From an uncultured Spirochaetota bacterium (GTDB lineage: Bacteria > Spirochaetota > Spirochaetia > SZUA-6 > Fen-1364): a DNA stretch of 64,000 nt. Location of the stretch: positions 298,404 through 362,403 of the forward strand of contig CAVUXE010000053.1 in NCBI GenBank assembly GCA_963745235.1. Reading direction: 5' to 3'. The translations under genes were made by a program, and so were the position numbers. The notes under the pieces are model-generated. The model saw only the letters and a program-made list of their open reading frames with translations. It was not told the origin of the DNA and did not search any database. The first letter of the stretch is position 1, and each line of letters opens with the position of its first letter. This document shows positions 1-64,000 of the stretch, piece by piece.

Positions 1-1329
1 TTCCTCGTCGGTCCCGACATGACTCACCACGGTGACGGGCCGCGACGTATCAAGAGACCTCGCAACATCTATGAGACTGCGAAGGAACGGCCCCGCGGCC
101 GGCCTTCGCGAGTGCGGCTCATTGGCGACGCTCCAGGCGATGACAGAGGGGTGGTTCCTGTCACGCTGGATCAGGTCGCGAAGGTAGGCGGCGCACAGCT
201 CTTGCCTTCGGTCCAGGCCTTCTTCAGCAAAGAACAGCCCGACAGCGGGAATCTCGTCGATCACGAGGAAACCCAGCCGGTCTGCAAGATCCATCATCTC
301 CTCGGAATAGGGATAGTGCGTCGTTCGAAAGGAGTTCGCCCCTGTCCAGCGCATGATGTCGAAGTCCCGCACGATCAGGGGCGGGAGGATGCCGCGTCCG
401 GTGACGGGGAAATCTTCGTGTCGTCCGAACCCCTTGAGAAGAATCGGAGCGCCGTTCAGAAGCAGGCTGTCTCCGCGTACCTCCACGGTGCGGATGCCGA
501 CAGGAAGCGCATACGAATCAAATGCGGCGTCGCCGCGAAGAAGAGTGATATCGAGCTCGTAGAGGTTCGGGGATTCGCAGGACCAGAGGGAGGGGTTCCT
601 CACGCGGACCTCCACGGCCGCTTTGCCGGAGGAAATATCCGCGTCAGCGCCGAGAATCGCGCCCTGTCCGGCCAGCGTTACCCGCGCCTTTGTCCCCTGG
701 CCTTTGCCCGCCGCGAGCCTCACCTCCAGGGACGCCCCGGCGTCCGACAGTGATGTGTGGACTTCTATTGCCGTGAGACCGGTCCTGGGCACCAGGCAGA
801 GACGCACGGGTCGATGAATCCCGCAGAACGGGAAAAAGTCGAAGGAACCGTTCGGATACGGGGGGGTGGAGGGAAAGCCGTCCAGGGGATTCTGCGGTAC
901 CTCGCCGGGCGGGACCCGGTCCATGGCCAGTGTCCCGTCCACGCGGACCACAAGTACGTTGCGCCCCGGCTGAACTGCTTTCGTAACATCGAAGGAAAAG
1001 GGCAGGTGACCGCCTTCGTGCTCACCGAGCTCCCTGCCGTTGAGCCAGACCTTTGCCAGGTAATTCACCGAATCGAATCTCAGGAGAAGCTGCCCTTCGC
1101 CCCATGCAGCCGGTACCGTGAATGCCGTCGAATACCAGGCCGGCCCCAGAAAATCTCGAAGCCCCGCGAGCTGATCGTTCCAGCTTGCGGGAACCGCGAT
1201 AGGGACGCCGCCAGGGAAGCCCTGGCTCCAGCCCGTTCCTGTCCCGCTGTCCTGAGGGTCCGGGAGAAAATCCCAGAACCCCGACAGGTCAATGAGCTGG
1301 CGGAACTGGTTGACGCGCGGGTACAGCAT
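1..1329 (-). CDS. uidA: GH2 beta-glucuronidase, partial (runs off the window start)
   Basis: Absent from the ORF track because there is no stop in the window. Manual minus-strand translation from ATG 1329 (GGAGGA upstream) gives MLYPRVNQFRQLIDLSGFWDF, HEGGHLPF, GFGRHED, NSFRTTHYPYSEE, RDRNHPSVIAWSVANEP (GH2 acid/base Glu). Confidence 0.9.
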   Translation of the reverse strand, partial: MLYPRVNQFRQLIDLSGFWDFLPDPQDSGTGTGWSQGFPGGVPIAVPASWNDQLAGLRDFLGPAWYSTAFTVPAAWGEGQLLLRFDSVNYLAKVWLNGRELGEHEGGHLPFSFDVTKAVQPGRNVLVVRVDGTLAMDRVPPGEVPQNPLDGFPSTPPYPNGSFDFFPFCGIHRPVRLCLVPRTGLTAIEVHTSLSDAGASLEVRLAAGKGQGTKARVTLAGQGAILGADADISSGKAAVEVRVRNPSLWSCESPNLYELDITLLRGDAAFDSYALPVGIRTVEVRGDSLLLNGAPILLKGFGRHEDFPVTGRGILPPLIVRDFDIMRWTGANSFRTTHYPYSEEMMDLADRLGFLVIDEIPAVGLFFAEEGLDRRQELCAAYLRDLIQRDRNHPSVIAWSVANEPHSRRPAAGPFLRSLIDVARSLDTSRPVTVVSHVGTDEE

Positions 1330-1415
1330 CCGAATCCTCCTAAGGCCGGGGAAGGCCGGTGCGGGTGAAGGTCACCGTCGCCAGCACTCTACCACCTTCG
1401 AGAACGAGGAGGCAA

Positions 1416-1443
1416 CGATTATGGGGCGGCGATTATGGGGCGG
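1416..1443. repeat. Perfect 14-bp tandem duplication (CGATTATGGGGCGG x2) spanning the lipoprotein stop codon
   Basis: Copies read directly at 1416-1429 and 1430-1443. Confidence 0.9.
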
Positions 1444-2626
1444 GGTCCACGCCTCCCAGCAGGAAGCGTGCGCCGTTCTGAGGATCGAACGAACGGACTG
1501 TCGGAGTGGCGTTATCCATCCAGAGGTCCGCGCCCGTGGATGTCTCGGCGCCCGCCGGAGCCGCGTCCAGGTCATAAAGGTACGTGCCACGACACGTCGC
1601 AGCGGTATTTGTGGCCAGAATGCTGCCGCCAGGATTGTACGTGGTGAACCGGAATCCCATGCCATTGTTCCCGTCTATGTTGTTGTTCGTCACCACCAGT
1701 TTGCCGTAATTGCCGCTGCTCGTGATGTACAGGAAGATCTGTCCGACCGGTATCTGGCTCCCGTTGCTGTTGTTGATTGTGCTGGACGTCATCTGTGAGC
1801 TCTCCAGCGCGATCTCCGGCCAGGTGATGGTGGCGTACGAGGTCAGGTTGTCGACCGTGTATGCGCCGTTTGACGTGACGCTGTCGATCATCTGGCCATG
1901 AATGGCCACGGCCGCAATGGCGCCAGGCATCGCAAGCGATATTGCCCCCGAGTATTGGGTAGTGCCAGGCTGGCCAGGAACGGGAAGCGGCGCGGGACCG
2001 GTCCCGCTTGCCGTTGTGTAGTAGATCGTGGAACCCGCCGTTGCCGACGAGAGGGTTACACTCACGGGAGTCCTGACGTAGGCCCCGGCGGGAGGACTCA
2101 AGACGGGCGCAGCCGCCTGCGGATACTGCACTGTCACCTTTGCACTCGATACCGTGCTTGGCATCATGTTCGGGCCAATGGCAATTGCCTTGATGGTCAT
2201 GGCAATTGAAGAATTGGAGACCGTCGGGCTGGCCAGGGAAACCGTTATGCTGGAGGAATACTTGTTCGTCGTGGAGGAGCGCGGGTCGGGGTTCGACCCA
2301 TCCGTGGTGTAGTAGATCACCGAGCCCACCGTGCTCGTCTGAAGAGTGATCTGCGTGTCAGCCGTGGTTGTGGCAGTCCCTCCGCTTTGAAGCGTACCGC
2401 TTCCGCCGCTCGAGGAGTAGGAAACGCCTGGCGCAGCAGTGATGGACGGAGTTGACGGGTCCACCGTTCCCGAGTTGCCCGACCATCCCTGGCGTGTGTA
2501 CTGGAACGGCTGTGGACATCCGATGACGGCCGCCAGGAACGCAAGGGCAATCAGGCCCCGCAGCGCCCGCACTGCTGTGCGTTTCTCAGGAGGGATGTCG
2601 GTCGTTGACCTGCACATTTCTTCCAT
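1433..2626 (-). CDS. Lipoprotein with two chitobiase/Fn3-associated (CHB_HEX_C-like) modules and an unknown C-terminal domain
   Basis: Lipobox-like AVIG-C; IYYTTDGSNP and IYYTTASG modules; Ser/Thr-rich; paralogue of 12634..14748. The start codon is uncertain. Confidence 0.8.
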   Translation of the reverse strand: MEEMCRSTTDIPPEKRTAVRALRGLIALAFLAAVIGCPQPFQYTRQGWSGNSGTVDPSTPSITAAPGVSYSSSGGSGTLQSGGTATTTADTQITLQTSTVGSVIYYTTDGSNPDPRSSTTNKYSSSITVSLASPTVSNSSIAMTIKAIAIGPNMMPSTVSSAKVTVQYPQAAAPVLSPPAGAYVRTPVSVTLSSATAGSTIYYTTASGTGPAPLPVPGQPGTTQYSGAISLAMPGAIAAVAIHGQMIDSVTSNGAYTVDNLTSYATITWPEIALESSQMTSSTINNSNGSQIPVGQIFLYITSSGNYGKLVVTNNNIDGNNGMGFRFTTYNPGGSILATNTAATCRGTYLYDLDAAPAGAETSTGADLWMDNATPTVRSFDPQNGARFLLGGVDPAP

Positions 2627-2685
2627 ATTAAGACCGCCGCTGCGATTATTGTATTGTATCCCGGCGCGCGCGGGAATTCCACTAA

Positions 2686-3237
2686 TTAGTGCGGGTTTGC
2701 CGGCGGATCACCGACCTGCGAGGCCGGAAACACCGGCCCTTCGGCGGGGGAAAGGAGGAATACCGTGGCGCCGGCCGGGACCTCCATCGGTCCATCCCGA
2801 GCCCCGTTCACCACGACACGCCCGGATTCCGCGGTCAACGCTCCGTCCCTCAGGGCGGCTGAGCCGTTCTCGATATGAATTACCATCCCTCGAAACTGGA
2901 TCTCGTAGACAACGCTCCCGGAATCCACCTTCACGCCGCCGGATTCCAGTGACAGCCGAACCGCTGCAGGCCCCACGTCGAGCACCGTGAGATGGGTGAG
3001 CTGCTCGACGGTCACGACGCTGTCGTTGTACCCCAGCGTCGCGGTTGCGGCGAGCCAGGAGGTCACAACGGCGCCGGCCGGCAGCTGTCGCCCGACGACC
3101 GCCTGGCGCCATCCCAGGTTCGTGAGGAGAGCTTCCACGAACCCGTTGGATTGCTGGACTTCGAGGACCAGGTCCTGGGCGCCCGCCGACGAAAGCCCGA
3201 CCAGCAGGACCGAGGCAGCGATTGCGAGCATTTTCAC
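2686..3237 (-). CDS. Exported FecR-like beta-rich protein (degenerate)
   Basis: Signal peptide followed by the pattern GxVE..W..A.VG..L..G..V.T..A.A.L...S.V.V...T.L.V...V.L.L..G, typical of stand-alone FecR domains. The canonical VRGT motif is absent. Confidence 0.6.
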   Translation of the reverse strand: MKMLAIAASVLLVGLSSAGAQDLVLEVQQSNGFVEALLTNLGWRQAVVGRQLPAGAVVTSWLAATATLGYNDSVVTVEQLTHLTVLDVGPAAVRLSLESGGVKVDSGSVVYEIQFRGMVIHIENGSAALRDGALTAESGRVVVNGARDGPMEVPAGATVFLLSPAEGPVFPASQVGDPPANPH

Positions 3238-4502
3238 AGGGACATCCCGGCTTCCAGCCGAAGGTACGGGAGGATCATGGTTGCCGCGATCAACGCCCCG
3301 CCGCGGGCCTGGAGGCGAATGCCGTCCATGGGCGAAAGTCCGGCGGAAACCTCCAGCTCCGTGCCCACGTAGGGCCCCCCGAGGGAAAAACTGTACGCAG
3401 GAGACTGCGACTCGCTGGGACGCAGGAGCAGGCGGGTGGTGAAAGCCGGAAGAAGGACTGCACTCGCGGGGGCCGCCGGCAAGGCCGCATCGATCCCCAG
3501 CTCCAGACGAACGATGTCGCTCAGGCCGACGGAGTAGGAATCACTCACGGGAGGTCCCGCAAGGGCCGGGAATCCCGCAAGCGGCCCGCCCGGGCTGCTT
3601 GCCCAGAGCACTGAGAACCATGCCTCGTGGAGGAAGCTGACGGGGACCCGCCAGGCAACCAGCTCCCGAATCAGGAGGCCCACGCCCGCCGACGCCGCGG
3701 AAGGCACCGCGACACCTGTGACGAGCGCGCTTTCCTGGCGGAACCCCTGCGCAATGGGTCCGCTTACCTGCAGCCCGGCATACCAGCTGTCGAACGTGGA
3801 AGAGCCGCCGCGGAAGTCCTTCTGGCCGATCCCGAACAGGCCGATCCGCTGCCCGGCGAACGGGTTGTCCGTCTCCAGGCGCAGGACAGCCAGGCCCCGC
3901 GGAGGGGCGAAGTAGATCGAGCTGTCGGCAAGATCCGCTTCGTCCTGCGCCGTGAAGAGGATGCGGTTCAGCCGCTTGTCCAGAAGCCCCAGGTATCCGA
4001 CGCCGAGGGAACCGTAGAAGCCCTGGAACCGGGCTTCGAACATGAGGCCGTCAGCGAGCTGGCTCGGGTAGAGGGCCGTCGGGTTGTCCAGAAGAAGCCC
4101 CGTGGGCTCATCCAGGGGAATCCGGCCCGCGCTGGCGCGAAGCCACAACCCGATGAGCCGGGGCGGCGGAAGCTCGAAGGTGATCCGGCTCACCGTCGGG
4201 TAGGCGGTCACCGCCGCGACAGAGGGCGAGCCGGATGCAATCTGCTGCGGCGCGTAGCGCAGCTGACCGCTCAGCGAGTAGCTCATGAGCCCGCGCCCGG
4301 CCGCGTGGGCAACCTCGAAGCCCAGGGAGAACGCGTCCTGGGAGTCAATGGCAGGCCCGGCGCCTGCGCTGGCCAACGTGCCAATTGTCTGAAGCGATGC
4401 GCCCCAGCCGAAAGTCGGCTGCGCTTGCGCAGCCGCAACGGCGGCCGGCAGCGCAAGGAGCAGCAAGGGAAGGCAGTGCCGGCGGAAAGACCCCGCGCTC
4501 AC
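3234..4502 (-). CDS. Predicted outer-membrane beta-barrel protein
   Basis: Signal peptide, alternating amphipathic strands, terminal strand YLRLEAGMSL; 4-nt overlaps with both neighbours. Confidence 0.6.
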   Translation of the reverse strand: MSAGSFRRHCLPLLLLALPAAVAAAQAQPTFGWGASLQTIGTLASAGAGPAIDSQDAFSLGFEVAHAAGRGLMSYSLSGQLRYAPQQIASGSPSVAAVTAYPTVSRITFELPPPRLIGLWLRASAGRIPLDEPTGLLLDNPTALYPSQLADGLMFEARFQGFYGSLGVGYLGLLDKRLNRILFTAQDEADLADSSIYFAPPRGLAVLRLETDNPFAGQRIGLFGIGQKDFRGGSSTFDSWYAGLQVSGPIAQGFRQESALVTGVAVPSAASAGVGLLIRELVAWRVPVSFLHEAWFSVLWASSPGGPLAGFPALAGPPVSDSYSVGLSDIVRLELGIDAALPAAPASAVLLPAFTTRLLLRPSESQSPAYSFSLGGPYVGTELEVSAGLSPMDGIRLQARGGALIAATMILPYLRLEAGMSL

Positions 4503-4945
4503 CGTTTCTCCTCGACTACTCGACGCAGGAGCATGAGGGCATCCACACCGCTTACCGGGTTGCCGGGCCGGGCGCGCCGCGGGATCAGGCCCCGGGCCTG
4601 GAGCTCGTCGAACGCCGAACGGGGTCCCGGGAAAAGGCCATACGCTACGCTGCCGCGCAGGTCGAAGAGCTGGGTGATCAGAAACGCATAGCCGCCATAC
4701 GTGATGGGTGATTCGTCAGGGGCAGACGGAAGCCGTATTCCGAGCTTCTGGAGCGTTGTCCTGGCTTCTTCTGGACTGATCTCCGGACGGAGGCTGCCGG
4801 ATGTCGCGCCGACCAGCCGGATCGAGCTCCCGATGGTAAGCCATTCCTCCCCCGCTGCCGTATGCAGGATTGTGCCGTACTGTGCGAAGAGATTGGCGCT
4901 GACTGCGGTGAGGAGAGCGACCACGGCGAGCACGACACGCTTCAT
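4499..4945 (-). CDS. Small exported helical hypothetical protein
   Basis: Signal peptide MKRVVLAVVALL. The motif FPGPRSAFDEL..RGLIP...P...VSG.DAL.LL resembles, from recall, spirochaete hypothetical proteins encoded near FecR genes. Confidence 0.65.
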   Translation of the reverse strand: MKRVVLAVVALLTAVSANLFAQYGTILHTAAGEEWLTIGSSIRLVGATSGSLRPEISPEEARTTLQKLGIRLPSAPDESPITYGGYAFLITQLFDLRGSVAYGLFPGPRSAFDELQARGLIPRRARPGNPVSGVDALMLLRRVVEEKR

Positions 4946-4994
4946 CCGCGGCAGTGTATCCCGGAGCTTTTCTTTTCGCAACCAGCGGCTCTGT

Positions 4995-5023
4995 TTGACT
5001 CCGGTGGCCTATTCCAGTACAAC
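4995..5023 (+). promoter_or_regulatory. Candidate sigma70 promoter TTGACT-N17-TACAAC
   Basis: Lies in the short divergent intergenic region, upstream of ATG 5047. Confidence 0.45.
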
Positions 5024-5046
5024 TTATGAGAAGGGAGCGGAGGGAC

Positions 5047-7233
5047 ATGGCGGACAAGCGCGCGGATTTTCCCGCCCTCGACAACGAGGCGGGCATCACT
5101 CCAGTCGAACGGGATGAGATCAGGACGCACATCGAGAAAGTCGCCACGGAAAACCGCATCCCGGTCGAGGCGGCGCAGTTCTCCCTCACCGGTGCCCGAC
5201 GCGGCCTCCTCCTTCCTTTCATCGTGAACGCCGGCGCCGCCGTGGTGATCGTGGCGGTCATTCTGGTGATCACTCTGGTATTCCACAGGGACGAGCGAAG
5301 GCTGCAGACGCAGGCCACGCAGTATGCCAGCGTGGAGGGGAAGCTCATCCGTGAGCTCCGCCAGCAGTCCACGCAGGAGCTGAGCTCGAAAGAGAGGGAG
5401 ATCGAGGAGGTCAGAAACAAGGTCCGCGAGCTGGAGCAGCAGCAGAAGACCCTCGCAGAAACCTATGCGCAGAAGCTGAAGGCAAAAGAAGAGGAGCTGC
5501 GCCAGAAGCAGTCCCAGGACATAGTAACGGAGCGCGCCCGGCTGGTCTCGCAGGGGGTGAGCACGAACGACCTGCAGGTCCGCATGGCGAAGTTCGAAGC
5601 CGAGCGCAAGGCCTACTACGAGCAGCAGCTTGCCGAATACAGAAAGAGCCTGGACGCGGAGCGGGCGCAGTTGGCGGCGGACATCATCCGCCTGCGCGCG
5701 GAGTACGCAACCCGACTCCAGCAGCTGGAGAAAGAGCGGCTCCAGATCGCGACTGACTACCAGCAGCGGGAGACAGCCCTTCGCGTCCAGCTGGAGCAGA
5801 AGACCCAGGTGCTTGAGCGGTTGCGGTCGCAGGGCAGCGTCAACCTCGGGGCCGCTCAGCGGGAGCTGGAGCAGCTGGGGCAGAAGCAGGAGAGCGTCCA
5901 GGCGGTGGAGAACCAGATCGACGGCCAGATCGGACGTATCAACCAGGACATCGGCGCCGGCCAGACCGACGCCGCCCTCAGCGAGGTGCGCGCCCTCCAG
6001 GCCTATCTACGACAGGGAAGTGTCCGCTCGGTTCCGCAGCTCGCAGACAGGGTCACCTCTGAATCCTTCCTCCTTGAGCAGCTCGGGACCTTCCTGGAGG
6101 ATCGCCTGAAGGCTCAGTCCCAGTCTACCGGTCAACCCCTCACGGCCGAGCTGGAGCAGCTCGGGAAGATCCACACCCTTTCCCAGCAGGCCGCCGCAGC
6201 CGCCGGCCCCGCCCGGCTTGACGCGTATCGCCAGCTGGTTGCTTCCCTGCCGGAGATGCAGAGCGCAACGTCCGCGCTCGTGGATGCCGCGGTCTCTCTG
6301 GCCGCGGACGATCTGCAGAAGAAAATGCATGACGAAACGGAAAAGAACACGACGGCGGCTGTCTCCCTGATGAGGACCGGCGACTATGCAGGCGCCCTTG
6401 ACCAGTACAAGGCGGCCCTCAATGATACCCCGGCCCTCGCCCCGGAATCCTCGCGGCTTCTCACGGACCTCCTCTTCCTCGGGTACCACATCTCCGACTA
6501 CACGCGCACCGGCCAGAAGACAGCCGGCACGGATGAGCTGGCCGCCCAGGCGGGCATTGACCTGCAGGCCGAACGCGAGGCGTTTCTCAAGGCCACCGGA
6601 AGCGCGGTTGGCGAGCAGGCGGCGAACGCACGCGCCGCGGCGGACCAGCAGGTCACCGCTGCCGCGGCCACAGAGGAGCAGAAGCTGAGAAGCCAGCTGG
6701 CTGACGCGCAGTCGCACATTTCCCGGCTGGAGGCGCAGCGGACCCAGGCAGACGCGCAGCACTCCGCGGAGATCGACGCGATTGCAGCGCACCTGAAGAC
6801 GACCCGCCAGGACCTCTCGCGCCGCCTGGATGACCTTCTGGCCTTCGAGGGCGAGGTGAATGCCGCCCGCGCGGCGTATACGACATACGTGGCGCAGGAG
6901 AAAACAGCGCGGTCCGCAAACCCGCAGGACCCGGCCACCGCCTCGCGACAGGAGCTCAACAAGTTCCTTCGGGCCCAGCCCGTGCGCACCCTCTTCTCCG
7001 ACGTGGCGGACAGGGTCAACGCGCTGTACTCCGTGACGCAGAGCGCCGGGTCCACCGCCGCGCTCGCCGACGCCGCTGACATCATCACGAACGTGGCCAG
7101 ACAGCCGACGCTCAAGGCAAGCAGGCAGGAGCTGCAGTTCGAGATCCAGAACGCGCAGAGCAACGACCGCCTGGCCGCCATCCTGACCGCCGTTGACGGA
7201 GTGCTCGCAAAGGCGCAGGGCAAGAGTCAGTAG
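5047..7233 (+). CDS. Single-TM membrane-anchored long coiled-coil protein
   Basis: Short N-terminal tail, one hydrophobic helix (LLLPFIVNAGAAVVIVAVILVITLVF), then ~650 aa of Q/E/R/A-rich heptad-like helix with a TPR-like segment (GDYAGALDQYKAAL). Confidence 0.85.
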   Translation: MADKRADFPALDNEAGITPVERDEIRTHIEKVATENRIPVEAAQFSLTGARRGLLLPFIVNAGAAVVIVAVILVITLVFHRDERRLQTQATQYASVEGKLIRELRQQSTQELSSKEREIEEVRNKVRELEQQQKTLAETYAQKLKAKEEELRQKQSQDIVTERARLVSQGVSTNDLQVRMAKFEAERKAYYEQQLAEYRKSLDAERAQLAADIIRLRAEYATRLQQLEKERLQIATDYQQRETALRVQLEQKTQVLERLRSQGSVNLGAAQRELEQLGQKQESVQAVENQIDGQIGRINQDIGAGQTDAALSEVRALQAYLRQGSVRSVPQLADRVTSESFLLEQLGTFLEDRLKAQSQSTGQPLTAELEQLGKIHTLSQQAAAAAGPARLDAYRQLVASLPEMQSATSALVDAAVSLAADDLQKKMHDETEKNTTAAVSLMRTGDYAGALDQYKAALNDTPALAPESSRLLTDLLFLGYHISDYTRTGQKTAGTDELAAQAGIDLQAEREAFLKATGSAVGEQAANARAAADQQVTAAAATEEQKLRSQLADAQSHISRLEAQRTQADAQHSAEIDAIAAHLKTTRQDLSRRLDDLLAFEGEVNAARAAYTTYVAQEKTARSANPQDPATASRQELNKFLRAQPVRTLFSDVADRVNALYSVTQSAGSTAALADAADIITNVARQPTLKASRQELQFEIQNAQSNDRLAAILTAVDGVLAKAQGKSQ

Positions 7234-7248
7234 AGGCGGGGCGCGTTT

Positions 7249-8520
7249 CTAGAAGTCCAGCCTCAGTCCCAGGTACACGTTGCGCAGGTCGAAGAGCCCC
7301 CACGGCAGGATGATGTACCCCGGCACCTGCCCGCTGGGGAAGCTGTTGGCAACGAAGGACAGGTTGATGAACTGCTGCGGGTTGGACGCGAGGATGAAGG
7401 CCGGCTGGTAGTCGGCCACGAACCGCAGACGCCGGGAAGGCGAGTACTCCGCGCCAAGGCTGAGAGTGATGGCGCCCGGCGCAGCCTGCGTGTCGATGGC
7501 AAAGCTGGGCGCGGGGGGATGTGAGAACCGCAGGTATCCCCCCGCCGCCACGAAGAAGCGAAGCAGGCTCTCCGCCGGAGACACGTACAGGCCGACGTCC
7601 AGTCCCGCCTGGCTCAACGGGGAACCGACCACGACGACGCTCGGCGAGTTGTCAATGGGATAGAATCCGAACAGCTCCGTGGTGACGCCAAGACGCACGA
7701 AGACCTGCGCAGGCAGGACATACCACCAGAAGCGCACCCCGGGGAACTGGAAGCTGCTCAGCGCGACCTCGGTCCCGAAGCGCGGCTTGGCCACCTGGTT
7801 GAGGCTGAGGGAGACCGGCTCGATCCCCAGGAACAGGGGCTGATCCACGTCATAGTACCCACCGGCTCGGGCTTTCATCGTGAACGAGGAGGGGTAGGGG
7901 ATCTTCTGCTCCAGCGTGCCGCTCTTGTCGATGCGATAGGGTCCGCCGGGAACGCCGGTCAGCTCGGTGCCGGGCACACCGTGCACCGTGAGGGTGGTCA
8001 CGTCAACGATGCGGCTGTACGAGGTCTTGATAGTCTCCACCATCTTGTCCCAGAACCCGTGGGAAATGGTGCGGGAGTCAACGACAAAGCCGGGGCGGAT
8101 GATCTGCGAGCCGAATGCCTGCTGACGGAGGATGTCGTAGGTCTCCACCTGGATGGTGAGATTGCTGAATCCACCGCTTTCCGACACGGCAAGCCAGCAG
8201 TCGGCGTTGATGCGCCTCGCGAGCTCTTCTTTCGCCTCGGGAGTCTGCGGCACCGTCTCGTCCGGGGATTCCAGGAGGACGACGTCGGGGTTTGCTTCCG
8301 TGGCTGCCGCCAGGATGGAGTTGTAGAGAAGGAACCTTTCCGTCGTCGAAAGAGTGCCCGGCTCCGCGTCGAACAGGTAGATCATGAACCGCGGCCTCCC
8401 GAACGCCGTCGAGGTGGAGGCTTGCGTGTTCTCCTGCGCCTGCTGCGCTCCCGCGGCAACCGCGCACAGAGAGAGGAGGAGCAGGGAAAGGCCCGGCCAG
8501 CGCCGCTTCACTACCACCAC
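7249..8520 (-). CDS. Exported three-part protein: alpha/beta domain, PEGA-like domain, C-terminal beta-barrel
   Basis: Signal peptide; central strand-rich segment (FTMKARAGGYYD); ends VYLGLRLDF, a terminal-aromatic beta-signal. Confidence 0.65.
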   Translation of the reverse strand: MVVVKRRWPGLSLLLLSLCAVAAGAQQAQENTQASTSTAFGRPRFMIYLFDAEPGTLSTTERFLLYNSILAAATEANPDVVLLESPDETVPQTPEAKEELARRINADCWLAVSESGGFSNLTIQVETYDILRQQAFGSQIIRPGFVVDSRTISHGFWDKMVETIKTSYSRIVDVTTLTVHGVPGTELTGVPGGPYRIDKSGTLEQKIPYPSSFTMKARAGGYYDVDQPLFLGIEPVSLSLNQVAKPRFGTEVALSSFQFPGVRFWWYVLPAQVFVRLGVTTELFGFYPIDNSPSVVVVGSPLSQAGLDVGLYVSPAESLLRFFVAAGGYLRFSHPPAPSFAIDTQAAPGAITLSLGAEYSPSRRLRFVADYQPAFILASNPQQFINLSFVANSFPSGQVPGYIILPWGLFDLRNVYLGLRLDF

Positions 8521-9596
8521 CTCCTGTAGCGCGTGAGGATGCGCGAGGCGGGGTCGAAGCGGTACATGTATTGATTCAGCCCGGCCGTCTGCGGAATGAG
8601 GAAAGCGTAGTGCCTGCTGAGGGAACGGTCACCGACGATCTGCAGCGGGCTCCCGAGCCATGCCAGGGCGCCCGTGGGCGTCCAGGTGTACCGCGTCATC
8701 CATCCGTCCCGCTGGACCATGAAGATTCCCCCGGCATCCGCGGACAGCTGGGGCCTGTCCACCGTCACCGCCAGGGGCCATGCACCCGCCCCGACCGGCC
8801 AGCTCGGTGCGCCTGGCAGCAGCACGGCGGTGCCGGTGGTGGCGGCAGCACCCGTCATCCGTGCAGCGAGGATCCGGCCCTGGGCCGGCTCGGAAAAGAC
8901 AAAGGTGATTTCATCCGTGGCGCTGTCGTACGAAAGCCCCAGGAGCTGGTATCCGAGGTTCGCATAGTTCGGGTCCGACGTGGAGGGGCGGGAAGCCGAG
9001 GGGATGATGGCAAGCGCGCCCTGGGTTACAATCGTCCAGGTCGGGTTGTTGTAGATGGTGTAGTTGAGGTCAAAGCTCCCATATTGACCGGCCGGAGTCG
9101 CAAAAACATACGTATAGGGCCCAGTCGGCACGATAAACGCGAACCCTCCCAGGGGAGGGGGCGGGTTGAGCGAGCCGACGGAAGTGGCGCCGCCGTTCGG
9201 GCTGAGAACCATGTATCCGGTCAGGACATTGCCGTCATGCGCGTACGCGTAGGGCCTGCTGAAGTAATCAAGCGTGGTGGGGGTGCCCGCAGTGCCGAGG
9301 ACGTTGAGGTCCTGGTCCATGAAGATGAGCTTTCCCTTGTAGTTGAATCCGAGGGAGGGGTCGCTGGAGGGCGGCTCCACGAGGAGAAGAACGCGCGGGG
9401 ACAGCCCTGCCGTGTCCACCACCTCCAGGTCATACGTGACCGGAGAGGCGCCCCCGGTGATTGCGTCCACGCGGCTGCCCAGGTCAATCGAAATGTCAGT
9501 CTTGTCGACGAACCCGGGAAACGGACTGACGGTGAACAACTCGCACCCGGCCAGCAGGATGAGAGGGAGCAGAAGGGCGGACCGCCGGGTCACCAT
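8511..9596 (-). CDS. Hypothetical lipoprotein, all-beta
   Basis: MVTRRSALLLPLILLAG-C lipobox; overlaps both neighbours. Confidence 0.75.
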   Translation of the reverse strand: MVTRRSALLLPLILLAGCELFTVSPFPGFVDKTDISIDLGSRVDAITGGASPVTYDLEVVDTAGLSPRVLLLVEPPSSDPSLGFNYKGKLIFMDQDLNVLGTAGTPTTLDYFSRPYAYAHDGNVLTGYMVLSPNGGATSVGSLNPPPPLGGFAFIVPTGPYTYVFATPAGQYGSFDLNYTIYNNPTWTIVTQGALAIIPSASRPSTSDPNYANLGYQLLGLSYDSATDEITFVFSEPAQGRILAARMTGAAATTGTAVLLPGAPSWPVGAGAWPLAVTVDRPQLSADAGGIFMVQRDGWMTRYTWTPTGALAWLGSPLQIVGDRSLSRHYAFLIPQTAGLNQYMYRFDPASRILTRYRRWW

Positions 9597-10792
9597 GACT
9601 TGCGAACTCCAATGGTCAGAGGAGGGATCCCGAAGGGCGTGCGGATCCACGTCCTTCCCAGGAGGTTGTAGTCCACGCCCAGCGCGTAGTGCAGCTCAGG
9701 GCGGAAGAAGACCTTCACCGGCCCCAGCGCGAGCTCCGCGGTCGGGTCCCCCGCCAGGATGTACCAGTCCAGATAGTCCCGTCCGCCGAGCCCCGCCACG
9801 TTGGTCACGATGACACCGAGACCAAGAGAAATGTGAAGCCTGAAAATGGAAGTGTAGGGAAAGATGATGTACGTCCCAAGCTGCGCGTTGGTGTCGTAAT
9901 GACGGACAAGGGTGGTGGAGATGCTGTTCACGTCCAGTGACCGGTACGCCTCGACCCCCAGAAAAAGGGAATCCGGGATGATATGGATCCTGCCGCCAAT
10001 CCCGACCCCCATGGCCTCTCCGAAGCTCCACGCAAGGTCCGCGTCGAAACGGGTCTCCGGGCGCAGCGGGGGCAGGCGAATGCTCACCTGGGGTGAATCC
10101 AGCTTGTAGGTGCCGGAAAAGCTGTGGTATCCATCCTTGTGCACCCGGACCGGGATGGTTGAGCCGATCTCGAACTGGGTATAGGGAACGACGAGCACGC
10201 CGCCGGCAATCTTTCCCGCCTCCCGGTCCAGCAGTACGACGCTGCTGCCCTCAGGAGGGCCGCTCACCTCGATGCGCTCCACGATCCCCGTGGGGGGCTC
10301 GACCTGGTAGCCGCCGCGGACGTAGCGCTGGATGGCGGGCTCGAACTGCTTCACGGCTTCCGAGACGCTGTCGAAAAGGGTGAGGCCTTTGCGCGCTGTC
10401 GTGAGGACCCCGCCAAGCATCGTGCGGACGGTGGGGTCATAGAGCGCGAACTGAATGATCAGCGTGTCACCCTGGACCAGGTAGAACGCGGCAACCACGA
10501 CATTTGCCCCGGCTGCATTCACACCGCGCAGGAGGTACGACACTCGCTCCTCGTCCGGGAGACGCGGCTGCTGAGGGCCTGTTCCAAGGGCAAGCCGGCC
10601 CGGCGCCACGGCAATCCCCGCGTTCTGCAGCGTGGTGCCGAGCCCGGTGGCAATGATATCTTCGACAAGCGGATCCGCGGCGCCGGCGGAGAGCGGCACG
10701 ATGAAAAGCGCGGCGGTACGGGCCTGGTCTGCCGCGAAGAGAAGAGTCGGGAGAATTGCCAGCAGGGAGACCAGGAGGGCCCGCTTTCTCAT
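9590..10792 (-). CDS. Exported three-part protein: alpha/beta domain, PEGA-like domain, C-terminal beta-barrel
   Basis: Signal peptide; VRVHKDGYHSF PEGA-like motif; ends LTIGVRKSW; same layout as 7249..8520. Confidence 0.65.
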   Translation of the reverse strand: MRKRALLVSLLAILPTLLFAADQARTAALFIVPLSAGAADPLVEDIIATGLGTTLQNAGIAVAPGRLALGTGPQQPRLPDEERVSYLLRGVNAAGANVVVAAFYLVQGDTLIIQFALYDPTVRTMLGGVLTTARKGLTLFDSVSEAVKQFEPAIQRYVRGGYQVEPPTGIVERIEVSGPPEGSSVVLLDREAGKIAGGVLVVPYTQFEIGSTIPVRVHKDGYHSFSGTYKLDSPQVSIRLPPLRPETRFDADLAWSFGEAMGVGIGGRIHIIPDSLFLGVEAYRSLDVNSISTTLVRHYDTNAQLGTYIIFPYTSIFRLHISLGLGVIVTNVAGLGGRDYLDWYILAGDPTAELALGPVKVFFRPELHYALGVDYNLLGRTWIRTPFGIPPLTIGVRKSW

Positions 10793-10804
10793 CGCTGGCT
10801 CGCG

Positions 10805-12464
10805 CTACTTCGTTTCCATGATCTCCACGCCATCCCAGTCGGGAGCGGGAGGATCGGCGGCCATGCGCTCGCAGCGCTCGACAAACATGCCGGCCAGGAA
10901 ATCTTCCGGCAGCAGCGCGCCAACCTCCCGGAATCCGCGGGCCGCCTCCTGAAAGCTGCGCGTGTAATACAGCTCCATGGAATCGTTGTGCAGGCGGATG
11001 GCCCGCTCCTCCCGTTCGGAGGGGTCCTTGCGGACGGCGTAAATGCGGATGCCGCCGCGCCTGCCCTTGACCGCCACGGAGTCCACGATCCGGCTGGCCA
11101 CGGCCCCGTCGATCTTCTCCTTCAGCATCTCGGTGATCAGGAGCGGCTGATGGTAGCGCTTGGTCAGCCCTTCCAGGCGGGAAGCAACGTTGACCATGTC
11201 TCCAATCACCGTGTAGTCCATCTTTCTCTCCGTGCCGATGTTGCCCACCGTGACCGTCCCGTAGTTGATGCCGACGCCGATACGAAACTCCGGCTCACCG
11301 AGGGACCGCTGTCCCTGGTTGAACTGCTCCAGGGAGTCCAGCATCTCGATGCCGGACAGCACCGACTGCAGAGCGTCGTCCTCATGGGGCACCGGTGCGC
11401 CGAAGAACGCCATGATTGCGTCCCCGATGTACTTGTCGATGATCCCTCCGCGGTTCATGATGATGTCCACCATCACGGAAAAGTAACGGTTGAGGCCCGC
11501 AACCAGGAGGCCGGGGTCCATCCCCTCCGACATCGTGGTGAAGCTGCGGATATCGGAGAAAAGAACGGACAGGATCCGGTTTTCCCCGACCAGCATGGAC
11601 TCCGGGTTGGCGAACAGCCGGTCGATGAGCTCCTGCGGCACGTACTTCTGGAAGATATGGCGGATCTTCATCTCCTTCTTCTGGGAGACAACCGCCTCGA
11701 ACGCGTAGCGCTTGATGCGCTCGTACGCCTTCTCGAGCTCTCCGACCATCACGTTGAACGTCTGGGACATCTCCCCGATCTCGTCGCTGTAGTCGACCTG
11801 GACGCGCGCGCTGAGGTCGTTCGAGCTGATGATCTGCTTGATCGTCGCCGGCCGTCCGCGCCAGCGGACCGGTGAGATGGCGCACGAAGACGAAGACCAG
11901 GGCCAGCGCGACAATGCACGCGCCAAGGGTCAGGAAGACCGTCTGCCACGTGATGCGCGAGACATCGCTGTAGAAGGCGGAGCGGACCTCCGTGGTGAAG
12001 ACGGTCCAGCCGAACGGCTCGAAGGCGAAGCGCGTAGCCACCCGCGGGACCCCGCCGATGGTTATGGTCAGCAGGGACCGGTCCCCAGGCGCGACCGGCG
12101 ACGTGAGGGCCTTCTTTTCCGCGTCCGTGAGCGACATCCTGGCCGTTGCCATCACGACGTTCCCGTCGTGGTCGAGGGCAAAGACGAGCTCGCTGTCGCT
12201 GAGCAGGAGCGTCCGCGCGTACGCCTCGATGCCGGCCTGCGCCGCCTGGACCATGTCCTGCCGCCCGCCCAGGTCGTTCTCCACGAGGATCCGCCACTGG
12301 CTTTCCATGTACTGGGAGAGCTGGTCGGTCTTGAAGTTCAGGAACGTGACGATGACGCGCGTCACGGCGTTCCGCGCCAGGGAGGATGCGGCGATCCCGC
12401 CGATCACGAGTCCGGCGACGAGGAGAGGGAGCACGATGGCTATGATCTTCGTTCGAATTTTCAC
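10805..12464 (-). CDS. Membrane class III adenylate/guanylate cyclase (2 TM, periplasmic sensor, HAMP), split by one frameshift near 11850
   Basis: GTG start VKIRTKIIAIVLPLL. Cyclase motifs FSDIRSFTT, IIDKYIGDAIMAFFG and DYTVIGDMVNVASRLEG. ORFs 11382..12665 and 10805..11926 join if one base is removed within the HAMP region. Confidence 0.9.
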
Positions 12465-12633
12465 ATGGCCCCCGGGCCGCATACTACCACAAGCGGTCTG
12501 TTCTGTCATCGTGAAAAGAACTGGTGAGGTTGAAACCGGCTTCCTGGAGCGGTAGATTCCTATGTACGAAACGTGGTATGCGCAGCCATTCACGAGGGCG
12601 AAACGAAGATGAGGTGGTGGCGTCGTGCCGTGG

Positions 12634-14748
12634 ATGAGAAACGCGCTTCTCATCCTCCTTGGCACCGCGCTGGCCGGATGCCCCCTGCCCTACCAGTACA
12701 CCCGCGCGGGCTGGGTGGGCAACGCAAGCACAGTGGATCCCTCCACCCCGAGCATCAGCGGTATTCCGCGCATCACGTACACCCAGTCATCCGGGAGCGG
12801 CGGCACCATAGTCACGGGCGGTACCGCAACGACGTCCTCTGATACGATGATCACTCTTGTGAGCGACACCACGGGTGCCGTGATCTACTACACCACGGAC
12901 GGCACCACCCCGGATCCGCGCTCCTCGCAGACCAGCCGGTTCAATCCCGGGTCTCCGATCCTGCTTTCGGTCCCCAGTCCGTCCCCGACTGATTCGTCCG
13001 CATCGATCTCCCTCAAGGCCGCCGCTATCGGGCCGAACATGAAGCCCAGCCCCGTGATGAGCGCCGGGGTGACGGTCCAGTATCCGCAGGCCGCGGCGCC
13101 TGTCTTCTCCCCCGCGGGCGGCTCCTACACGACTGACCAGAGCCTTGTCATGACCAGCGCGACCCCGGGGGCCGTCATCTACTACACGTTGGTGAACGGG
13201 CCGGGCCCCGCGCCCGCGCCTGTCCCTGGTCAGGCCGGCACCCTGCAGTATAGCGGCCCCGTCACGCTCACCGGGCCAGCAAGCTCGTATACGATCTCTG
13301 CGATAGCCACTGTCAGCCAGATGATTGCCAGCGCGCAGGCGAGCGCATCCTACTCGATCTTCTACCCGGGGCTTGCCACACCGACGTTCAATCCGCCGGC
13401 CGGGACATATTCCAACGACCAGACGGTGACCGTTACGAGCGGCGCCGGTTCAACGATCTGGTACACCACGGACGGAAGCGCGCCCGCGGTCGGAACCTCG
13501 CCAAGCATACCCTCGGGGGGAGCGATCACCCTGACAGGCGGAGCTCCCGGGACCGGCGTCGCCTCCGTGCACGCGCTTGCAACGCAGACCGGGTTTGCAG
13601 ACTCTCCGTCGGTGACCGCGAGCTACCTCTTCCAGGCCGCCGCGCCAGTGCCGTCGCCGGGCGGCGGCACGTTCTTCAACGACCTGACTGGGGTGGCAGG
13701 GGTGTTCATGGGCACGGTGACAAACGGCGCTGCAATCTACTACACGACTGACGGCAGCACGCCCACAACGTCTTCCACGCAGTACACCGGGGCAATCCAG
13801 ATAACGGCCAGCACGACGGTGAAGGCGATTGCAGCCAGGGCGGACTACCTCAACTCCACTGTGACCAGTAACACATACACGCTTCAGGCGGCGGTGCCCG
13901 CCTTCAGCGCGGCCGGCGGCACCTACTCATCTGCCCTTTCAGTCAGCATAACCGAAACAACATCCGGCGCGTCCGTGTATTACACGACGGACGGTTCCAC
14001 GCCCACGACTTCTTCCACCCTTTACAGCGGTTCCATTTCCATGCCGAACGGGCTTGCAACGCAGTTGAGCGCCATCGCCGTGAAACCCAACTACCTCACG
14101 AGCGGCGTCGACACCGTGACCTACGTCGTCCTGATCCCGCCCTCGGGGCTTGCGCTGGGAGTCGCCTCAGGCACCACCATGTCCGCATCCTGGAGCGCGG
14201 TGCCGGCAGGTCCGTTGAGCAACTACGTGCTCGTGAGGGGAACGGAGCCCACGTTCACGGTGAGCCCGCAGACCATGACGGTGGCGGGCACAAGCTTCAC
14301 TGACTCAGGCCTGTCCCCATCCTCGCAGTACTACTATGAAGTCAAGGCCGCCTACACGGGCGGGTCCAGCACGTATTCCGGGTCGCAGCAGGGATACACG
14401 CTCAGCCTGACAGGGGACCCGTCAGTCGTCAACCAGGACATTTCGTCGTACACGCCGCCCTCGACCTATGGCTCCTATTACTACGTCAGTGGTACAAGCT
14501 TTGCCACGACACCGACCGGCCCCGTGCTGCGCGAAGGCGGCTTCACGTTCGTTCCCTATGGGAAAGACACCGACAATGACATCCAGGTGGTGCTCGTCTG
14601 CTTCAATTCGAGCGGCGCGGAGGTCAATCAGTGGACCATCCCGGGAACGCGGTACGTCTGGTCCATGACCGAGTCCCTGGGGATCGTGACGATCGTTGGT
14701 CAATCAAATGTGGCGGTGACGATCCCCTGGGCGACCATCAAGCAGTAG
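12634..14748 (+). CDS. Lipoprotein with five CHB_HEX_C-like modules, a fibronectin III domain and an unknown C-terminal domain
   Basis: LAG-C lipobox; modules YYTTDGTTP, YYTLVNG, WYTTDGSAP and YYTTDGSTP x2; Fn3 motif FTDSGLSPSSQYYYEVKA. Confidence 0.85.
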   Translation: MRNALLILLGTALAGCPLPYQYTRAGWVGNASTVDPSTPSISGIPRITYTQSSGSGGTIVTGGTATTSSDTMITLVSDTTGAVIYYTTDGTTPDPRSSQTSRFNPGSPILLSVPSPSPTDSSASISLKAAAIGPNMKPSPVMSAGVTVQYPQAAAPVFSPAGGSYTTDQSLVMTSATPGAVIYYTLVNGPGPAPAPVPGQAGTLQYSGPVTLTGPASSYTISAIATVSQMIASAQASASYSIFYPGLATPTFNPPAGTYSNDQTVTVTSGAGSTIWYTTDGSAPAVGTSPSIPSGGAITLTGGAPGTGVASVHALATQTGFADSPSVTASYLFQAAAPVPSPGGGTFFNDLTGVAGVFMGTVTNGAAIYYTTDGSTPTTSSTQYTGAIQITASTTVKAIAARADYLNSTVTSNTYTLQAAVPAFSAAGGTYSSALSVSITETTSGASVYYTTDGSTPTTSSTLYSGSISMPNGLATQLSAIAVKPNYLTSGVDTVTYVVLIPPSGLALGVASGTTMSASWSAVPAGPLSNYVLVRGTEPTFTVSPQTMTVAGTSFTDSGLSPSSQYYYEVKAAYTGGSSTYSGSQQGYTLSLTGDPSVVNQDISSYTPPSTYGSYYYVSGTSFATTPTGPVLREGGFTFVPYGKDTDNDIQVVLVCFNSSGAEVNQWTIPGTRYVWSMTESLGIVTIVGQSNVAVTIPWATIKQ

Positions 14749-14969
14749 GACTTCCGGCCCGCCCCGGCATCAGGGGTCTCATGTCGACGTGCGCATAACG
14801 CCTCGACGCGAAGTCGCAGCGCGCGCGAAAGACCCAGGATAGGTAATATAGCCTACTCTGAAATTCGGCCTTTGTCCGCTTTTGGCGGCCAGGCAGGTCG
14901 GGATAGTCTGATTTCTGGCGCGAGCTCATGAGTAGCAGGCGCCGGGAGACTTTCGAGAGGAGGCACTCA

Positions 14970-16220
14970 ATGCAGAAGAGGGTTTTGTTCGTCTTCATGG
15001 CTGTCGCCTGCTGTCTGTTGCTTGCCATGCCGGCGTTCAGCCAGAAGGTAAAGCTCACCGTCTGGGTCATCGATCTTCCCGACGATGACCCGTCTCACGC
15101 CTACTCCAAGGCTTTGTCCACGGGCTTCCAGGCTGCCAACCCGGACATCGATCTGGAGTATGTCCCCCTGGGAAACGATCCCCTCAAGGACAAGACGAAA
15201 GTCGCCATGGCGACCAACACCGGCCTTCCCGACATCTTCCAGACCTGGGGCGGGTCCGTCATGGGAGCCTACGCCGATGCCGGCAGGTTGCTCGATTTGA
15301 CATCTGACCTGAAGTCGGTTCCGGGAAGCTCGGCCGCGGCGTCTGCCATGACCTGGAAGGGCAGGATCTACGGCGTGGCCCCGTTCTTCGCCATTGCGGG
15401 TCTTTTTGTCAACGAAGGTATTTTCAAGGACAACAACCTGGAAGTCCCCACGTCGGTCGCGGATCTGGCAAAGGTCGCGGACGCCATCAAGGCAGCGGGG
15501 ATCCAGCCCTTCGCCTGCGGCGCCAAGGACAAGTGGCCCACCCTCGCGTTGTACATGTACCTGACGGACCGCTTTGGCGGGGACATCTTCACGAAGGCCG
15601 CTGCAAGAAAGGCCCGGTTCGACAGCGACCCGTTCGTCAAGGCCGCCCAGCTGTACCAGGACTGGGTGAAGAAGGGCTACTTCGGAGACCAGCCGCTGGG
15701 TGAAGCCTACGGAGACGCCCAGCAGCTCATGGCAACGGGAAAGGCGGCCATGCAGGTCTCTGGCTCATGGCTGTGCTCCAACTACGCGAGCAAAGACTTC
15801 ACGGACCAGACCATCGGGTTCTATCCGTTCCCGATCATCCGGGGCGGCAAGGGTCTTGCAACTGACGTGATGGGCATGACCGACATCGGCTATGCCGCAA
15901 CCAAGCAGGCCGCAGCCAAGAGGGCCGCGGTGGTGCGCTTCATGAAGTACGCAATGAGCCCGGACGCCGCGCAGGCTGACCCGGGACGCGTGACGTCGGT
16001 GCCGGGTGTGAAGGCCCCCTCCCACTTGACGGAGATGGCTTCTGCAGTGTTCGGAAAGGCCAAGTTGGTCCAGTTCTGGTGGGACCAGAACCTGCCTCCG
16101 GCGGTCACCACGCCGCTCAATGAAACCATCCAGACCTTCTTCCTTCCGGATACTGACGTCAAGGCTTCTCTCACCAAGTTCGAGCAACTGGCGACGGAGA
16201 ACATGGGACCGGTCAAGTAA
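14970..16220 (+). CDS. Carbohydrate ABC (CUT1) substrate-binding protein
   Basis: GAGGAGG RBS, signal peptide, PDIFQTWGG and GKAAM motifs; followed by two permeases. Confidence 0.9.
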   Translation: MQKRVLFVFMAVACCLLLAMPAFSQKVKLTVWVIDLPDDDPSHAYSKALSTGFQAANPDIDLEYVPLGNDPLKDKTKVAMATNTGLPDIFQTWGGSVMGAYADAGRLLDLTSDLKSVPGSSAAASAMTWKGRIYGVAPFFAIAGLFVNEGIFKDNNLEVPTSVADLAKVADAIKAAGIQPFACGAKDKWPTLALYMYLTDRFGGDIFTKAAARKARFDSDPFVKAAQLYQDWVKKGYFGDQPLGEAYGDAQQLMATGKAAMQVSGSWLCSNYASKDFTDQTIGFYPFPIIRGGKGLATDVMGMTDIGYAATKQAAAKRAAVVRFMKYAMSPDAAQADPGRVTSVPGVKAPSHLTEMASAVFGKAKLVQFWWDQNLPPAVTTPLNETIQTFFLPDTDVKASLTKFEQLATENMGPVK

Positions 16221-16226
16221 GCATCA

Positions 16227-16274
16227 GGACCGACCCAGCGGTGACGGCGCGGCGCGCCGTCACCCGCTCGGTCC
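16227..16274 (+). other. Intercistronic stem-loop after the SBP gene (likely mRNA stabiliser or attenuator)
   Basis: GGTGACGGCGC/GCGCCGTCACC 11-bp stem (16240-16264) plus an outer GGACCGA/TCGGTCC pair. Confidence 0.65.
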
Positions 16275-16374
16275 GCTTGCTGGAAAGGTCTTGTCGCGCC
16301 TTGACTCACCAGCCCCTCTTACCTCAAGAATGACCGGAGAAGATGCCGCGCGCAAGGAAGGAATGGAGGCGGGT

Positions 16375-17307
16375 ATGAGCGATCTTGTGCAGGCGATGAC
16401 GATTCCCACCGGGCGTCGCAGAAAACGGGACCTGCATCGCAGCGCGTTCGTCTTTCTCCTGCTTTTGCCGGCCGTCGCCGCGCTTCTGTTCTTCATGTAT
16501 TTCCCCATCGAGGAAACGTTCCGGCTCTCGTTCACCAGGGCTACAGGTATGGGGGACGCCACGTACATCGGGCTTCAGAATTACATCCGGCTGTTCGGGG
16601 ACGAACAGTTCCAGGCCGGTCTTCTGCACGTCTTCGCCTGGGCGTTCTTCAGCGTCATCATCCAGGTCCCGCTGGCTTTCCTGATCGCTTTCTACCTCAT
16701 CGGCTACCGCAACCGGGTGACCAAATCTCTTCGCGCTATATTTTACATGGCCAGCATCCTTCCCTCCGCGGTCACGGCAATGATCGGGCGGTTCGTGTTC
16801 TCTCCGAAGAACGGCATCATCCCCACCCTGGCCGCGGCGCTGAAGCTGCCCCTCATTTCCCGCATTGATTTTCTTGGGGACCCGCACATTGCGTTCTGGA
16901 CAATCTTCATCGTGGCCACATGGACGTATACGGGATTCTACATCGTCTACCTGATGGCCCGCATAGAGCAGATCCCAATGGAAATCCGGGAAGCCGCCGA
17001 AATGGACGGCGCTACGGGATGGCGGTACGCGTGGCACATCGTTGTGCCCATCGTCTCCTATCCCCTGCAGATCATCTGCATCCTTTGCATCGTGGGAAGC
17101 ATGAAGGTTTTCGACCTTCCCTTCATGATCACTGGCGGCGGACCGGGCAACGCGACAATGACGCTGGGGATCATCCTCTACAACAGAGGCTTCGTGGACT
17201 GGCAGTATGGGACCGCCTCCGCGGTGGGAGTCATCATCCTGGTGTGCTCCCTGGTGTTCACCATCGTGCAGTTCTCCCTTCAGAGAAGGGAGGGAGCCGA
17301 GTCATGA
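16375..17307 (+). CDS. Carbohydrate ABC permease
   Basis: Hydrophobic helices and EAA loop (EAAEMDGA); GGPGNAT motif. Confidence 0.9.
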   Translation: MSDLVQAMTIPTGRRRKRDLHRSAFVFLLLLPAVAALLFFMYFPIEETFRLSFTRATGMGDATYIGLQNYIRLFGDEQFQAGLLHVFAWAFFSVIIQVPLAFLIAFYLIGYRNRVTKSLRAIFYMASILPSAVTAMIGRFVFSPKNGIIPTLAAALKLPLISRIDFLGDPHIAFWTIFIVATWTYTGFYIVYLMARIEQIPMEIREAAEMDGATGWRYAWHIVVPIVSYPLQIICILCIVGSMKVFDLPFMITGGGPGNATMTLGIILYNRGFVDWQYGTASAVGVIILVCSLVFTIVQFSLQRREGAES

Positions 17308-18173
17308 GCAGCAACAACCCCTCTCTCACCGACACTTCCTCCGGTCGAACCAGCAAGCTCCCGGAAGTCGGCGTCACGGTGGTCCTGGTCCTCCTGGCGG
17401 CCTTGGTCATCCTGCCGCTCATCATTCCTTTCTTCTTCGTTTTCAAGACTCGCCTGGAATTCAACTATCACCCCTGGGCGCTTCCCAAGGCCATTCGGTG
17501 GGACAACTTCATCCTGGCCTGGCAGGGCATCCGGTTGGACAGGGGCATGTTCAACACTCTCAGAGTCTGCCTGGGCGCCATTGTGTGCACCATCCCTCTT
17601 TCGGCCATGGCTGGCTATGTCTTTGCCCGATACCGAAGCACAATCACCGAAATCGTGTTCTATTTCATCCTCGGGGGTTTCTTCGTGCCTGTCCAGATGG
17701 TGCTCATTCCCCTGGTCAAGATGAGCGCGGCCATCGGGATTGCCAACACCCTGCCTGGCGTCTTCCTGCCCATGGCGGCCTTCGGCGTGTCTTTCTGGAC
17801 AATGATCTACCGATCCTTTTTCCGGGACCTTCCCGGAGAGCTTGCGGATGCTGCGCGGATCGACGGCTCCGGCCACACCGGTACTTTTTTCCGCATCATG
17901 CTGCCGCTGGCCCAGCCCGCCACCATCCTGGCGGTTATTCTCGTGTTCATAGCGGCGTGGAGCGACTACCTGCTCAGCCTTGTGATGCTGAACAGCCCTG
18001 ACCTGTTCACCATGCAGCTGCGGACGTGGCAATTCACGGGACAGTACGGGGTTGACCACATGCCGCGCTACGCGGCCGCCGCGGTCATGTCCGCGGCGCC
18101 GACGGTGATCCTCTACATCATTGGCCACCGATGGGTGCTCCGCGGGACTCTTGCAGGGGCGCTGAAGGGCTGA
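17304..18173 (+). CDS. Carbohydrate ABC permease
   Basis: EAA loop DAARIDGS; ATGA overlap; ends GALKG. Confidence 0.9.
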   Translation: MSSNNPSLTDTSSGRTSKLPEVGVTVVLVLLAALVILPLIIPFFFVFKTRLEFNYHPWALPKAIRWDNFILAWQGIRLDRGMFNTLRVCLGAIVCTIPLSAMAGYVFARYRSTITEIVFYFILGGFFVPVQMVLIPLVKMSAAIGIANTLPGVFLPMAAFGVSFWTMIYRSFFRDLPGELADAARIDGSGHTGTFFRIMLPLAQPATILAVILVFIAAWSDYLLSLVMLNSPDLFTMQLRTWQFTGQYGVDHMPRYAAAAVMSAAPTVILYIIGHRWVLRGTLAGALKG

Positions 18174-18205
18174 AAAAAACCGCGGCGGGTTTCCGCAGCC
18201 ACGGT
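18173..18205 (-). terminator. Rho-independent terminator of the xylanase gene
   Basis: Minus strand ACCGTGGC...GCCGCGGT followed by a T run, between convergent genes. Confidence 0.65.
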
Positions 18206-18223
18206 CATCTGCCAGGTGGTCAT

Positions 18224-19369
18224 CTACCACTTTGCCACTGCCCAGAATGCCGGCTTGGGTTTCTGGGAAGTATCGAACAGCAATGGCCAGTTCTTCCTCC
18301 CGGCCACGGGGAAGGAATCCAGCCAGGTGTGGTCATCCGCAATGCCCCAGAACGTCACTCCGGTGAGCCTTCCCGGCTGGCCGGCCCGGGAGGACCCAGG
18401 CGCTCCTGATTCGTCGCGAAAGACTTTGAAAAGAGCGCCGTACTGCGCCGCCTGTCTGCGTGCCAGGTCCGGAGGCAGAGCGGCCAGGGAAGAATTGTCT
18501 CCCCACCCGAAGACGGAGAGGTCAAGCTCCGTGATCTGGACCTGCACGCCCAGGGACGCAAAACGCTCAATCGCATCCCGGATGGTCCCTGCATCGGGAC
18601 CGAAGATCGACCAGTGGCCCTGGATGCCCACGCCGTCCACCAGGCCCTTCTCCTTCAGCGCCTTGACCAGTTTCACCGCTGCCTCCAGCTTGGCTCCGCT
18701 TTCGATGTTGTAATCGTTGTAGAACAGCAAGGCAGAGGGATCCGCCTGGCGCGCGAACTCGAAAGCCTCCTCGATGTAGTCCGGTATCCCGTCCCCGTTC
18801 TCATCCGCGCCGGCCGCCTTGAACCAGGGGCTGTCCGTACGCCAGCCGCCGTCGTCGGACAGCGCCTCGTTGACAACGTCCCAGCAGTAGACCTGGCCCT
18901 TATAGCGCGTGAGCAGAGTGGTAATGTGATCCTTCATCCTGTCCAGGACGTCCGTGCGGGTGGCTGGTCCTTTGTCTCCCCGGAAGACCATCCAGGGAAC
19001 CTGCTGGTGCCAGACGAGCGTGTGTCCCCTCACGCGCATTCCGTGCGCCTTGGCAAACGCCACAATCGCGTCTGCTCCAAGGAAATTGTAGGCCGAGGGC
19101 GCGTTGCCGCGCCGCGGGTGGATGCGTTCCCATTTCATGTCGTTCTCCGCCACAAGGCTGTTTACCTGCGTTGCCAGCAGGTTCTCCTGGGTGACGAGAG
19201 TCTGTGGATCCACGGCAGCGCCGATGGGAAAGAACTGCTGATAGAGAGAGGCGAGTGAAGGCACGGCAGCGTCATTGGACGCGCCCGGGGCTTGACTGCC
19301 AGACTGCGCGTCAAGGCGGGAGACACACACGCCAAGAAGGAGTGCCAGGACAGAAGGGATCCTCTTCAT
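18224..19369 (-). CDS. GH10 endo-1,4-beta-xylanase
   Basis: Signal peptide; ENDMKW, RGHTLVWHQQ, WDVVNEA (acid/base), YNDYN, ITELD (nucleophile). Confidence 0.95.
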   Translation of the reverse strand: MKRIPSVLALLLGVCVSRLDAQSGSQAPGASNDAAVPSLASLYQQFFPIGAAVDPQTLVTQENLLATQVNSLVAENDMKWERIHPRRGNAPSAYNFLGADAIVAFAKAHGMRVRGHTLVWHQQVPWMVFRGDKGPATRTDVLDRMKDHITTLLTRYKGQVYCWDVVNEALSDDGGWRTDSPWFKAAGADENGDGIPDYIEEAFEFARQADPSALLFYNDYNIESGAKLEAAVKLVKALKEKGLVDGVGIQGHWSIFGPDAGTIRDAIERFASLGVQVQITELDLSVFGWGDNSSLAALPPDLARRQAAQYGALFKVFRDESGAPGSSRAGQPGRLTGVTFWGIADDHTWLDSFPVAGRKNWPLLFDTSQKPKPAFWAVAKW

Positions 19370-19523
19370 CAGTCCACTATACCTTCTGCCTCGGACACGA
19401 AGTATCGGTAATACCACCTATTAGCGAATGCATGTTTTATCCTCTTTCGGCTGCCGGCTGGTCCGTATACCGTGGGACGGTGACGTACGATTCGCACGCT
19501 TGGGCGCAAAGGCACGGAACAGA

Positions 19524-21117
19524 ATGACCCGCTCTCCCCGCATGATCAGAAACCCTGTGCTCCGGGGTTTCTGCCCGGATCCCTCCATCTTGCGAGTAGG
19601 GGACGACTATTACATTGCCACCTCAACGTTTGAATGGTTCCCCGGCGTCTGCGTGTATCATTCCCGCGACCTGGAGCACTGGCGCATCGTCTCCCGTCCG
19701 CTTGACCGGACGAGTCTCCTCGACATGAGAGGAGATCCGAACTCGGGAGGAGTCTGGGCTCCGTGCCTGAGCTGGGTGGAAGGCCGGTTCCACATCGTGT
19801 ACACGGACATGAAGCGCTGGACGGGACAGATCAAAGACTGCCACAACTACCTCACCACGGCGCCGACAATCGAAGGTCCTTGGACCGACCCAGTCTATCT
19901 GAACAGCTCCGGGTTCGACGCGTCTCTGTTCCACGACACAGATGGCCGTTCCTGGCTGACGAACGTGCTCTGGGACTACCGGCCTTCCCACAACCCCTTC
20001 GGCGGAATCGTGCTCCAGGAGTACTGCCGCAAAGACAGCCGCCTGGTCGGCGAACCGCAGCGCATCTTCTCGGGGACGCAGTTGGGGCTGGTGGAGGGGC
20101 CGCACCTCTACCGCCGGGGAAACTGGTACTACCTGGTGACGGCGGAAGGAGGGACCTTTGCAACGCACGCGGTGAGCGTTGCAAGATCTGCGACAATTCA
20201 AGGCCCCTTCGAGGTCATGCCGGGAAATCCCCTCCTCACCTCCGCGCATGATCCGTCCCTGGACCAGCAGAGCGCCGGCCACGGGAGCCTGGTTGAGACG
20301 CAGGACGGCGAATGGGTTCTTGCGCACCTGGTCCGCCCGGCCCCGCGCAAAAGGCAGGTCCATCCTCGGGCGGGAGACCGCGCTGCAGCTTCTTGAATGG
20401 ACCCCGGACGGCTGGCCCCGACTCACGCGCGGCGGCCGGGCCCCGGCGGACACCTTCCCTGCTCCCGACCTGCCGGCCTGCCCATGGGAACCGGAGAAAT
20501 CCGTCTATCATTTCGATGAGCCGGTCCTGGGCAAGCCTTACCAGTCCCTGCGGATTCCGCTGGACAACTCCTTGATGAGCCTGACGGAACGGCCGGGCTT
20601 CCTGCGATTGAAAGGGGCGGAAAGCATCTTTTCCAACTTCCGGCAATCCCTGGTGGGTAGGCGGATTGCCTCCTTCCGGGTCCGGGCGGCGACATGCGTG
20701 GAGTTCCAGCCCCGGTCATTCCAGAACCTCGCGGGACTGGCGGCGTTCTACAGCACGGAAAGCTTCTACTATCTTTACATCACTCGGTCCGCTCACGCTT
20801 CCAAGTGCCTGGGCCTCATGCAGTGTGAGCGCGGTCTGCTTTCTTTTGCGGTGGAAAAGGAAGTCCCTGTCGAAAACTGGAATCGGGTTCACCTGAGCTT
20901 CGCGCTTGACCATGAGAGGCTTCAATTCTCTTTTTCCCCGGACGGCGCGGCATGGACAAAGATCGGCTGGGAGATGGACGCATCCATCCTCTCCGACGAG
21001 CACGCCAATCCGTGCGGTTTCACTGGCGCTTTCGTGGCCTTGTGCTGCCAGGATCTGACAGGCCACGGCCTTCACGCGGACTTCGATTTCCTGGAGTACG
21101 TAGAGCTCGACAGCTAG
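19524..21117 (+). CDS. xynB: GH43 beta-xylosidase/arabinofuranosidase, one frameshift near 20330
   Basis: NPVLRGFCPDPSI, SGGVWAP, GFDASLF, EGPHLY; the C-terminal half (LGRETA...GFTGAFV) is in ORF 20179..21117. Confidence 0.88.
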
Positions 21118-21125
21118 CAGACAGC

Positions 21126-21497
21126 CTACGAAACGTGCAGATTGCCCGCGCGACGCAGCGATTGAGATTCGTGGAGCTTGTGTGTGAAGTTCTGTATCTC
21201 GCGAAGCACGGCCAGGAGCCCTTTGCCCATCTCGCTCAGCGAATACGTGACGGATTGCCGGTCGAAAGTGGCCTCCCTCCTGTCCAGCATCCCCGATGAC
21301 TCGAGGTGCTTGAGGCGCTTGGTCAGCGTCACCGAATTGGCATCCCCCAGGGCGCGCTGCAGCTCGGTGAACCGCAGCTCACCGGAACGCAGAAAATCTA
21401 TGATCCGCAGGGTCGTGTAGTCTCCGAGGAGCTTCAGGATCTCAGCCTGGCAGTGCTCCTCCGGAGAGCCGTTCCTGCGGCCGGTCGTCTCCTTCAT
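21126..21497 (-). CDS. HxlR (MarR/DUF24) winged-helix regulator
   Basis: HCQAEILKLLGD, LRFTELQR, TLTKRLKHLE, VTYSLSEMG; divergent from an oxidoreductase gene. Confidence 0.9.
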   Translation of the reverse strand: MKETTGRRNGSPEEHCQAEILKLLGDYTTLRIIDFLRSGELRFTELQRALGDANSVTLTKRLKHLESSGMLDRREATFDRQSVTYSLSEMGKGLLAVLREIQNFTHKLHESQSLRRAGNLHVS

Positions 21498-21582
21498 GGA
21501 GACAAATATACCGCATCTCTGCAAAAAAGTGTTGCCTAAGAAAATTAAGCACTATATCTTATGAAGCAGTTAAGGAGACGAT

Positions 21583-22518
21583 ATGAAAGCGGTTCAGATC
21601 TCACAGTATGGCGATGCAGGTGTTCTCACCGTGGCGACGGATGCCCCGAAACCCGCGGTCGGTGACGGCAAGGTCCTCCTGGAGGTGCATGCGGCAAGCA
21701 TCAACCCGGTGGACAGCATGATCCGCCTGGGGTACATGGCGAAAATGGCGCCCCTTTCCTTCCCTGCCACGCTGGGTACGGATGTGGCCGGCGTGGTGGT
21801 GGAGGTGGGGTCCGGCGCGGGGGACTTCAAGAAGGGAGACAAGGTGTTCGGCATGGCGAGCCTCCTGGCGGGGGCCAGCGGCGCGTTCGCCCAATATGCA
21901 ACTGTCCCGGCGGGCCTGCTGGCGCGGATCCCCGCTGGTCTTGACTTCACGCAGGCAGCCGCCCTGCCGCTCACCGGGGTGAGCGCGCTGGAAGTCATCG
22001 ATGAGAAGTTGAAGGCGGGAAAAGGCAGCAGGATCCTGATTCACGGCGGAGCGGGCGGGATCGGGACAATCGCAATCCAACTGGCAAAACACCGGGGAGC
22101 TTTTGTCGCGACCACCGTCTTTGGGGACGCCGTGGACTACGTGCGGGAGCTGGGCGCGGGCACGGTGATCGACTTCCAGAAGGAAGCGTTCGAAAAAGTC
22201 CTGAGCGGATACGACTTCGTCTTCGACACGGTTGCCGGGGAAACCTACAAGAAGTCATTTGCCGTGCTGAAGCGGGGAGGGACCATCATCTCCATGCTGG
22301 AGCAGCCGGATGCGGAGCTCGCCGCGAAATATGGCGTCACGGCCCTTTATCAAATGACGCAGGTCACCACTGCGAGGCTCAATTCCCTTGCGGAGCTTGT
22401 GAAGAACAAGACCGTCACGGTGCACGTGGACCGGGTCTTCCCCGTGGAAAAGGTGAAGGAGGCTTTCCTTGCAAGGGAAGGCGGAAAAGTGCGCGGCAAA
22501 GTCGTTCTGAGCCTATGA
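21583..22518 (+). CDS. NADP-dependent quinone oxidoreductase-like MDR protein
   Basis: AASINPVD, LGTDVAGVV, ILIHGGAGGIG, GKVVL. Confidence 0.9.
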   Translation: MKAVQISQYGDAGVLTVATDAPKPAVGDGKVLLEVHAASINPVDSMIRLGYMAKMAPLSFPATLGTDVAGVVVEVGSGAGDFKKGDKVFGMASLLAGASGAFAQYATVPAGLLARIPAGLDFTQAAALPLTGVSALEVIDEKLKAGKGSRILIHGGAGGIGTIAIQLAKHRGAFVATTVFGDAVDYVRELGAGTVIDFQKEAFEKVLSGYDFVFDTVAGETYKKSFAVLKRGGTIISMLEQPDAELAAKYGVTALYQMTQVTTARLNSLAELVKNKTVTVHVDRVFPVEKVKEAFLAREGGKVRGKVVLSL

Positions 22519-23138
22519 CACGGACGACCCCCGTGTTCACGACCCCCGCTTCGGAGCAGGCGCTCCAGCGGGTGGTCATAGGGCTCAAAGGGCGCAACGT
22601 GGAGGCGGTGATCGTCGACACAGCCGACGAAGCGCGAAGACTCGTGTCGGAGAGGCTGCCCCAGGGGGCGGAGGTCTATTCCGGCAAGTCGAAGACACTG
22701 CAGGACGCCGGGATCATGGACATGGTCCAGGATCCGCGCACCTACGATGCGCTTCGGCCGCGCTTGCTGAAAATGGACCGGCAGACGCAGGCCCGTGAGA
22801 TCCGCAAGCTGATCGCGGCCCCGGATTTCATGCTGGGGAGCGTGAACGCCGTCACCGAAGACGGCATCCTGGTTGCCGCCTCGGCGACGGCAAGCCAGCT
22901 CGGTCCGTACGCCTATACGTCAGGGAAATTGATCCTGGTGATAGGAAGTCAGAAAGTCGTGCCCGACCTGGAAACGGCGCTGCGACGGATCAGAGAATAC
23001 GTTCTCCCATGGGAGGACCAGCAGGTGCGCGCGCTGGTTCCGACCGGATCATTCGTCGGGAAGATCCTGATCATCGAGCGGGAGTGGATCACCGGCCGCG
23101 TGGAGGTGATCCTCGTGCGGAATCCGATCGGGATGTAG
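22515..23138 (+). CDS. LUD (LutC/YkgG-like) domain protein
   Basis: SVNAVTEDG, GSQL, LVIGSQKVVPDL..A..RI motifs. Confidence 0.8.
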   Translation: MTRTTPVFTTPASEQALQRVVIGLKGRNVEAVIVDTADEARRLVSERLPQGAEVYSGKSKTLQDAGIMDMVQDPRTYDALRPRLLKMDRQTQAREIRKLIAAPDFMLGSVNAVTEDGILVAASATASQLGPYAYTSGKLILVIGSQKVVPDLETALRRIREYVLPWEDQQVRALVPTGSFVGKILIIEREWITGRVEVILVRNPIGM

Positions 23139-23167
23139 GAGCGTACGTCGTGTGAGGAGGGCCCATC

Positions 23168-23554
23168 ATGGCTTCACGAGCTGAGTACATTCCCGGCGTC
23201 TGCAACATCGGGGCGGCTGAAATCACCAGACGCATCAGGGGCGGGTGGACAGGGCTTGCCGTGACCGTCGTTCTCTGGGCGGTTTTCTTCGTCTTCCGTG
23301 TCCCCGGTCCCTGGAGATTGTTTCTTTTCCTTCCGGCAGCAACTGGCGCCGCCGGCTTTCTCCAGGCCGCCTTCCATTTCTGCGCCAATTTCGGGATGCG
23401 CGGAGTATTCAACTTCGGCCCCGAGGCGGGAAAGACAGACACCGTAGAGCAGGCTGAGTTCAGGCGCAAGGACCGCAGGAAGGCGGGCCTGATCTCGCTT
23501 GCCTCGGCGCTGATCGGAATTGTGATAGCCGTTGCGGGGTTCCTGGTTCCCTAG
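23168..23554 (+). CDS. Small Cys-containing membrane protein
   Basis: GGAGG RBS; three hydrophobic helices; YIPGVCNIG..EI.RR and FCANFG motifs. Confidence 0.7.
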   Translation: MASRAEYIPGVCNIGAAEITRRIRGGWTGLAVTVVLWAVFFVFRVPGPWRLFLFLPAATGAAGFLQAAFHFCANFGMRGVFNFGPEAGKTDTVEQAEFRRKDRRKAGLISLASALIGIVIAVAGFLVP

Positions 23555-24858
23555 ATGTACCCCACGGCCTTCGCCTTTGCGGCGAGGTCCCCCCGGAAGT
23601 CGGGGTGCGCAACCGAGATCAGCTCTCGAACACGCTCGCGCACCGTGCGGCCGCGGAGACGCGCAATGCCGTGCTCGGTCACAACGATGTCGACGTTGGA
23701 CCTGTGCAGCGTCACGGCGGTGCCTTCGGGGAGTGTAGGTACTATTGTGGATACTTTCCCCCCCTTCGCGGTGCTGTAGCACGCAATGATCGATTTGCCC
23801 GCCCCGTCCAGCCCTTCGACGGAACCGATTGCCGTATCAGATTGACCGCCTGTCCCCGAATACTGGGTCGTGCCAATGGATTCACTGGCAACCTGTCCGG
23901 TGAGGTCGACCATGAGGCACGTGTTGACGGACACCATCCTGGTGTTCTGCCGTATGACCGCGGGGTCATTGACCCATCTCCCGCGCTCGAACTGAACGGC
24001 CACATTGTCATCCAGCCAGTCGTAGAGCTTGCGTGATCCCATCGCGAAGCAGCAGACGAACTTCCCCTTGAGGAGCCCCTTGCACTGGTTGGTGAGGACT
24101 CCCATCTCGTACAGCTCCATCATGGAGTCCACCATCATCTCCGTGTGGACCCCCAGGTTGTGCTTTTCCCGCAGGGCAAGCGCGGCCGCGTTGGGGATTC
24201 CGCCGATTCCCAGCTGAATGGTGCTGCCGTCCTCCACGAGCTCTGCGATGTGTCCGCCGATGGCGAGGTCCGTCTCCGAGGGAGACGGGGAGGGGAGGGA
24301 CGGCACTTCCTGGTCGTGCTCCACAAAAAGGTCCGCGGCGGAGACGTGCACCTGCGTGTCCCCGAACGTGCGCGGAAGCCGCGGATTCACTTCCAGGACG
24401 ACGGTCCCGGCCGCTTCGATGACGTCCTTCTCATAGGTGATCCCGAGGGAAAGGGAGACGTACCCATGGCCGTCGGGCGGAGTGCAGGTGCCAAAGAAGA
24501 CGTCCGGGCTGTGCGCGTGGATCCGGTCAAGGGCGGCGCGATGGAGCATGTTCGGCACGTACGTCACCGTCCCGGTTCCCGCCCGAAGCGCCTCCCGCGA
24601 CCCGGGGGCATGGAACCAGGAGGCAAGCTCGAAGTGCCCGCGCATCTCGGGCCGCATGTAGAAATCATACGGCTTGAGCGTGAGCACGGAGAAGACCCGC
24701 ACATCCTCCACCCTGTCCGCCACGATATGGAATCGGGACATGCAGCCCTGGGGCTCCGAGGCGCATTGCGCCACGATGACGTCGTTGCCGCTTTGAATCC
24801 GGCAGACCGCCGTGTCGATGTCGACGAGCTTCTTTTTGTACTCGTCTTTCCACTGCAT
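23551..24858 (-). CDS. Acetyl-CoA hydrolase/CoA-transferase (4-hydroxybutyrate CoA-transferase-like)
   Basis: QLGIGGIP, LGVHTEM (catalytic Glu), VDLTGQVASESIG, SGTGGQ, VVTEHGIA; RBS AGGAGG before ATG 24858. Confidence 0.92.
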   Translation of the reverse strand: MQWKDEYKKKLVDIDTAVCRIQSGNDVIVAQCASEPQGCMSRFHIVADRVEDVRVFSVLTLKPYDFYMRPEMRGHFELASWFHAPGSREALRAGTGTVTYVPNMLHRAALDRIHAHSPDVFFGTCTPPDGHGYVSLSLGITYEKDVIEAAGTVVLEVNPRLPRTFGDTQVHVSAADLFVEHDQEVPSLPSPSPSETDLAIGGHIAELVEDGSTIQLGIGGIPNAAALALREKHNLGVHTEMMVDSMMELYEMGVLTNQCKGLLKGKFVCCFAMGSRKLYDWLDDNVAVQFERGRWVNDPAVIRQNTRMVSVNTCLMVDLTGQVASESIGTTQYSGTGGQSDTAIGSVEGLDGAGKSIIACYSTAKGGKVSTIVPTLPEGTAVTLHRSNVDIVVTEHGIARLRGRTVRERVRELISVAHPDFRGDLAAKAKAVGYI

Positions 24859-24869
24859 ATTCCGCCTCC

Positions 24870-25880
24870 TTAGAGCATGATCAGGTTTGCCCCGACCGCC
24901 AGGCCCGCGCCGGAAGCGACAAGGACCAGCGCGTCTCCCTTCTTCACCGTGCCTTCGCCCCGGGCCGTGTGCAGGGCCATGGGGACGCATGCGGACCCCG
25001 TGTAACCGTAACGGTCCATGACGCAGGTCGTCTTGCGGACGGGAAGCCCGAGGATCCCCATGACCTCGTGGATGACCGACCTGTTGATCTGCGTGAAAAG
25101 GAGGTGGTCCACCTGCTCCAGGGGCCATCCGGCCTTGTCCAGGAGCCGGTGCACGAGGGGCGGCCAGAGCTTCACGTTGCGGTCTCCCGGGAGCTTCTGC
25201 AGCAGCTCCAGCCCCCAGGTCCCGGCCTCTAGGATCTCCCGCGTGATCGGCGTGCGGGTGCCGCCGGCATAGACGCCGACGTAGTTCCATTGCGTACCGT
25301 CGGCCTTGAGAACTCCTTCCACGTATCCACGGGAGCCATCGCGATCCTCCCGGCGGAGCAGGACCGCGCCGGCCCCGTCAGCGAAGATGGTCCAGCCGAA
25401 CTCGTCGCCCGGCCGCAGGTAGGCCGGCATGTTGTAGACGCCGACCACGAGGGCGTAGCGAATCGAAGGATCAGTCATCATCATCCGTGCCACGGCGTCC
25501 AGCGCCGTCACGAAGCTCGCGCAGGAGGCGCCGACGTCGAAGGCCCCGGATTCCATTTCCCCGCCTTGCAGTCTTCCCTGGAGAAGGATCGAGGTGGCCG
25601 GAGAGATATGCTCAGGGGTGTCCGTGGCGACGACAAAGAGGTGCACCTCGCTTGCCGCCACCCCCGCGTCACGGAGGGCCGCCCGGGCAGCTTTCTCCGC
25701 AAAGTCCGCCGTGGATTCGCGGATGCCGCGCAGCCTCGCGATGTGCCTGGCCCGGATGCCGATTTTCGATTCCAGCCGCCCCGCGTCGAAGGAGATGCCC
25801 GTCAGGCGCGCGAGCTCCTGGTTGTCGATCGGATCACCCGGCACATAGAGCCCGGTCCCGACGATTCGCGCCGTGGCCAT
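24870..25880 (-). CDS. 3-oxoacyl-ACP synthase III (FabH-like) protein with a non-canonical triad
   Basis: DVGASCASF (Cys), FADGAGA; FTQIN in place of HQAN; YGYTGSAC in place of GNT. Confidence 0.85.
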   Translation of the reverse strand: MATARIVGTGLYVPGDPIDNQELARLTGISFDAGRLESKIGIRARHIARLRGIRESTADFAEKAARAALRDAGVAASEVHLFVVATDTPEHISPATSILLQGRLQGGEMESGAFDVGASCASFVTALDAVARMMMTDPSIRYALVVGVYNMPAYLRPGDEFGWTIFADGAGAVLLRREDRDGSRGYVEGVLKADGTQWNYVGVYAGGTRTPITREILEAGTWGLELLQKLPGDRNVKLWPPLVHRLLDKAGWPLEQVDHLLFTQINRSVIHEVMGILGLPVRKTTCVMDRYGYTGSACVPMALHTARGEGTVKKGDALVLVASGAGLAVGANLIML

Positions 25881-25891
25881 ACGCCCTCCTT

Positions 25892-27025
25892 TCAATCCAG
25901 CCAGTCGGAGAACCCCCGCGAAAGGTAGCCCCCGATGGCTTCCACCGCCGCACGCGCGTTCAACGGAGTCATTTCGAAGGCGGCTTCGATGCCGGAATAA
26001 TGGGCTATGCCGAGGAGGAACTCGATTGCCGTCCCCTGGTCGGCATCACCGTTGCCTTCGGGGTTCTTTCGGTACCCGTCCACGAAATGGCCGTAGTATT
26101 CCCGCACGGCCGCGGGGAGCACGAACTCCGCCTCGCGCACGATGGGATAGCAGTCCCTGTCCAGGGTGAGGTACACGAGCCAGAGCCACAGGCCCCGCAG
26201 CTCGCGCTCCAGCCGGTTGAGGGGAGAGCCATCGCTCGCCGCTATATTGCGGGAGATGAAGGAGCGCACGTCGTGGCTCAGCATGCGGATGAGCTCCGCG
26301 AAGTACGTCTCCTTGGACTCGAAGTGGCTGTAGAAGGCGCCGACGGACAGCTCGGCCAGGTCGGTGATCTCGTGGATATTCGTCTCGAAGAAGCCCTTTT
26401 CGCCAAAGAGCCGCTTGCCCGAACGGAGGAGCCGCTCGCGGGCATTCGCCTCCAGCGCGACGGGGTGGGGAGTGGCGGTCCCCCCGAAAACCCTGGTGGC
26501 GTCGAAGGTCATTCCGCGGAAAAGGCCCCTGCAGAGGATCTCGGGGAGGTCCTCGAACCGAATGACCACGCCGTGAAGGGCGCTTCGAATGGCGCAGAAG
26601 CGCAGTCCACCGAGAGCAAACAGATACTCGGCCAGCCCGATCTCCCGTCCGAGGGCGAAGCTCAGGCTCTGCTGGTAGATCGCCATCAGCCTTCGTTCGT
26701 ACTCGAAGAAGCGGTATTGCCCTTCACGAAACACGGCGACGAGCCGCGAGTGGTCGCAAGAGAAGCTGACGACCGCCCGGGCAAGAGACTGGATGCGATC
26801 TGTCTTGCACGAGCCTCCCGGCGCGGACACGGCGTTTCGGATCATTTGCAGCACCTGCTCGAGGATCCTTCGAAAGAGCGCCTCCTTGCCGTCGAAATAC
26901 CGGTAGAAAACGCCATTGGAAAGCCCGGCTCCCCGACAGATGGCGGCGACCGACACGGTTCCGTACCACTTATGCGAGAACAGCTCAACTGCTGACTCGA
27001 TCAAGCGATCTTCGGTGCCCGGCAT
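25892..27025 (-). CDS. Tandem double TetR-family regulator
   Basis: Two HTH motifs: VAAICRGAGLSNGVFYRYFDGKE and IHEITDLAELSVGAFYSHFESKE. Confidence 0.9.
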   Translation of the reverse strand: MPGTEDRLIESAVELFSHKWYGTVSVAAICRGAGLSNGVFYRYFDGKEALFRRILEQVLQMIRNAVSAPGGSCKTDRIQSLARAVVSFSCDHSRLVAVFREGQYRFFEYERRLMAIYQQSLSFALGREIGLAEYLFALGGLRFCAIRSALHGVVIRFEDLPEILCRGLFRGMTFDATRVFGGTATPHPVALEANARERLLRSGKRLFGEKGFFETNIHEITDLAELSVGAFYSHFESKETYFAELIRMLSHDVRSFISRNIAASDGSPLNRLERELRGLWLWLVYLTLDRDCYPIVREAEFVLPAAVREYYGHFVDGYRKNPEGNGDADQGTAIEFLLGIAHYSGIEAAFEMTPLNARAAVEAIGGYLSRGFSDWLD

Positions 27026-27040
27026 CAGACCGTCCGATCC

Positions 27041-27183
27041 GTGAGAGCCGATTCACTCACAACCGTCATCCTATCCTATCTATTGCGCAAAAACAATAGA
27101 AAAGTTGCCATTGTTAGATCAAATAGAGCTTGACAACTCGACATGTGTGCAATAAGAATGGTGAGAGGCGATTCGGTTGTCAC
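27041..27183. promoter_or_regulatory. Divergent control region with a sigma70 promoter and candidate operators
   Basis: TTGACA at 27130, N17, TAAGAA; GTGAGAG.CGATTC at 27041 and 27161; inverted repeat TCTATTG-N8-CAATAGA at 27079-27100. Confidence 0.6.
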
Positions 27184-27204
27184 TGGAGAAAAGGGGCACC
27201 GCAG

Positions 27205-28212
27205 ATGCATGTCGGCATCATTGGGCACGGCACCTGGCTTCCATCCACTTTCATGAGCGCGGAGGATATCTCTGCGGCAACCGGCATTCCACAAGATGTC
27301 ATCGCCTTGAAGTTCGGCGTCAGGCGCAAGCCGGTTTCCTCTCCCGGTGAGACCACCGCCGCCCTGGGTCTCCATGCCGCGCGACGCGCCCTCGCTGACG
27401 CGGGTATTTCCGGCTCAGAGGTGGACCTGGTGATCTGGTGCGGCGCACAGCACAAGGACTATCCGTGCTGGCTTGCCGGCCTTTATGTAGCAGACCAGAT
27501 TGGCGCGAAAAACGCGTGGAGCTTCGACATGGAGGCCATGTGCGGTTCCATGATGGCCGCGCTGGATATCGCAAAATCCCTCATCATTGCGCGGGGGGAC
27601 CTGGAAACGGTGCTTCTCGTTTCCGGGTACAGGAACAATGATCTCATCGACCTGAAAGAGCCTGCCACCCGGTTCATGCTCGACATCGGATCCGGCGCCT
27701 CGGCCCTGGTCCTGAGAAAGAATGCCGGACGAAACGCGGTCCTCGCTTCGGCATTTCGCGGGGACGGATCCTTCTCCGAGATGTGCGTCGTACCGACCCT
27801 GGGCTCGAGGGCATGGCCTCCGTCCCCGGGGGATGAATCGCGCGCCCATTTCATCGTGCCTGACGAGGAAGCGTTCAAGAAGAAGCTGAACGATCTGACT
27901 CTTCCCAACTTCTATGCGGTCATCCGGGAGTCTCTCCAGCGCTCGGGGGCCCGGGCAATAGACTATCTTGCGATCCTTCATTTCAAACGCAGCGCTCATG
28001 GCGCGGTGCTCAAGGAGCTCGGCCTCGGGCCGGCCAACACAACCTACCTGGAAGACTACGGCCACCTGGGGCAGAACGACCAGGTCCTCTCCCTGGAGCT
28101 GGGGCTGGCCGCAGGCAAGGTTCGTGACGGCTCCACGGTGGTCTTTGTGGGCGCGGGCCTGGGATTCGTCTGGGCAGCGACAGTGATCACGTGGGGACCC
28201 TTCAAGGAATAG
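27205..28212 (+). CDS. 3-oxoacyl-ACP synthase III family protein (Cys-His-His)
   Basis: DMEAMCGS, LAILHFKRSAH, EDYGHLGQND, GAGLGFVWAA. Confidence 0.88.
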   Translation: MHVGIIGHGTWLPSTFMSAEDISAATGIPQDVIALKFGVRRKPVSSPGETTAALGLHAARRALADAGISGSEVDLVIWCGAQHKDYPCWLAGLYVADQIGAKNAWSFDMEAMCGSMMAALDIAKSLIIARGDLETVLLVSGYRNNDLIDLKEPATRFMLDIGSGASALVLRKNAGRNAVLASAFRGDGSFSEMCVVPTLGSRAWPPSPGDESRAHFIVPDEEAFKKKLNDLTLPNFYAVIRESLQRSGARAIDYLAILHFKRSAHGAVLKELGLGPANTTYLEDYGHLGQNDQVLSLELGLAAGKVRDGSTVVFVGAGLGFVWAATVITWGPFKE

Positions 28213-28220
28213 GAGACGTC

Positions 28221-28958
28221 ATGCGTCTGGATGGAAAAGTGTGCATGGTCACCGGCGGCGCCCGGGGGATCGGCAAAGGGGTGGTGGAGACATTCGTCAG
28301 GGAAGGGGCTCGGCGCGTCTGGGCCCTGGACGTGAACGAGAGCGAGCTCGCCGCGCTTGAAAAAGGCGCCCTTTCCGTCACGGGCGTCGCCGTGGATGTG
28401 ACGAGCTCCGCCGCGGTGAACGCCGTTGTGGAGCGCGTCAGGACCGAGTCAGGCGGAATAGACGTCCTTGTGAACAACGCCGGCATAACGCGGGATGCAA
28501 TGATCCACAAGATGAGCGACGCTGATTGGGATGCCGTGGTAAACGTCAACTTAAAAGGCGTGTTCTTCGTGACGCGCGCGGTGGCGCCGCTCATGATGGA
28601 GGCGGGCCGGGGATCCATTGTCAGCATCAGCTCCATCGTGGGCCTTGACGGCAATATCGGGCAGACCAACTACGCCGCGACAAAAGGCGGCGTTGTCGCA
28701 ATGACAAAGGGATGGGCCAGGGAGTTCGTTCGAAAGGGAGCAAAGATACGCGTCAACGCGGTGTCTCCCGGCTACACCCGCACTCCCATGATTGCCTCTG
28801 TGCCTGAGAAGGTCCTGGAGCCCATCATCGCCAGGACACCGCTGGGAAGACTCGCGGAGATCCGCGACATCGCGCATGCGGTCCTTTTTCTTGCCAGCGA
28901 TGAGTCTGAGTTCATCACGGGCCAGGTACTCCGCGTGGACGGCGGCCTGGTCCTGTAG
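28221..28958 (+). CDS. fabG: 3-oxoacyl-ACP/acetoacetyl-CoA reductase (FabG/PhaB-like SDR)
   Basis: TGGARGIG, NNAGITRD, GQTNYAATKGG. Confidence 0.85.
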   Translation: MRLDGKVCMVTGGARGIGKGVVETFVREGARRVWALDVNESELAALEKGALSVTGVAVDVTSSAAVNAVVERVRTESGGIDVLVNNAGITRDAMIHKMSDADWDAVVNVNLKGVFFVTRAVAPLMMEAGRGSIVSISSIVGLDGNIGQTNYAATKGGVVAMTKGWAREFVRKGAKIRVNAVSPGYTRTPMIASVPEKVLEPIIARTPLGRLAEIRDIAHAVLFLASDESEFITGQVLRVDGGLVL

Positions 28959-28996
28959 AGCCGGGGACGCCCAGGCGCCCCAAAAGGAGGAGCGAT

Positions 28997-30202
28997 ATGA
29001 GGAAGGCTTTCGTGGCTGTCGCATGCTTTGCGCTGCTTGCAGTCGCAGCGTTCGGGCAGGGCGTCATCAAGCTGGGTGCCAACTGGCCCCTTGCTGACGT
29101 GAGCGGTCTGGAGTGCTCCAAGGCAGCCCAGCTTGCGGTAGATGAGATCAACAAGGCCGGGGGCGTCCTGGGAAAGCAGCTCCAGCTGGTGGTGGTGGAT
29201 GACGAGGGGAAGGGAGACAAGGGCGTGGCCGCCATAGAGAAGCTCGTCACCGTGGACAAGGTGGACGTCCTGCTGGGCGGGATTGCTTCCGGCGTCGCCG
29301 TGGCCCAGGTCCCGACACTGAAGAAGTACCAGATGGTCACTGTCGCCACAGGGGCGGCTGCAAGCGCAAGCGTGGAAAAAGCCCTTGGACCGAGCCCCGG
29401 CTCCGACTGGTATTTCCATCTCCATCCGTGGGACTACGACCAGGGCCAGAGCTACTATGAGGGCTGGGACGCCATCCAGAAGAAGTACCCGAACGTGGTC
29501 ATCAGGAGGATCTTTCTTGCCTACGAGGAGGGAGCTTTCGGAAAGTCGTCCTTCGATGCTTCCAAGGCCCTGTTCGGCTCCCGCTACACCTTTGACGGCG
29601 CTTCGTTCAAGAGCGCCCTCCAGGGCGGCTCGGACTATTCCTCCGTGCTGGAGGCGGCCAAGGATTTCAATCCGGACCTGTTCCTCTGGGCCGGTTACGC
29701 GCAGGATGCGCTGCCCCTCCTGGAGCAGTCCAAGGCAATGAAGTTCTCCCCGCCCATCTACCTCGGGGCTCCTCCCGCATGGCCCGTTGACATGGGGAAG
29801 TCTCCCCTTGCGGAAGACATCATGCTGTACGGCATGTGGGCGCCATCGATCAATGACATCAGCCCGGCGAGCAGGAAGTTCTACGACGCCTACGTTGCCG
29901 CAACCGGCTCCGCGCCGACAAGCTACTTCGCCGCCCTCTCCTACAGCGCTGTCTACATCATCGCTGACGCGGTGAAGCGCGCCGGTGGAACAGACGCGGC
30001 CAGGCTCATTCCCGCGCTGGAAAAAACGAGGTATGTGTCTCCCCTCGGTCAGACAATCACTTTCACGCCCTCGAACATCATCAAGCACCAGGGCATCAAG
30101 AACCAGAAGATCCTCCAATGGCAGGACGGCCGCCAGGAAGTGATCTGGCCGTTCGAAGTCCAGTCCCGGGCCCTCGTGTATCCCCTTCCCCCGTGGAAGT
30201 AG
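28997..30202 (+). CDS. LIV-type (HAAT) ABC substrate-binding protein
   Basis: Signal peptide; AVDEINKAGGVLGKQLQLVVVDD. Confidence 0.9.
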   Translation: MRKAFVAVACFALLAVAAFGQGVIKLGANWPLADVSGLECSKAAQLAVDEINKAGGVLGKQLQLVVVDDEGKGDKGVAAIEKLVTVDKVDVLLGGIASGVAVAQVPTLKKYQMVTVATGAAASASVEKALGPSPGSDWYFHLHPWDYDQGQSYYEGWDAIQKKYPNVVIRRIFLAYEEGAFGKSSFDASKALFGSRYTFDGASFKSALQGGSDYSSVLEAAKDFNPDLFLWAGYAQDALPLLEQSKAMKFSPPIYLGAPPAWPVDMGKSPLAEDIMLYGMWAPSINDISPASRKFYDAYVAATGSAPTSYFAALSYSAVYIIADAVKRAGGTDAARLIPALEKTRYVSPLGQTITFTPSNIIKHQGIKNQKILQWQDGRQEVIWPFEVQSRALVYPLPPWK

Positions 30203-30203
30203 C

Positions 30204-31160
30204 ATGAGGATCGTTGTGACCCGGCCGCGCGTCGGGCCGGGTCGGATGTGGCAGGTCGTCCTCTGGACCGCCCTTGCGGCGGCGGGGACGGCCGCCGTCC
30301 TTCTGTGGAAGCCGACAGCCCTCGTGTACGGCGTTCAGCGCGCCGGCCTCTACGCGGCGGTTGCCATTCCCATGGCCCTCGTCCTCGGCATCGTCCACAT
30401 CGTCAACCTCGCCCACGGAGAGCTCATGATGGTGGCCGCCTACCTTGCCTACTTTGCCGCCCGTCTCCTCGGCCTGGACCCCTTCGTGGCCCTTGTTCCC
30501 GTGGCTCTCGTCATGGCTGTCCTGGGCCTCCTGCTGTACCAGGTTACCATCAGGCATTCCCTCAAAGCGCCGGAGCTCAACCAGCTGATCCTCACGTTCG
30601 GGCTCGGGATTGCCCTGAGCCAGATGGTGAACCTCCTGTTCACCTCGCAGTCGTGGAAGCTCTCCCTGGACTATGTGTCGGCTTCCGCGACCGTCGGAAA
30701 CATCAGCTTCGGAGTGTTCGACTTCGTCTATGCAGGCGCCGCCATCGCGATCGCGCTGGGGCTGCGGCTTTTCCTGACCCGCACGCGTCTCGGGAAAGCC
30801 GCCCTCGCGGTGGGCCAGAATCCGCGTGGGGCGGCAATCGTCGGGATCGATGTCGGCAGGACCTATGCATTCGTTTTTGCCCTGGCCGTAGGCTTGATCG
30901 GCGCCGTGGGCTCGATCTTCCTCGCGAAGCAGGCGATTTTCCCCCTGGTGGGCGGCCCGTACACCATGAAGTCCTTCTGCCTCGTGGCCATGGCGGGGGT
31001 GGGCAACATCGTCGGCATCCTTTACTGCAGCCTGGCCCTGGGGCTGTCGGAAAGCATCATCAACAGCATCAGGGGCTACGCGGGATGGTCGAACGTGGTT
31101 TTCTTCGCGATCATCATCGTGACCATCCTGGTCCGCTCCTTCCGGGAGAGGAAAGCATGA
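30204..31160 (+). CDS. livH: HAAT ABC permease (LivH-like)
   Basis: IVNLAHGELMM, TRLGKA, GID motifs. Confidence 0.85.
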   Translation: MRIVVTRPRVGPGRMWQVVLWTALAAAGTAAVLLWKPTALVYGVQRAGLYAAVAIPMALVLGIVHIVNLAHGELMMVAAYLAYFAARLLGLDPFVALVPVALVMAVLGLLLYQVTIRHSLKAPELNQLILTFGLGIALSQMVNLLFTSQSWKLSLDYVSASATVGNISFGVFDFVYAGAAIAIALGLRLFLTRTRLGKAALAVGQNPRGAAIVGIDVGRTYAFVFALAVGLIGAVGSIFLAKQAIFPLVGGPYTMKSFCLVAMAGVGNIVGILYCSLALGLSESIINSIRGYAGWSNVVFFAIIIVTILVRSFRERKA

Positions 31161-32110
31161 CCCTTGCCGTCAGGCGGCTTCTCCCCCTCGCCGTTATTGC
31201 AGTCGCTGTCCTCTTTCCTTTCGTCTCCGGCCCCTACCCCCTTGCCGTCGCGCAGAGCATCCTCATTTACATGGCCCTGGCGGTGAGCTGGGACATGCTG
31301 CTGAGGTCGGGCCAGATCTCCTTCGGCATCGCCGGCTTTTTCGGCATTGGCGCGTATGCCTCCGCCATAACCACGCTCGCCGTCCGCGCATCGCCCGTCA
31401 TCTCCATCCTGCTTGCCGGGGCATGCTCCGCCGGAGTCGCGTTTGTCCTCGGCTTCGTCATCCTACGACTCAGGAAGGTGTATTTCGCCATCACGACGCT
31501 GGCGCTCGCGGAGATCTTTCGGGTGATCGTCCACAACTGGGGAGACTTCACCGGCGGTCCGGAAGGCCTTGTCCTTCCGTCCCTGATCTTCAAGGGAGAT
31601 TCGCGGGCCCTCTTCTGGATAGCCCTCGGCGGCGTGCTCCTTGCCTGCGGCTTGTCGGCGTGGTTTCAGCGCTCCCGGTTGAGGTTCGCCCTGACGGCAA
31701 TCCGCAACAACGAAGTGAGCGCGCGCTCAAGCGGGATCGACATATTCAAGTACCTGATGATTGCCTTCGTGACGTCCTCTTTCATCCAGGGGATTGTCGG
31801 CGGCATCCAGGTCCAGCTCTATGGCTACGCTTCGCCGGATTCCGTGTTCGACGCCAACTACACCCTGCTCCCCCTGGCGATGGCGTTGCTGGGGGGGATC
31901 TACAGCACGCCCGGTCCGGTGCTTGGCGCTGTCCTTCTGGGCGTTGCCGCGGAGTACCTCAAGCTGAAGATCCCGTACGGGCACCTCGTCGTGTACGGGA
32001 TCATCATCGTCCTGGTCATTCTTCTTCTGCCGGATGGGCTCTACGGCCAGTACCGCAGAAGCGTCAGGGACAGGGCCCGCACGGCGCGCGGCGGAACGGC
32101 CCATGCCTGA
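31157..32110 (+). CDS. livM: HAAT ABC permease (LivM-like)
   Basis: GQISFG, YFAITTLA, TGGPEG, AIRNNE; ATG 31157 overlaps the livH stop. Confidence 0.85.
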   Translation: MTLAVRRLLPLAVIAVAVLFPFVSGPYPLAVAQSILIYMALAVSWDMLLRSGQISFGIAGFFGIGAYASAITTLAVRASPVISILLAGACSAGVAFVLGFVILRLRKVYFAITTLALAEIFRVIVHNWGDFTGGPEGLVLPSLIFKGDSRALFWIALGGVLLACGLSAWFQRSRLRFALTAIRNNEVSARSSGIDIFKYLMIAFVTSSFIQGIVGGIQVQLYGYASPDSVFDANYTLLPLAMALLGGIYSTPGPVLGAVLLGVAAEYLKLKIPYGHLVVYGIIIVLVILLLPDGLYGQYRRSVRDRARTARGGTAHA

Positions 32111-32822
32111 CCTCCAGACCTTCGGGCTGACCCGGCATTTCGGGGGACTTGTCGCGGTCAACAACGTTTCCTTCACCCTCGATTGCGGGGAGATACTGGG
32201 GGTCATCGGGCCAAACGGCGCGGGGAAGACCACGTTCATCAACCTCGTGTCAGGCGTCTATGCGCCGTCGAGCGGGCGCATCCACTTCCAAGGGCGGGAT
32301 ATCACGGGCCTGCCGGCCCACAAGCGCGCGCAGATGGGCATTTCCCGAACATTTCAGATCATTCACCCCCTGGAGAACCTCGACGTGCTGGAAAACGTGA
32401 TGCTGGGGTTCATCTTCAGCCGGCGCATGGGACTGAGAGAGGCGCGACGATCCGCGGAGACGTTGTGCGGCTCTCTCGGACTGGGAGACCTGTCCCGGGA
32501 TGTCTCCCAGATCACGATGCTGGAAACCAAGAAGATGGAGATTGCCCATGCCCTCGCAAGCGGGCCTTCCATCCTGTTCCTGGACGAGGTCATGGCCGGG
32601 CTCAACGTCGACGAAACCAGGGAGATCGTCCAGCTGGTCCAGAGGGTGACGAGAGAGCACAACATCGGAGTGGGTGTCGTGGAGCACGTCATGAGCGTGA
32701 TCCGGGACCTGACTCACCGCGTGATCGTCCTGGAGGCTGGAGAGATCATTGCCGCCGGACCCTACGAGGAGGTTGCGAAGAATCCGAGGGTCATCGCTGC
32801 CTACCTGGGAGGGGCCGCATAG
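32103..32822 (+). CDS. livG: HAAT ABC ATPase (LivG-like)
   Basis: FGGLVAV, GPNGAGKTT, LFLDE, AYLG. Confidence 0.9.
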   Translation: MPDLQTFGLTRHFGGLVAVNNVSFTLDCGEILGVIGPNGAGKTTFINLVSGVYAPSSGRIHFQGRDITGLPAHKRAQMGISRTFQIIHPLENLDVLENVMLGFIFSRRMGLREARRSAETLCGSLGLGDLSRDVSQITMLETKKMEIAHALASGPSILFLDEVMAGLNVDETREIVQLVQRVTREHNIGVGVVEHVMSVIRDLTHRVIVLEAGEIIAAGPYEEVAKNPRVIAAYLGGAA

Positions 32823-33746
32823 ATGCTCCAGATCAGGGATTTGGAGGTCAGCTATGGGAGGATCCCCGTCCTGCGGGGCGTGAGCCTGACAGTCGGCAAC
32901 GAATCCGTCGGGTTGTTCGGACCGAACGGGGCAGGGAAAACCACGCTGATCAACGCGATCATGGGCTTTCTCCGTCCGCGGGCCGGCACAGCCACGGTGG
33001 ATGGTCAGGACCTCACGGCGCTGCGCACGCACCAGATTGCCAGGGCAGGGATCGCTCTTGTGCCGCAGGAGCGCGAGCTTTTCCCCGGCATGTCCGTTGG
33101 AGACAACCTGGAGCTCGGCGCTGTCTACATCCCTCGCGCGCGGGCCGTCATGGAGAAGCAGAGGGAAACCGTGCTCGGGCTGTTTCCCGTTCTGCGGGAG
33201 CGCTACAGGCAGCTTGCAGGGACCCTGTCCGGAGGGCAGCAGCGAATGGTCGCCATTGGCCGGGCGCTCATGGCGAATCCGAGGCTTCTCATCCTGGACG
33301 AGCCGTCTCTTGGTCTCCAGCCGTCAATCGTGTCAGAGGTCTTCGAGAAGCTCGCGCAGCTCAAGGCAACGGTCTCCATCCTCGTCACTGAGCAGAACGT
33401 CAGGGAAAGCCTGCGGGCCGTGGACCGCGGGTATGTGCTGGAGAACGGGTCAATAGCCCTCCAGGACAGCGCGGAGGGATTGTCGAACAACCCGCACGTG
33501 ATCGCGTCATACCTGGGGATCTGGCAATGCCGAGCAACGGGACCACGAAGGGCGTCGTCGAAGCCGGGGGAGCGCGCATCTCGTACGGGGGGCGCGGCAC
33601 GGGTGTTCCGGTTGTGCTCATACACGGAAACACCGGCTCGAGCAGGTGGTTCCAGCGGGTCATGGACGTGCCTGGCTGCAGGACGATTGCCCTCGACATG
33701 CCGAACTTCGGACACTCGGGTCCACTGCCTCACGAGCCCTCCATAG
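32823..33746 (+). CDS. livF: HAAT ABC ATPase (LivF-like); natural end probably at ~33524
   Basis: GPNGAGKTT, LSGGQQRM, ILDEPSLGL. The conserved end SYLGI is followed by TGG (33522-33524) where a stop is expected; read-through overlaps the next gene by 220 nt. Confidence 0.85.
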   Translation: MLQIRDLEVSYGRIPVLRGVSLTVGNESVGLFGPNGAGKTTLINAIMGFLRPRAGTATVDGQDLTALRTHQIARAGIALVPQERELFPGMSVGDNLELGAVYIPRARAVMEKQRETVLGLFPVLRERYRQLAGTLSGGQQRMVAIGRALMANPRLLILDEPSLGLQPSIVSEVFEKLAQLKATVSILVTEQNVRESLRAVDRGYVLENGSIALQDSAEGLSNNPHVIASYLGIWQCRATGPRRASSKPGERASRTGGAARVFRLCSYTETPARAGGSSGSWTCLAAGRLPSTCRTSDTRVHCLTSPP

Positions 33747-34327
33747 ACCGCTACGCAGACGCCGTGACGGCTTTCCTCAGCGCGCTGGGGATAGACAGGC
33801 CGGTCCTGGTGGGGCATTCCCTCGGAGGGGCGGTGACCATCTCCCTTGCCGTTCGCGGTCCGACGCTTTTCCGCGGGCTCATGCTGGTGGATTCCGCCGC
33901 GCCCTCCGGCCTGGCGACGCCTGAAGCTCGCTATCCCTTCATCGAATCGATGCGGACCAACCGCGAGATTCTGGCAGCGGCGCTTTCCGCGGTGGCGCCG
34001 ACCCTGAAAGACCAGGGCTTCTTCGCCGCCCTCGTGGATGACGCAACGCTGATGGCTGCCCCCGCCTGGATCGGGAACGCCCGCGCCCTGAGCCTCTTCG
34101 ACTATCGGGGCAGGTGCGGCGCCTTCACCGCTCCCGTGCTGGTGGTGTGGGGGCGAAAGGATGTGATCGTCACGGAAGCCATGGCCCGGGAAACGGCCCA
34201 GGCCTTCCCGAACGCCCGGCTCCTGGTACTGGAAGGGGTGGGCCATTCCGTGGTGGCGGAGGATCCTCCCTGCTTCGTGAGCCTCCTGTCGGATTTCGTA
34301 TCCGGATTGGGAAAGGATGACGCATGA
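33527..34327 (+). CDS. Alpha/beta hydrolase (esterase/depolymerase-like)
   Basis: LIHGNTGSS oxyanion loop, GHSLGG nucleophile, WGRKD, GH. Confidence 0.88.
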   Translation: MPSNGTTKGVVEAGGARISYGGRGTGVPVVLIHGNTGSSRWFQRVMDVPGCRTIALDMPNFGHSGPLPHEPSIDRYADAVTAFLSALGIDRPVLVGHSLGGAVTISLAVRGPTLFRGLMLVDSAAPSGLATPEARYPFIESMRTNREILAAALSAVAPTLKDQGFFAALVDDATLMAAPAWIGNARALSLFDYRGRCGAFTAPVLVVWGRKDVIVTEAMARETAQAFPNARLLVLEGVGHSVVAEDPPCFVSLLSDFVSGLGKDDA

Positions 34328-35587
34328 GCCGTGTCAGCATTATCGGAGCGTACAACACGAAGTTCGGCAGCTTCGTGAGGCGAAACAAGGAGACGGGAGA
34401 AGTGGCTGACCTGGCTTCCCTCTACGACCTGATGATGGAGGCCGGGCGGGGCGCGCTGAAAGATGCGGGGGTCTCAGGCAAGGACGTGGACGGTGTGTGG
34501 GTCGGCAGCTGCGCGCCAGGGCTGTTCGCCAACCAGGAGCACGTTGCCGCTATCGCGCCCGAGATCGATCCCGAGGGGCTTCGTTTCAAGCCAATGACGC
34601 GCTGTGAAGACGCCTGCGCGTCGGGCTCGGTGGCCCTCTACAACGCGGTGTACGCCGTGGAATCAGGCCGGGCGCGGATTGCCCTGGTGCTCGGCGTGGA
34701 AAAGATGAACCTCCTCGATACCCGGGGCGTCACGCACGCTCTGGCTACCTGCTCATACTGGCCCGAGGAAGGCGCCCGGGCAGTCACGTTCCCTTGCCTC
34801 TTCGCGGAGTACGCAAAGGGCTATGCCGCCCGCCACGGGCTTTCAGGGGATCTTCTCAGGCGCATGCTCGCCTCCGTCACGGCCCTCGCGTATCGCAACG
34901 GACTGGACAACCCCCTGGCCCATTTCGGGAGGGGAGGCCCGTCGGAGAAGATGCAGCTGCTGACCGCGCAGTCCGTGCTGGACCTTCCCGAGGAGAGGAA
35001 CCCCGTGATTGCCGAGCCTCTCCGGCTGCACGATTGCTCCCTCATATCCGACGGCGCTGCCGCCGTTGTGATCATGGAGAGCCGGGCAGCCGCGCGCCGG
35101 GGACGCGCGGCAGTGGAGATCTCCGGCATAGGGCACGTCAACGAGCGCATTGCGCTCTCCGCGCGGGAAGGCATGCACGAGCTGACCGCGGGCAAAGAGG
35201 CGGCGCGCCGCGCGTTCGCGGAGGCCGGCGTCGGCATCTCGGACGTGCAGATTGCCGAGGTCCATGACTGCTTCACGATCAACCAGCTCCTGTGCACCGA
35301 GGCGCTCGGCCTGTCAGCGGACGGCCGCGCGGGTTACGACTACATGGAGGGCAGGTTCGGCAGAGAGGACGCGGAATGCTGCGTCAATCTCTCCGGCGGC
35401 CTGAAGGCGAAAGGGCATCCGGTGGGAGCCACCGGCGTCTCCATGCACGCCCTTGTCTACCGGCAGCTCATCGGGACAGCCTGCCGGGGCCGCTCCCGGC
35501 CGGGGGCAGCCGGAGATCGGCGTGACCTTCAATGTCGGCGGATCAGGCGTCACCAACTGCGTCTCAGTCCTGCGAAGACGAAGGTAG
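34324..35587 (+). CDS. SCP2-type thiolase, frameshift near 35480
   Basis: EDACASG, EVHDCFT, KGHPVGATG. The C-terminus FNVGGSGVTNCVSVL ends at TAG 35585-35587 in the shifted frame. Confidence 0.88.
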
Positions 35588-35606
35588 GGGCTCTCAAGGC
35601 AGGGGC

Positions 35607-36446
35607 TCAGTAGTACTCGATTGACCTGTACTCGACTTCAACGGCCGTGTACGGTCCCTTGCCCTGGAGCTCCTTGGTCACTTTTCTGATCCAATTCCCC
35701 GCCGCGTCCAGTGAGTACTCATACTGGCGTTTCCACACGAGAGCTCCGTCCGCGGAGTATTTCTCTGCCTCTGTTTCGTTGCCCTGGGAGTCGTAGGTCG
35801 ATCTGCGCTCGAGAACATTCGTTGCCCCGTATTGCTCGGAAACCCTCAGCCTGCCCTCACTGTCATACGTGTAGGCGCTGTCCTCCGAGATTGCAGCGTT
35901 GGAGTCGTACGCTATCCACTCCCGGGGGTGCCCGTTGCTGTCATAACTGTAGACCCATTTGCCGAGTGACGAGCCATCCGAGGCGAAGTGCTCTATTTCG
36001 ATGTTCCTGCCCCGCGCATCGTATCCGTACACGGATTGTTCCTGGAGGGAACCGTCAGGGCCATACGTCGCGGACGTTGATTTCACGCCGGCAGCCGAAT
36101 AGGTGTACACCAGCTTCAGGGACGTCTGCCCGTCCGCAAGCCTGCACTCGGTGGAGGTCCTTTTTCCCGGGCTGTCGTAGGCGAAATGGAAGGTCCACAG
36201 GGGCAATCCGCTCGAGCTGAAATGCAGCTCTTCGGTCTTTTCTCCCGCAGGGGTGTACCAGGCCGTCTGGACCGGCCGCCTCCTGGCTTCCGACGCTGCA
36301 CCGGCTTTCTGCAGCACCTCCGCTCTCTCCACGGCCACGCTTTTCACCTTGCCCTGCAAGCCGTCTTCCTCCCAGCTGCTTGGCTGGGGGAAGACGAGGG
36401 CGGCCGCTGCGAGGCCAATGACAGTCACGAAGATGGTGGTCTTCAT
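35607..36446 (-). CDS. Exported YD-repeat protein
   Basis: Signal peptide, LQGKVKSV, about eight ~26-aa repeats (YxYDxxG...DG), C-terminal GNW...RSIEYY. Confidence 0.8.
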   Translation of the reverse strand: MKTTIFVTVIGLAAAALVFPQPSSWEEDGLQGKVKSVAVERAEVLQKAGAASEARRRPVQTAWYTPAGEKTEELHFSSSGLPLWTFHFAYDSPGKRTSTECRLADGQTSLKLVYTYSAAGVKSTSATYGPDGSLQEQSVYGYDARGRNIEIEHFASDGSSLGKWVYSYDSNGHPREWIAYDSNAAISEDSAYTYDSEGRLRVSEQYGATNVLERRSTYDSQGNETEAEKYSADGALVWKRQYEYSLDAAGNWIRKVTKELQGKGPYTAVEVEYRSIEYY

Positions 36447-36582
36447 CTGGACCTGTTGTTCGAGCAGATCATAGTATCAATTTCTTCACAAGGCAAAGGC
36501 GGTGGAAAGCCCGCAGGAACCGGGCGGGAAGGCGTGCCGTGTTGAAAGCGCGGCGTGCAAGCGCCGGCGTGAAAGCGTGGCG

Positions 36583-36637
36583 TTGACAACGGGCGGGGCC
36601 GCGGATAGAGTCCGGGAGCATATCATCATAACGATAT
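36583..36637 (+). promoter_or_regulatory. Sigma70 promoter with a downstream palindromic operator
   Basis: TTGACA-N17-TAGAGT at 36583-36611; near-palindrome ATATCATCATAACGATAT at 36620-36637. Confidence 0.65.
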
Positions 36638-36698
36638 ATCAATCTCTGGTGGAATGCGGGCAGCGGTCACGGGAAAACGGTGACCGACAGGGGGCGGT

Positions 36699-37845
36699 AT
36701 GACGAGGATTCCCGTCGGGGTCATTGGACTGGGTTTCATTGGTCCGGCACACGTGGAGGCCCTGCGGAGGCTCCCCAACGCGGAGGTCGTGGCCATTGCC
36801 CGGCTCGGATGAGGCCTCGGCCAGGGCGAAGGCGGAAGCTCTTGGAGTGGCCAGGGCATACGGTGACTACCGGAAGCTTCTGGCATCGGACGACATCAGC
36901 GTGGTGCATGTCTGCACGCCGAACCACCTGCACTTCGAGATGTCGAAGCAGGCGCTGAACGCGGGCAAGCACGTCGTTTGCGAAAAGCCGCTCGCCGTGG
37001 AGTCCCGGGAAGCCGCGGAGCTGGCGGAGCTCGCGGCGAAGAAGAACCTCGTCAACGCCGTGCACTTCAATGTCCGCTACTACCCCCTCATGCGCCAGGT
37101 GAAGCTGATGGCGGAGAAGGGGGAGATCGGGGACATTTTCTCCGTGCACGGCAGCTACCTGCAGGACTGGCTGTTCTACGCGACGGACTACAACTGGCGC
37201 CTGGAGCCGAAGCTTTCCGGGAAGTCGCGCGCCGTGGCGGACATCGGATCGCACTGGATGGACCTGATCGAGCACATCTCGGGCCTGCGCATCGCCGAGG
37301 TGTTCGCTGATTTCGCGACGTTTCACACGACCCGCAAGAAGCCCCTGAAGCCGGTGGAGACGTATGCCGGCAAGATCCTCACGCCGGCAGACTACTCCGA
37401 CATGCCTGTCACGACGGAAGACTACGCGACTCTCCTCTTCCGCTTCGAAGGAGGCGCCCATGGAGCCCTCACGGTGAGCCAGGTGTCGGCGGGGAGGAAG
37501 AACAGGATTTCCTTTGAGATCGACGGGTCCCGCAGGGCGGTTGCCTGGGAATCCGAGAGTCCGAACAGCATCTGGATCGGTCGACGTGACGGGAACAATG
37601 AAGTGCTGATGAAGGACCCGTCGCTCGTGTATCCCGAGGTGCGGTCTCTCATCAGCTTCCCGGGCGGCCACAACGAGGCGTTCCCGGACACATCCAAGCA
37701 GCTGTTCCGGGAGGTCTATGACTTCCTGGCGGCCGGGGCAAAGGGAAGGCCGACATTCCCGACCTTCGCGGACGGTCTGCGCGAGCTCATCCTCTGTGAG
37801 AAAGCTCTCGCCAGCAAGGATACGGGCGCCTGGGTGCGCGTGTGA
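36699..37845 (+). CDS. Gfo/Idh/MocA oxidoreductase, frameshift near 36800
   Basis: ATG 36699 gives [22 protein letters not shown], continuing into CTPNHLH, VCEKPL and DIGSHWMD in ORF 36724..37845. Confidence 0.88.
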
Positions 37846-37861
37846 GAAAGGAGCAGGTTCC

Positions 37862-38782
37862 ATGATGAAGCTGGGTTTCGTGAGCGCCATCCTTCCCGAG
37901 CTGAGCTTCGAGGAAGTCGTCACCTTCGCGGCGAATGAAGGTTTCTCCTGCGTGGAGCTGATGTGCTGGCCGCACGGAAAGGCGGAGAGGCGGTATGCGG
38001 GGGTGACGCACGTGGACGTTGACGCCCTGGGGGCATCGGAGGCGGCCCGCATGCGGGCGTACCTCGCGGAGAAAAAGGTCTCGATCTCGGGGCTGGGCTA
38101 CTATCCCAACCCGCTGGATCCGGACGAAAAGGCCGCGGCGTACTATCGCGAACACCTGAAGAAAGTGATCACGGCGGCCGCCCGTCTTGGCGTGGATGTC
38201 GTGAATACGTTCATTGGCCGGGATCCCGCACGGCCGCTTGAAGAGAACTTCCGGAAGTTCACTTCGGTGTGGCCGGAGCTCGTGCGCTTCGCGGAAACGC
38301 AGAAGGTGAGGATTGCCATAGAGAACTGCCCCATGCTTTTCACCAGCGATGAGTGGCCGGGGGGCAAGAATCTTGCGATCTCGCCGGCCGTCTGGAGACG
38401 GATGTTCTCCGAGATTCCGTCGAAGAGCTTCGGCCTCAACCTGGACCCATCCCATCTCCTGTGGCAGCAGGTCGACTACGTGAAGCCGATCTATGAGTTT
38501 GCAGAGCGCATCTTCCACGTGCATGTGAAGGATGCCAAGGTCCGTCGGGACAAGCTTGACGAGGTCGGCATCCTCGCCACCCCGCTGGAGTTCCACGCGC
38601 CCAAGCTCCCCGGCCTCGGGGAAGTGGCGTGGGGAAAGTTCATCTCCGCCCTGACCGATATCGGCTTCCGGGGCGGCGCCTGCATCGAGGTGGAGGACCG
38701 CTCCTTCGAGGACAGCCTTGACAACCGCAAGGCGGCGCTCACGTTGAGCGGGCGATACATGAGGCAGTTCGTGGCAGGATAG
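37862..38782 (+). CDS. Sugar phosphate isomerase/epimerase (xylose-isomerase-like TIM barrel)
   Basis: IAIENCP, NLDPSH, FHVHVKD, IEVED metal motifs. Confidence 0.88.
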
Positions 38783-38785
38783 CCG

Positions 38786-39580
38786 GTGAGCGCACGCGAC
38801 ATGCGGTCTGCCGCCGACAGGGATGGAGTGCCGAAGTACGTCCAGCTGGCGCAGATCGTGCGGGAGAAGATCACCCGCCGGCAGTACAAGGCCGGGGACA
38901 GGATTCCAACCGAAGCGGAGCTCGGGGACACCTACCGCATGAGCCGCATCACCGTTCGACAGGCCATCGACAGGCTGGAGAGGGACGGTCTGCTGGAAAG
39001 GCGCCAGGGGCGCGGCACGTACGTTCTGCCGCAGAAGCTCAAGCGCAACATTGCCAAGGTCTACAGCTTCACCAGTGACATGCGGCGGCTGGGGCTGAAG
39101 CCGAGCTCCCGGGTCCTGGCGCTCACGGCGGAGGAGGCGTCGGCCGCGGACGCTCTTTCCCTGCAGCTCCCTGCGGCCAACCGAAGGGTCACCCGTCTTG
39201 CGCGCGTCCGGATGGCCAATGACCTCCCCGTCCTTCTGGAGACGACACTGGTTCCGGAGTACCTTTGTCCGGACCTGCTGGAGAAGGACTTTTCGAACGC
39301 CTCGCTCTACAGGATCCTCGCGGCAGAGAGACGGCTCATGCCGCATCACGCCGAGGAGACCTACGAGGCAATCATCCTGAAGCGACGTGACGCGCAGCTG
39401 CTGGAATGCTCATCCCGCGGCGCGCAGCCCGCATTCGCAATCCAGCGGCTGACGTACCTCGAGAACGGGCTTCCCATCGAGCTGACGCGGTCGGTGGGCA
39501 GGGGAGACCGCCTGACCCTGGCTATCAACATGACCTCCGAGCAGGCGGACATCCAGCGGAGAGTCGATTTCTCGCAGTGA
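38786..39580 (+). CDS. GntR/HutC (UTRA) regulator
   Basis: PKYVQL, IPTEAEL, SRITVRQAI, GRGTYV; UTRA C-terminus. Confidence 0.92.
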   Translation: MSARDMRSAADRDGVPKYVQLAQIVREKITRRQYKAGDRIPTEAELGDTYRMSRITVRQAIDRLERDGLLERRQGRGTYVLPQKLKRNIAKVYSFTSDMRRLGLKPSSRVLALTAEEASAADALSLQLPAANRRVTRLARVRMANDLPVLLETTLVPEYLCPDLLEKDFSNASLYRILAAERRLMPHHAEETYEAIILKRRDAQLLECSSRGAQPAFAIQRLTYLENGLPIELTRSVGRGDRLTLAINMTSEQADIQRRVDFSQ

Positions 39581-39598
39581 CTGCGAAGGAGTGGTTCC

Positions 39599-40447
39599 AT
39601 GAGCCTCGAGCAGCTTTTCGACGTGAAGGGGAAGACCGCCGTGATCACCGGGGGAGGCGGTGCGCTCCCCGGGACCCTCGCCTCGGCGCTTGCGGAGCTG
39701 GGGGTCCGGGTGGCGGTGCTGGACCTCAATGAGAAGAACGCAGAGGCCCGCGCAGAATCGATCCGCGCGGGAGGCGGGGAGTCGCAGGCGTTCACCTGCA
39801 GCGTCCTGCGGGAGGAGGAGCTCGAAAGGTCCCGGGAGAAAGTGGAAGGGCTGTGGGGGCCGCCCGACTTCCTGATCAACGGCGCGGGAGGCAACAGCCC
39901 GAAGGCAAGCACGACGCAGGAGTTCATGGAGCCCGCGGACCTGGACCGCGGCGACTGCCTGAGCTTCTTCAGCATGCGCATGGAGGATTTCCAGGCATCC
40001 TTCGGGTTGAACTTCACGGGGACCCTTCTTCCGACGCGGGTGTTCGCCCGCGCAATGGTGCGCCGCGGCAGCGGCTCCATTCTCAACATCGCCTCCATGG
40101 CGGGGATCACGCCGCTCACCAAGGTGGTGGCCTATTCCGCCGCGAAAGCCGCCGTGGCCAATTTCACGAAGTGGCTCGCCGTGCATCTCTCCCATACGGG
40201 GGTGCGCGTGAATGCCCTGGCTCCCGGGTTTTTCATGACGGAACAGCTGAGATTTCTCCACATCGACCAGGCAACCGGGCAGTACACCCCGCGCGCGCAG
40301 AAGACGGTGGCGCATACCCCCTTGGGACGCTACGGTGAGCCCGCGGAGCTGGTGGGCACGACGGTGTGGCTGCTCTCCGGCGCGTCGCGCTTCGTCACCG
40401 GCGACGTGATCCCCGTGGACGGCGGATACTCTTCATACACGATTTAG
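39599..40447 (+). CDS. SDR oxidoreductase (D-mannonate oxidoreductase-like)
   Basis: TGGGG, INGAGGNSP, YSAAK, APGFF. Confidence 0.8.
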   Translation: MSLEQLFDVKGKTAVITGGGGALPGTLASALAELGVRVAVLDLNEKNAEARAESIRAGGGESQAFTCSVLREEELERSREKVEGLWGPPDFLINGAGGNSPKASTTQEFMEPADLDRGDCLSFFSMRMEDFQASFGLNFTGTLLPTRVFARAMVRRGSGSILNIASMAGITPLTKVVAYSAAKAAVANFTKWLAVHLSHTGVRVNALAPGFFMTEQLRFLHIDQATGQYTPRAQKTVAHTPLGRYGEPAELVGTTVWLLSGASRFVTGDVIPVDGGYSSYTI

Positions 40448-40456
40448 GAGGGATGT

Positions 40457-41314
40457 ATGAGCGATCGGAAGGGCTACTCGCCTCCGAATGAAATGCCACG
40501 GCGGCCGATAGCAAGCGTGCTGACGGGTCAAAAGGCGCTCGTGACCGGGGCGAGCAAGGGGGTGGGGGCAGGCATCGCCGTCGCCCTTGCGCAGGCGGGC
40601 GCGGATGTCCTCCTGAACTACAACAGCGACCGCGCGGGTGCCGAGCAGACCGCGGATGAGGTCCGCGCGGCCGGCCGAACGGCTGTCCTCTGCAAGGCGG
40701 ACGTCGGGAACGAGGGAGAAGTCATCTCCATGTTCCGCGCCATGACGGAGCAGCTGGGGCGGATCGACATCCTCATCAACAACGCCGGCCTCCAGCGAAA
40801 CGCGCCGTTCGACCAGATGACCATGGCCGACTGGCAGACGGTTATCGGCACGAACCTCACCGGCCAGTTTCTCTGCGCCCGGGAGGCGGTGCGCTGCTTC
40901 AAGCGGCAGGGCATCGACAGGAGCATCTCGTACGCCCTGGGCAAGATCATCTGCATCAGCTCCGTTCACGATGTCATCCCGTGGGCCGGCCACGTCAACT
41001 ACGCAACGGCGAAAGGCGGGATCATGCTCATGATGAAAAGCATGGCGCAGGAGCTGGCGCCGCTGCGCATCCGGATCAACAGCCTCTCTCCGGGCGCGAT
41101 CCGCACGCCCATGAACGTGGAAAAGCTCACGAGCCCCGAGGAGTTCGAGCGTCAGCTCCTGAAGTTCATCCCGTACAAGCGCATCGGCGAGCCGGAGGAC
41201 TGCGGGCGTGCCGCTGTCTGGCTTGCCTCGGATGATTCGGACTATGTCCATGGGGCCACGTTGTACCTGGACGGCGGCATGACCTTGTACCCGGAGTTCG
41301 CCCATGGCGGGTGA
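40457..41314 (+). CDS. Glucose 1-dehydrogenase-like SDR
   Basis: TGASKGVG, NNAGLQ, SSVHDVIPWAGHVNYATAKGG, DGGMTLYP. Confidence 0.88.
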   Translation: MSDRKGYSPPNEMPRRPIASVLTGQKALVTGASKGVGAGIAVALAQAGADVLLNYNSDRAGAEQTADEVRAAGRTAVLCKADVGNEGEVISMFRAMTEQLGRIDILINNAGLQRNAPFDQMTMADWQTVIGTNLTGQFLCAREAVRCFKRQGIDRSISYALGKIICISSVHDVIPWAGHVNYATAKGGIMLMMKSMAQELAPLRIRINSLSPGAIRTPMNVEKLTSPEEFERQLLKFIPYKRIGEPEDCGRAAVWLASDDSDYVHGATLYLDGGMTLYPEFAHGG

Positions 41315-42492
41315 GCTCCCCTCAGCGCGGCGCACGCGCCTGCTCCAGGTCATGGCGGCGGAGAAGCTGGACGCCATCGTCTGCCGGCTGCCGGAAAATG
41401 TCCTTCTCCTGACCGGCTACTGGCCGATCTGCGGCTGGGCTTTCGCGGTCCTGTCCTCGCAGGGAGAGGCCGTCTGCATTGTGCCCGGACACCGAGGAAC
41501 GGGAAGCCCGGGATGAGCTGTCGGACTGTGCCCTTGCCTCATATGCTTTCGGCACAAAAGAGCCGGTCGACCAGCTCCAGGAGATCCGCGCGGCCCTGGA
41601 GTCGACATCCGCGGGCAGACGCTGGCGCAGGGTCGGATGGGAGGAAAGCTTCGAAACGGCCGCTCCTGCCTGGAACGCCGCGGAGTCCTTGCTTCCGGCC
41701 GGACCGACTCGCCGCGTGCTGGAAGGAGTTTTCGCTCGGGAAAATCTGGTGGACGTCACCCGGGTCCTGGAAATCGAGAAGGCCGCAAAGACCCCGGCTG
41801 AGGCGGAGAAAGTAGCGCGATCCGCCCGAATTTCATGCATCGGAATGACGGAGTTCTGCAAAACCGTGGATGCCGGGAGGAGCGGCGTGGAGCTTGCTGC
41901 CGCCGTGGAGTCTGCAATCATGAGGGAAGGGACGGGGTTCGACGACGCCCGGCGCGTGCGGGCGTTTGCGCAGGTGGCCACGGGCCCCGAGGAGACCTTC
42001 CGTGCCTGGAGACCGGCGGAGATAACGACGACGCGCAGGCTGCGGGAAGGGGATATCGCCTTGCTGGAGCTTGCCGTCGTTGCGGACGGCTACTGGTGCG
42101 ACAGGACGCGCGCGAGGGTTGCCGGAAGGGCCAGTGAGCGCCAGAAGGAGATCAACCAGATCGTAAGCCGAGGCCAGAAGGCGGCAATCTCCGTCGTTCG
42201 GCCGGGCGTTTCAGGTCGGGAGGTTGATGAAGCGGGGCGGAGTGAGATCCGTGCCGCAGGGCAGGACAGGGCGTTCGTTCACATCACCGGGCATGGTCTG
42301 GGCTTCCGCTACCACGAGGCCATGCCCTTCCTTGCATCCTGGAGCACCGATGTGCTGCGGGAAGGGATGATTCACAGCGTGGAGCCGGGAATCTACCTGT
42401 CTGATTTCGGCGGCATACGCATCGAGGATGACGTGCTGGTCACCCCGCAGGGCGCACAGGTCCTGGGCCCTTTCCCAACTGACCTGGACTGA
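41304..42492 (+). CDS. M24 family (Xaa-Pro peptidase/creatinase-like) protein, frameshift near 41485
   Basis: N-terminus PENVLLLTGY (ORF 41304) joins GYWCDRTR, GHGLG, HE, EPGIY, RIEDD (ORF 41479). Confidence 0.85.
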
Positions 42493-42508
42493 AACGCTTT
42501 CCGACGGT

Positions 42509-43138
42509 CTACTCTGCGAGCGCAAGGAACTGCGACAGGATGCGTTCAGTGATGCCCCAGATCGGGCCCTTAGGAGACGGGAAGGCAGGAAACTCAAGCG
42601 CACCGTTTTTGTCTTCCCATCGCACCGAAGCGGACCGCCCGCTGCCGCGGAGCGCCGCAAGGGGCATCCAGAACGCTTCCTCGACCTCTTCCGGCTGGGG
42701 GCGAGGGATGGCTTCCGGCGGTACGAGTGCGACGAATGGTGCAACTGTAATGGAAGGAATGCGAACGCTCACGGAGCGGAGCGTTGGCAATCTGCCGAGC
42801 ACTCTGCCGCCTTGGCGGGCATCGATTCCCACTTCTTCCAAAGCTTCCCGCATGGCGATTTCGAGCAGACTGGCGTCCTTTTCCTCAGCCCGACCGCCAG
42901 GGAATGCCAGGTGCCCTGACCAGGGATCCCCCGTGCGAATGGCACGCTTGATGAAAAGGATCTCGGCGGGATCTCCTGATGCGTCGCTGCCTGCGTCCCC
43001 GCCTGCCGGACGAAGGAGGAGCGTGACCGCCGCGTGGGTTACACCCGCTTCGGCGGCCGGCACCTTTTGCAGATCCGCAGGGTCGAGCCTCGCCGCTATC
43101 CGTCGAAGGAACGCGTCGAAAGAAGGATCAAGGGCCAC
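42509..43138 (-). CDS. Nudix CoA pyrophosphatase (NudL-like)
   Basis: AAV, WSGHLAFPGG, AMREALEEVG, IWGIT. Confidence 0.9.
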   Translation of the reverse strand: MALDPSFDAFLRRIAARLDPADLQKVPAAEAGVTHAAVTLLLRPAGGDAGSDASGDPAEILFIKRAIRTGDPWSGHLAFPGGRAEEKDASLLEIAMREALEEVGIDARQGGRVLGRLPTLRSVSVRIPSITVAPFVALVPPEAIPRPQPEEVEEAFWMPLAALRGSGRSASVRWEDKNGALEFPAFPSPKGPIWGITERILSQFLALAE

Positions 43139-43307
43139 GGGGCTACTCTATCAACTCATTCTCGCATTTCCCAGACGGGGCCGGCTCATACCTTTGAAAG
43201 ACGACACCCGTGGAAAGCGTGATGGGGAGTTGCCGCGCCGGCCTTCAAGAGCCGCCCTTCCAACGCCGTGGTTGCCGCCGTATCCGTTCATTCCGATATT
43301 GAACCTC

Positions 43308-43886
43308 ATGAATGGATTCGATTCCGCCTACCTGGGTACGCCGCCGTGGGACATCGGCAGACCGCAGGTGGAGATCGTAGACCTTGAGGAGAAAGGCGGG
43401 ATCCGCGGGTCTGTCCTGGACTGCGGATGCGGGACTGGGGAAAACGCGCTGTATCTGACCGGCAAAGGCCATGAGGTGTGGGGCATCGATGCCGCCCCCA
43501 ACGCCATCCGCAAGGCAGAGGCCAAGGCCCGGGCCCGAGGCAGCGCAACCAGGTTCCTGGTTGTTGACGCCCTGGACTTGAAGGGTCTAGGACGCACGTT
43601 TGACAATGTCATCGACTGCGGGCTGTTTCACGTTTTTTCGGATCCGGACAGGGAGCGCTACGTGTCCAGCCTCACCGCTGCTACGGCCCCTGGCGCGAAG
43701 CTTGTGCTCTTGTGCTTCAGCGACCTGCAGCCGGGGGACTACGGCCCTCGAAGGGTAAGGAAAGAAGAGATCCAGAAGGCCTTCGAGAAAGGGTGGCGTG
43801 TCCAGGAAATTCTGGCCGCCGCCTTTGAGACGAATATGGGGCCGGACCGGGTGAAGGCCTGGCTCAGCGTGATCATTCGAGAGTGA
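43308..43886 (+). CDS. Class I SAM-dependent methyltransferase
   Basis: PPWDIGRPQ, VLDCGCGTGENA, DCGLFH. Confidence 0.88.
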   Translation: MNGFDSAYLGTPPWDIGRPQVEIVDLEEKGGIRGSVLDCGCGTGENALYLTGKGHEVWGIDAAPNAIRKAEAKARARGSATRFLVVDALDLKGLGRTFDNVIDCGLFHVFSDPDRERYVSSLTAATAPGAKLVLLCFSDLQPGDYGPRRVRKEEIQKAFEKGWRVQEILAAAFETNMGPDRVKAWLSVIIRE

Positions 43887-43900
43887 CGGAGGGGACGCGA

Positions 43901-46108
43901 ATGGGTGCAGGTTCGATCACCGGTGCGGTCCGGGCAGCAGGGCTGCAGATCGATGAAGGCCTCTTCCGCTGCGTACGGGATGAGATTGCTCCCGCCACGG
44001 GGGTGGACGTCGAGCGGTTCTGGAGCTCCCTGGCGGAGATCGTGCGGGACCTCGGCCCGCGCAACGCAGCGCTCTTGAAGAAGAGGGACCGGCTCCAGGA
44101 GAGCATAGACGACTGCCTCGGCGGGCTCAAAGGCCGTCGGATCGACCCGGAAGAGTATGAAAGCCTGCTCAGGAAAATCGGCTACCTGGTTCCTGACGGC
44201 GCAGATTTTCAGGTGGGCACCGCCGGCGTGGATCGCGAGATTTCCGAGCTCGCCGGCCCCCAGCTCGTCGTCCCCTTGGACAACGCGCGCTACGCGCTGA
44301 ACGCCGCAAATGCCCGCTGGGGAAGCCTCTTCGATGCATTGTATGGAACAGACGTGATTCCTCTGGACAGCGGAGCGCTGAGAGGGCCCGGCTACAACCC
44401 CGTCCGAGGGGCACGGGTGATCGCGTACGTCGATGACTTTCTCGACAGGACCTTTCCCTTGAAGGAGGGAAGTCATGCGAACGTGCGGCGGTACTTCCTT
44501 CGCGACGCAGGAGGGAGAACGAGTCTGTTCGCTTCCGCGGGAGAGCATGGCGAGGTCCCGATCCGCGACTCGGAGAAGCTCGTCGGCTGTCGCCTGAGCG
44601 GCAATGAGCTGACCTGCATCCTCCTTGAAAACCATGGCCTCCACGTCGAGATCCACATCGACCGGGAGCACCCGGTGGGCAGGGCCCACCACGCGGGCGT
44701 CCAGGACGTCATGCTCGAGGCCGCATTGACGACCATCCAGGACTGCGAGGATTCCGTCTCGGCAGTCGACGCCGCGGACAAGGTTGCCGTCTATCGCAAC
44801 TGGTGCGGAATCATGAAGGGGACGCTCGAAGCCACGTTCCAGAAGGGCGGAAGGACGCTGACGCGGCGGCTCAATCCCGACAGGAGCTATCGCGCCGTTG
44901 ATGGGCAACCGGTGACCCTCCCGGGGCGAAGCCTTCTCCTCGTGAGAAACGTCGGCATCCACATGTACACGGATGCCGTGATGGATGCGAGCAGGCGCGC
45001 AATTCCCGAGGGCTTCCTGGATGCCATGATCACCTCCCTCGCGGCGCTTCACGATCTGCGGGGGCCGCGGCGGGGCGCAAACAGCCGGTCGGGGAGCATC
45101 TACATCGTCAAGCCGAAGCTGCATGGCCCGGAAGAAGTTGCCGCCACGGGGGACCTTTTCAGCCGCGTGGAAGACACCCTGGGACTGGATCGGAACACCT
45201 TGAAAATCGGGGTCATGGACGAGGAGCGCCGCACCACGGTCAACCTCAAGGAATGCATCCGGGCGGCCCGCGAGCGGGTCGTGTTCATCAATACCGGGTT
45301 TCTCGATCGGACGGGGGACGAGATCCACACCAGCATGAAGCTGGGCGCCGTCCTGCCGAAAGAGGAAATCAAGAGCCAGCCGTGGATCAAAGCGTACGAG
45401 GACTGGAACGTGGACACGGGCATTTCCGTGGGACTGCCCGGACGCGCCCAGATCGGCAAGGGCATGTGGACCATGCCGGACGAGATGAGAGCAATGATGG
45501 AGGCAAAGATTGCTCACCCGCTCGCCGGGGCAAGCACGGCGTGGGTGCCGTCTCCTACGGCCGCCACCCTCCACGCCCTGCACTACCACACGGTGGACGT
45601 GGCGCAGCGGCAGAGAGAGATCGCCTCGAGGAGCCCGGCGCGGCTTTTCGACATCCTCACTCCGCCCGTTCTTGGCGGGCGCCGCCTGACGGCAGCGCAG
45701 GTCCGGGAAGAGCTGGAAAACAACGCCCAAGGGGTGCTCGGGTACGTCGTGCGTTGGGTGGAGATGGGGATTGGATGCTCGAAGGTCCCCAACATTCGGG
45801 ACGTGGCCCTGATGGAAGACCGGGCCACCCTGCGGATCTCCAGCCAGCACATAGCCAGCTGGCTGAGGCATTCCGTCGTCACGCGGGACCAGGTGGAGGA
45901 AACGTTCAAACGGATGGCCGTCGTCGTAGATCGCCAGAACAGCGCTGATCCGCGCTACCAGCCCATGGCGACGGATTTTCCGGGCAGCCCCGCTTTCAAG
46001 GCGGCCCTCGACCTGGTATTCACCGCGGAAGCCTCGGCAAACGGGTATACAGAAGAGGTGCTGCACGCGCGGCGCAAAGAGGTCAAGTCCCGCGAGAGGT
46101 CTCCGTGA
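43901..46108 (+). CDS. glcB: Malate synthase G
   Basis: AGPQLVVP, NARWGSL, DCEDS, LLVRNVG, GVMDEERRT, FINTGFLDRTGDEIH, MEDRATLRISSQH. Confidence 0.96.
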   Translation: MGAGSITGAVRAAGLQIDEGLFRCVRDEIAPATGVDVERFWSSLAEIVRDLGPRNAALLKKRDRLQESIDDCLGGLKGRRIDPEEYESLLRKIGYLVPDGADFQVGTAGVDREISELAGPQLVVPLDNARYALNAANARWGSLFDALYGTDVIPLDSGALRGPGYNPVRGARVIAYVDDFLDRTFPLKEGSHANVRRYFLRDAGGRTSLFASAGEHGEVPIRDSEKLVGCRLSGNELTCILLENHGLHVEIHIDREHPVGRAHHAGVQDVMLEAALTTIQDCEDSVSAVDAADKVAVYRNWCGIMKGTLEATFQKGGRTLTRRLNPDRSYRAVDGQPVTLPGRSLLLVRNVGIHMYTDAVMDASRRAIPEGFLDAMITSLAALHDLRGPRRGANSRSGSIYIVKPKLHGPEEVAATGDLFSRVEDTLGLDRNTLKIGVMDEERRTTVNLKECIRAARERVVFINTGFLDRTGDEIHTSMKLGAVLPKEEIKSQPWIKAYEDWNVDTGISVGLPGRAQIGKGMWTMPDEMRAMMEAKIAHPLAGASTAWVPSPTAATLHALHYHTVDVAQRQREIASRSPARLFDILTPPVLGGRRLTAAQVREELENNAQGVLGYVVRWVEMGIGCSKVPNIRDVALMEDRATLRISSQHIASWLRHSVVTRDQVEETFKRMAVVVDRQNSADPRYQPMATDFPGSPAFKAALDLVFTAEASANGYTEEVLHARRKEVKSRERSP

Positions 46109-47134
46109 TCACGGCGTGACGGATCGGCCCTGTGCCGCTGATTGCCGGATCAGGTCTATCGTCTCCATGACTGCCAGCACCTGGTCACGCGTGATGGGAA
46201 GCTCCTTCGAGCTGCGGACTGCCTCCGCAAACGCGTCGTAGAAGGCATCCGTCAGCTCGGAGCCCGAGATGTCGTAATGCCGGACTTCCGGCACGCCGTT
46301 GAACTCTGTTGCGAGCTCCGCCTGCTGCCAGCTGTCCACGGCTTCACCCCTGACCAGGAGCGTTCCCCTCGTTCCCACCACGGTCCATCGTGGAAGCGGG
46401 ATGCGGTGGTTGTTTGAGGCTTCGATCCTGCAGCTCAACCCGTTCCTGAAGGCAAGCTCTGCCCAGAAGTGATCGTCCACCTCGTCCGTCCAGACCTTCC
46501 CGCCCGACCACGCCGACACGGAGGCGAGGGGGGACCGGGCCAGCATCAGCACCTGGTCAACGAGGTGCGGCGCCCAGTCGTTGAGCATCCCGCCTCCGAA
46601 CTTCCTTTTGAGGCGCCACGGGTTGTCCATTCCCTGGGCTCCCCATCCGGCCCACCCGGAGGAAAAGCTCGCGCGCCGGGACTCGATCCTGTAGACGCTT
46701 CCCAGGAGGCCCTCCGCCATTGCCCTCTGCACGAGAAGGAAGTCACGGTCCCAACGCCGGCTCTGGTGGGGCAGCACGGAGAGACCGCGGCCTGCCGCCG
46801 CCTGGTAGATCTCCGCGGCCTCCTGGTAGGACAGGGCAATCGGCTTCTCAATGATCACGTTCTTGCCCGCCCTCAGCGCGGCGAGGGCCCAGGAGTAATG
46901 CTGGTCGGAGGTGGTGGCGATCACGATCCATCGAACGCCGCCGTCACTGATGAGGTCCTCATGCCGGGGGTAGGTCTTCACGGCGAAGCGCCGCCGCGCC
47001 TCCTCGGTCTGCCGCGGGGCCCTGCTGCTCACCGCGGCAAGGCGGAGGCCGGGCGTGGATGATATGCGCTCGCAATGAAAAAGCCCTATCCGGCCGACTC
47101 CCAGGACTCCGACAGGAATGTCGTCACTCATCAT
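46109..47134 (-). CDS. Gfo/Idh/MocA oxidoreductase
   Basis: GVGRIG, IEKP, SRRWDRDF, GGMLNDWAPHLVD. Confidence 0.9.
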   Translation of the reverse strand: MMSDDIPVGVLGVGRIGLFHCERISSTPGLRLAAVSSRAPRQTEEARRRFAVKTYPRHEDLISDGGVRWIVIATTSDQHYSWALAALRAGKNVIIEKPIALSYQEAAEIYQAAAGRGLSVLPHQSRRWDRDFLLVQRAMAEGLLGSVYRIESRRASFSSGWAGWGAQGMDNPWRLKRKFGGGMLNDWAPHLVDQVLMLARSPLASVSAWSGGKVWTDEVDDHFWAELAFRNGLSCRIEASNNHRIPLPRWTVVGTRGTLLVRGEAVDSWQQAELATEFNGVPEVRHYDISGSELTDAFYDAFAEAVRSSKELPITRDQVLAVMETIDLIRQSAAQGRSVTP

Positions 47135-48386
47135 GCCTTCCCTCCGGAAGCGGACCCTGGGCAACCCTGTCGGAGAGCGCCTTGTCGATGGACAGCAGGG
47201 CCACACCGACTGCCTCGTCGTTCTCCGTGTACCGTGCGAAGCTTGTCCCGAAGTCCAGGCGGGCTTCCAGGGGCGCTCGCTCGCGGATGCGCCTGTTCAT
47301 CGGCTCCGCCAGAGACTCACTCAGCGCCGCGGCATCTCCGCTCACGATGATGCGGGGAGGGTTCACCATTTTCATGACCAGCGAGCAGGCCTCCCCCAGC
47401 GCCGCGCCCGCTTCCTGGAGCACCTGCTCCGCCAGGCGGTCGTGCGCCGCCGCTGCTTCCCCGATGGCGGAAAGAGACGGAGTCTCGCCGGCCTCCACGC
47501 GAGCCCGAAGCGTGGTGACAACGCCCTCCAGGATTCTTGCCCGAAGCGAGGAAAGGATTCCTGCTCCGGATGCCACCGTCTCCAGGCACCCGGTGTCGCC
47601 GCAGACGCATCGCTTGTCATTCCCCTGCAGCGCCACATGCCCGATTTCACCCGCCACCCCGTGACGGCCCCGGTAAAGCCTGCCGTCCAGGACGAGGGCC
47701 GACCCCAGACCTTCACCCATGTAGAGAAGCGCAAAGTCCTCTCGCGGGGAGCCCCCCTGGCGGCGCATCTCGCCGAAGGCCACGGAGCGGGCGTGATCCT
47801 CCACGATAACGGGCACCCTCAGGTCGGAGAACCGGGCGGGGACGTTGACGTTGCGAAATGGTCCATACTGAAGCCCTGAGAGCCAGACCCCCCGCTCCGT
47901 GTCCACCCTGCCGAGCACGGAAATGCCCAGCGCGACGAAACGAGCCGGCTCGAGGCGGGAAATCGCATCACGGACACCGGCGCGGACCCTTGCAAGCACG
48001 CCGAGCAGTTCCTGCTCCTCGAACGCGCCTGTTGGGGTCGGCAGGCTGATGTTTTCAAGGATGTCTCCCGCGCCCGAGACCACGGAAATGCGGCACATGC
48101 CGACCTTCAGGGCCGCACCCACGGCATAGAGCGCGCCAGGGGAGATGGAGTAGATGAAGGATGGCCTTCCCTGACCCTGGGGAGTCTCCTCCCGTGAAGC
48201 GATGAAGCCCAGGTCACGAAGCTCCTGGATGGCTGCCGTGCTCCGTCCCTTGCTCAGCCCGGTCTCGTTGAGGATGGATGCCCGCGTCGCCTGCGTGAGT
48301 GAGAAAATTGCCCGCAGCGTGAGCGCAGCATCGTGTGTCAGGTTGTCCAACACCGGCATGTTCGTCCCTCGTGAAGGATATTCCAT
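47124..48386 (-). CDS. ROK family transcriptional regulator
   Basis: N-terminal HTH (TGLS...GRP); GEIGH...CVCGDTGCLE. Start at 48386 or 48359. Confidence 0.9.
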   Translation of the reverse strand: MEYPSRGTNMPVLDNLTHDAALTLRAIFSLTQATRASILNETGLSKGRSTAAIQELRDLGFIASREETPQGQGRPSFIYSISPGALYAVGAALKVGMCRISVVSGAGDILENISLPTPTGAFEEQELLGVLARVRAGVRDAISRLEPARFVALGISVLGRVDTERGVWLSGLQYGPFRNVNVPARFSDLRVPVIVEDHARSVAFGEMRRQGGSPREDFALLYMGEGLGSALVLDGRLYRGRHGVAGEIGHVALQGNDKRCVCGDTGCLETVASGAGILSSLRARILEGVVTTLRARVEAGETPSLSAIGEAAAAHDRLAEQVLQEAGAALGEACSLVMKMVNPPRIIVSGDAAALSESLAEPMNRRIRERAPLEARLDFGTSFARYTENDEAVGVALLSIDKALSDRVAQGPLPEGRHDE

Positions 48387-48522
48387 CGGACGGCCCTGAG
48401 CAAGCGATGGGCAAGGAAAAAGTCCAAAGGTCGCTATCAAGGCTTGGAACTGTCCAAGGACGGGATAAATTAACCCCTTGCGGGAAAAACTAATTCCTTT
48501 GCGATGCACTATCCGCATGAAT

Positions 48523-48543
48523 ATTATTCAACAGGAACTAATT
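48523..48543. promoter_or_regulatory. Candidate ROK operator
   Basis: AT-rich imperfect palindrome ATTATTCAACAGGAACTAATT in the divergent intergenic region. Confidence 0.4.
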
Positions 48544-48608
48544 CTGGCAGGTTGCTGCTGTGTCACTTTGAGGAAGCGGCAGCTCCGCGCCATTGAGGGA
48601 GGCAAGCC

Positions 48609-49892
48609 ATGAGGTTCAGATCGACGGCTCTTGTGGTTTTGTTCGTCCTTGCAGGCCTGTGCCTTGCGTGGTCCGGCGGGAAGCAGGAGGGTGCCGGAGG
48701 CAGCACGGGAAACAAGGTCTCCATCACGTGGGACTTGTGGTGGATTCCAGAGTGGGGCCAGGCCAACGTGGACTGGATCATCTCCAATTTCGAGAAGATG
48801 CATCCAGACATCACGGTGTCCACGATTTCTTCCCCGTATGACCCCTACCGGGACAAGCTGCAGACCCTGATGCAGTCAGGGAGCACTCCGGACGTGTTCG
48901 GCACCGAATCACAGTGGATCCCCGCCCTGTCGAAGCTCGGCACTGTCAAGGACCTCGGTCCCATCCTGGACTCGGACCCCAGCTTCAAGTCGGAGATACC
49001 CGCCTCCGCCATCATCCACTACGCAGGCGTAGTCCGCATGATCTACTACTACGAGATGGGATACCACTTCGCCTACAATGTCGACCTGGCGCAGAAAATC
49101 GGAGCGCCGCTTCCGGACTCCTGGCAGGGGCTGAAGGACTGGCTGGCCGCCGTCAAGTCCAGCGGCGTGGCGCAGTACGGCCTGGCGCTTCAATTCAATC
49201 CCAAGGACGCCGACCACGTCATGGGCAGGCTCGTGTTCACCCCGCTTCGGCAGCTCGGCGGAAAGCTTCTCAACGATGACGGCTCGGCGGCGTTCAATTC
49301 CGATCTCGGCGTCCAAGTCTTGGAGTACTGGAAGAGCCTTATCGACGCCGGCCTGGTCTTTCCGGATCCGGTGGCCACCACTGAAAACACCATGTACGAC
49401 ATGATGGCCAGCAGCACGCTGCCGATGCAGCTCAACGGGCCGTGGGTCGCATCCACCGTCCACCAGAGCAACCCGAGCGTGAAGGTTGCCTACCTGCCGC
49501 CGTTCAAGGAGGAGGTTGCCAACGGCACCTTCCTTGCAGGAAGCGGGCTCGGTCTTTCCAACAACAGCAAGCAGCCAGCGGCGGCCCTGGAGTTCTTCAA
49601 ATACCTTTGGAGCGAACCGGTCACCTCCAAGCTCATTGCCTCGGTTCACCTGCCTTTCACCAACGTGAAGGCCCTGGCCGGCCCGGATGTTGCGAAGGAC
49701 CCGATTCTCGGACCCGAGGTGCAGATGCTCTCCAATCCCAACTCGGTGTCGATCAACCCCTTCCCCAACATGGAGCAGGCGCAGGAAGCTCTGGCGAACG
49801 AGGTTGCCAACTATATCCTGGGGAAGAAGTCCGCAAAGCAGGCGCTGGATGATGCGGCAGCAACCTGGGACAAGTTGAGAACGCAGGAGTGA
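48609..49892 (+). CDS. Carbohydrate ABC (CUT1) substrate-binding protein
   Basis: Signal peptide ending WSGGKQE (spirochaete style), FEKMHPDITV, PDV, GPW. Confidence 0.9.
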   Translation: MRFRSTALVVLFVLAGLCLAWSGGKQEGAGGSTGNKVSITWDLWWIPEWGQANVDWIISNFEKMHPDITVSTISSPYDPYRDKLQTLMQSGSTPDVFGTESQWIPALSKLGTVKDLGPILDSDPSFKSEIPASAIIHYAGVVRMIYYYEMGYHFAYNVDLAQKIGAPLPDSWQGLKDWLAAVKSSGVAQYGLALQFNPKDADHVMGRLVFTPLRQLGGKLLNDDGSAAFNSDLGVQVLEYWKSLIDAGLVFPDPVATTENTMYDMMASSTLPMQLNGPWVASTVHQSNPSVKVAYLPPFKEEVANGTFLAGSGLGLSNNSKQPAAALEFFKYLWSEPVTSKLIASVHLPFTNVKALAGPDVAKDPILGPEVQMLSNPNSVSINPFPNMEQAQEALANEVANYILGKKSAKQALDDAAATWDKLRTQE

Positions 49893-49920
49893 GGCAGGGG
49901 CCCCCGGCCCCGGTCCCCGG

Positions 49921-49957
49921 GAGGGAAACGCTCGCGCGTGGACGTTTCCCTCTCTTT
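49921..49957 (+). other. Stem-loop after the SBP gene
   Basis: GAGGGAAACG/CGTTTCCCTC 10-bp stem followed by TCTTT. Confidence 0.6.
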
Positions 49958-49977
49958 GTGATGGTGAAAGGCGGCAT

Positions 49978-50886
49978 GTGAGGACACGTTCGAGGCGGGC
50001 GAGGGCCGGGCGCGATCTCCGCGGAGCGTGGTTTGTCCTGCCGTCGGTGATCTTCCTGGCGTGCGTGGTGCTGTACCCCCTGGCGCAGATTTTTCCGTGG
50101 AGCCTCGATACGTGGTCCGAGCAGTCGCACTCGTTTGTCTATGTCGGGCTGCGCGAGTTCCAGCGGCTCTTTGCCCAGGCCGAGTTCTGGCACTCCATCA
50201 GGATCACTTTCCAGTTCACCGTCCTGGTTGTTGCAGGGCATCTCGTCATTGCCTGGGTGCTCGCGGAGGTGTTGAACTCCCGGCTGTGGCCAACCAACAT
50301 GCTTCGCAACCTGGTGCGGTCCGTGCTCCTCCTTCCGTGGATTTTCTCCGTGTCCGCCGCTGCCCTGATCTGGGGGGCGCTCTATCATCCCATCGGCTTC
50401 ACCTCGTGGTACACGAGCCACCTTCTGGGCGTGACGAGCGTCGGCTTTCTGAGCAACACGAGCCTTGTCCTCTTTTCCGTTGTCTTCGTGATCCTGTGGA
50501 AGTTCTATCCCTTGTACATGCTCATGATCCTGGGCGGCCTGGAGTCTCTTCCCCAGGAAGTATTCGAGGCCGCGCGGGTGGATGGGGTGAGCGGGCGACA
50601 GTCCTTCATCCACATCACGCTCCCGCTCATGCGCGGGCTCACCGGTACGGTGATCCTGGTGGATTTCATCACGACCTTCATCCATTTCGATCTTGTGTGG
50701 ATCATGACCAAGGGCGGTCCCGTGGACGCCACCTATCTTGCAAGTTTCTTCCTCTACGAGCGGGGTCTCCAGACGGCCAGCTTCGGATACGCGTCGGCGA
50801 TCGGAGTCTTCATTGCGCTGGTGATCGGCGTTCTCATGTACCTCTATATCCTCTTCTTCTACGGGCGAGAGGCGGAGGGGCAGTGA
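49978..50886 (+). CDS. Carbohydrate ABC permease
   Basis: EAARVDGV, TKGGP, FGYASA. Confidence 0.9.
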   Translation: MRTRSRRARAGRDLRGAWFVLPSVIFLACVVLYPLAQIFPWSLDTWSEQSHSFVYVGLREFQRLFAQAEFWHSIRITFQFTVLVVAGHLVIAWVLAEVLNSRLWPTNMLRNLVRSVLLLPWIFSVSAAALIWGALYHPIGFTSWYTSHLLGVTSVGFLSNTSLVLFSVVFVILWKFYPLYMLMILGGLESLPQEVFEAARVDGVSGRQSFIHITLPLMRGLTGTVILVDFITTFIHFDLVWIMTKGGPVDATYLASFFLYERGLQTASFGYASAIGVFIALVIGVLMYLYILFFYGREAEGQ

Positions 50887-51716
50887 TGCGCGCAGGGAGA
50901 TCCGCCCGAGGGCCGCTTTTCGGCCTTCTGGTCGTTGTGATCCTCGTTCTTTCCGTCTTCCCGGTTCTCTACGCTTTTTTCACCGCGCTGACCCCGGCAC
51001 GGGAGCTTTTCGTCCTGCCGCCGAAGATCCTGCCCCGGCACTGGACCCTGGATCCTTACGGCGCGGTCTTCCAGCACCGCGAATACCTGCGGTATTTCCT
51101 GAACTCCCTGGTGATTGCCGGCGGAACGACAGCCCTTTGCCTGATCCTTGCCAGCCTTGCCGGGTACGGCTTTTCGCGATTCTGGATTCCCGCCAAGCGC
51201 GTTGTCCTGGCGGCCATCCTCCTTCTGGAGATGTTCCCCGGAGTGATCCTCCTTACCCCGTACTACCGCCTGTCGCAGGACCTGCACATCTATGACACCT
51301 ACATCGTCCTGGTCCTCATTGACAGCGGGCTCGTTCTTCCCATCTCCATCTGGCTGCTCAAGAACTTCTTCGACACGGTGCCCGCGTCCATGGAAGAATC
51401 CGCCATGATGGACGGCTCGAGCAGGCTCCAGGCGCTGGTGTACGTGATAGCGCCCCTTGCTCGGCCCGGGCTGATTGCCGTGGCCATCATGGCGTTCCTC
51501 ACCGCGTGGAACGAGTTCATGTTCGCGCTGATCCTCACCAACAGCCCGACGGTCAGCCCGCTCACCTACGGCCTGGCGGAGCTCTTCGGCCAGTACAACG
51601 TGCAGCGGAACATCGTCATGGCCATCACCATGCTTTCAGTTTTTCCGCTGCTTCTGATCTTCATCTTCCTCCAACGACACCTCGTACGCGGGATCATGGG
51701 AGGAAGCGGCAAGTGA
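50886..51716 (+). CDS. Carbohydrate ABC permease
   Basis: FLNSL, ESAMMDGS, WNEF. Confidence 0.9.
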   Translation: MRAGRSARGPLFGLLVVVILVLSVFPVLYAFFTALTPARELFVLPPKILPRHWTLDPYGAVFQHREYLRYFLNSLVIAGGTTALCLILASLAGYGFSRFWIPAKRVVLAAILLLEMFPGVILLTPYYRLSQDLHIYDTYIVLVLIDSGLVLPISIWLLKNFFDTVPASMEESAMMDGSSRLQALVYVIAPLARPGLIAVAIMAFLTAWNEFMFALILTNSPTVSPLTYGLAELFGQYNVQRNIVMAITMLSVFPLLLIFIFLQRHLVRGIMGGSGK

Positions 51717-51735
51717 TCTCCAAAGGGGGAAGCCT

Positions 51736-52598
51736 GTGGACACCGCACTGACGGTCAATTCCCTGCTCGGGCACCCGGGGGATGCCCGGCTCCTGATCCT
51801 CAACGTGGATGATTTCGGCATGTGCCACGCGATGAACGAGGCAGCCCTTCGGATGTTTCGAGAGGGGGTGGCAACGTCGACCACGCTCATGGCGCCCTGT
51901 CCGTGGGCAGTGCAGGCCATGGCCCTTCTCCATGAGAATCCTGACATCCACTTCGGCGTGCACCTCACGGCCATCAGCGAGCAGCCAAGGTACCGCTGGG
52001 GGCCGCTTTCGTCCCACGACACGGTGCCGTCCCTGGTGGACAAGGACGGCTTCTTCCCCTCGGAGGACGTCATCAAGGAGTTCATTGCCCGGGTGAAGCT
52101 GACGGAGCTGGAGAAAGAGTTCCGAAAACAGGTCGAAACCATTCTCGGGGCCGGGCTGCACCCCACGCACCTGGACAGCCACTGCGACGTTCATGTGCGG
52201 CGGGATGACGTCTTCCAGATGGTGAAAGGACTTGCCAGTGAGTATGGCCTTGCCCTGCGGGTGAGCGGCTCTCGATTCTCGGAGCCTCTCATTGGCGAAG
52301 GGTATGCGGTCAACACAAGCGATGTCCTGGACAGTACGAAGGTGAAGCTTTCCGAAAAGCGCGACACCTATCTCCGGCTGCTCCGCGAGCTTCCCGCGGG
52401 GCTGTCCGAATGGGCCCTCCACCCCGGGTGCCGGACGCCGAGCTGGAAGCAGTGACTCCGTCGTGGCAGGCGCGGGCCAAGGACCTCGAGTTTTTCACTT
52501 CGAAGGAAGCTCGAGAGGCAATAAAGAAGGAGGGCATCGTGCTTCTCGGCTACGAGCCCCTTCAGAAGCTGTGGCAGGCCCACGGCGCAAAGCGATAG
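51736..52598 (+). CDS. ChbG/YdjC family carbohydrate deacetylase, frameshift near 52435
   Basis: NVDDFG, GVHL, THLDSH, HPG; the tail continues in ORF 52410..52598. Confidence 0.85.
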
Positions 52599-52641
52599 GG
52601 CGGGCCGAAGCGCGCCACGGCTCCGCAGCGAGGAGGTCAGC

Positions 52642-53841
52642 ATGCCTGGTCCCGGCGCCTACCTGGCGGGAAACGAAGAGCTCGAAGAGGTCCTGGATGT
52701 TCTCAAGAGCGGGTACCTCTCCCGCTACGGGGAAGATTCCAACCCGGCCTTCAAGCAGAAAGTCTACCGTTTCGAAAGGGAGTTCGCCGCGAAGATCGGG
52801 GTTGCCCACGCCGTGGCAGTGAGCTCGGGAACGGGAGCCCTCATGTGCGCCCTGAAAGCCCTGGGGGTCGGTCCGGGGGATGAGGTGCTCGTCCCCGGCT
52901 ATACCTTTATCGCTTCCATTTCCGCCGTCATTGAGGTGGGAGCCACTCCGGTGCTGACGGAGATCGATGAGTCTCTCACCATGGACCCGCAGGACGCTGA
53001 AGGCAGGATTACCGGCAAGACGCGGGCGGTCATCCCGGTCCACATGCTGGGAAACCCGAGCGCCATGGACCGGATCCTCGCGCTCGCGAAGCGCCGCAAA
53101 ATCGCCGTGGTGGAGGATTGCTGCCAGGCCGTCGGGGGAAGATACCAGGGGAAGCGACTGGGCACCTTCGGCGACGCGGGGGCGTTTTCCTTCAACATCT
53201 TCAAGGTCATCAACTCCGGTGACGGTGGCCTCGTGGCGACAGACAACCAGGCCTTGTACGAGAGGGCTTTCGGATACCATGACCAGGGGCACATGCCCCT
53301 TCGAAAGGGCGTGGAGATCGGCAAGCGCAGCCTGATCGGCGTGAACATGCGCATGAACGAGCTGACCGGCGCTTTTCTCCTCGGGCAGCTTCGCAAGCTG
53401 GACGGGATCCTCGAGAAGCTGCGCGTGAGCAAGGAGGCTTTCAAATCCAGGATCAGGTCCGCCGGGATTGACGGGCTTTCTTTCCGCACGATCAACGACA
53501 GTGGAGAATGCTGCACGCTCCTCGTGGTGCAATTCTCCTCCGCGGCGGCCGCGCGGGCGGTTGCGAAGAAGCTTGGGACAAAGACCATGGAGAACAGCGG
53601 CTGGCACGTCTACAACAACATGGAGCAGATCCTTTCCTGGAAGGACGCCGCCGGGCGAACCCCCATGCGGCGAAACATGCTTCCCCGAACGGACGACATC
53701 CTGTCCCGCAGCATCAACCTGAGCGTCGGAGTTGTGGACTCGGGAATCGGTGCCGATTTCGGGATCACCATCCTCTCGGATGAGAACGCCATAGACCAGG
53801 CGGCAGAGAAGTTCGTGGAGGCCGCCCGATCCGCTCACTGA
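52642..53841 (+). CDS. DegT/DnrJ/EryC1/StrS PLP aminotransferase
   Basis: SSGTGAL, GPGDEV, EDCCQA, SFNIFKVINSGDGG (PLP Lys). Confidence 0.93.
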   Translation: MPGPGAYLAGNEELEEVLDVLKSGYLSRYGEDSNPAFKQKVYRFEREFAAKIGVAHAVAVSSGTGALMCALKALGVGPGDEVLVPGYTFIASISAVIEVGATPVLTEIDESLTMDPQDAEGRITGKTRAVIPVHMLGNPSAMDRILALAKRRKIAVVEDCCQAVGGRYQGKRLGTFGDAGAFSFNIFKVINSGDGGLVATDNQALYERAFGYHDQGHMPLRKGVEIGKRSLIGVNMRMNELTGAFLLGQLRKLDGILEKLRVSKEAFKSRIRSAGIDGLSFRTINDSGECCTLLVVQFSSAAAARAVAKKLGTKTMENSGWHVYNNMEQILSWKDAAGRTPMRRNMLPRTDDILSRSINLSVGVVDSGIGADFGITILSDENAIDQAAEKFVEAARSAH

Positions 53842-53869
53842 AGGCGGCCGGCGGCGTCGAGGTTGGCGC

Positions 53870-54181
53870 GTGAGCGAGGTTGAGGTCCACGTGTTCAGTC
53901 TGAAAGTCGGCAACGCGCATGGGCTCTGGCAGTACAAGCTCAGCGGCTCGCACGACAGGGTGATGCTGCATAGCCTCCGGCATATCCTCGGCAAGACTTG
54001 CCAATTGCTCGGGCTCGACTTCCCCGGATCGATCAGTTGTTTTTCTTTTCTCCTTCTCCGCCGAACCTTCACAGCGCAGGGACTTTTTCCGCTCTTCGTC
54101 AACACGCGCTACCTTCGCGCGTGGCAGGAGAAGATCTACTTCAAGCTCGAAAGATCAATACCTGGGGGAATCGTCAACTGA
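53870..54181 (+). CDS. Orphan hypothetical protein or remnant
   Basis: GTG with GAGGT upstream; fills the gap; no recognisable motif. Confidence 0.35.
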   Translation: MSEVEVHVFSLKVGNAHGLWQYKLSGSHDRVMLHSLRHILGKTCQLLGLDFPGSISCFSFLLLRRTFTAQGLFPLFVNTRYLRAWQEKIYFKLERSIPGGIVN

Positions 54182-54199
54182 GGATATACACGTCTACAC

Positions 54200-54228
54200 T
54201 TGACATGCAGAGTATCGCCCTCTACCCT
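54200..54228 (+). promoter_or_regulatory. Sigma70 promoter of the TA cluster
   Basis: TTGACA-N17-TACCCT, 19 nt before ATG 54248. Confidence 0.6.
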
Positions 54229-54247
54229 TATCACAGGGGGGAGAGCG

Positions 54248-54520
54248 ATGCGGACAGTCAACGCTCTGGAAATTCGAAACAGGCTCGGGGCGCTCCTGGA
54301 TGACCTGGAACGTAGCGGAGAGCCCATCATCGTGAGCAAGGGACGACGGCCTCGCGCGGTCCTCATCAGCGTGGAGGATTTCCAGAAGCGATTTGTGGAT
54401 CGCCAGACGGAAGAGCGGCGCAGGGCGCTCCTGGACCGAGTGAAGGCTGCGCGGGCCCCTGCAGTCGGCGGCCAGGACAGCATCACCGTCCTTCGCCGTC
54501 TGAGAGGCGAGCTAGGATGA
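54248..54520 (+). CDS. Phd/YefM antitoxin
   Basis: MRTVNALEIRNRLGALLD...EPIIVSKGRRPRAVLISVEDF. Confidence 0.9.
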   Translation: MRTVNALEIRNRLGALLDDLERSGEPIIVSKGRRPRAVLISVEDFQKRFVDRQTEERRRALLDRVKAARAPAVGGQDSITVLRRLRGELG

Positions 54521-54942
54521 AGTTCGTCATCGACGCATCAGTGGCGGCGCGGTGGTTCATCGTTGAAGAGTCGAATGAAAATGCGGAGGAGGTCCTGCAG
54601 CGGGTTCTCAGCCAGCCGGAATTGTTCGCCGTCCCCGAGTTGTTCTTCTTCGAGGTGCTGGCAGTCCTCGGCAGGACGCACCCGCGTCCCCGTGAAACCT
54701 ACCAGGAAGCATTCCTTCCCGTAGTGGAGGGCGGGGTTTTCCGCCATCCTATGACCGCAGCACTCGCGGAGCATTCGCACCATTTCATGGCCAGGGGACT
54801 CACTGGCTACGATGCATGCTATGCAGGGCTGGCCGCGGAGCTTGGGGCACGGTGGATTACCTTTGACAGCCGCGCGCACGAGCTGATTGCATCTGAGAAG
54901 GTCTCCATCGATCTTGGAGCAGGTTTGCCGTCCGACTGGTGA
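54517..54942 (+). CDS. vapC: PIN-domain VapC toxin
   Basis: FVIDASV, FEV, TGYDACY, ITFD acidic quartet; ATGA overlap with the antitoxin. Confidence 0.9.
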   Translation: MKFVIDASVAARWFIVEESNENAEEVLQRVLSQPELFAVPELFFFEVLAVLGRTHPRPRETYQEAFLPVVEGGVFRHPMTAALAEHSHHFMARGLTGYDACYAGLAAELGARWITFDSRAHELIASEKVSIDLGAGLPSDW

Positions 54943-54998
54943 GCAAGGCGGATACGCGCTCATGGACAGGTGGCTTCCCCACGGGTAGATTCGAGGGG

Positions 54999-55331
54999 AT
55001 GGCAAAGGCATCGGCTCTCGACCAGCGGTGGCTCCGGGACGTGGTGCAAACGATCGTTCGGCGCTACAAGCCGGTTCGCATTGTGCTGTTCGGCTCATAT
55101 GCCCGCGGAGACTACAACGCCGCAAGCGACCTGGACCTTTTCCTTGTCGTGCCGGAAGCCGCGGACTGGTTCGAGCGCGGGCTGGAGTTCAAGCGGCTGA
55201 TCCAAGAGGAGCGGCTTTCCATTGAAGCGCACATCTACACCGCCCAGGAGTACGCTCGAATGAAGTCGGCAGACAATCCCCTTGTTCAGCAGATAGAGGC
55301 CGAGGGGAAGGTCCTGTACGAACGACAATGA
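54999..55331 (+). CDS. Minimal nucleotidyltransferase (MNT)
   Basis: VLFGSYARG...SDLDL; ends EGKVLYE. Confidence 0.9.
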   Translation: MAKASALDQRWLRDVVQTIVRRYKPVRIVLFGSYARGDYNAASDLDLFLVVPEAADWFERGLEFKRLIQEERLSIEAHIYTAQEYARMKSADNPLVQQIEAEGKVLYERQ

Positions 55332-55731
55332 ACGCGAAGCGTTCCGCTGGTACCGCCAGGGAAGCGGGACGGAGAAACCGCGGCCAGGAATGCCGCCTCA
55401 GGGGATCATGAAGTGGCCTGCTTCCTCTACCAGCAGGGCGCGGAGAGGCTCCTGAAGGCAGTGCTGTATCTCAAGGGGGAGCGCCCTGTGGTGGGTCATG
55501 CCTCAACGCATCTCGCGGCCCGCTGCGCGGAGTATGAATCCGGGTTCGAGGACCTGCTCGATGCGTGCCCGGGAGCTCGACGTCTTCTACATTCCAACCC
55601 GATATCCGAACGGAGTGCCGGATGGAGCCCCGTACGAGTTTTTCGGACTGCGACACTCGGAGCGCGGCGCCTCCGCATACTCCAAGGTCTTGGAGAAAAT
55701 CGCGCCCTTCTTCGCGCACCTTGGGAAATGA
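55318..55731 (+). pseudogene. HEPN-domain protein with two apparent frameshifts and no ATG in frame (may be intact in vivo)
   Basis: Reconstructed from three frames: EAFRWYRQ / ACFLYQQGAERLLKAVLY..RPVVGH / ELDVFYIPTRYPN; breaks near 55362 and 55570. Confidence 0.8.
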
Positions 55732-55751
55732 TTCTGGACTGAAACGCTCTG

Positions 55752-55781
55752 AAAAAAACCTCCGCCGTGTGCGGCGGAGGT
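55752..55781 (-). terminator. Rho-independent terminator of the sugar ABC operon
   Basis: ACCTCCGCCG-N4-CGGCGGAGGT stem with an A tract (T tract on the minus strand). Confidence 0.8.
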
Positions 55782-55802
55782 CCCTGTTTGAGACGAGCTC
55801 TT

Positions 55803-56780
55803 TCAGCGGATTCCCTGTTCGATAAGGGGCTTGATCGTCGCGACGTTCTGCGGGGTCACGGTGCCGACGCCCGTGTCGACGTGCAGGCCGGGGATCAGGT
55901 AGCGCTTGGTCCAGACGATCTGCATGACGGGCAGGTAGCCCTGCAGGTAGAGCACCTGGTCGAAGCTGGCGCTGATCCAGCCGCCCTGGATGGCGCTGAC
56001 CGTCGCGGGCGAGAGGTCGATGCCGCCGCAGATGATGTCGCCGGGCTTCTTCCCTGCCGCCTGGAGGACCTTCGGCAGGATCGCGGTGACGCTGCCGTGC
56101 TGGGTGCCGATGGCCTTGAGATCGGGATGGGCCTGGAGGTACGCGGTGAGGATGGGGATGGCCAGGGACGTGTCGCTGTCCACCGCCGCGGAGACGTCCA
56201 GCTTGTCGACCTTGAGCCCCGCCTTGGCCAGCGCGTCGTAGACGCCCTGGCTGCTCCTGCTCCGGCCTTCCTGGTGCCAGATGTCGTAGACGAGCGCCTT
56301 GTCACCGGCCTTCAGCCCTGCCTTGACCATGGCCTGGCCCGTCAGGAAGCCGCCCTGGTAGAGGTCGGCGCCGGCATATCCGAAGCCCTTGGTCTGGTAC
56401 TTGGCCTCGATGTTCGGCAGCGGGTTGTTGCCGCTGGTGACGATGATGCCCTGGGCCTCGGCCTGATCGACGAGCGCCGCGAAGGCCGCCTCGCCGGGAT
56501 GGCCCATGATCTCGATGCCGTCAGGGTTGGCCGCCATGGCCTGCTTGAACTGGTCGATCATCGTCTGCTGGTCCCACTTGGAGTACTGCTCGATCAGCTT
56601 GACGTTGTTCGCCGCCGCGGCTGCCCGTGCGCCGTTGGTGCGCGCCAGCGTGGCGCCGTCTCCCTGCGTGCCGCCCATCTGCATGTAGATGACGATCTGC
56701 TTGTCCGCGGCCCATGCCTGGGCCGCGAACAGAGCCCCGAAGATAACGAGTGCCAGAACAACCCATTTCAACTTGCGCAC
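55803..56780 (-). CDS. Monosaccharide ABC (CUT2) substrate-binding protein
   Basis: GTG with GGAGGA RBS; signal peptide; NPDGI, GIDLS, DQVLYLQGY. Confidence 0.88.
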   Translation of the reverse strand: MRKLKWVVLALVIFGALFAAQAWAADKQIVIYMQMGGTQGDGATLARTNGARAAAAANNVKLIEQYSKWDQQTMIDQFKQAMAANPDGIEIMGHPGEAAFAALVDQAEAQGIIVTSGNNPLPNIEAKYQTKGFGYAGADLYQGGFLTGQAMVKAGLKAGDKALVYDIWHQEGRSRSSQGVYDALAKAGLKVDKLDVSAAVDSDTSLAIPILTAYLQAHPDLKAIGTQHGSVTAILPKVLQAAGKKPGDIICGGIDLSPATVSAIQGGWISASFDQVLYLQGYLPVMQIVWTKRYLIPGLHVDTGVGTVTPQNVATIKPLIEQGIR

Positions 56781-56916
56781 GGAATCCTCCCTTTGCTGAG
56801 AAGGAATAAGGCCTTGCGCCTTCACGACGCGCGGCCGCTCACGTGAAAACCCGAAATGCGCATTCCCCCTTTCATCCTGGATTGAAAGCCCGCGCGCCAA
56901 CGGCGCGCGATATCCC

Positions 56917-57978
56917 TCACCCGCTGTCATCGCGCTCCGCGGCCCTTTGCCCGAAGGCGCTTGCGCCGGGACGGCCCACTTGCGGGCCGTCCGGGACAGC
57001 ATGGAGACGCCTTCTTCCCCGATGACCACGTTGAGGATCACCGAGGCGGCCATGACGAGCCCTTCCACGAGCTGCACCCAGTAGCCCCCGATGCCCGTGG
57101 CCACGACGCCCGCTTCCAGGGAGCCGATGATGTAGGAGCCGAAGAACGTGCCCACCAGGACGCCCTGGCCTCCCGCAATCGAGGTCCCTCCGATGAACAC
57201 CGCGGCCATGACGGGAAGGAGCATGCCCTGTCCCTGGGTCGGGAAGAAGACGTTGATCTCCATCGTGAGCAGAAGCCCGGCGAAGGCGGCGATCACGCCG
57301 TGCATGGTGAAGAGCCGTATCCGCGTGGCCTCCACGTTGATCCCCATCACCCGGGCGACCTCGGCGTTGTCGCCGATGAACATGATGGCCTCGCCGAACT
57401 TGTGCCGGTTGAGGATGAACCAGAAGAACACCACGAGCCCCAGCGCCCACAGCGCCTGGACGGGGAAGACCCCGAACAGGCGGCCGACGAAGAGCGTGTG
57501 GATGGTCGTGGTCGTGATCGCCTCGATGTCGATCTGCAGCCCTCCCGCGATCAGGATGGTGACCCCGTACCAGAAGAACTGCGCGGCCAGCGTGGCCATG
57601 ATGGAGGGAACCCTGCAGCCGCGCCACCAGGAGGCCGTTGATGTAGCCGACCAGCGCGCCGGAGGCGAGGGCAAGGACGAAGCCGATCCAGGGGCGTATG
57701 GAAGTGTCTTGAAGCACCAGGTGAAGACGAACCCCGACAAGCGCCACGACCGCGGGGAAGCTCAGGTCGATCTCGCCCGCGGTGATGATGAAGGTGAGCC
57801 CGAGGGCCAGGACGAGCATGGGGGGCACGGTCTGGAAGAAGGACATGTAGATGCGGTACCCGGTGAAGACCGCGGCGCGGTGAAAATGAACACCACGTAC
57901 AGGACGGCGAGCACGATCGCCGATCGGCAGGCCCTCCAGCCTGCCGAGGAACGCGAAGCGGGACGTTCCTCGGTTCAT
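56917..57978 (-). CDS. CUT2 ABC permease with multiple apparent frameshifts; 3' end approximate
   Basis: GEIDLSF, IMATLA, IGDNAEVARVMGINV and AAVFIGGTSIAGG spread across frames. Confidence 0.8.
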   Translation of the reverse strand: MNRGTSRFAFLGRLEGLPIGDRARRPVRGVHFHRAAVFTGYRIYMSFFQTVPPMLVLALGLTFIITAGEIDLSFPAVVALVGVRLHLVLQDTSIRPWIGFVLALASGALVGYINGLLVARLQGSLHHGHAGRAVLLVRGHHPDRGRAADRHRGDHDHDHPHALRRPPVRGLPRPGAVGAGARGVLLVHPQPAQVRRGHHVHRRQRRGRPGDGDQRGGHADTALHHARRDRRLRRASAHDGDQRLLPDPGTGHAPSRHGRGVHRRDLDCGRPGRPGGHVLRLLHHRLPGSGRRGHGHRGLLGAARGRARHGRLGDPQRGHRGRRRLHAVPDGPQVGRPGASAFGQRAAERDDSG

Positions 57979-58765
57979 GGCTGCACCTTGTCTTTCAGGC
58001 CGTGCGAGTACTCGAGGAGGAACTCGTCCAGCTCCTTCAGGGATATCTTCGCCTTCGACGATGCTCGCCACGATCTCCCCCCTGTCGATGACGATGAACC
58101 GGTCGGAGATCTCGTAGACGTCGGCGAGGTTGTGCGAGATGTAGATGCTCGCCTTGCCCGCCTCCTTGATCTTGTGGACGAAGTTCAGCACCTTCCGCAC
58201 TTCCTTCAGGGAGAGGGCGACCGTCGGCTCGTCCAGGATGATGAGATCCGCCTCGAAATGCATTGCCCTGCCGATGGCCACGCCCTGGCGCTCGCCGCCG
58301 GAGAGCTTGTTCGCCTTCGAATCCACGCCGATTCCCTTGCCGCGGAACCCGATGGTGTTGACCATGATCTCGTTGGCGATCTGCTTCTCTTCCTTGACCT
58401 TCAGGAAGCCGAGCGGGTAGGTGATCTCCCGGCCGATGAAGAAGTTCCTCCACATGGCCTGCTTCTCCCCGAGAGACTTGTCCTGGTAGACGGTCTCGAT
58501 TCCCAGCGCGTGCGCCTTCTTCACGGTGTAGGAAGCCGTGTCCACCTTGCGCGTCTGCGATGTACAGCTCTCCGCTGGTGGGCGGGAAGACACCGGTGAG
58601 GATCTTCACCAGGGTCGATTTGCCGGCGCCGTTGTCCCCGATGAGACCGACGATTTCGTTGTGGCCGACCTCGAAATTGATGTTCTTCAAGGCGCAGACC
58701 GAACCGAAGTACTTCTCGATGTTGACCATGCGCAGCGCGGTGCGCTCCGGGGGAGGTTCAGCCAC
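57975..58765 (-). CDS. Single-domain sugar ABC ATPase with apparent frameshifts
   Basis: GDNGAGKST (ORF 58037..58765); LSGGERQ, ILDEPT and ISHN in another frame; TGA overlaps the permease ATG. Confidence 0.82.
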
Positions 58766-58787
58766 GAAGCGTTCTCCTTTCGAAAAA

Positions 58788-58964
58788 GGTACAGCTTATG
58801 CCTTCTCACCTCGCGAATGATATCATGACATTTTTGAGTTTGCAACATTTTTCTTGAGCATATTCAAAATTTCCCCAAAGAAATGAGGTATTGTGAAAGC
58901 GTTGGCAACGCGCGCGCAATTATTAATTTTGACATTTCGGGGATATTACGGTACAACATGTACC
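58788..58964. promoter_or_regulatory. Divergent promoter region with palindromic operators
   Basis: TTGACA(58929)-N17-TACAAC; GGTACA-ACA-TGTACC at 58950-58964; degenerate copy GGTACA-GCT-TATGCC at 58788-58802; TGAAAGCGTTGGCA at 58894-58907. Confidence 0.6.
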
Positions 58965-58981
58965 AGTAGGGCTCTGCTTTG

Positions 58982-60156
58982 ATGAAGAAGCATCAGGTCG
59001 TAGAGACCTGGATAGAAACAGGATCGATGAGGGACGTGCTCATTCCCGGGGAAAAGCTCCCCTCGGAGAGCCAGCTGTGCGCTCCAGTTCGGCGTGTCGC
59101 GGAACGCGGTCCGCCAGGCAATCCACAACCTCGTCCACGAGGGCCTCGTCGAGAGCATCAAGGGAGTCGGGACCTTCTGCCGGACGCGGCTCCCTCCCTC
59201 GTCCGCTCTCAACGAACATCGGCCTGGTGGAGTTCTTCATCAGCTCCTATATCTATCCAGAGATCATCCGCGGCTGCTACAACACGCTTTCCCGCAAGGG
59301 ATTCGCATCTTCTGCTCAATCAGTCCGAGTACAACCTCGAGCAGGAAAGAGGCGATTCTCCAGGATCTGCGAAAGAAGAAGGTCGGCGGGCATCATCATC
59401 GCCCCCATCTACGGCGCGGGGGACCGGTCCAACGCGCTCCTGCTGGAGGAGATCCAGAACGAAGGCATCCGCCGTGGTGCTCTGCGACGACTACTTTCCC
59501 GGCAGGAACTTCAGCAGCGTCACTCTCGACTACCAGACCTGCGGAGAGGAGGCCGCCGCGCACCTCTGGAAGAAGGGGCACCGCAAGATCGGCATCTTCT
59601 ATCAGAAGGATTTCCTGGTCAAGGCGAACAGGATGAAAGGCGTGCTGGACTTCCTGGGGAGGCAGGAGGCGCCCGTGAGGGAGTCCTGGATCGTCGGTTT
59701 CAACGGACAGGGTCCGACCAGCGGGGCCTCCGCCGCGGCGGAACGGTTCCTGCGGGGGCGAAGGAGCTCCCCAGCGCATTCGTCTGCGGCAACGACGAGG
59801 ACGCGCTGCGCCTGATCGAGGCGGCGGAGAGGCAGGGCATCCGCGTTCCGGACGACCTTTCCGTGGTGGGGTTCGACAATTCGGACATCGCGCAGCTTGA
59901 GAAGATCTCCCTGACCTCGGTGGATCACCCCAGCTTCGAGATCGGGGAGAAGGCGGCGAACATCCTGCTGGACAAGATTCTCCATCCGGAAATCCGCTTC
60001 GTCACGCACACAATCATCACTCCCTCCCTGGTGGAGCGCAGCTCGGTGCGGAGCCTGATACCTGCAGCCCCTATTCCGCCGAGCACGCTCCTGCAGCGCA
60101 CCGCCGGAGTGATTCATGAGCCGTCCCGGACGAAAAACGCGATGCACGAGATCTGA
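58982..60156 (+). CDS. AraR-like regulator (GntR HTH plus LacI-type sensor) with several apparent frameshifts
   Basis: KLPSESQL, VSRNAVRQAI, GVGTF, YIYPEIIRG, GHRKIG, VPDDLSVVGFDNS and LTSVDHP, spread over three frames. Confidence 0.82.
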
Positions 60157-60839
60157 AGCGGTTGCCACCGGGTTTCGACCAGCCTGCAATTGAGATTCCG
60201 GCAGACCGTTTCGAACTCTCTCACCCAGTCGTTTCTCCAGATGATTTTCTTGAGATCTCTCCCCGCTTCCCGCCAGGGCGAAAAGCGAAGGAACAGGCTC
60301 AATATGAGCCAGTAGACGTTGTAAAGCGCCCGCAGCAGGAGCAGGCGGGGTCGGGTGAAGTCATGGATCAGGAGCAGGCCTCCCGGCGCCAGAAGGGCGT
60401 GGCAATTCCTGGTCAGCTTCGAGAGATCAACGTACTTGGGCAGGTAGGAGCTTATGATCAGGTCAAATGGTCCAAACCCCGCCAATTCAGCCATTTCCAG
60501 CTCGTCCGCATTGTGCTGATAGAAGAATATCCTGTCCCGTTGATGGGGTTGCATTTTCGACTGGGCGATGTCCAGGTATTCCGATGTGATGTCGAGACCC
60601 ACGATAGTGGAATCTGGATACATCCCGGCCAGCGCAAAGGTCACGAGGCCTGTGCCGCAGGCCAGATCCAGGATCTTTGCGGGTGACCTCACACGCTGGC
60701 GGCTTATGTCGAGCATTCTCCTTTTCCACAGGGCATCCATCCCCAGGGTCGTCATGTGGACAGCTCTTTCGTAGGTCCTGGCCGTGTCCGCGAAAATGCG
60801 CCGGACTTCCTCTTCCCGGCTGGCCTGTGGATTACACAT
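60114..60839 (-). CDS. UbiE/MenG-like class I methyltransferase
   Basis: ILDLACGTG, GLDIT, LAPGG..LIHDF. Confidence 0.85.
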   Translation of the reverse strand: MCNPQASREEEVRRIFADTARTYERAVHMTTLGMDALWKRRMLDISRQRVRSPAKILDLACGTGLVTFALAGMYPDSTIVGLDITSEYLDIAQSKMQPHQRDRIFFYQHNADELEMAELAGFGPFDLIISSYLPKYVDLSKLTRNCHALLAPGGLLLIHDFTRPRLLLLRALYNVYWLILSLFLRFSPWREAGRDLKKIIWRNDWVREFETVCRNLNCRLVETRWQPLQISCIAFFVRDGS

Positions 60840-60859
60840 TGAGTTTGTCTCCCCGTATG

Positions 60860-63800
60860 TTATCGCACGACAAGCACCTTGCGGATCTCGTCGAACCCGG
60901 GACCGACCACGCGGATGAAGTAGATCCCCCTTGCCACCGCGCGGCCGCCGCGGTTCCTGCCGTCCCAGGCCGTCGTGTAGGTCCCTGCCCCCTGCGAGCC
61001 GCGCTGCAGGACGTTCACGATGCTGCCGCTGAGGTCGAACACCATGATCGTCACTTGTCCCGGGGTGCTCACCGTGTAATTCAGATATGCCACTTGCCCA
61101 TTGTCGGGACGGATCACGTTGTTCGTTATGGTGACCCCGCCACGCTGCTGAATGATGGAATGCAACAGGTACTCAAACGGCTGCACGCTGGCCGGATTGG
61201 CGGGCATGAGCGGAAATGCGCAGGGCAGAAGGTGTCCTGCTCCATCGTTCAGGAGGAAGATGAACTGGAACAACGCCCCATCCTTGATGGCCGGGTCCGT
61301 GGCCGGGATGATGAAATCCCGAAGCGCCCCGTTGGTGCCGGAGGAAACGATGCCGCGCGCCTGCGAGTCACCCGGATAATGAACGCGATCACCGCCCAGG
61401 TTCCCGGGCCACAAGGTTGTCGTGCCCGGGGGAATCCACAGATTCTTGAAATCTACCGCGGATGGCGGGTTGATGTCCCAGTACAGCGTCACCGTGGCAC
61501 CCGACAGACTGGGCGGCATGATCCTGGCTTCCAGGAACGTGTTCTGCGGCGGCAGCCACTTGCTGCCGTCGAATAGGGTCACCGAGCCGGTCCCGCCGCG
61601 CGAAGGATCCTGGGTGACCTGCTGGTCAAGGGCAATCACAGGGGTGACAAAGCCTATGCCAACGTCGGAGATGCTGTGGGCGGGCGCGGTTGGACCGGGA
61701 GCGGAGCTGGGCGTCAGCATCGCCCTGCCGCTGAAGGGGGCTACCGCGGTCACACTGGGAGGAAGGTTCCCGTCGGGGTTCGTATTCGTGTATGCCGCTG
61801 CCCCTGGGTTGCCCGAATAGTGACTCTGCAAGCCCAAGGCGAAGTTTGATGGATAGTCGAATGTCGTGGGATATGCCTGCTGGCTCCAGATCTGTCCGAC
61901 ACCCGCCAAGGTTGCCGCGCTGATTGTCTGGCCTCCCGGCTGGAGAAGATCGGCCACGCCTAGCGAAGCGGGAAGCGCCACAATCGCGCCGTGAGCGGCG
62001 TTGCCGCTCGTCTCGGTCGGCTGTACCGTCAGTACGCCTGCGACGGAATACGACAGGCTCGCGCCGGTAATCGACGCGCTTTCCGTGTCGTTTCCATACA
62101 CCGGCTCGGAGAAGTGCACGTATGCCTGGGTACTCCCCAGTGCCGCAAGGGTGTACGTGATCACGGGCCGAGCGCCGCTTGCGGCGACGTAGAGCTTCGT
62201 GGTCCCCGCCGTGTTGTGCGCCACCAGGGCGCCTCCGGCAACCCCGAGGCTCGTGTTTGCGGTCACCTGCCACGTCGGCGTGGCGTTCGTATCTTCCTGC
62301 GGTCCTTGCTGCAGGAGGATATCGAAAACGTCCGTGCCGGGGACCACTTGCTGGTAGCCGGTAACGGTGTATCCACTTACCTGGGCGATGAAGCCGGCGA
62401 AGTTGTTGTTGAGGGGTATCGTGGGCAGAACCTGGACACGGATTCTGTTTATGCGGCCGCTGTTGAGCGTGTCCAGAGTCCAGCTGGCCACGATGGGAAC
62501 GGAGAAAATCCAGTTGTAGTTGTTGCCCCCGTCATTTGCATTTGCCCCGGGGACGATCTGGTTTGTCGCATAGCTCCACGAAACGATCGCGTTGTTGACA
62601 TTCGGTGGCGCGCCATTATTCGTGATGACCCACTGCCCCAGCAAGGTCGGCGGCGGAGTCGTGTTGGACGTTGCATTCGGACTGTCAGTTGTCAGTGTGA
62701 TCAGGGAGGAGCTGCTCCCCAGCACCGTGAAGCTCCCTCCCGCAACTATTGTCTGGGTCATCAAGTGCTGGAACTGGATGGTCTTGCCCGCGGCGCTGGC
62801 CGCGGTGACGCTGAAGTTGTACCAACTGTTGTTTCCTGTGATCGAAAGCTGCGCGGCGTTCTGCAAGGTGAAAGAGACTGTCCCGTTTCCGGGAGTGAAA
62901 GTCCCCGCGTTGTTCCACTGCGCGCCGTTCATCGTGATGGTGAAGGACCCTGCTCCGCCGTTCAAGGTCCCCGTCCCGCTCACGCTCAGCGTGTTGTTGA
63001 TCCCGATGCCGGCCTGCAGAGTTACGTTCGCCGAGGCTGCAATCGTCAGGTTGTAGAAGGTTGCGGCTGTCTGAACCGATCCTGTCCCCGTGAAGCTCAC
63101 CGTGCTGCTTGCCGCGTTGAAGCCCGTCACGCCCCAATTGCCACCAACGCCGATGGCCTCTGAAGCCGCGGCTGTCAGCGCCCCTGCTCCCGTCAGGCTC
63201 CCTGCCACGGTGAGATTGTTGTTGGCAGTGCTAAAGAGCCCGCCGGCGGAAATCGTCAGGTTGTTCCCAACCGTGAGAGCCTCTGTCGCGATGGCTACTC
63301 CGGCCCCCCCGGCGCTGATAGTCAGGTCATAGGGCTGGTGCAGAGGTGTCTGCGCAAAATGGATGGTTGTTCCGGGACCGCTCATCGTTAGAGTGGACGT
63401 GTTTGCGATGAATGTGGCCACCGCCTGCACATCGACGCTGCCGCTGGAGCTTATGGCTGCATTGGCGGCTGTGATGGTTCCTCCGATTTGGACCAACCCG
63501 CCCGCGCCCAGGGTGACCGTCCCCGCCCCGGAAAGGGTGTAGGCCCCAGCACTCACGGTCAACGAAGCCGCACTCAGCGTGCCCGTGGACTGGGTAATCG
63601 AGGCGTTCGCGTTGCTGATGGTAATGGTCTTCCCGTTGGTCAAGCCGTCCAGGGTCCCTGTGCCGATGGCAATTCCTGTTACATTTGTCGAGCTCAGCGC
63701 AAGGTTTGCGCCGAGCCGCAGGAGGTTGCCGCCCAGGGCAAGAACTCCCTGCGTCATGGTCAACAGGTTGGACACCGTGAGGTTTCCCGCCAGGCTCACC

Positions 63801-64000
63801 TGGGGAGCCGTAGCGTAGGCGCTATTGACCGTCAGGTTGATCAGCGTCGAGGTCGACAGATCCGCCGTCTGCCCTGCCGCACTCCCGTTCAGCGTCACCG
63901 TCCCCGTGGAGGTGATCAGCCCTCCCGCCTGCGTGATGTTCCCCGCTACGTTCAACGCCAGGGCTCCCATGGCCAACGTCCCCTTGCTCAGCGCAAGGTT
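60860..64000 (-). CDS. Very large T/G/A/N-rich surface protein with a C-terminal FlgD-Ig domain, partial (5' end outside the window)
   Basis: Open frame to the window edge; beta-helix-like NLT(I/V) repeats; C-terminus VFDLSG.IV..L...WDGRNRGGRAVARGIYFIRV...RKVLVVR. Confidence 0.85.
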   Translation of the reverse strand, partial: NLALSKGTLAMGALALNVAGNITQAGGLITSTGTVTLNGSAAGQTADLSTSTLINLTVNSAYATAPQVSLAGNLTVSNLLTMTQGVLALGGNLLRLGANLALSSTNVTGIAIGTGTLDGLTNGKTITISNANASITQSTGTLSAASLTVSAGAYTLSGAGTVTLGAGGLVQIGGTITAANAAISSSGSVDVQAVATFIANTSTLTMSGPGTTIHFAQTPLHQPYDLTISAGGAGVAIATEALTVGNNLTISAGGLFSTANNNLTVAGSLTGAGALTAAASEAIGVGGNWGVTGFNAASSTVSFTGTGSVQTAATFYNLTIAASANVTLQAGIGINNTLSVSGTGTLNGGAGSFTITMNGAQWNNAGTFTPGNGTVSFTLQNAAQLSITGNNSWYNFSVTAASAAGKTIQFQHLMTQTIVAGGSFTVLGSSSSLITLTTDSPNATSNTTPPPTLLGQWVITNNGAPPNVNNAIVSWSYATNQIVPGANANDGGNNYNWIFSVPIVASWTLDTLNSGRINRIRVQVLPTIPLNNNFAGFIAQVSGYTVTGYQQVVPGTDVFDILLQQGPQEDTNATPTWQVTANTSLGVAGGALVAHNTAGTTKLYVAASGARPVITYTLAALGSTQAYVHFSEPVYGNDTESASITGASLSYSVAGVLTVQPTETSGNAAHGAIVALPASLGVADLLQPGGQTISAATLAGVGQIWSQQAYPTTFDYPSNFALGLQSHYSGNPGAAAYTNTNPDGNLPPSVTAVAPFSGRAMLTPSSAPGPTAPAHSISDVGIGFVTPVIALDQQVTQDPSRGGTGSVTLFDGSKWLPPQNTFLEARIMPPSLSGATVTLYWDINPPSAVDFKNLWIPPGTTTLWPGNLGGDRVHYPGDSQARGIVSSGTNGALRDFIIPATDPAIKDGALFQFIFLLNDGAGHLLPCAFPLMPANPASVQPFEYLLHSIIQQRGGVTITNNVIRPDNGQVAYLNYTVSTPGQVTIMVFDLSGSIVNVLQRGSQGAGTYTTAWDGRNRGGRAVARGIYFIRVVGPGFDEIRKVLVVR

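Follow-up and report, generated by a model that had tools for sequence, protein, structure and literature searches.

A divergent gene cluster with two non-FabH KAS III proteins and a double TetR regulator in an uncultured Spirochaetota bacterium: a possible acyl-CoA catabolic module

In the window, which is the whole 64,000 nt stretch analysed here, positions 23551–35587 contain 12 genes organized in two divergent operons, as identified by Pfam and NCBIfam profile searches. Two of them code for proteins with a KAS III fold, KAS1 and KAS2, with active sites different from that of FabH. We give about an even chance to the interpretation that the cluster is a substrate-inducible acyl-CoA catabolic module which works independently of ACP. 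The observations concern its gene content, its synteny, its predicted regulation sites, the active-site residues of its enzymes and its independence from the housekeeping FabH.

The leftward operon, on the minus strand, begins with a double TetR repressor (25892–27025, two fused TetR units, 377 aa), followed by KAS1 (24870–25880, 336 aa, Pfam domains ACP_syn_III and ACP_syn_III_C) and, as the last gene, a family-I CoA-transferase of the 4-hydroxybutyrate CoA-transferase (AbfT) type (23551–24858, 435 aa). The rightward operon, on the plus strand, starts with KAS2 (27205–28212, 335 aa, family NF005308/PRK06840, same two Pfam domains), a FabG/PhaB-like SDR (28221–28958, 245 aa, adh_short_C2 215 bits) and a five-part HAAT importer. 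The latter consists of a substrate-binding protein with a signal peptide (28997–30202, Peripla_BP_6 169 bits), LivH-like and LivM-like permeases (30204–31160 and 31157–32110, both BPD_transp_2) and LivG-like and LivF-like ATPases (32103–32822 and 32823–33524). The ATPases match ABC_tran, one of the two has BCA_ABC_TP_C, and the LivF model gives 209 bits with the second. The operon ends with a cytoplasmic alpha/beta-fold serine hydrolase (33527–34327, 266 aa, with GHSLGG and the domains Abhydrolase_1 and Abhydrolase_6) and a SCP2-type thiolase (34324–35587, Thiolase_N and Thiolase_C_1), whose orthologues have 420 aa. The genes are separated by 0–40 nt or overlap and they fill the interval, so that there is no space for ACP, FabD, acyl-CoA dehydrogenase or PHA synthase, none of which is found among them. 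Every gene which the first-pass annotation had named in the divergent cluster was found, coordinates included, and the absences which it had reported hold as well.

A complete importer and a SCP2-type thiolase had also been claimed: the families are right, but two genes have to be corrected. In the window one extra base near 35472–35478 interrupts the reading frame of the thiolase, whose C-terminus lies in another frame up to 35587. The stop codon of LivF is missing: it reads TGG, and the frame therefore extends to 33746. Neither defect is present in independent metagenome contigs. A change of G to A at 33523 gives a TAG stop in four of four metagenome runs, and the LivF orthologue terminates at the same place as the corrected frame. 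Both X3 contigs and the X4 contig have one base fewer at 35472 or 35478; the X1 and X2 contigs do not cover 35472–35478. Cys98, His314-Asp-Cys316-Phe and His365 do not vary among 28 thiolase orthologues: these catalytic Cys and His residues and the HDCF motif indicate that the family is a working enzyme. Among solved structures the family comes nearest to the 6esq thiolase (E 1e-56 with a single sequence, 2e-73 with a profile).

The absence of the Cys-His-Asn triad and the low scores with the FabH model (TIGR00747), 111 and 154 bits for the two proteins with a cut-off of 292, support the view that neither protein is an ordinary FabH. A genuine FabH (358 bits with the same cut-off) is found on another contig of the genome; ACPs are also found on other contigs. 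In KAS1 the triad is replaced by Cys120, Thr263 and Tyr293, a set common to all 51 orthologues out of 51, besides an invariant Cys298; every NCBIfam match lies below its cut-off. KAS2 has 415 bits with NF005308, above the cut-off of 315, and its signature is Cys113, His259 (shifted one position), His287 and Asp292. The Cys, the Leu followed by His and the other His are kept in 81 of 81 orthologues, 79 of which have the motif YGHxxxxD (G-H-x4-D), while G-H-x4-D is present in 65 of 81 diverse representatives. Across 27 diverse members of the family His287 and Asp292 are invariant, and some of them have Ser instead of Cys.

The closest PDB structures by overall sequence are those of FabH, with E 2e-37 for KAS1 and 2e-23 for KAS2. 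KAS2 has weaker matches to DpsC, CerJ and ChlB3 (E 4e-11 to 1e-6), a point against our catabolic model, and the HMG-CoA synthase of 6esq is a weak match of both proteins. As far as residues can be mapped from motif spacing and alignment offsets, 9z38 being the sole direct alignment, the Cys/His/His/Asp site of KAS2 resembles those of DpsC, CerJ and ChlB3. The accessible part of the source gives the sites as Cys113-His296-Asp301 in ChlB3 and Ser-His-His in DpsC, and the C116 and H295 mutants of CerJ as inactive (PMC9573744). No fused forms were found in our search, which is weak evidence against our catabolic model.

TetR control of the cluster, which had been proposed before, is supported by the divergent position of the regulator and by a conserved predicted operator at both promoters; the earlier description has to be corrected in that two TetR units are fused in the regulator. 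It has TetR_N stretches at residues 8–54 and about 195–250, and its PDB matches include the double-TetR protein Mce3R (9b7y). The predicted operator has 14 bp and is non-palindromic, with consensus T-G-A-G-A-G/A-N-Y-G-A-T-T-C-A/G. Of 71 orthologous intergenic regions, 69 contain it twice in the same orientation, one copy just 3' of each promoter. In the window copy 1 (TGAGAGCCGATTCA, 27042–27055, plus strand) adjoins the start of the regulator gene (tetR2) and is an exact-pattern match in its own genome. Copy 2 (TGAGAGGCGATTCG, 27162–27175, plus strand) is found about 30 nt upstream of the KAS2 start codon, directly 3' of the -10 box of a sigma-70-like promoter of the rightward operon (27130–27159, plus strand, TTGACA-18-AAGAAT, 10 of 12 consensus positions). 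A TTGAC box 5' of copy 2 was seen by eye, uncounted, in most of the orthologous regions read. Outside the intergenic regions there are 10 loose matches in 1.23 Mb; elsewhere in its own 5.8-Mb genome the exact pattern is found only twice, both times implausibly placed. The sequence of the putative double-TetR sites is TGAGAGnnGATTCA.

The order of all 12 genes is identical in six of the seven relatives with long contigs; the seventh has ten genes in order and then its contig ends. The flanking genes differ among relatives. Orthologues of KAS2 have a patchy distribution: they are present in 10 of the 25 genomes of the family, and none was found in 16 genomes of other families in the order. Among 52 Spirochaete-type loci, KAS1 lies between the CoA-transferase and TetR genes in all 42 which hold both, and the core of CoA-transferase, double TetR and KAS2 is found together in 80 loci of other species. 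The same order, the unshared flanks, the patchy spread and a core which is kept together point to a unit maintained by selection. It is hardly credible that the genes are mere neighbours with no common function: their order is identical in spite of unshared flanks, their spacing is tight or overlapping, the operator is common to both promoters and the same functional set is rearranged across phyla. We rejected this reading, with which neither the synteny nor the operators agree.

A search for the cluster across lineages, as the first-pass annotation had advised, found the core also in Holophagaceae. The most conserved proteins between Spirochaetota and Holophagaceae are KAS2 (72–79% identity) and the CoA-transferase (71–80%), accompanied by a KAS1 of the C-T-Y type with 35–40% identity. 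In Holophagaceae KAS1, thiolase, SDR and MaoC are additionally found within 16 kb, and the Geothrix cluster has a type-B carboxylesterase. In several lineages more distant KAS2-like genes (32–39% identity) have genes for an acid-activating enzyme and a HAAT importer as neighbours. Haloarchaeal plasmids have MaoC, alpha/beta hydrolase, AMP-ligase, HTH regulator, ABC importer and, as the last gene, the KAS2-like one; Bacillus sp. N5-665 has TetR, AMP-ligase, MaoC, KAS2-like, beta-propeller and ABC importer. Two Desulfobacterales-like metagenome contigs also combine a KAS2-like gene with importer and acid-activating enzyme, and a double-TetR-like gene is present in one of them; in a third contig a CoA-transferase was seen, with no importer match within reach. 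In five lineages KAS2-like genes are accompanied by importer, acid-activating enzyme and hydrolase, and in some of them also by MaoC, SDR or thiolase genes. Minimal versions have an importer, a ligase and a KAS2-like gene, without hydrolase, SDR or thiolase. The hydrolases of different lineages are only 26–27% identical and the importers are non-orthologous between phyla, so the substrates may differ among lineages.

The earlier opinion that the cluster is catabolic, not ordinary fatty-acid synthesis, is strengthened by the missing Cys-His-Asn triad, by FabH and ACPs located elsewhere, by the haloarchaeal plasmid operons and by the recurring importer, activating enzyme and hydrolase. A role in biosynthesis or scavenging seems unlikely. 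An imported short or branched acid would become a CoA ester, KAS2 would prime synthesis with a malonyl thioester as DpsC does, the SDR and a MaoC dehydratase would act next, and the product would enter a lipid or storage polymer. The order KAS2 then FabG-like reductase would correspond to the classic sequence of condensation and ketoreduction, which also counts against our catabolic model; the same can be said of DpsC, apparently the nearest active-site analogue by its Cys/Ser-His-His arrangement (accessible part of PMC9573744), which is a priming condensing enzyme. Biosynthesis would also be consistent with the nearest solved relatives of the binding protein, which are Leu/Ile/Val-type binders (E 4e-18 at best; 59 bits with the LivJ model, cut-off 477), with the butyryl-CoA:acetate model as top NCBIfam match of the CoA-transferase and with the minimal clusters, where only importer, ligase and KAS2-like gene are left. 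However the same operon type is found on haloarchaeal plasmids, and a control with the PP-binding (ACP) profile gave no match in Haloferax volcanii. No cluster version seen has an enoyl reductase, an ACP or a malonyl-transferase; the accompanying genes are those for a thiolase, for hydrolases and for a CoA-transferase of the fermentation type. In Bacillus the order ligase, MaoC, KAS2-like without a reductase fits better with hydration and then cleavage, and KAS1 lacks both residues required for decarboxylation.

A more specific proposal of the first-pass annotation was the uptake of hydroxyalkanoate esters or oligomers, then hydrolysis, CoA activation, oxidation and thiolysis. In detail the substrates would be (R)-3-hydroxyalkanoate esters or oligomers, for example PHB debris of dead cells, with activation by the CoA-transferase, oxidation by the PhaB-like SDR and cleavage by the thiolase. 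We consider it doubtful. All the accessory families have counterparts in the PHA cycle (hydrolase and PhaZ, SDR and PhaB, thiolase and PhaA, MaoC and PhaJ), and MaoC is found in Holophagaceae, Bacillus and haloarchaea. PHA is common in soil, peat, wetland and brine-type habitats; the metagenome runs with the cluster carry the labels soil, peat and wetland, and the haloarchaeal records brine, solar salt, sediment and cultures. The top NCBIfam match of the hydrolase is an intracellular short-chain PHA depolymerase (E 1e-29), and a PHB depolymerase comes second in PDB after the esterase 5egn (E 3e-20). But the match to the depolymerase model (NF050089) has 103.6 bits with a cut-off of 300 and covers residues 15–148, in the N-terminal half only; PcaD and AcoC-like matches are also far below their cut-offs. 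The substrate stays a guess, given such weak family matches. The oxidation step is dispensable, since the SDR, with FabG and acetoacetyl-CoA reductase models narrowly below their cut-offs, occurs in 26 of the 44 Spirochaete-type loci and is missing from the other 18; the minimal versions lack hydrolase and thiolase as well. The scheme of uptake, hydrolysis, activation, oxidation and thiolysis leaves KAS1 and KAS2 without a necessary part, though conservation is highest in KAS2 and the CoA-transferase; KAS2 would be accessory, perhaps cleaving oligoesters with CoA.

It appears quite improbable that the cluster works as a hydratase-lyase pathway, in which an imported alpha,beta-unsaturated or 3-hydroxy acid, such as an ester-derived plant hydroxycinnamate, would be activated with CoA, hydrated and then split by KAS2 in a retro-aldol reaction to give acetyl-CoA and an aldehyde. 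An analogous combination of MaoC hydratase and thiolase-fold aldolase operates in steroid side-chain degradation. In Bacillus MaoC is translationally coupled to the KAS2-like gene in an operon without dehydrogenase, and both Salarchaeum and Holophagaceae have MaoC adjoining the cluster. Not all Spirochaete clusters have the SDR, and esterase-type hydrolases are present, including that of Geothrix. Yet the Spirochaete cluster, the window included, has no hydratase, and the cluster has no aldehyde-handling enzyme. A retro-aldolase has no need of a covalent acyl-enzyme, to which the conserved Cys/Ser nucleophile and its His-Asp pair seem to point.

In the catabolic module which we prefer, we infer the direction, the order of steps, the substrate and the reactions of KAS1 and KAS2. 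Without substrate the double TetR would bind the asymmetric 14-bp operator 3' of each promoter and keep both operons off; the inducer is probably an acyl-CoA intermediate. The HAAT ABC importer would bring in a small carboxylic acid, or its ester or lactone, and the cytoplasmic hydrolase would release the acid. The CoA-transferase would convert it into its CoA thioester, with acetyl-CoA as the CoA donor: this protein has AcetylCoA_hyd_C (193 bits) and AcetylCoA_hydro domains and matches the 4-hydroxybutyrate CoA-transferase 3gk7 with E 9e-100, while its 242 bits with TIGR03948 are below the cut-off of 675. KAS2 would act on that thioester through its Cys/His/His/Asp site, most likely by a thiolase-like C-C cleavage with an acyl-Cys intermediate, or alternatively by acyl transfer; the members with Ser instead of Cys would suit acyl transfer better than thiolase chemistry, which counts against cleavage. 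KAS1 (Cys/Thr/Tyr) and the SCP2-type thiolase would take the carbon onward to acetyl-CoA, and the 3-oxo or 3-hydroxy group would be set up by the FabG-like SDR where present, or by the MaoC hydratase in other lineages.

Among known systems, FabH shares with KAS1 and KAS2 the fold, the Pfam domains and the nucleophilic Cys. It differs by its His-Asn pair: KAS1 has Thr/Tyr instead, and KAS2 a shifted His together with His/Asp; moreover the window cluster has no ACP context and there are homologues on haloarchaeal plasmids. DpsC, CerJ and ChlB3 have a Cys or Ser nucleophile and a His at the position of the FabH Asn, an equivalence derived from spacing and offsets. H287/D292 of KAS2, with Asp five residues past His, would correspond to the H296/D301 given for ChlB3 in the accessible part of the source, and the second His of KAS2 to that in the Ser-His-His site given there for DpsC (PMC9573744). 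These enzymes belong to antibiotic biosynthesis with ACPs or sugars, whereas here we find an importer, CoA activation and a thiolase. A SCP2-type thiolase encoded with KAS III-fold proteins is also found in 6esq, the archaeal complex of acetoacetyl-CoA thiolase, HMG-CoA synthase and DUF35, and in 5m3k, PhlACB of diacetylphloroglucinol synthesis, whose PhlC is a distant match of the thiolase family of the window. The window cluster has no DUF35 gene, and in comparison with 6esq its KAS proteins are not HMG-CoA synthases but resemble FabH, and no catalytic Glu is seen in them by eye. Mce3R of Mycobacterium tuberculosis (9b7y) has two TetR units per chain and a non-palindromic operator, according to the accessible part of its description (PMC11667970). 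The similarity is confined to one HTH region (E 2e-8), and its regulon and phylum are different. In the use of acids of the ato type and in the PHB cycle there is uptake, CoA transfer from acetyl-CoA, an optional interconversion of 3-hydroxy and 3-oxo groups and thiolysis. The window cluster would follow the same logic of uptake, CoA transfer and thiolysis; it differs from the ato type by a CoA-transferase of the AbfT-type family, by an ABC importer instead of a secondary transporter and by the addition of two non-canonical KAS III proteins, which are part of its conserved core.

The cluster extends over positions 23551–35587 and is organized in two divergent operons with twelve genes in total. 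The leftward operon contains an AbfT-type CoA-transferase (23551–24858), a first protein with the KAS III fold, KAS1 (24870–25880, − strand), and a 377-aa regulator with two TetR_N domains, which we call the double TetR or tetR2 (25892–27025). The rightward operon has a second protein with the KAS III fold, KAS2 (27205–28212, + strand), a FabG-like SDR (28221–28958), a Peripla_BP_6 binding protein (28997–30202), two BPD_transp_2 permeases (30204–32110), two ATPases (ABC_tran, BCA_ABC_TP_C; 32103–33524), an alpha/beta hydrolase with the motif GHSLGG (33527–34327) and an SCP2-type thiolase (34324–35587). Adjacent genes overlap or abut; there is no ACP, FabD, FabF, FabZ, acyl-CoA dehydrogenase or PHA synthase among them. 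The gene content described in the first-pass annotation is therefore correct, since all the genes are found as it stated and no space is left for the ACP, FabD, acyl-CoA dehydrogenase and PHA synthase which it reported as absent. The source is a metagenome-assembled genome of 5.85 Mb, 85.7% complete; the window has a GC content of about 63% and the closest relatives of its proteins carry the labels Spirochaetia, Spirochaetota or Rectinemataceae. Upstream of the cluster there are a zinc-type alcohol dehydrogenase (MDR) and a LUD-domain protein (21583–23138, +), which are absent at the orthologous loci. Directly past it lies a protein of 279 aa (35607–36446, −) that has a signal peptide and a weak RHS/YD-repeat similarity and is not kept beside the cluster in relatives.

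Two genes are defective in the window. The thiolase frame shifts near 35472–35478, so that its final 30-odd residues are read in a different frame, to 35587. In LivF the stop position 33522–33524 is TGG, as against a stop in the orthologue, and the frame extends to 33746. We compared both places with contigs from four soil and peat metagenome runs (X1–X4). Base 33523 is A in all four runs, which gives TAG, and one base fewer is found at 35472 or 35478 in both X3 contigs and in the X4 contig, the position being outside the coverage of X1 and X2. The genes are thus intact in natural populations, and the defects of the window are assembly errors or a strain variant. The assemblies of several relatives have split genes of a similar kind (TetR, KAS1, LivM, hydrolase, thiolase). 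Further upstream, a GH43 glycoside hydrolase (19428–21117, +) is also divided into two overlapping ORFs, with the catalytic domain in 19428–20396 and GH43_C2 in 20179–21117; its frameshift, like that of the thiolase, is probably an assembly indel.

KAS III enzymes are the textbook starters of fatty-acid and polyketide synthesis. Neither of the two proteins in the cluster qualifies as FabH by the curated model TIGR00747: KAS1 scores 154.5 bits and KAS2 111.3 bits, below the cut-off of 292.1, compared with 358.5 bits for the genuine FabH of the same genome, which we also used as the reference for aligning residues. In place of the Cys-His-Asn triad, KAS1 has Cys-Thr-Tyr in all 51 sequences, including six from Holophagaceae at 35–40% identity, and a further invariant Cys is found five residues past the Tyr. 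KAS2 keeps the Cys in 81 of 81 sequences, with Leu in the His column followed by His in the next position (LHFKRS) and another His in the Asn column. The loss of the triad in both proteins is reproduced in HMMER alignments to the FabH structure 4ryb. The signature of KAS2 is C113, H259, H287 and D292. Its G-H-x4-D motif is seen in 79 of 81 orthologues; of the full-length representatives, 65 of 81 have it. Among 27 diverse members of the family H287 and D292 are invariant and His259 nearly so; in some members the Cys is replaced by Ser. The solved chain 9z38_A, described as '3-oxoacyl-ACP synthase-3', has the same G-H-x4-D motif. HMG-CoA synthase was considered and rejected: its catalytic Glu was not seen by eye, and FabH models score higher. 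BioZ-type pimelate synthesis was rejected by the absence of the triad. The surroundings are also different from those expected for FabH, since there is no ACP or fab context and the ACP genes sit on other contigs. A control with the PP-binding family gave no match in Haloferax volcanii. Given these two observations on ACP, a dependence of KAS1 and KAS2 on this carrier is unlikely.

KAS2 is a member of NF005308 (PRK06840, a '3-oxoacyl-ACP synthase' of predicted function), with 415.3 bits against a cut-off of 315. KAS1 is not a member (140.2 bits) and lies above no curated cut-off; a plasmid search with it gave two uninformative matches. This subfamily of KAS2 is small and sharply defined, with an active site different from that of the textbook KAS III: among 1.84 billion representative proteins we find 86 clusters (50% identity) at E<=1e-30, as compared with 5115 at E<=0.001. 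No member over the cut-off was found in 14 model genomes, and fused forms were not found among proteins of 588–2000 aa, which is weak evidence. The ESM Atlas contains generic '3-oxoacyl-ACP synthase' clusters only. In the literature searched we found no description of the cluster or of the family, nor any assay of a member.

Distant KAS2-like proteins, with 32–39% identity, share the same kind of gene company. They are present on ten haloarchaeal plasmids. In Salarchaeum MaoC comes first, followed by an alpha/beta hydrolase, an AMP-ligase, an HTH regulator, a binding protein, two ATPases, two permeases and, last, the KAS2-like protein; Halobaculum has a similar arrangement, plus an SDR. The haloarchaeal sequences keep the KAS2 signature in the alignment that contains them (A1), the Bacillus homologue being outside that alignment. 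In Bacillus sp. N5-665 we find TetR, AMP-ligase, MaoC, KAS2-like protein, an NHL beta-propeller and an importer of the LivJHMGF type (HAAT). A ligase, a HAAT importer and a KAS2-like protein occur together on two Desulfobacterales-like metagenome contigs, accompanied by either a hydrolase or a double-TetR-like gene. On a third contig there are a CoA-transferase and a KAS2-like protein, with no importer match within reach. An enzyme converting an acid to its CoA thioester is found beside the KAS2-like gene in every version seen, and a HAAT importer in nearly every one; the other genes (hydrolase, MaoC, SDR, thiolase, KAS1) are optional additions. The link with nutrient importers and CoA activation extends in this way over anaerobic Spirochaetes, Holophagaceae, Bacillus, Desulfobacterales-like contigs and haloarchaea, and sequences of the subfamily occur in soil, peat and wetland metagenomes. 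A metagenome scan with the KAS2-like protein P0133 gave 5 loci. Another KAS2-like protein, P0127 (38% identity, with HVKKS and GHxxxxD), has Klebsiella pneumoniae, K. variicola, K. michiganensis and Kosakonia as its source names; a member in these genera would give an easy experimental entry point. The metagenome scan with P0127 found nothing.

Within the family of the window's genome, 10 of the 25 genomes have an orthologue of KAS2 (E<=1e-135); a search of 16 genomes from other families of the order found none. The full order of twelve genes is kept in six of seven relatives with long contigs, with 60–92% identity, and the seventh has ten of the twelve in order before its contig ends. The genes which flank the cluster in the window are not common to these relatives. 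We regard the cluster as a selected unit. A scan with one genome per species gave 247 relatives of KAS2, and the following figures refer to the best 80 of these 247. The Spirochaete type accounts for 52 loci. KAS1 lies between the CoA-transferase and TetR in all 42 loci of this type which have both. Of 44 loci, 26 have the SDR in the position between the KAS2 and binding-protein genes and 18 lack it. The thiolase is found in 23 of the 28 loci that are complete from CoA-transferase to hydrolase, in 15 downstream of the hydrolase and in 8 upstream of the CoA-transferase.

Holophagaceae, as assigned by record titles, contribute 27 loci to the same best 80 of 247. They retain the CoA-transferase, double TetR and KAS2, with identities of 71–80% for the CoA-transferase and 72–79% for KAS2; their HAAT importer is their own and non-orthologous. 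In the five genomes which have no KAS1 inside 10 kb, it is found 12–15 kb away on the same contig. One such region contains, in this order, TetR, KAS1, thiolase, SDR, an unknown gene, binding protein, ATPases, permease, MaoC, CoA-transferase, double TetR and KAS2. Among the 27 loci is that of Geothrix fermentans DSM 14018, a cultured carrier which puts the question within direct experimental reach. Nearby it has genes for a binding protein, ATPases and a permease, together with an alpha/beta hydrolase, a type-B carboxylesterase and a KAS1-type gene. After the cluster this locus (L049, 14315–15947) also has an MbnB/TglH/ChrH-family gene and a DUF2063/NGO1945-like gene, a pair typical of peptide-modification systems.

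The intergenic region between tetR2 and KAS2 has 179 nt and contains a predicted promoter, TTGACA-18-AAGAAT. Two candidate operator copies in the same orientation, TGAGAG-N-Y-GATTC-A/G, are found at 27042–27055 and 27162–27175 (two TGAGAGnnGATTCA sites). The two-copy motif is present in 69 of 71 orthologous intergenic regions, from both phyla; the median distance is 45 nt between one copy and the start of tetR2, and 33 nt between the other copy and the start of KAS2, which it precedes. The rest of the sequence searched, 1.23 Mb, has only 10 loose matches. The half-sites are unlike, TGAGAG and TGAATC, which would fit a fused regulator carrying two different DNA-binding domains. The genome has only two further exact sites: the first is flanked by an ISAzo13-type transposase gene and an unknown 258-aa ORF (L109, G000:C10:33361–33374), and the second lies within an MttB-family gene. 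Both places are implausible and were judged to be due to chance; a wider regulon was rejected, so that the predicted regulon is the cluster itself. In Bacillus sp. N5-665 an operator-like TAAGAGGTGATTC is found at 7454–7466 of the locus (L121), directly upstream of the gene for a single TetR with which the KAS2-like operon begins; this may be a related operator or a chance match. The cluster provides a clear-cut example of a fused double TetR and a predicted asymmetric operator. The double TetR Mce3R has been reported to bind a non-palindromic sequence (PMC11667970), and its structure (PDB 9b7y) is among the matches of our regulator. Our regulator has two TetR_N domains, and its binding is predicted at the conserved asymmetric motif of both promoters.

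The CoA-transferase has both domains of the class I 4-hydroxybutyrate CoA-transferase (AbfT) family, PF13336 and PF02550, and is similar to 3gk7 over residues 1–428 (E 9e-100); with the butyryl-CoA:acetate model TIGR03948 it scores 242 bits, the cut-off being 675. The HAAT importer is complete (Peripla_BP_6, two BPD_transp_2, two ABC_tran, BCA_ABC_TP_C). Its binding protein scores 59 bits with the LivJ model, which has a cut-off of 477, and the closest solved relatives are Leu/Ile/Val-type binders at E 4e-18 only. The thiolase has the Pfam thiolase domains of the SCP2 type, and 28 orthologues share C98, H314-D-C316-F and H365 without exception; the truncated copy of the window scores 333 bits with NF005704, against a cut-off of 412. 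The thiolase profile also matches a solved chain, 9vbo_E, which is named 'KAS III domain protein'. A complex prediction for thiolase and KAS1 (alignments A2 and A3) scored 0.00, which has no weight for or against binding.

The cluster is most likely an inducible catabolic module. Its substrate, a small acid or an ester or lactone of such an acid, would be taken up, hydrolyzed where required and receive CoA from acetyl-CoA. The resulting acyl-CoA would be the substrate of KAS2, as suggested by the invariant pairing of KAS2-like proteins with a CoA-activating enzyme. The carbon would be finished to acetyl-CoA by KAS1 and the thiolase, with the SDR taking part in those loci which have it. If KAS2 carries out a thiolase-like cleavage through an acyl-Cys, even the minimal clusters with importer, ligase and KAS2 would by themselves form a full route for 3-oxo acids; with MaoC and SDR the route would be widened to enoates and 3-hydroxy acids, and with hydrolases to esters. 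The first-pass annotation had proposed, as one model, hydroxyalkanoate esters or oligomers as substrate, with a hydrolase motif that recalls Bacillus intracellular PHB depolymerase. PHB oligomers are possible as one instance of the module; the idea is based on sub-threshold matches and leaves the KAS pair idle. The hydrolase itself scores 103.6 bits with the model for intracellular short-chain PHA depolymerases (NF050089, cut-off 300), the match being limited to residues 15–148, or profile positions 6–135 of 288. Meta-cleavage-product hydrolases follow a His-Trp rule; this identity was rejected, as the Ser comes after the His. A catabolic acyl cleavage or transfer by KAS2, if true, would be a new reaction type for the KAS III fold and would name a carbon source of abundant peat and sediment anaerobes. 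Tentatively, and with some doubt, we extend this reading to all NF005308 proteins. They might be an unrecognised catabolic KAS III branch of bacteria and archaea, always accompanied by a CoA-activating enzyme and a HAAT importer, with a Cys/Ser-His-Asp site that breaks a C-C bond of the imported acyl-CoA or else uses CoA to open an ester or lactone. Their partners in a multi-enzyme unit of Spirochaetes and Holophagaceae would be the Cys-Thr-Tyr paralogue and an archaeal-type thiolase.

Other members of the fold provide a comparison for this active site. A Cys113-His296-Asp301 triad, common to CerJ, is described for ChlB3, and a Ser-His-His triad for DpsC (PMC9573744). KAS2 is similar in having the nucleophile, a His at the position of the FabH Asn and an Asp five residues later, an equivalence based on spacing and on the alignment offsets of the PDB matches; the residues would occupy the same places in all these proteins. 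Both KAS1 and KAS2 are non-canonical by their active-site residues, and KAS2 looks like a member of the acyl-transferring branch of the fold. It is possible that KAS2 does acyl transfer, in agreement with its Ser variants and CerJ-like triad, or decarboxylative priming, for which the DpsC-like pair of His and the KAS2-SDR gene order can be cited. KAS2 differs from these enzymes in overall similarity: in the PDB its E value is 4e-11 with DpsC, 1e-10 with CerJ and 1e-6 with ChlB3, as compared with 2e-23 with FabH. Their genomic context is also different, since DpsC, CerJ and ChlB3 belong to natural-product clusters, whereas KAS2 is surrounded by an operon for import and CoA activation.
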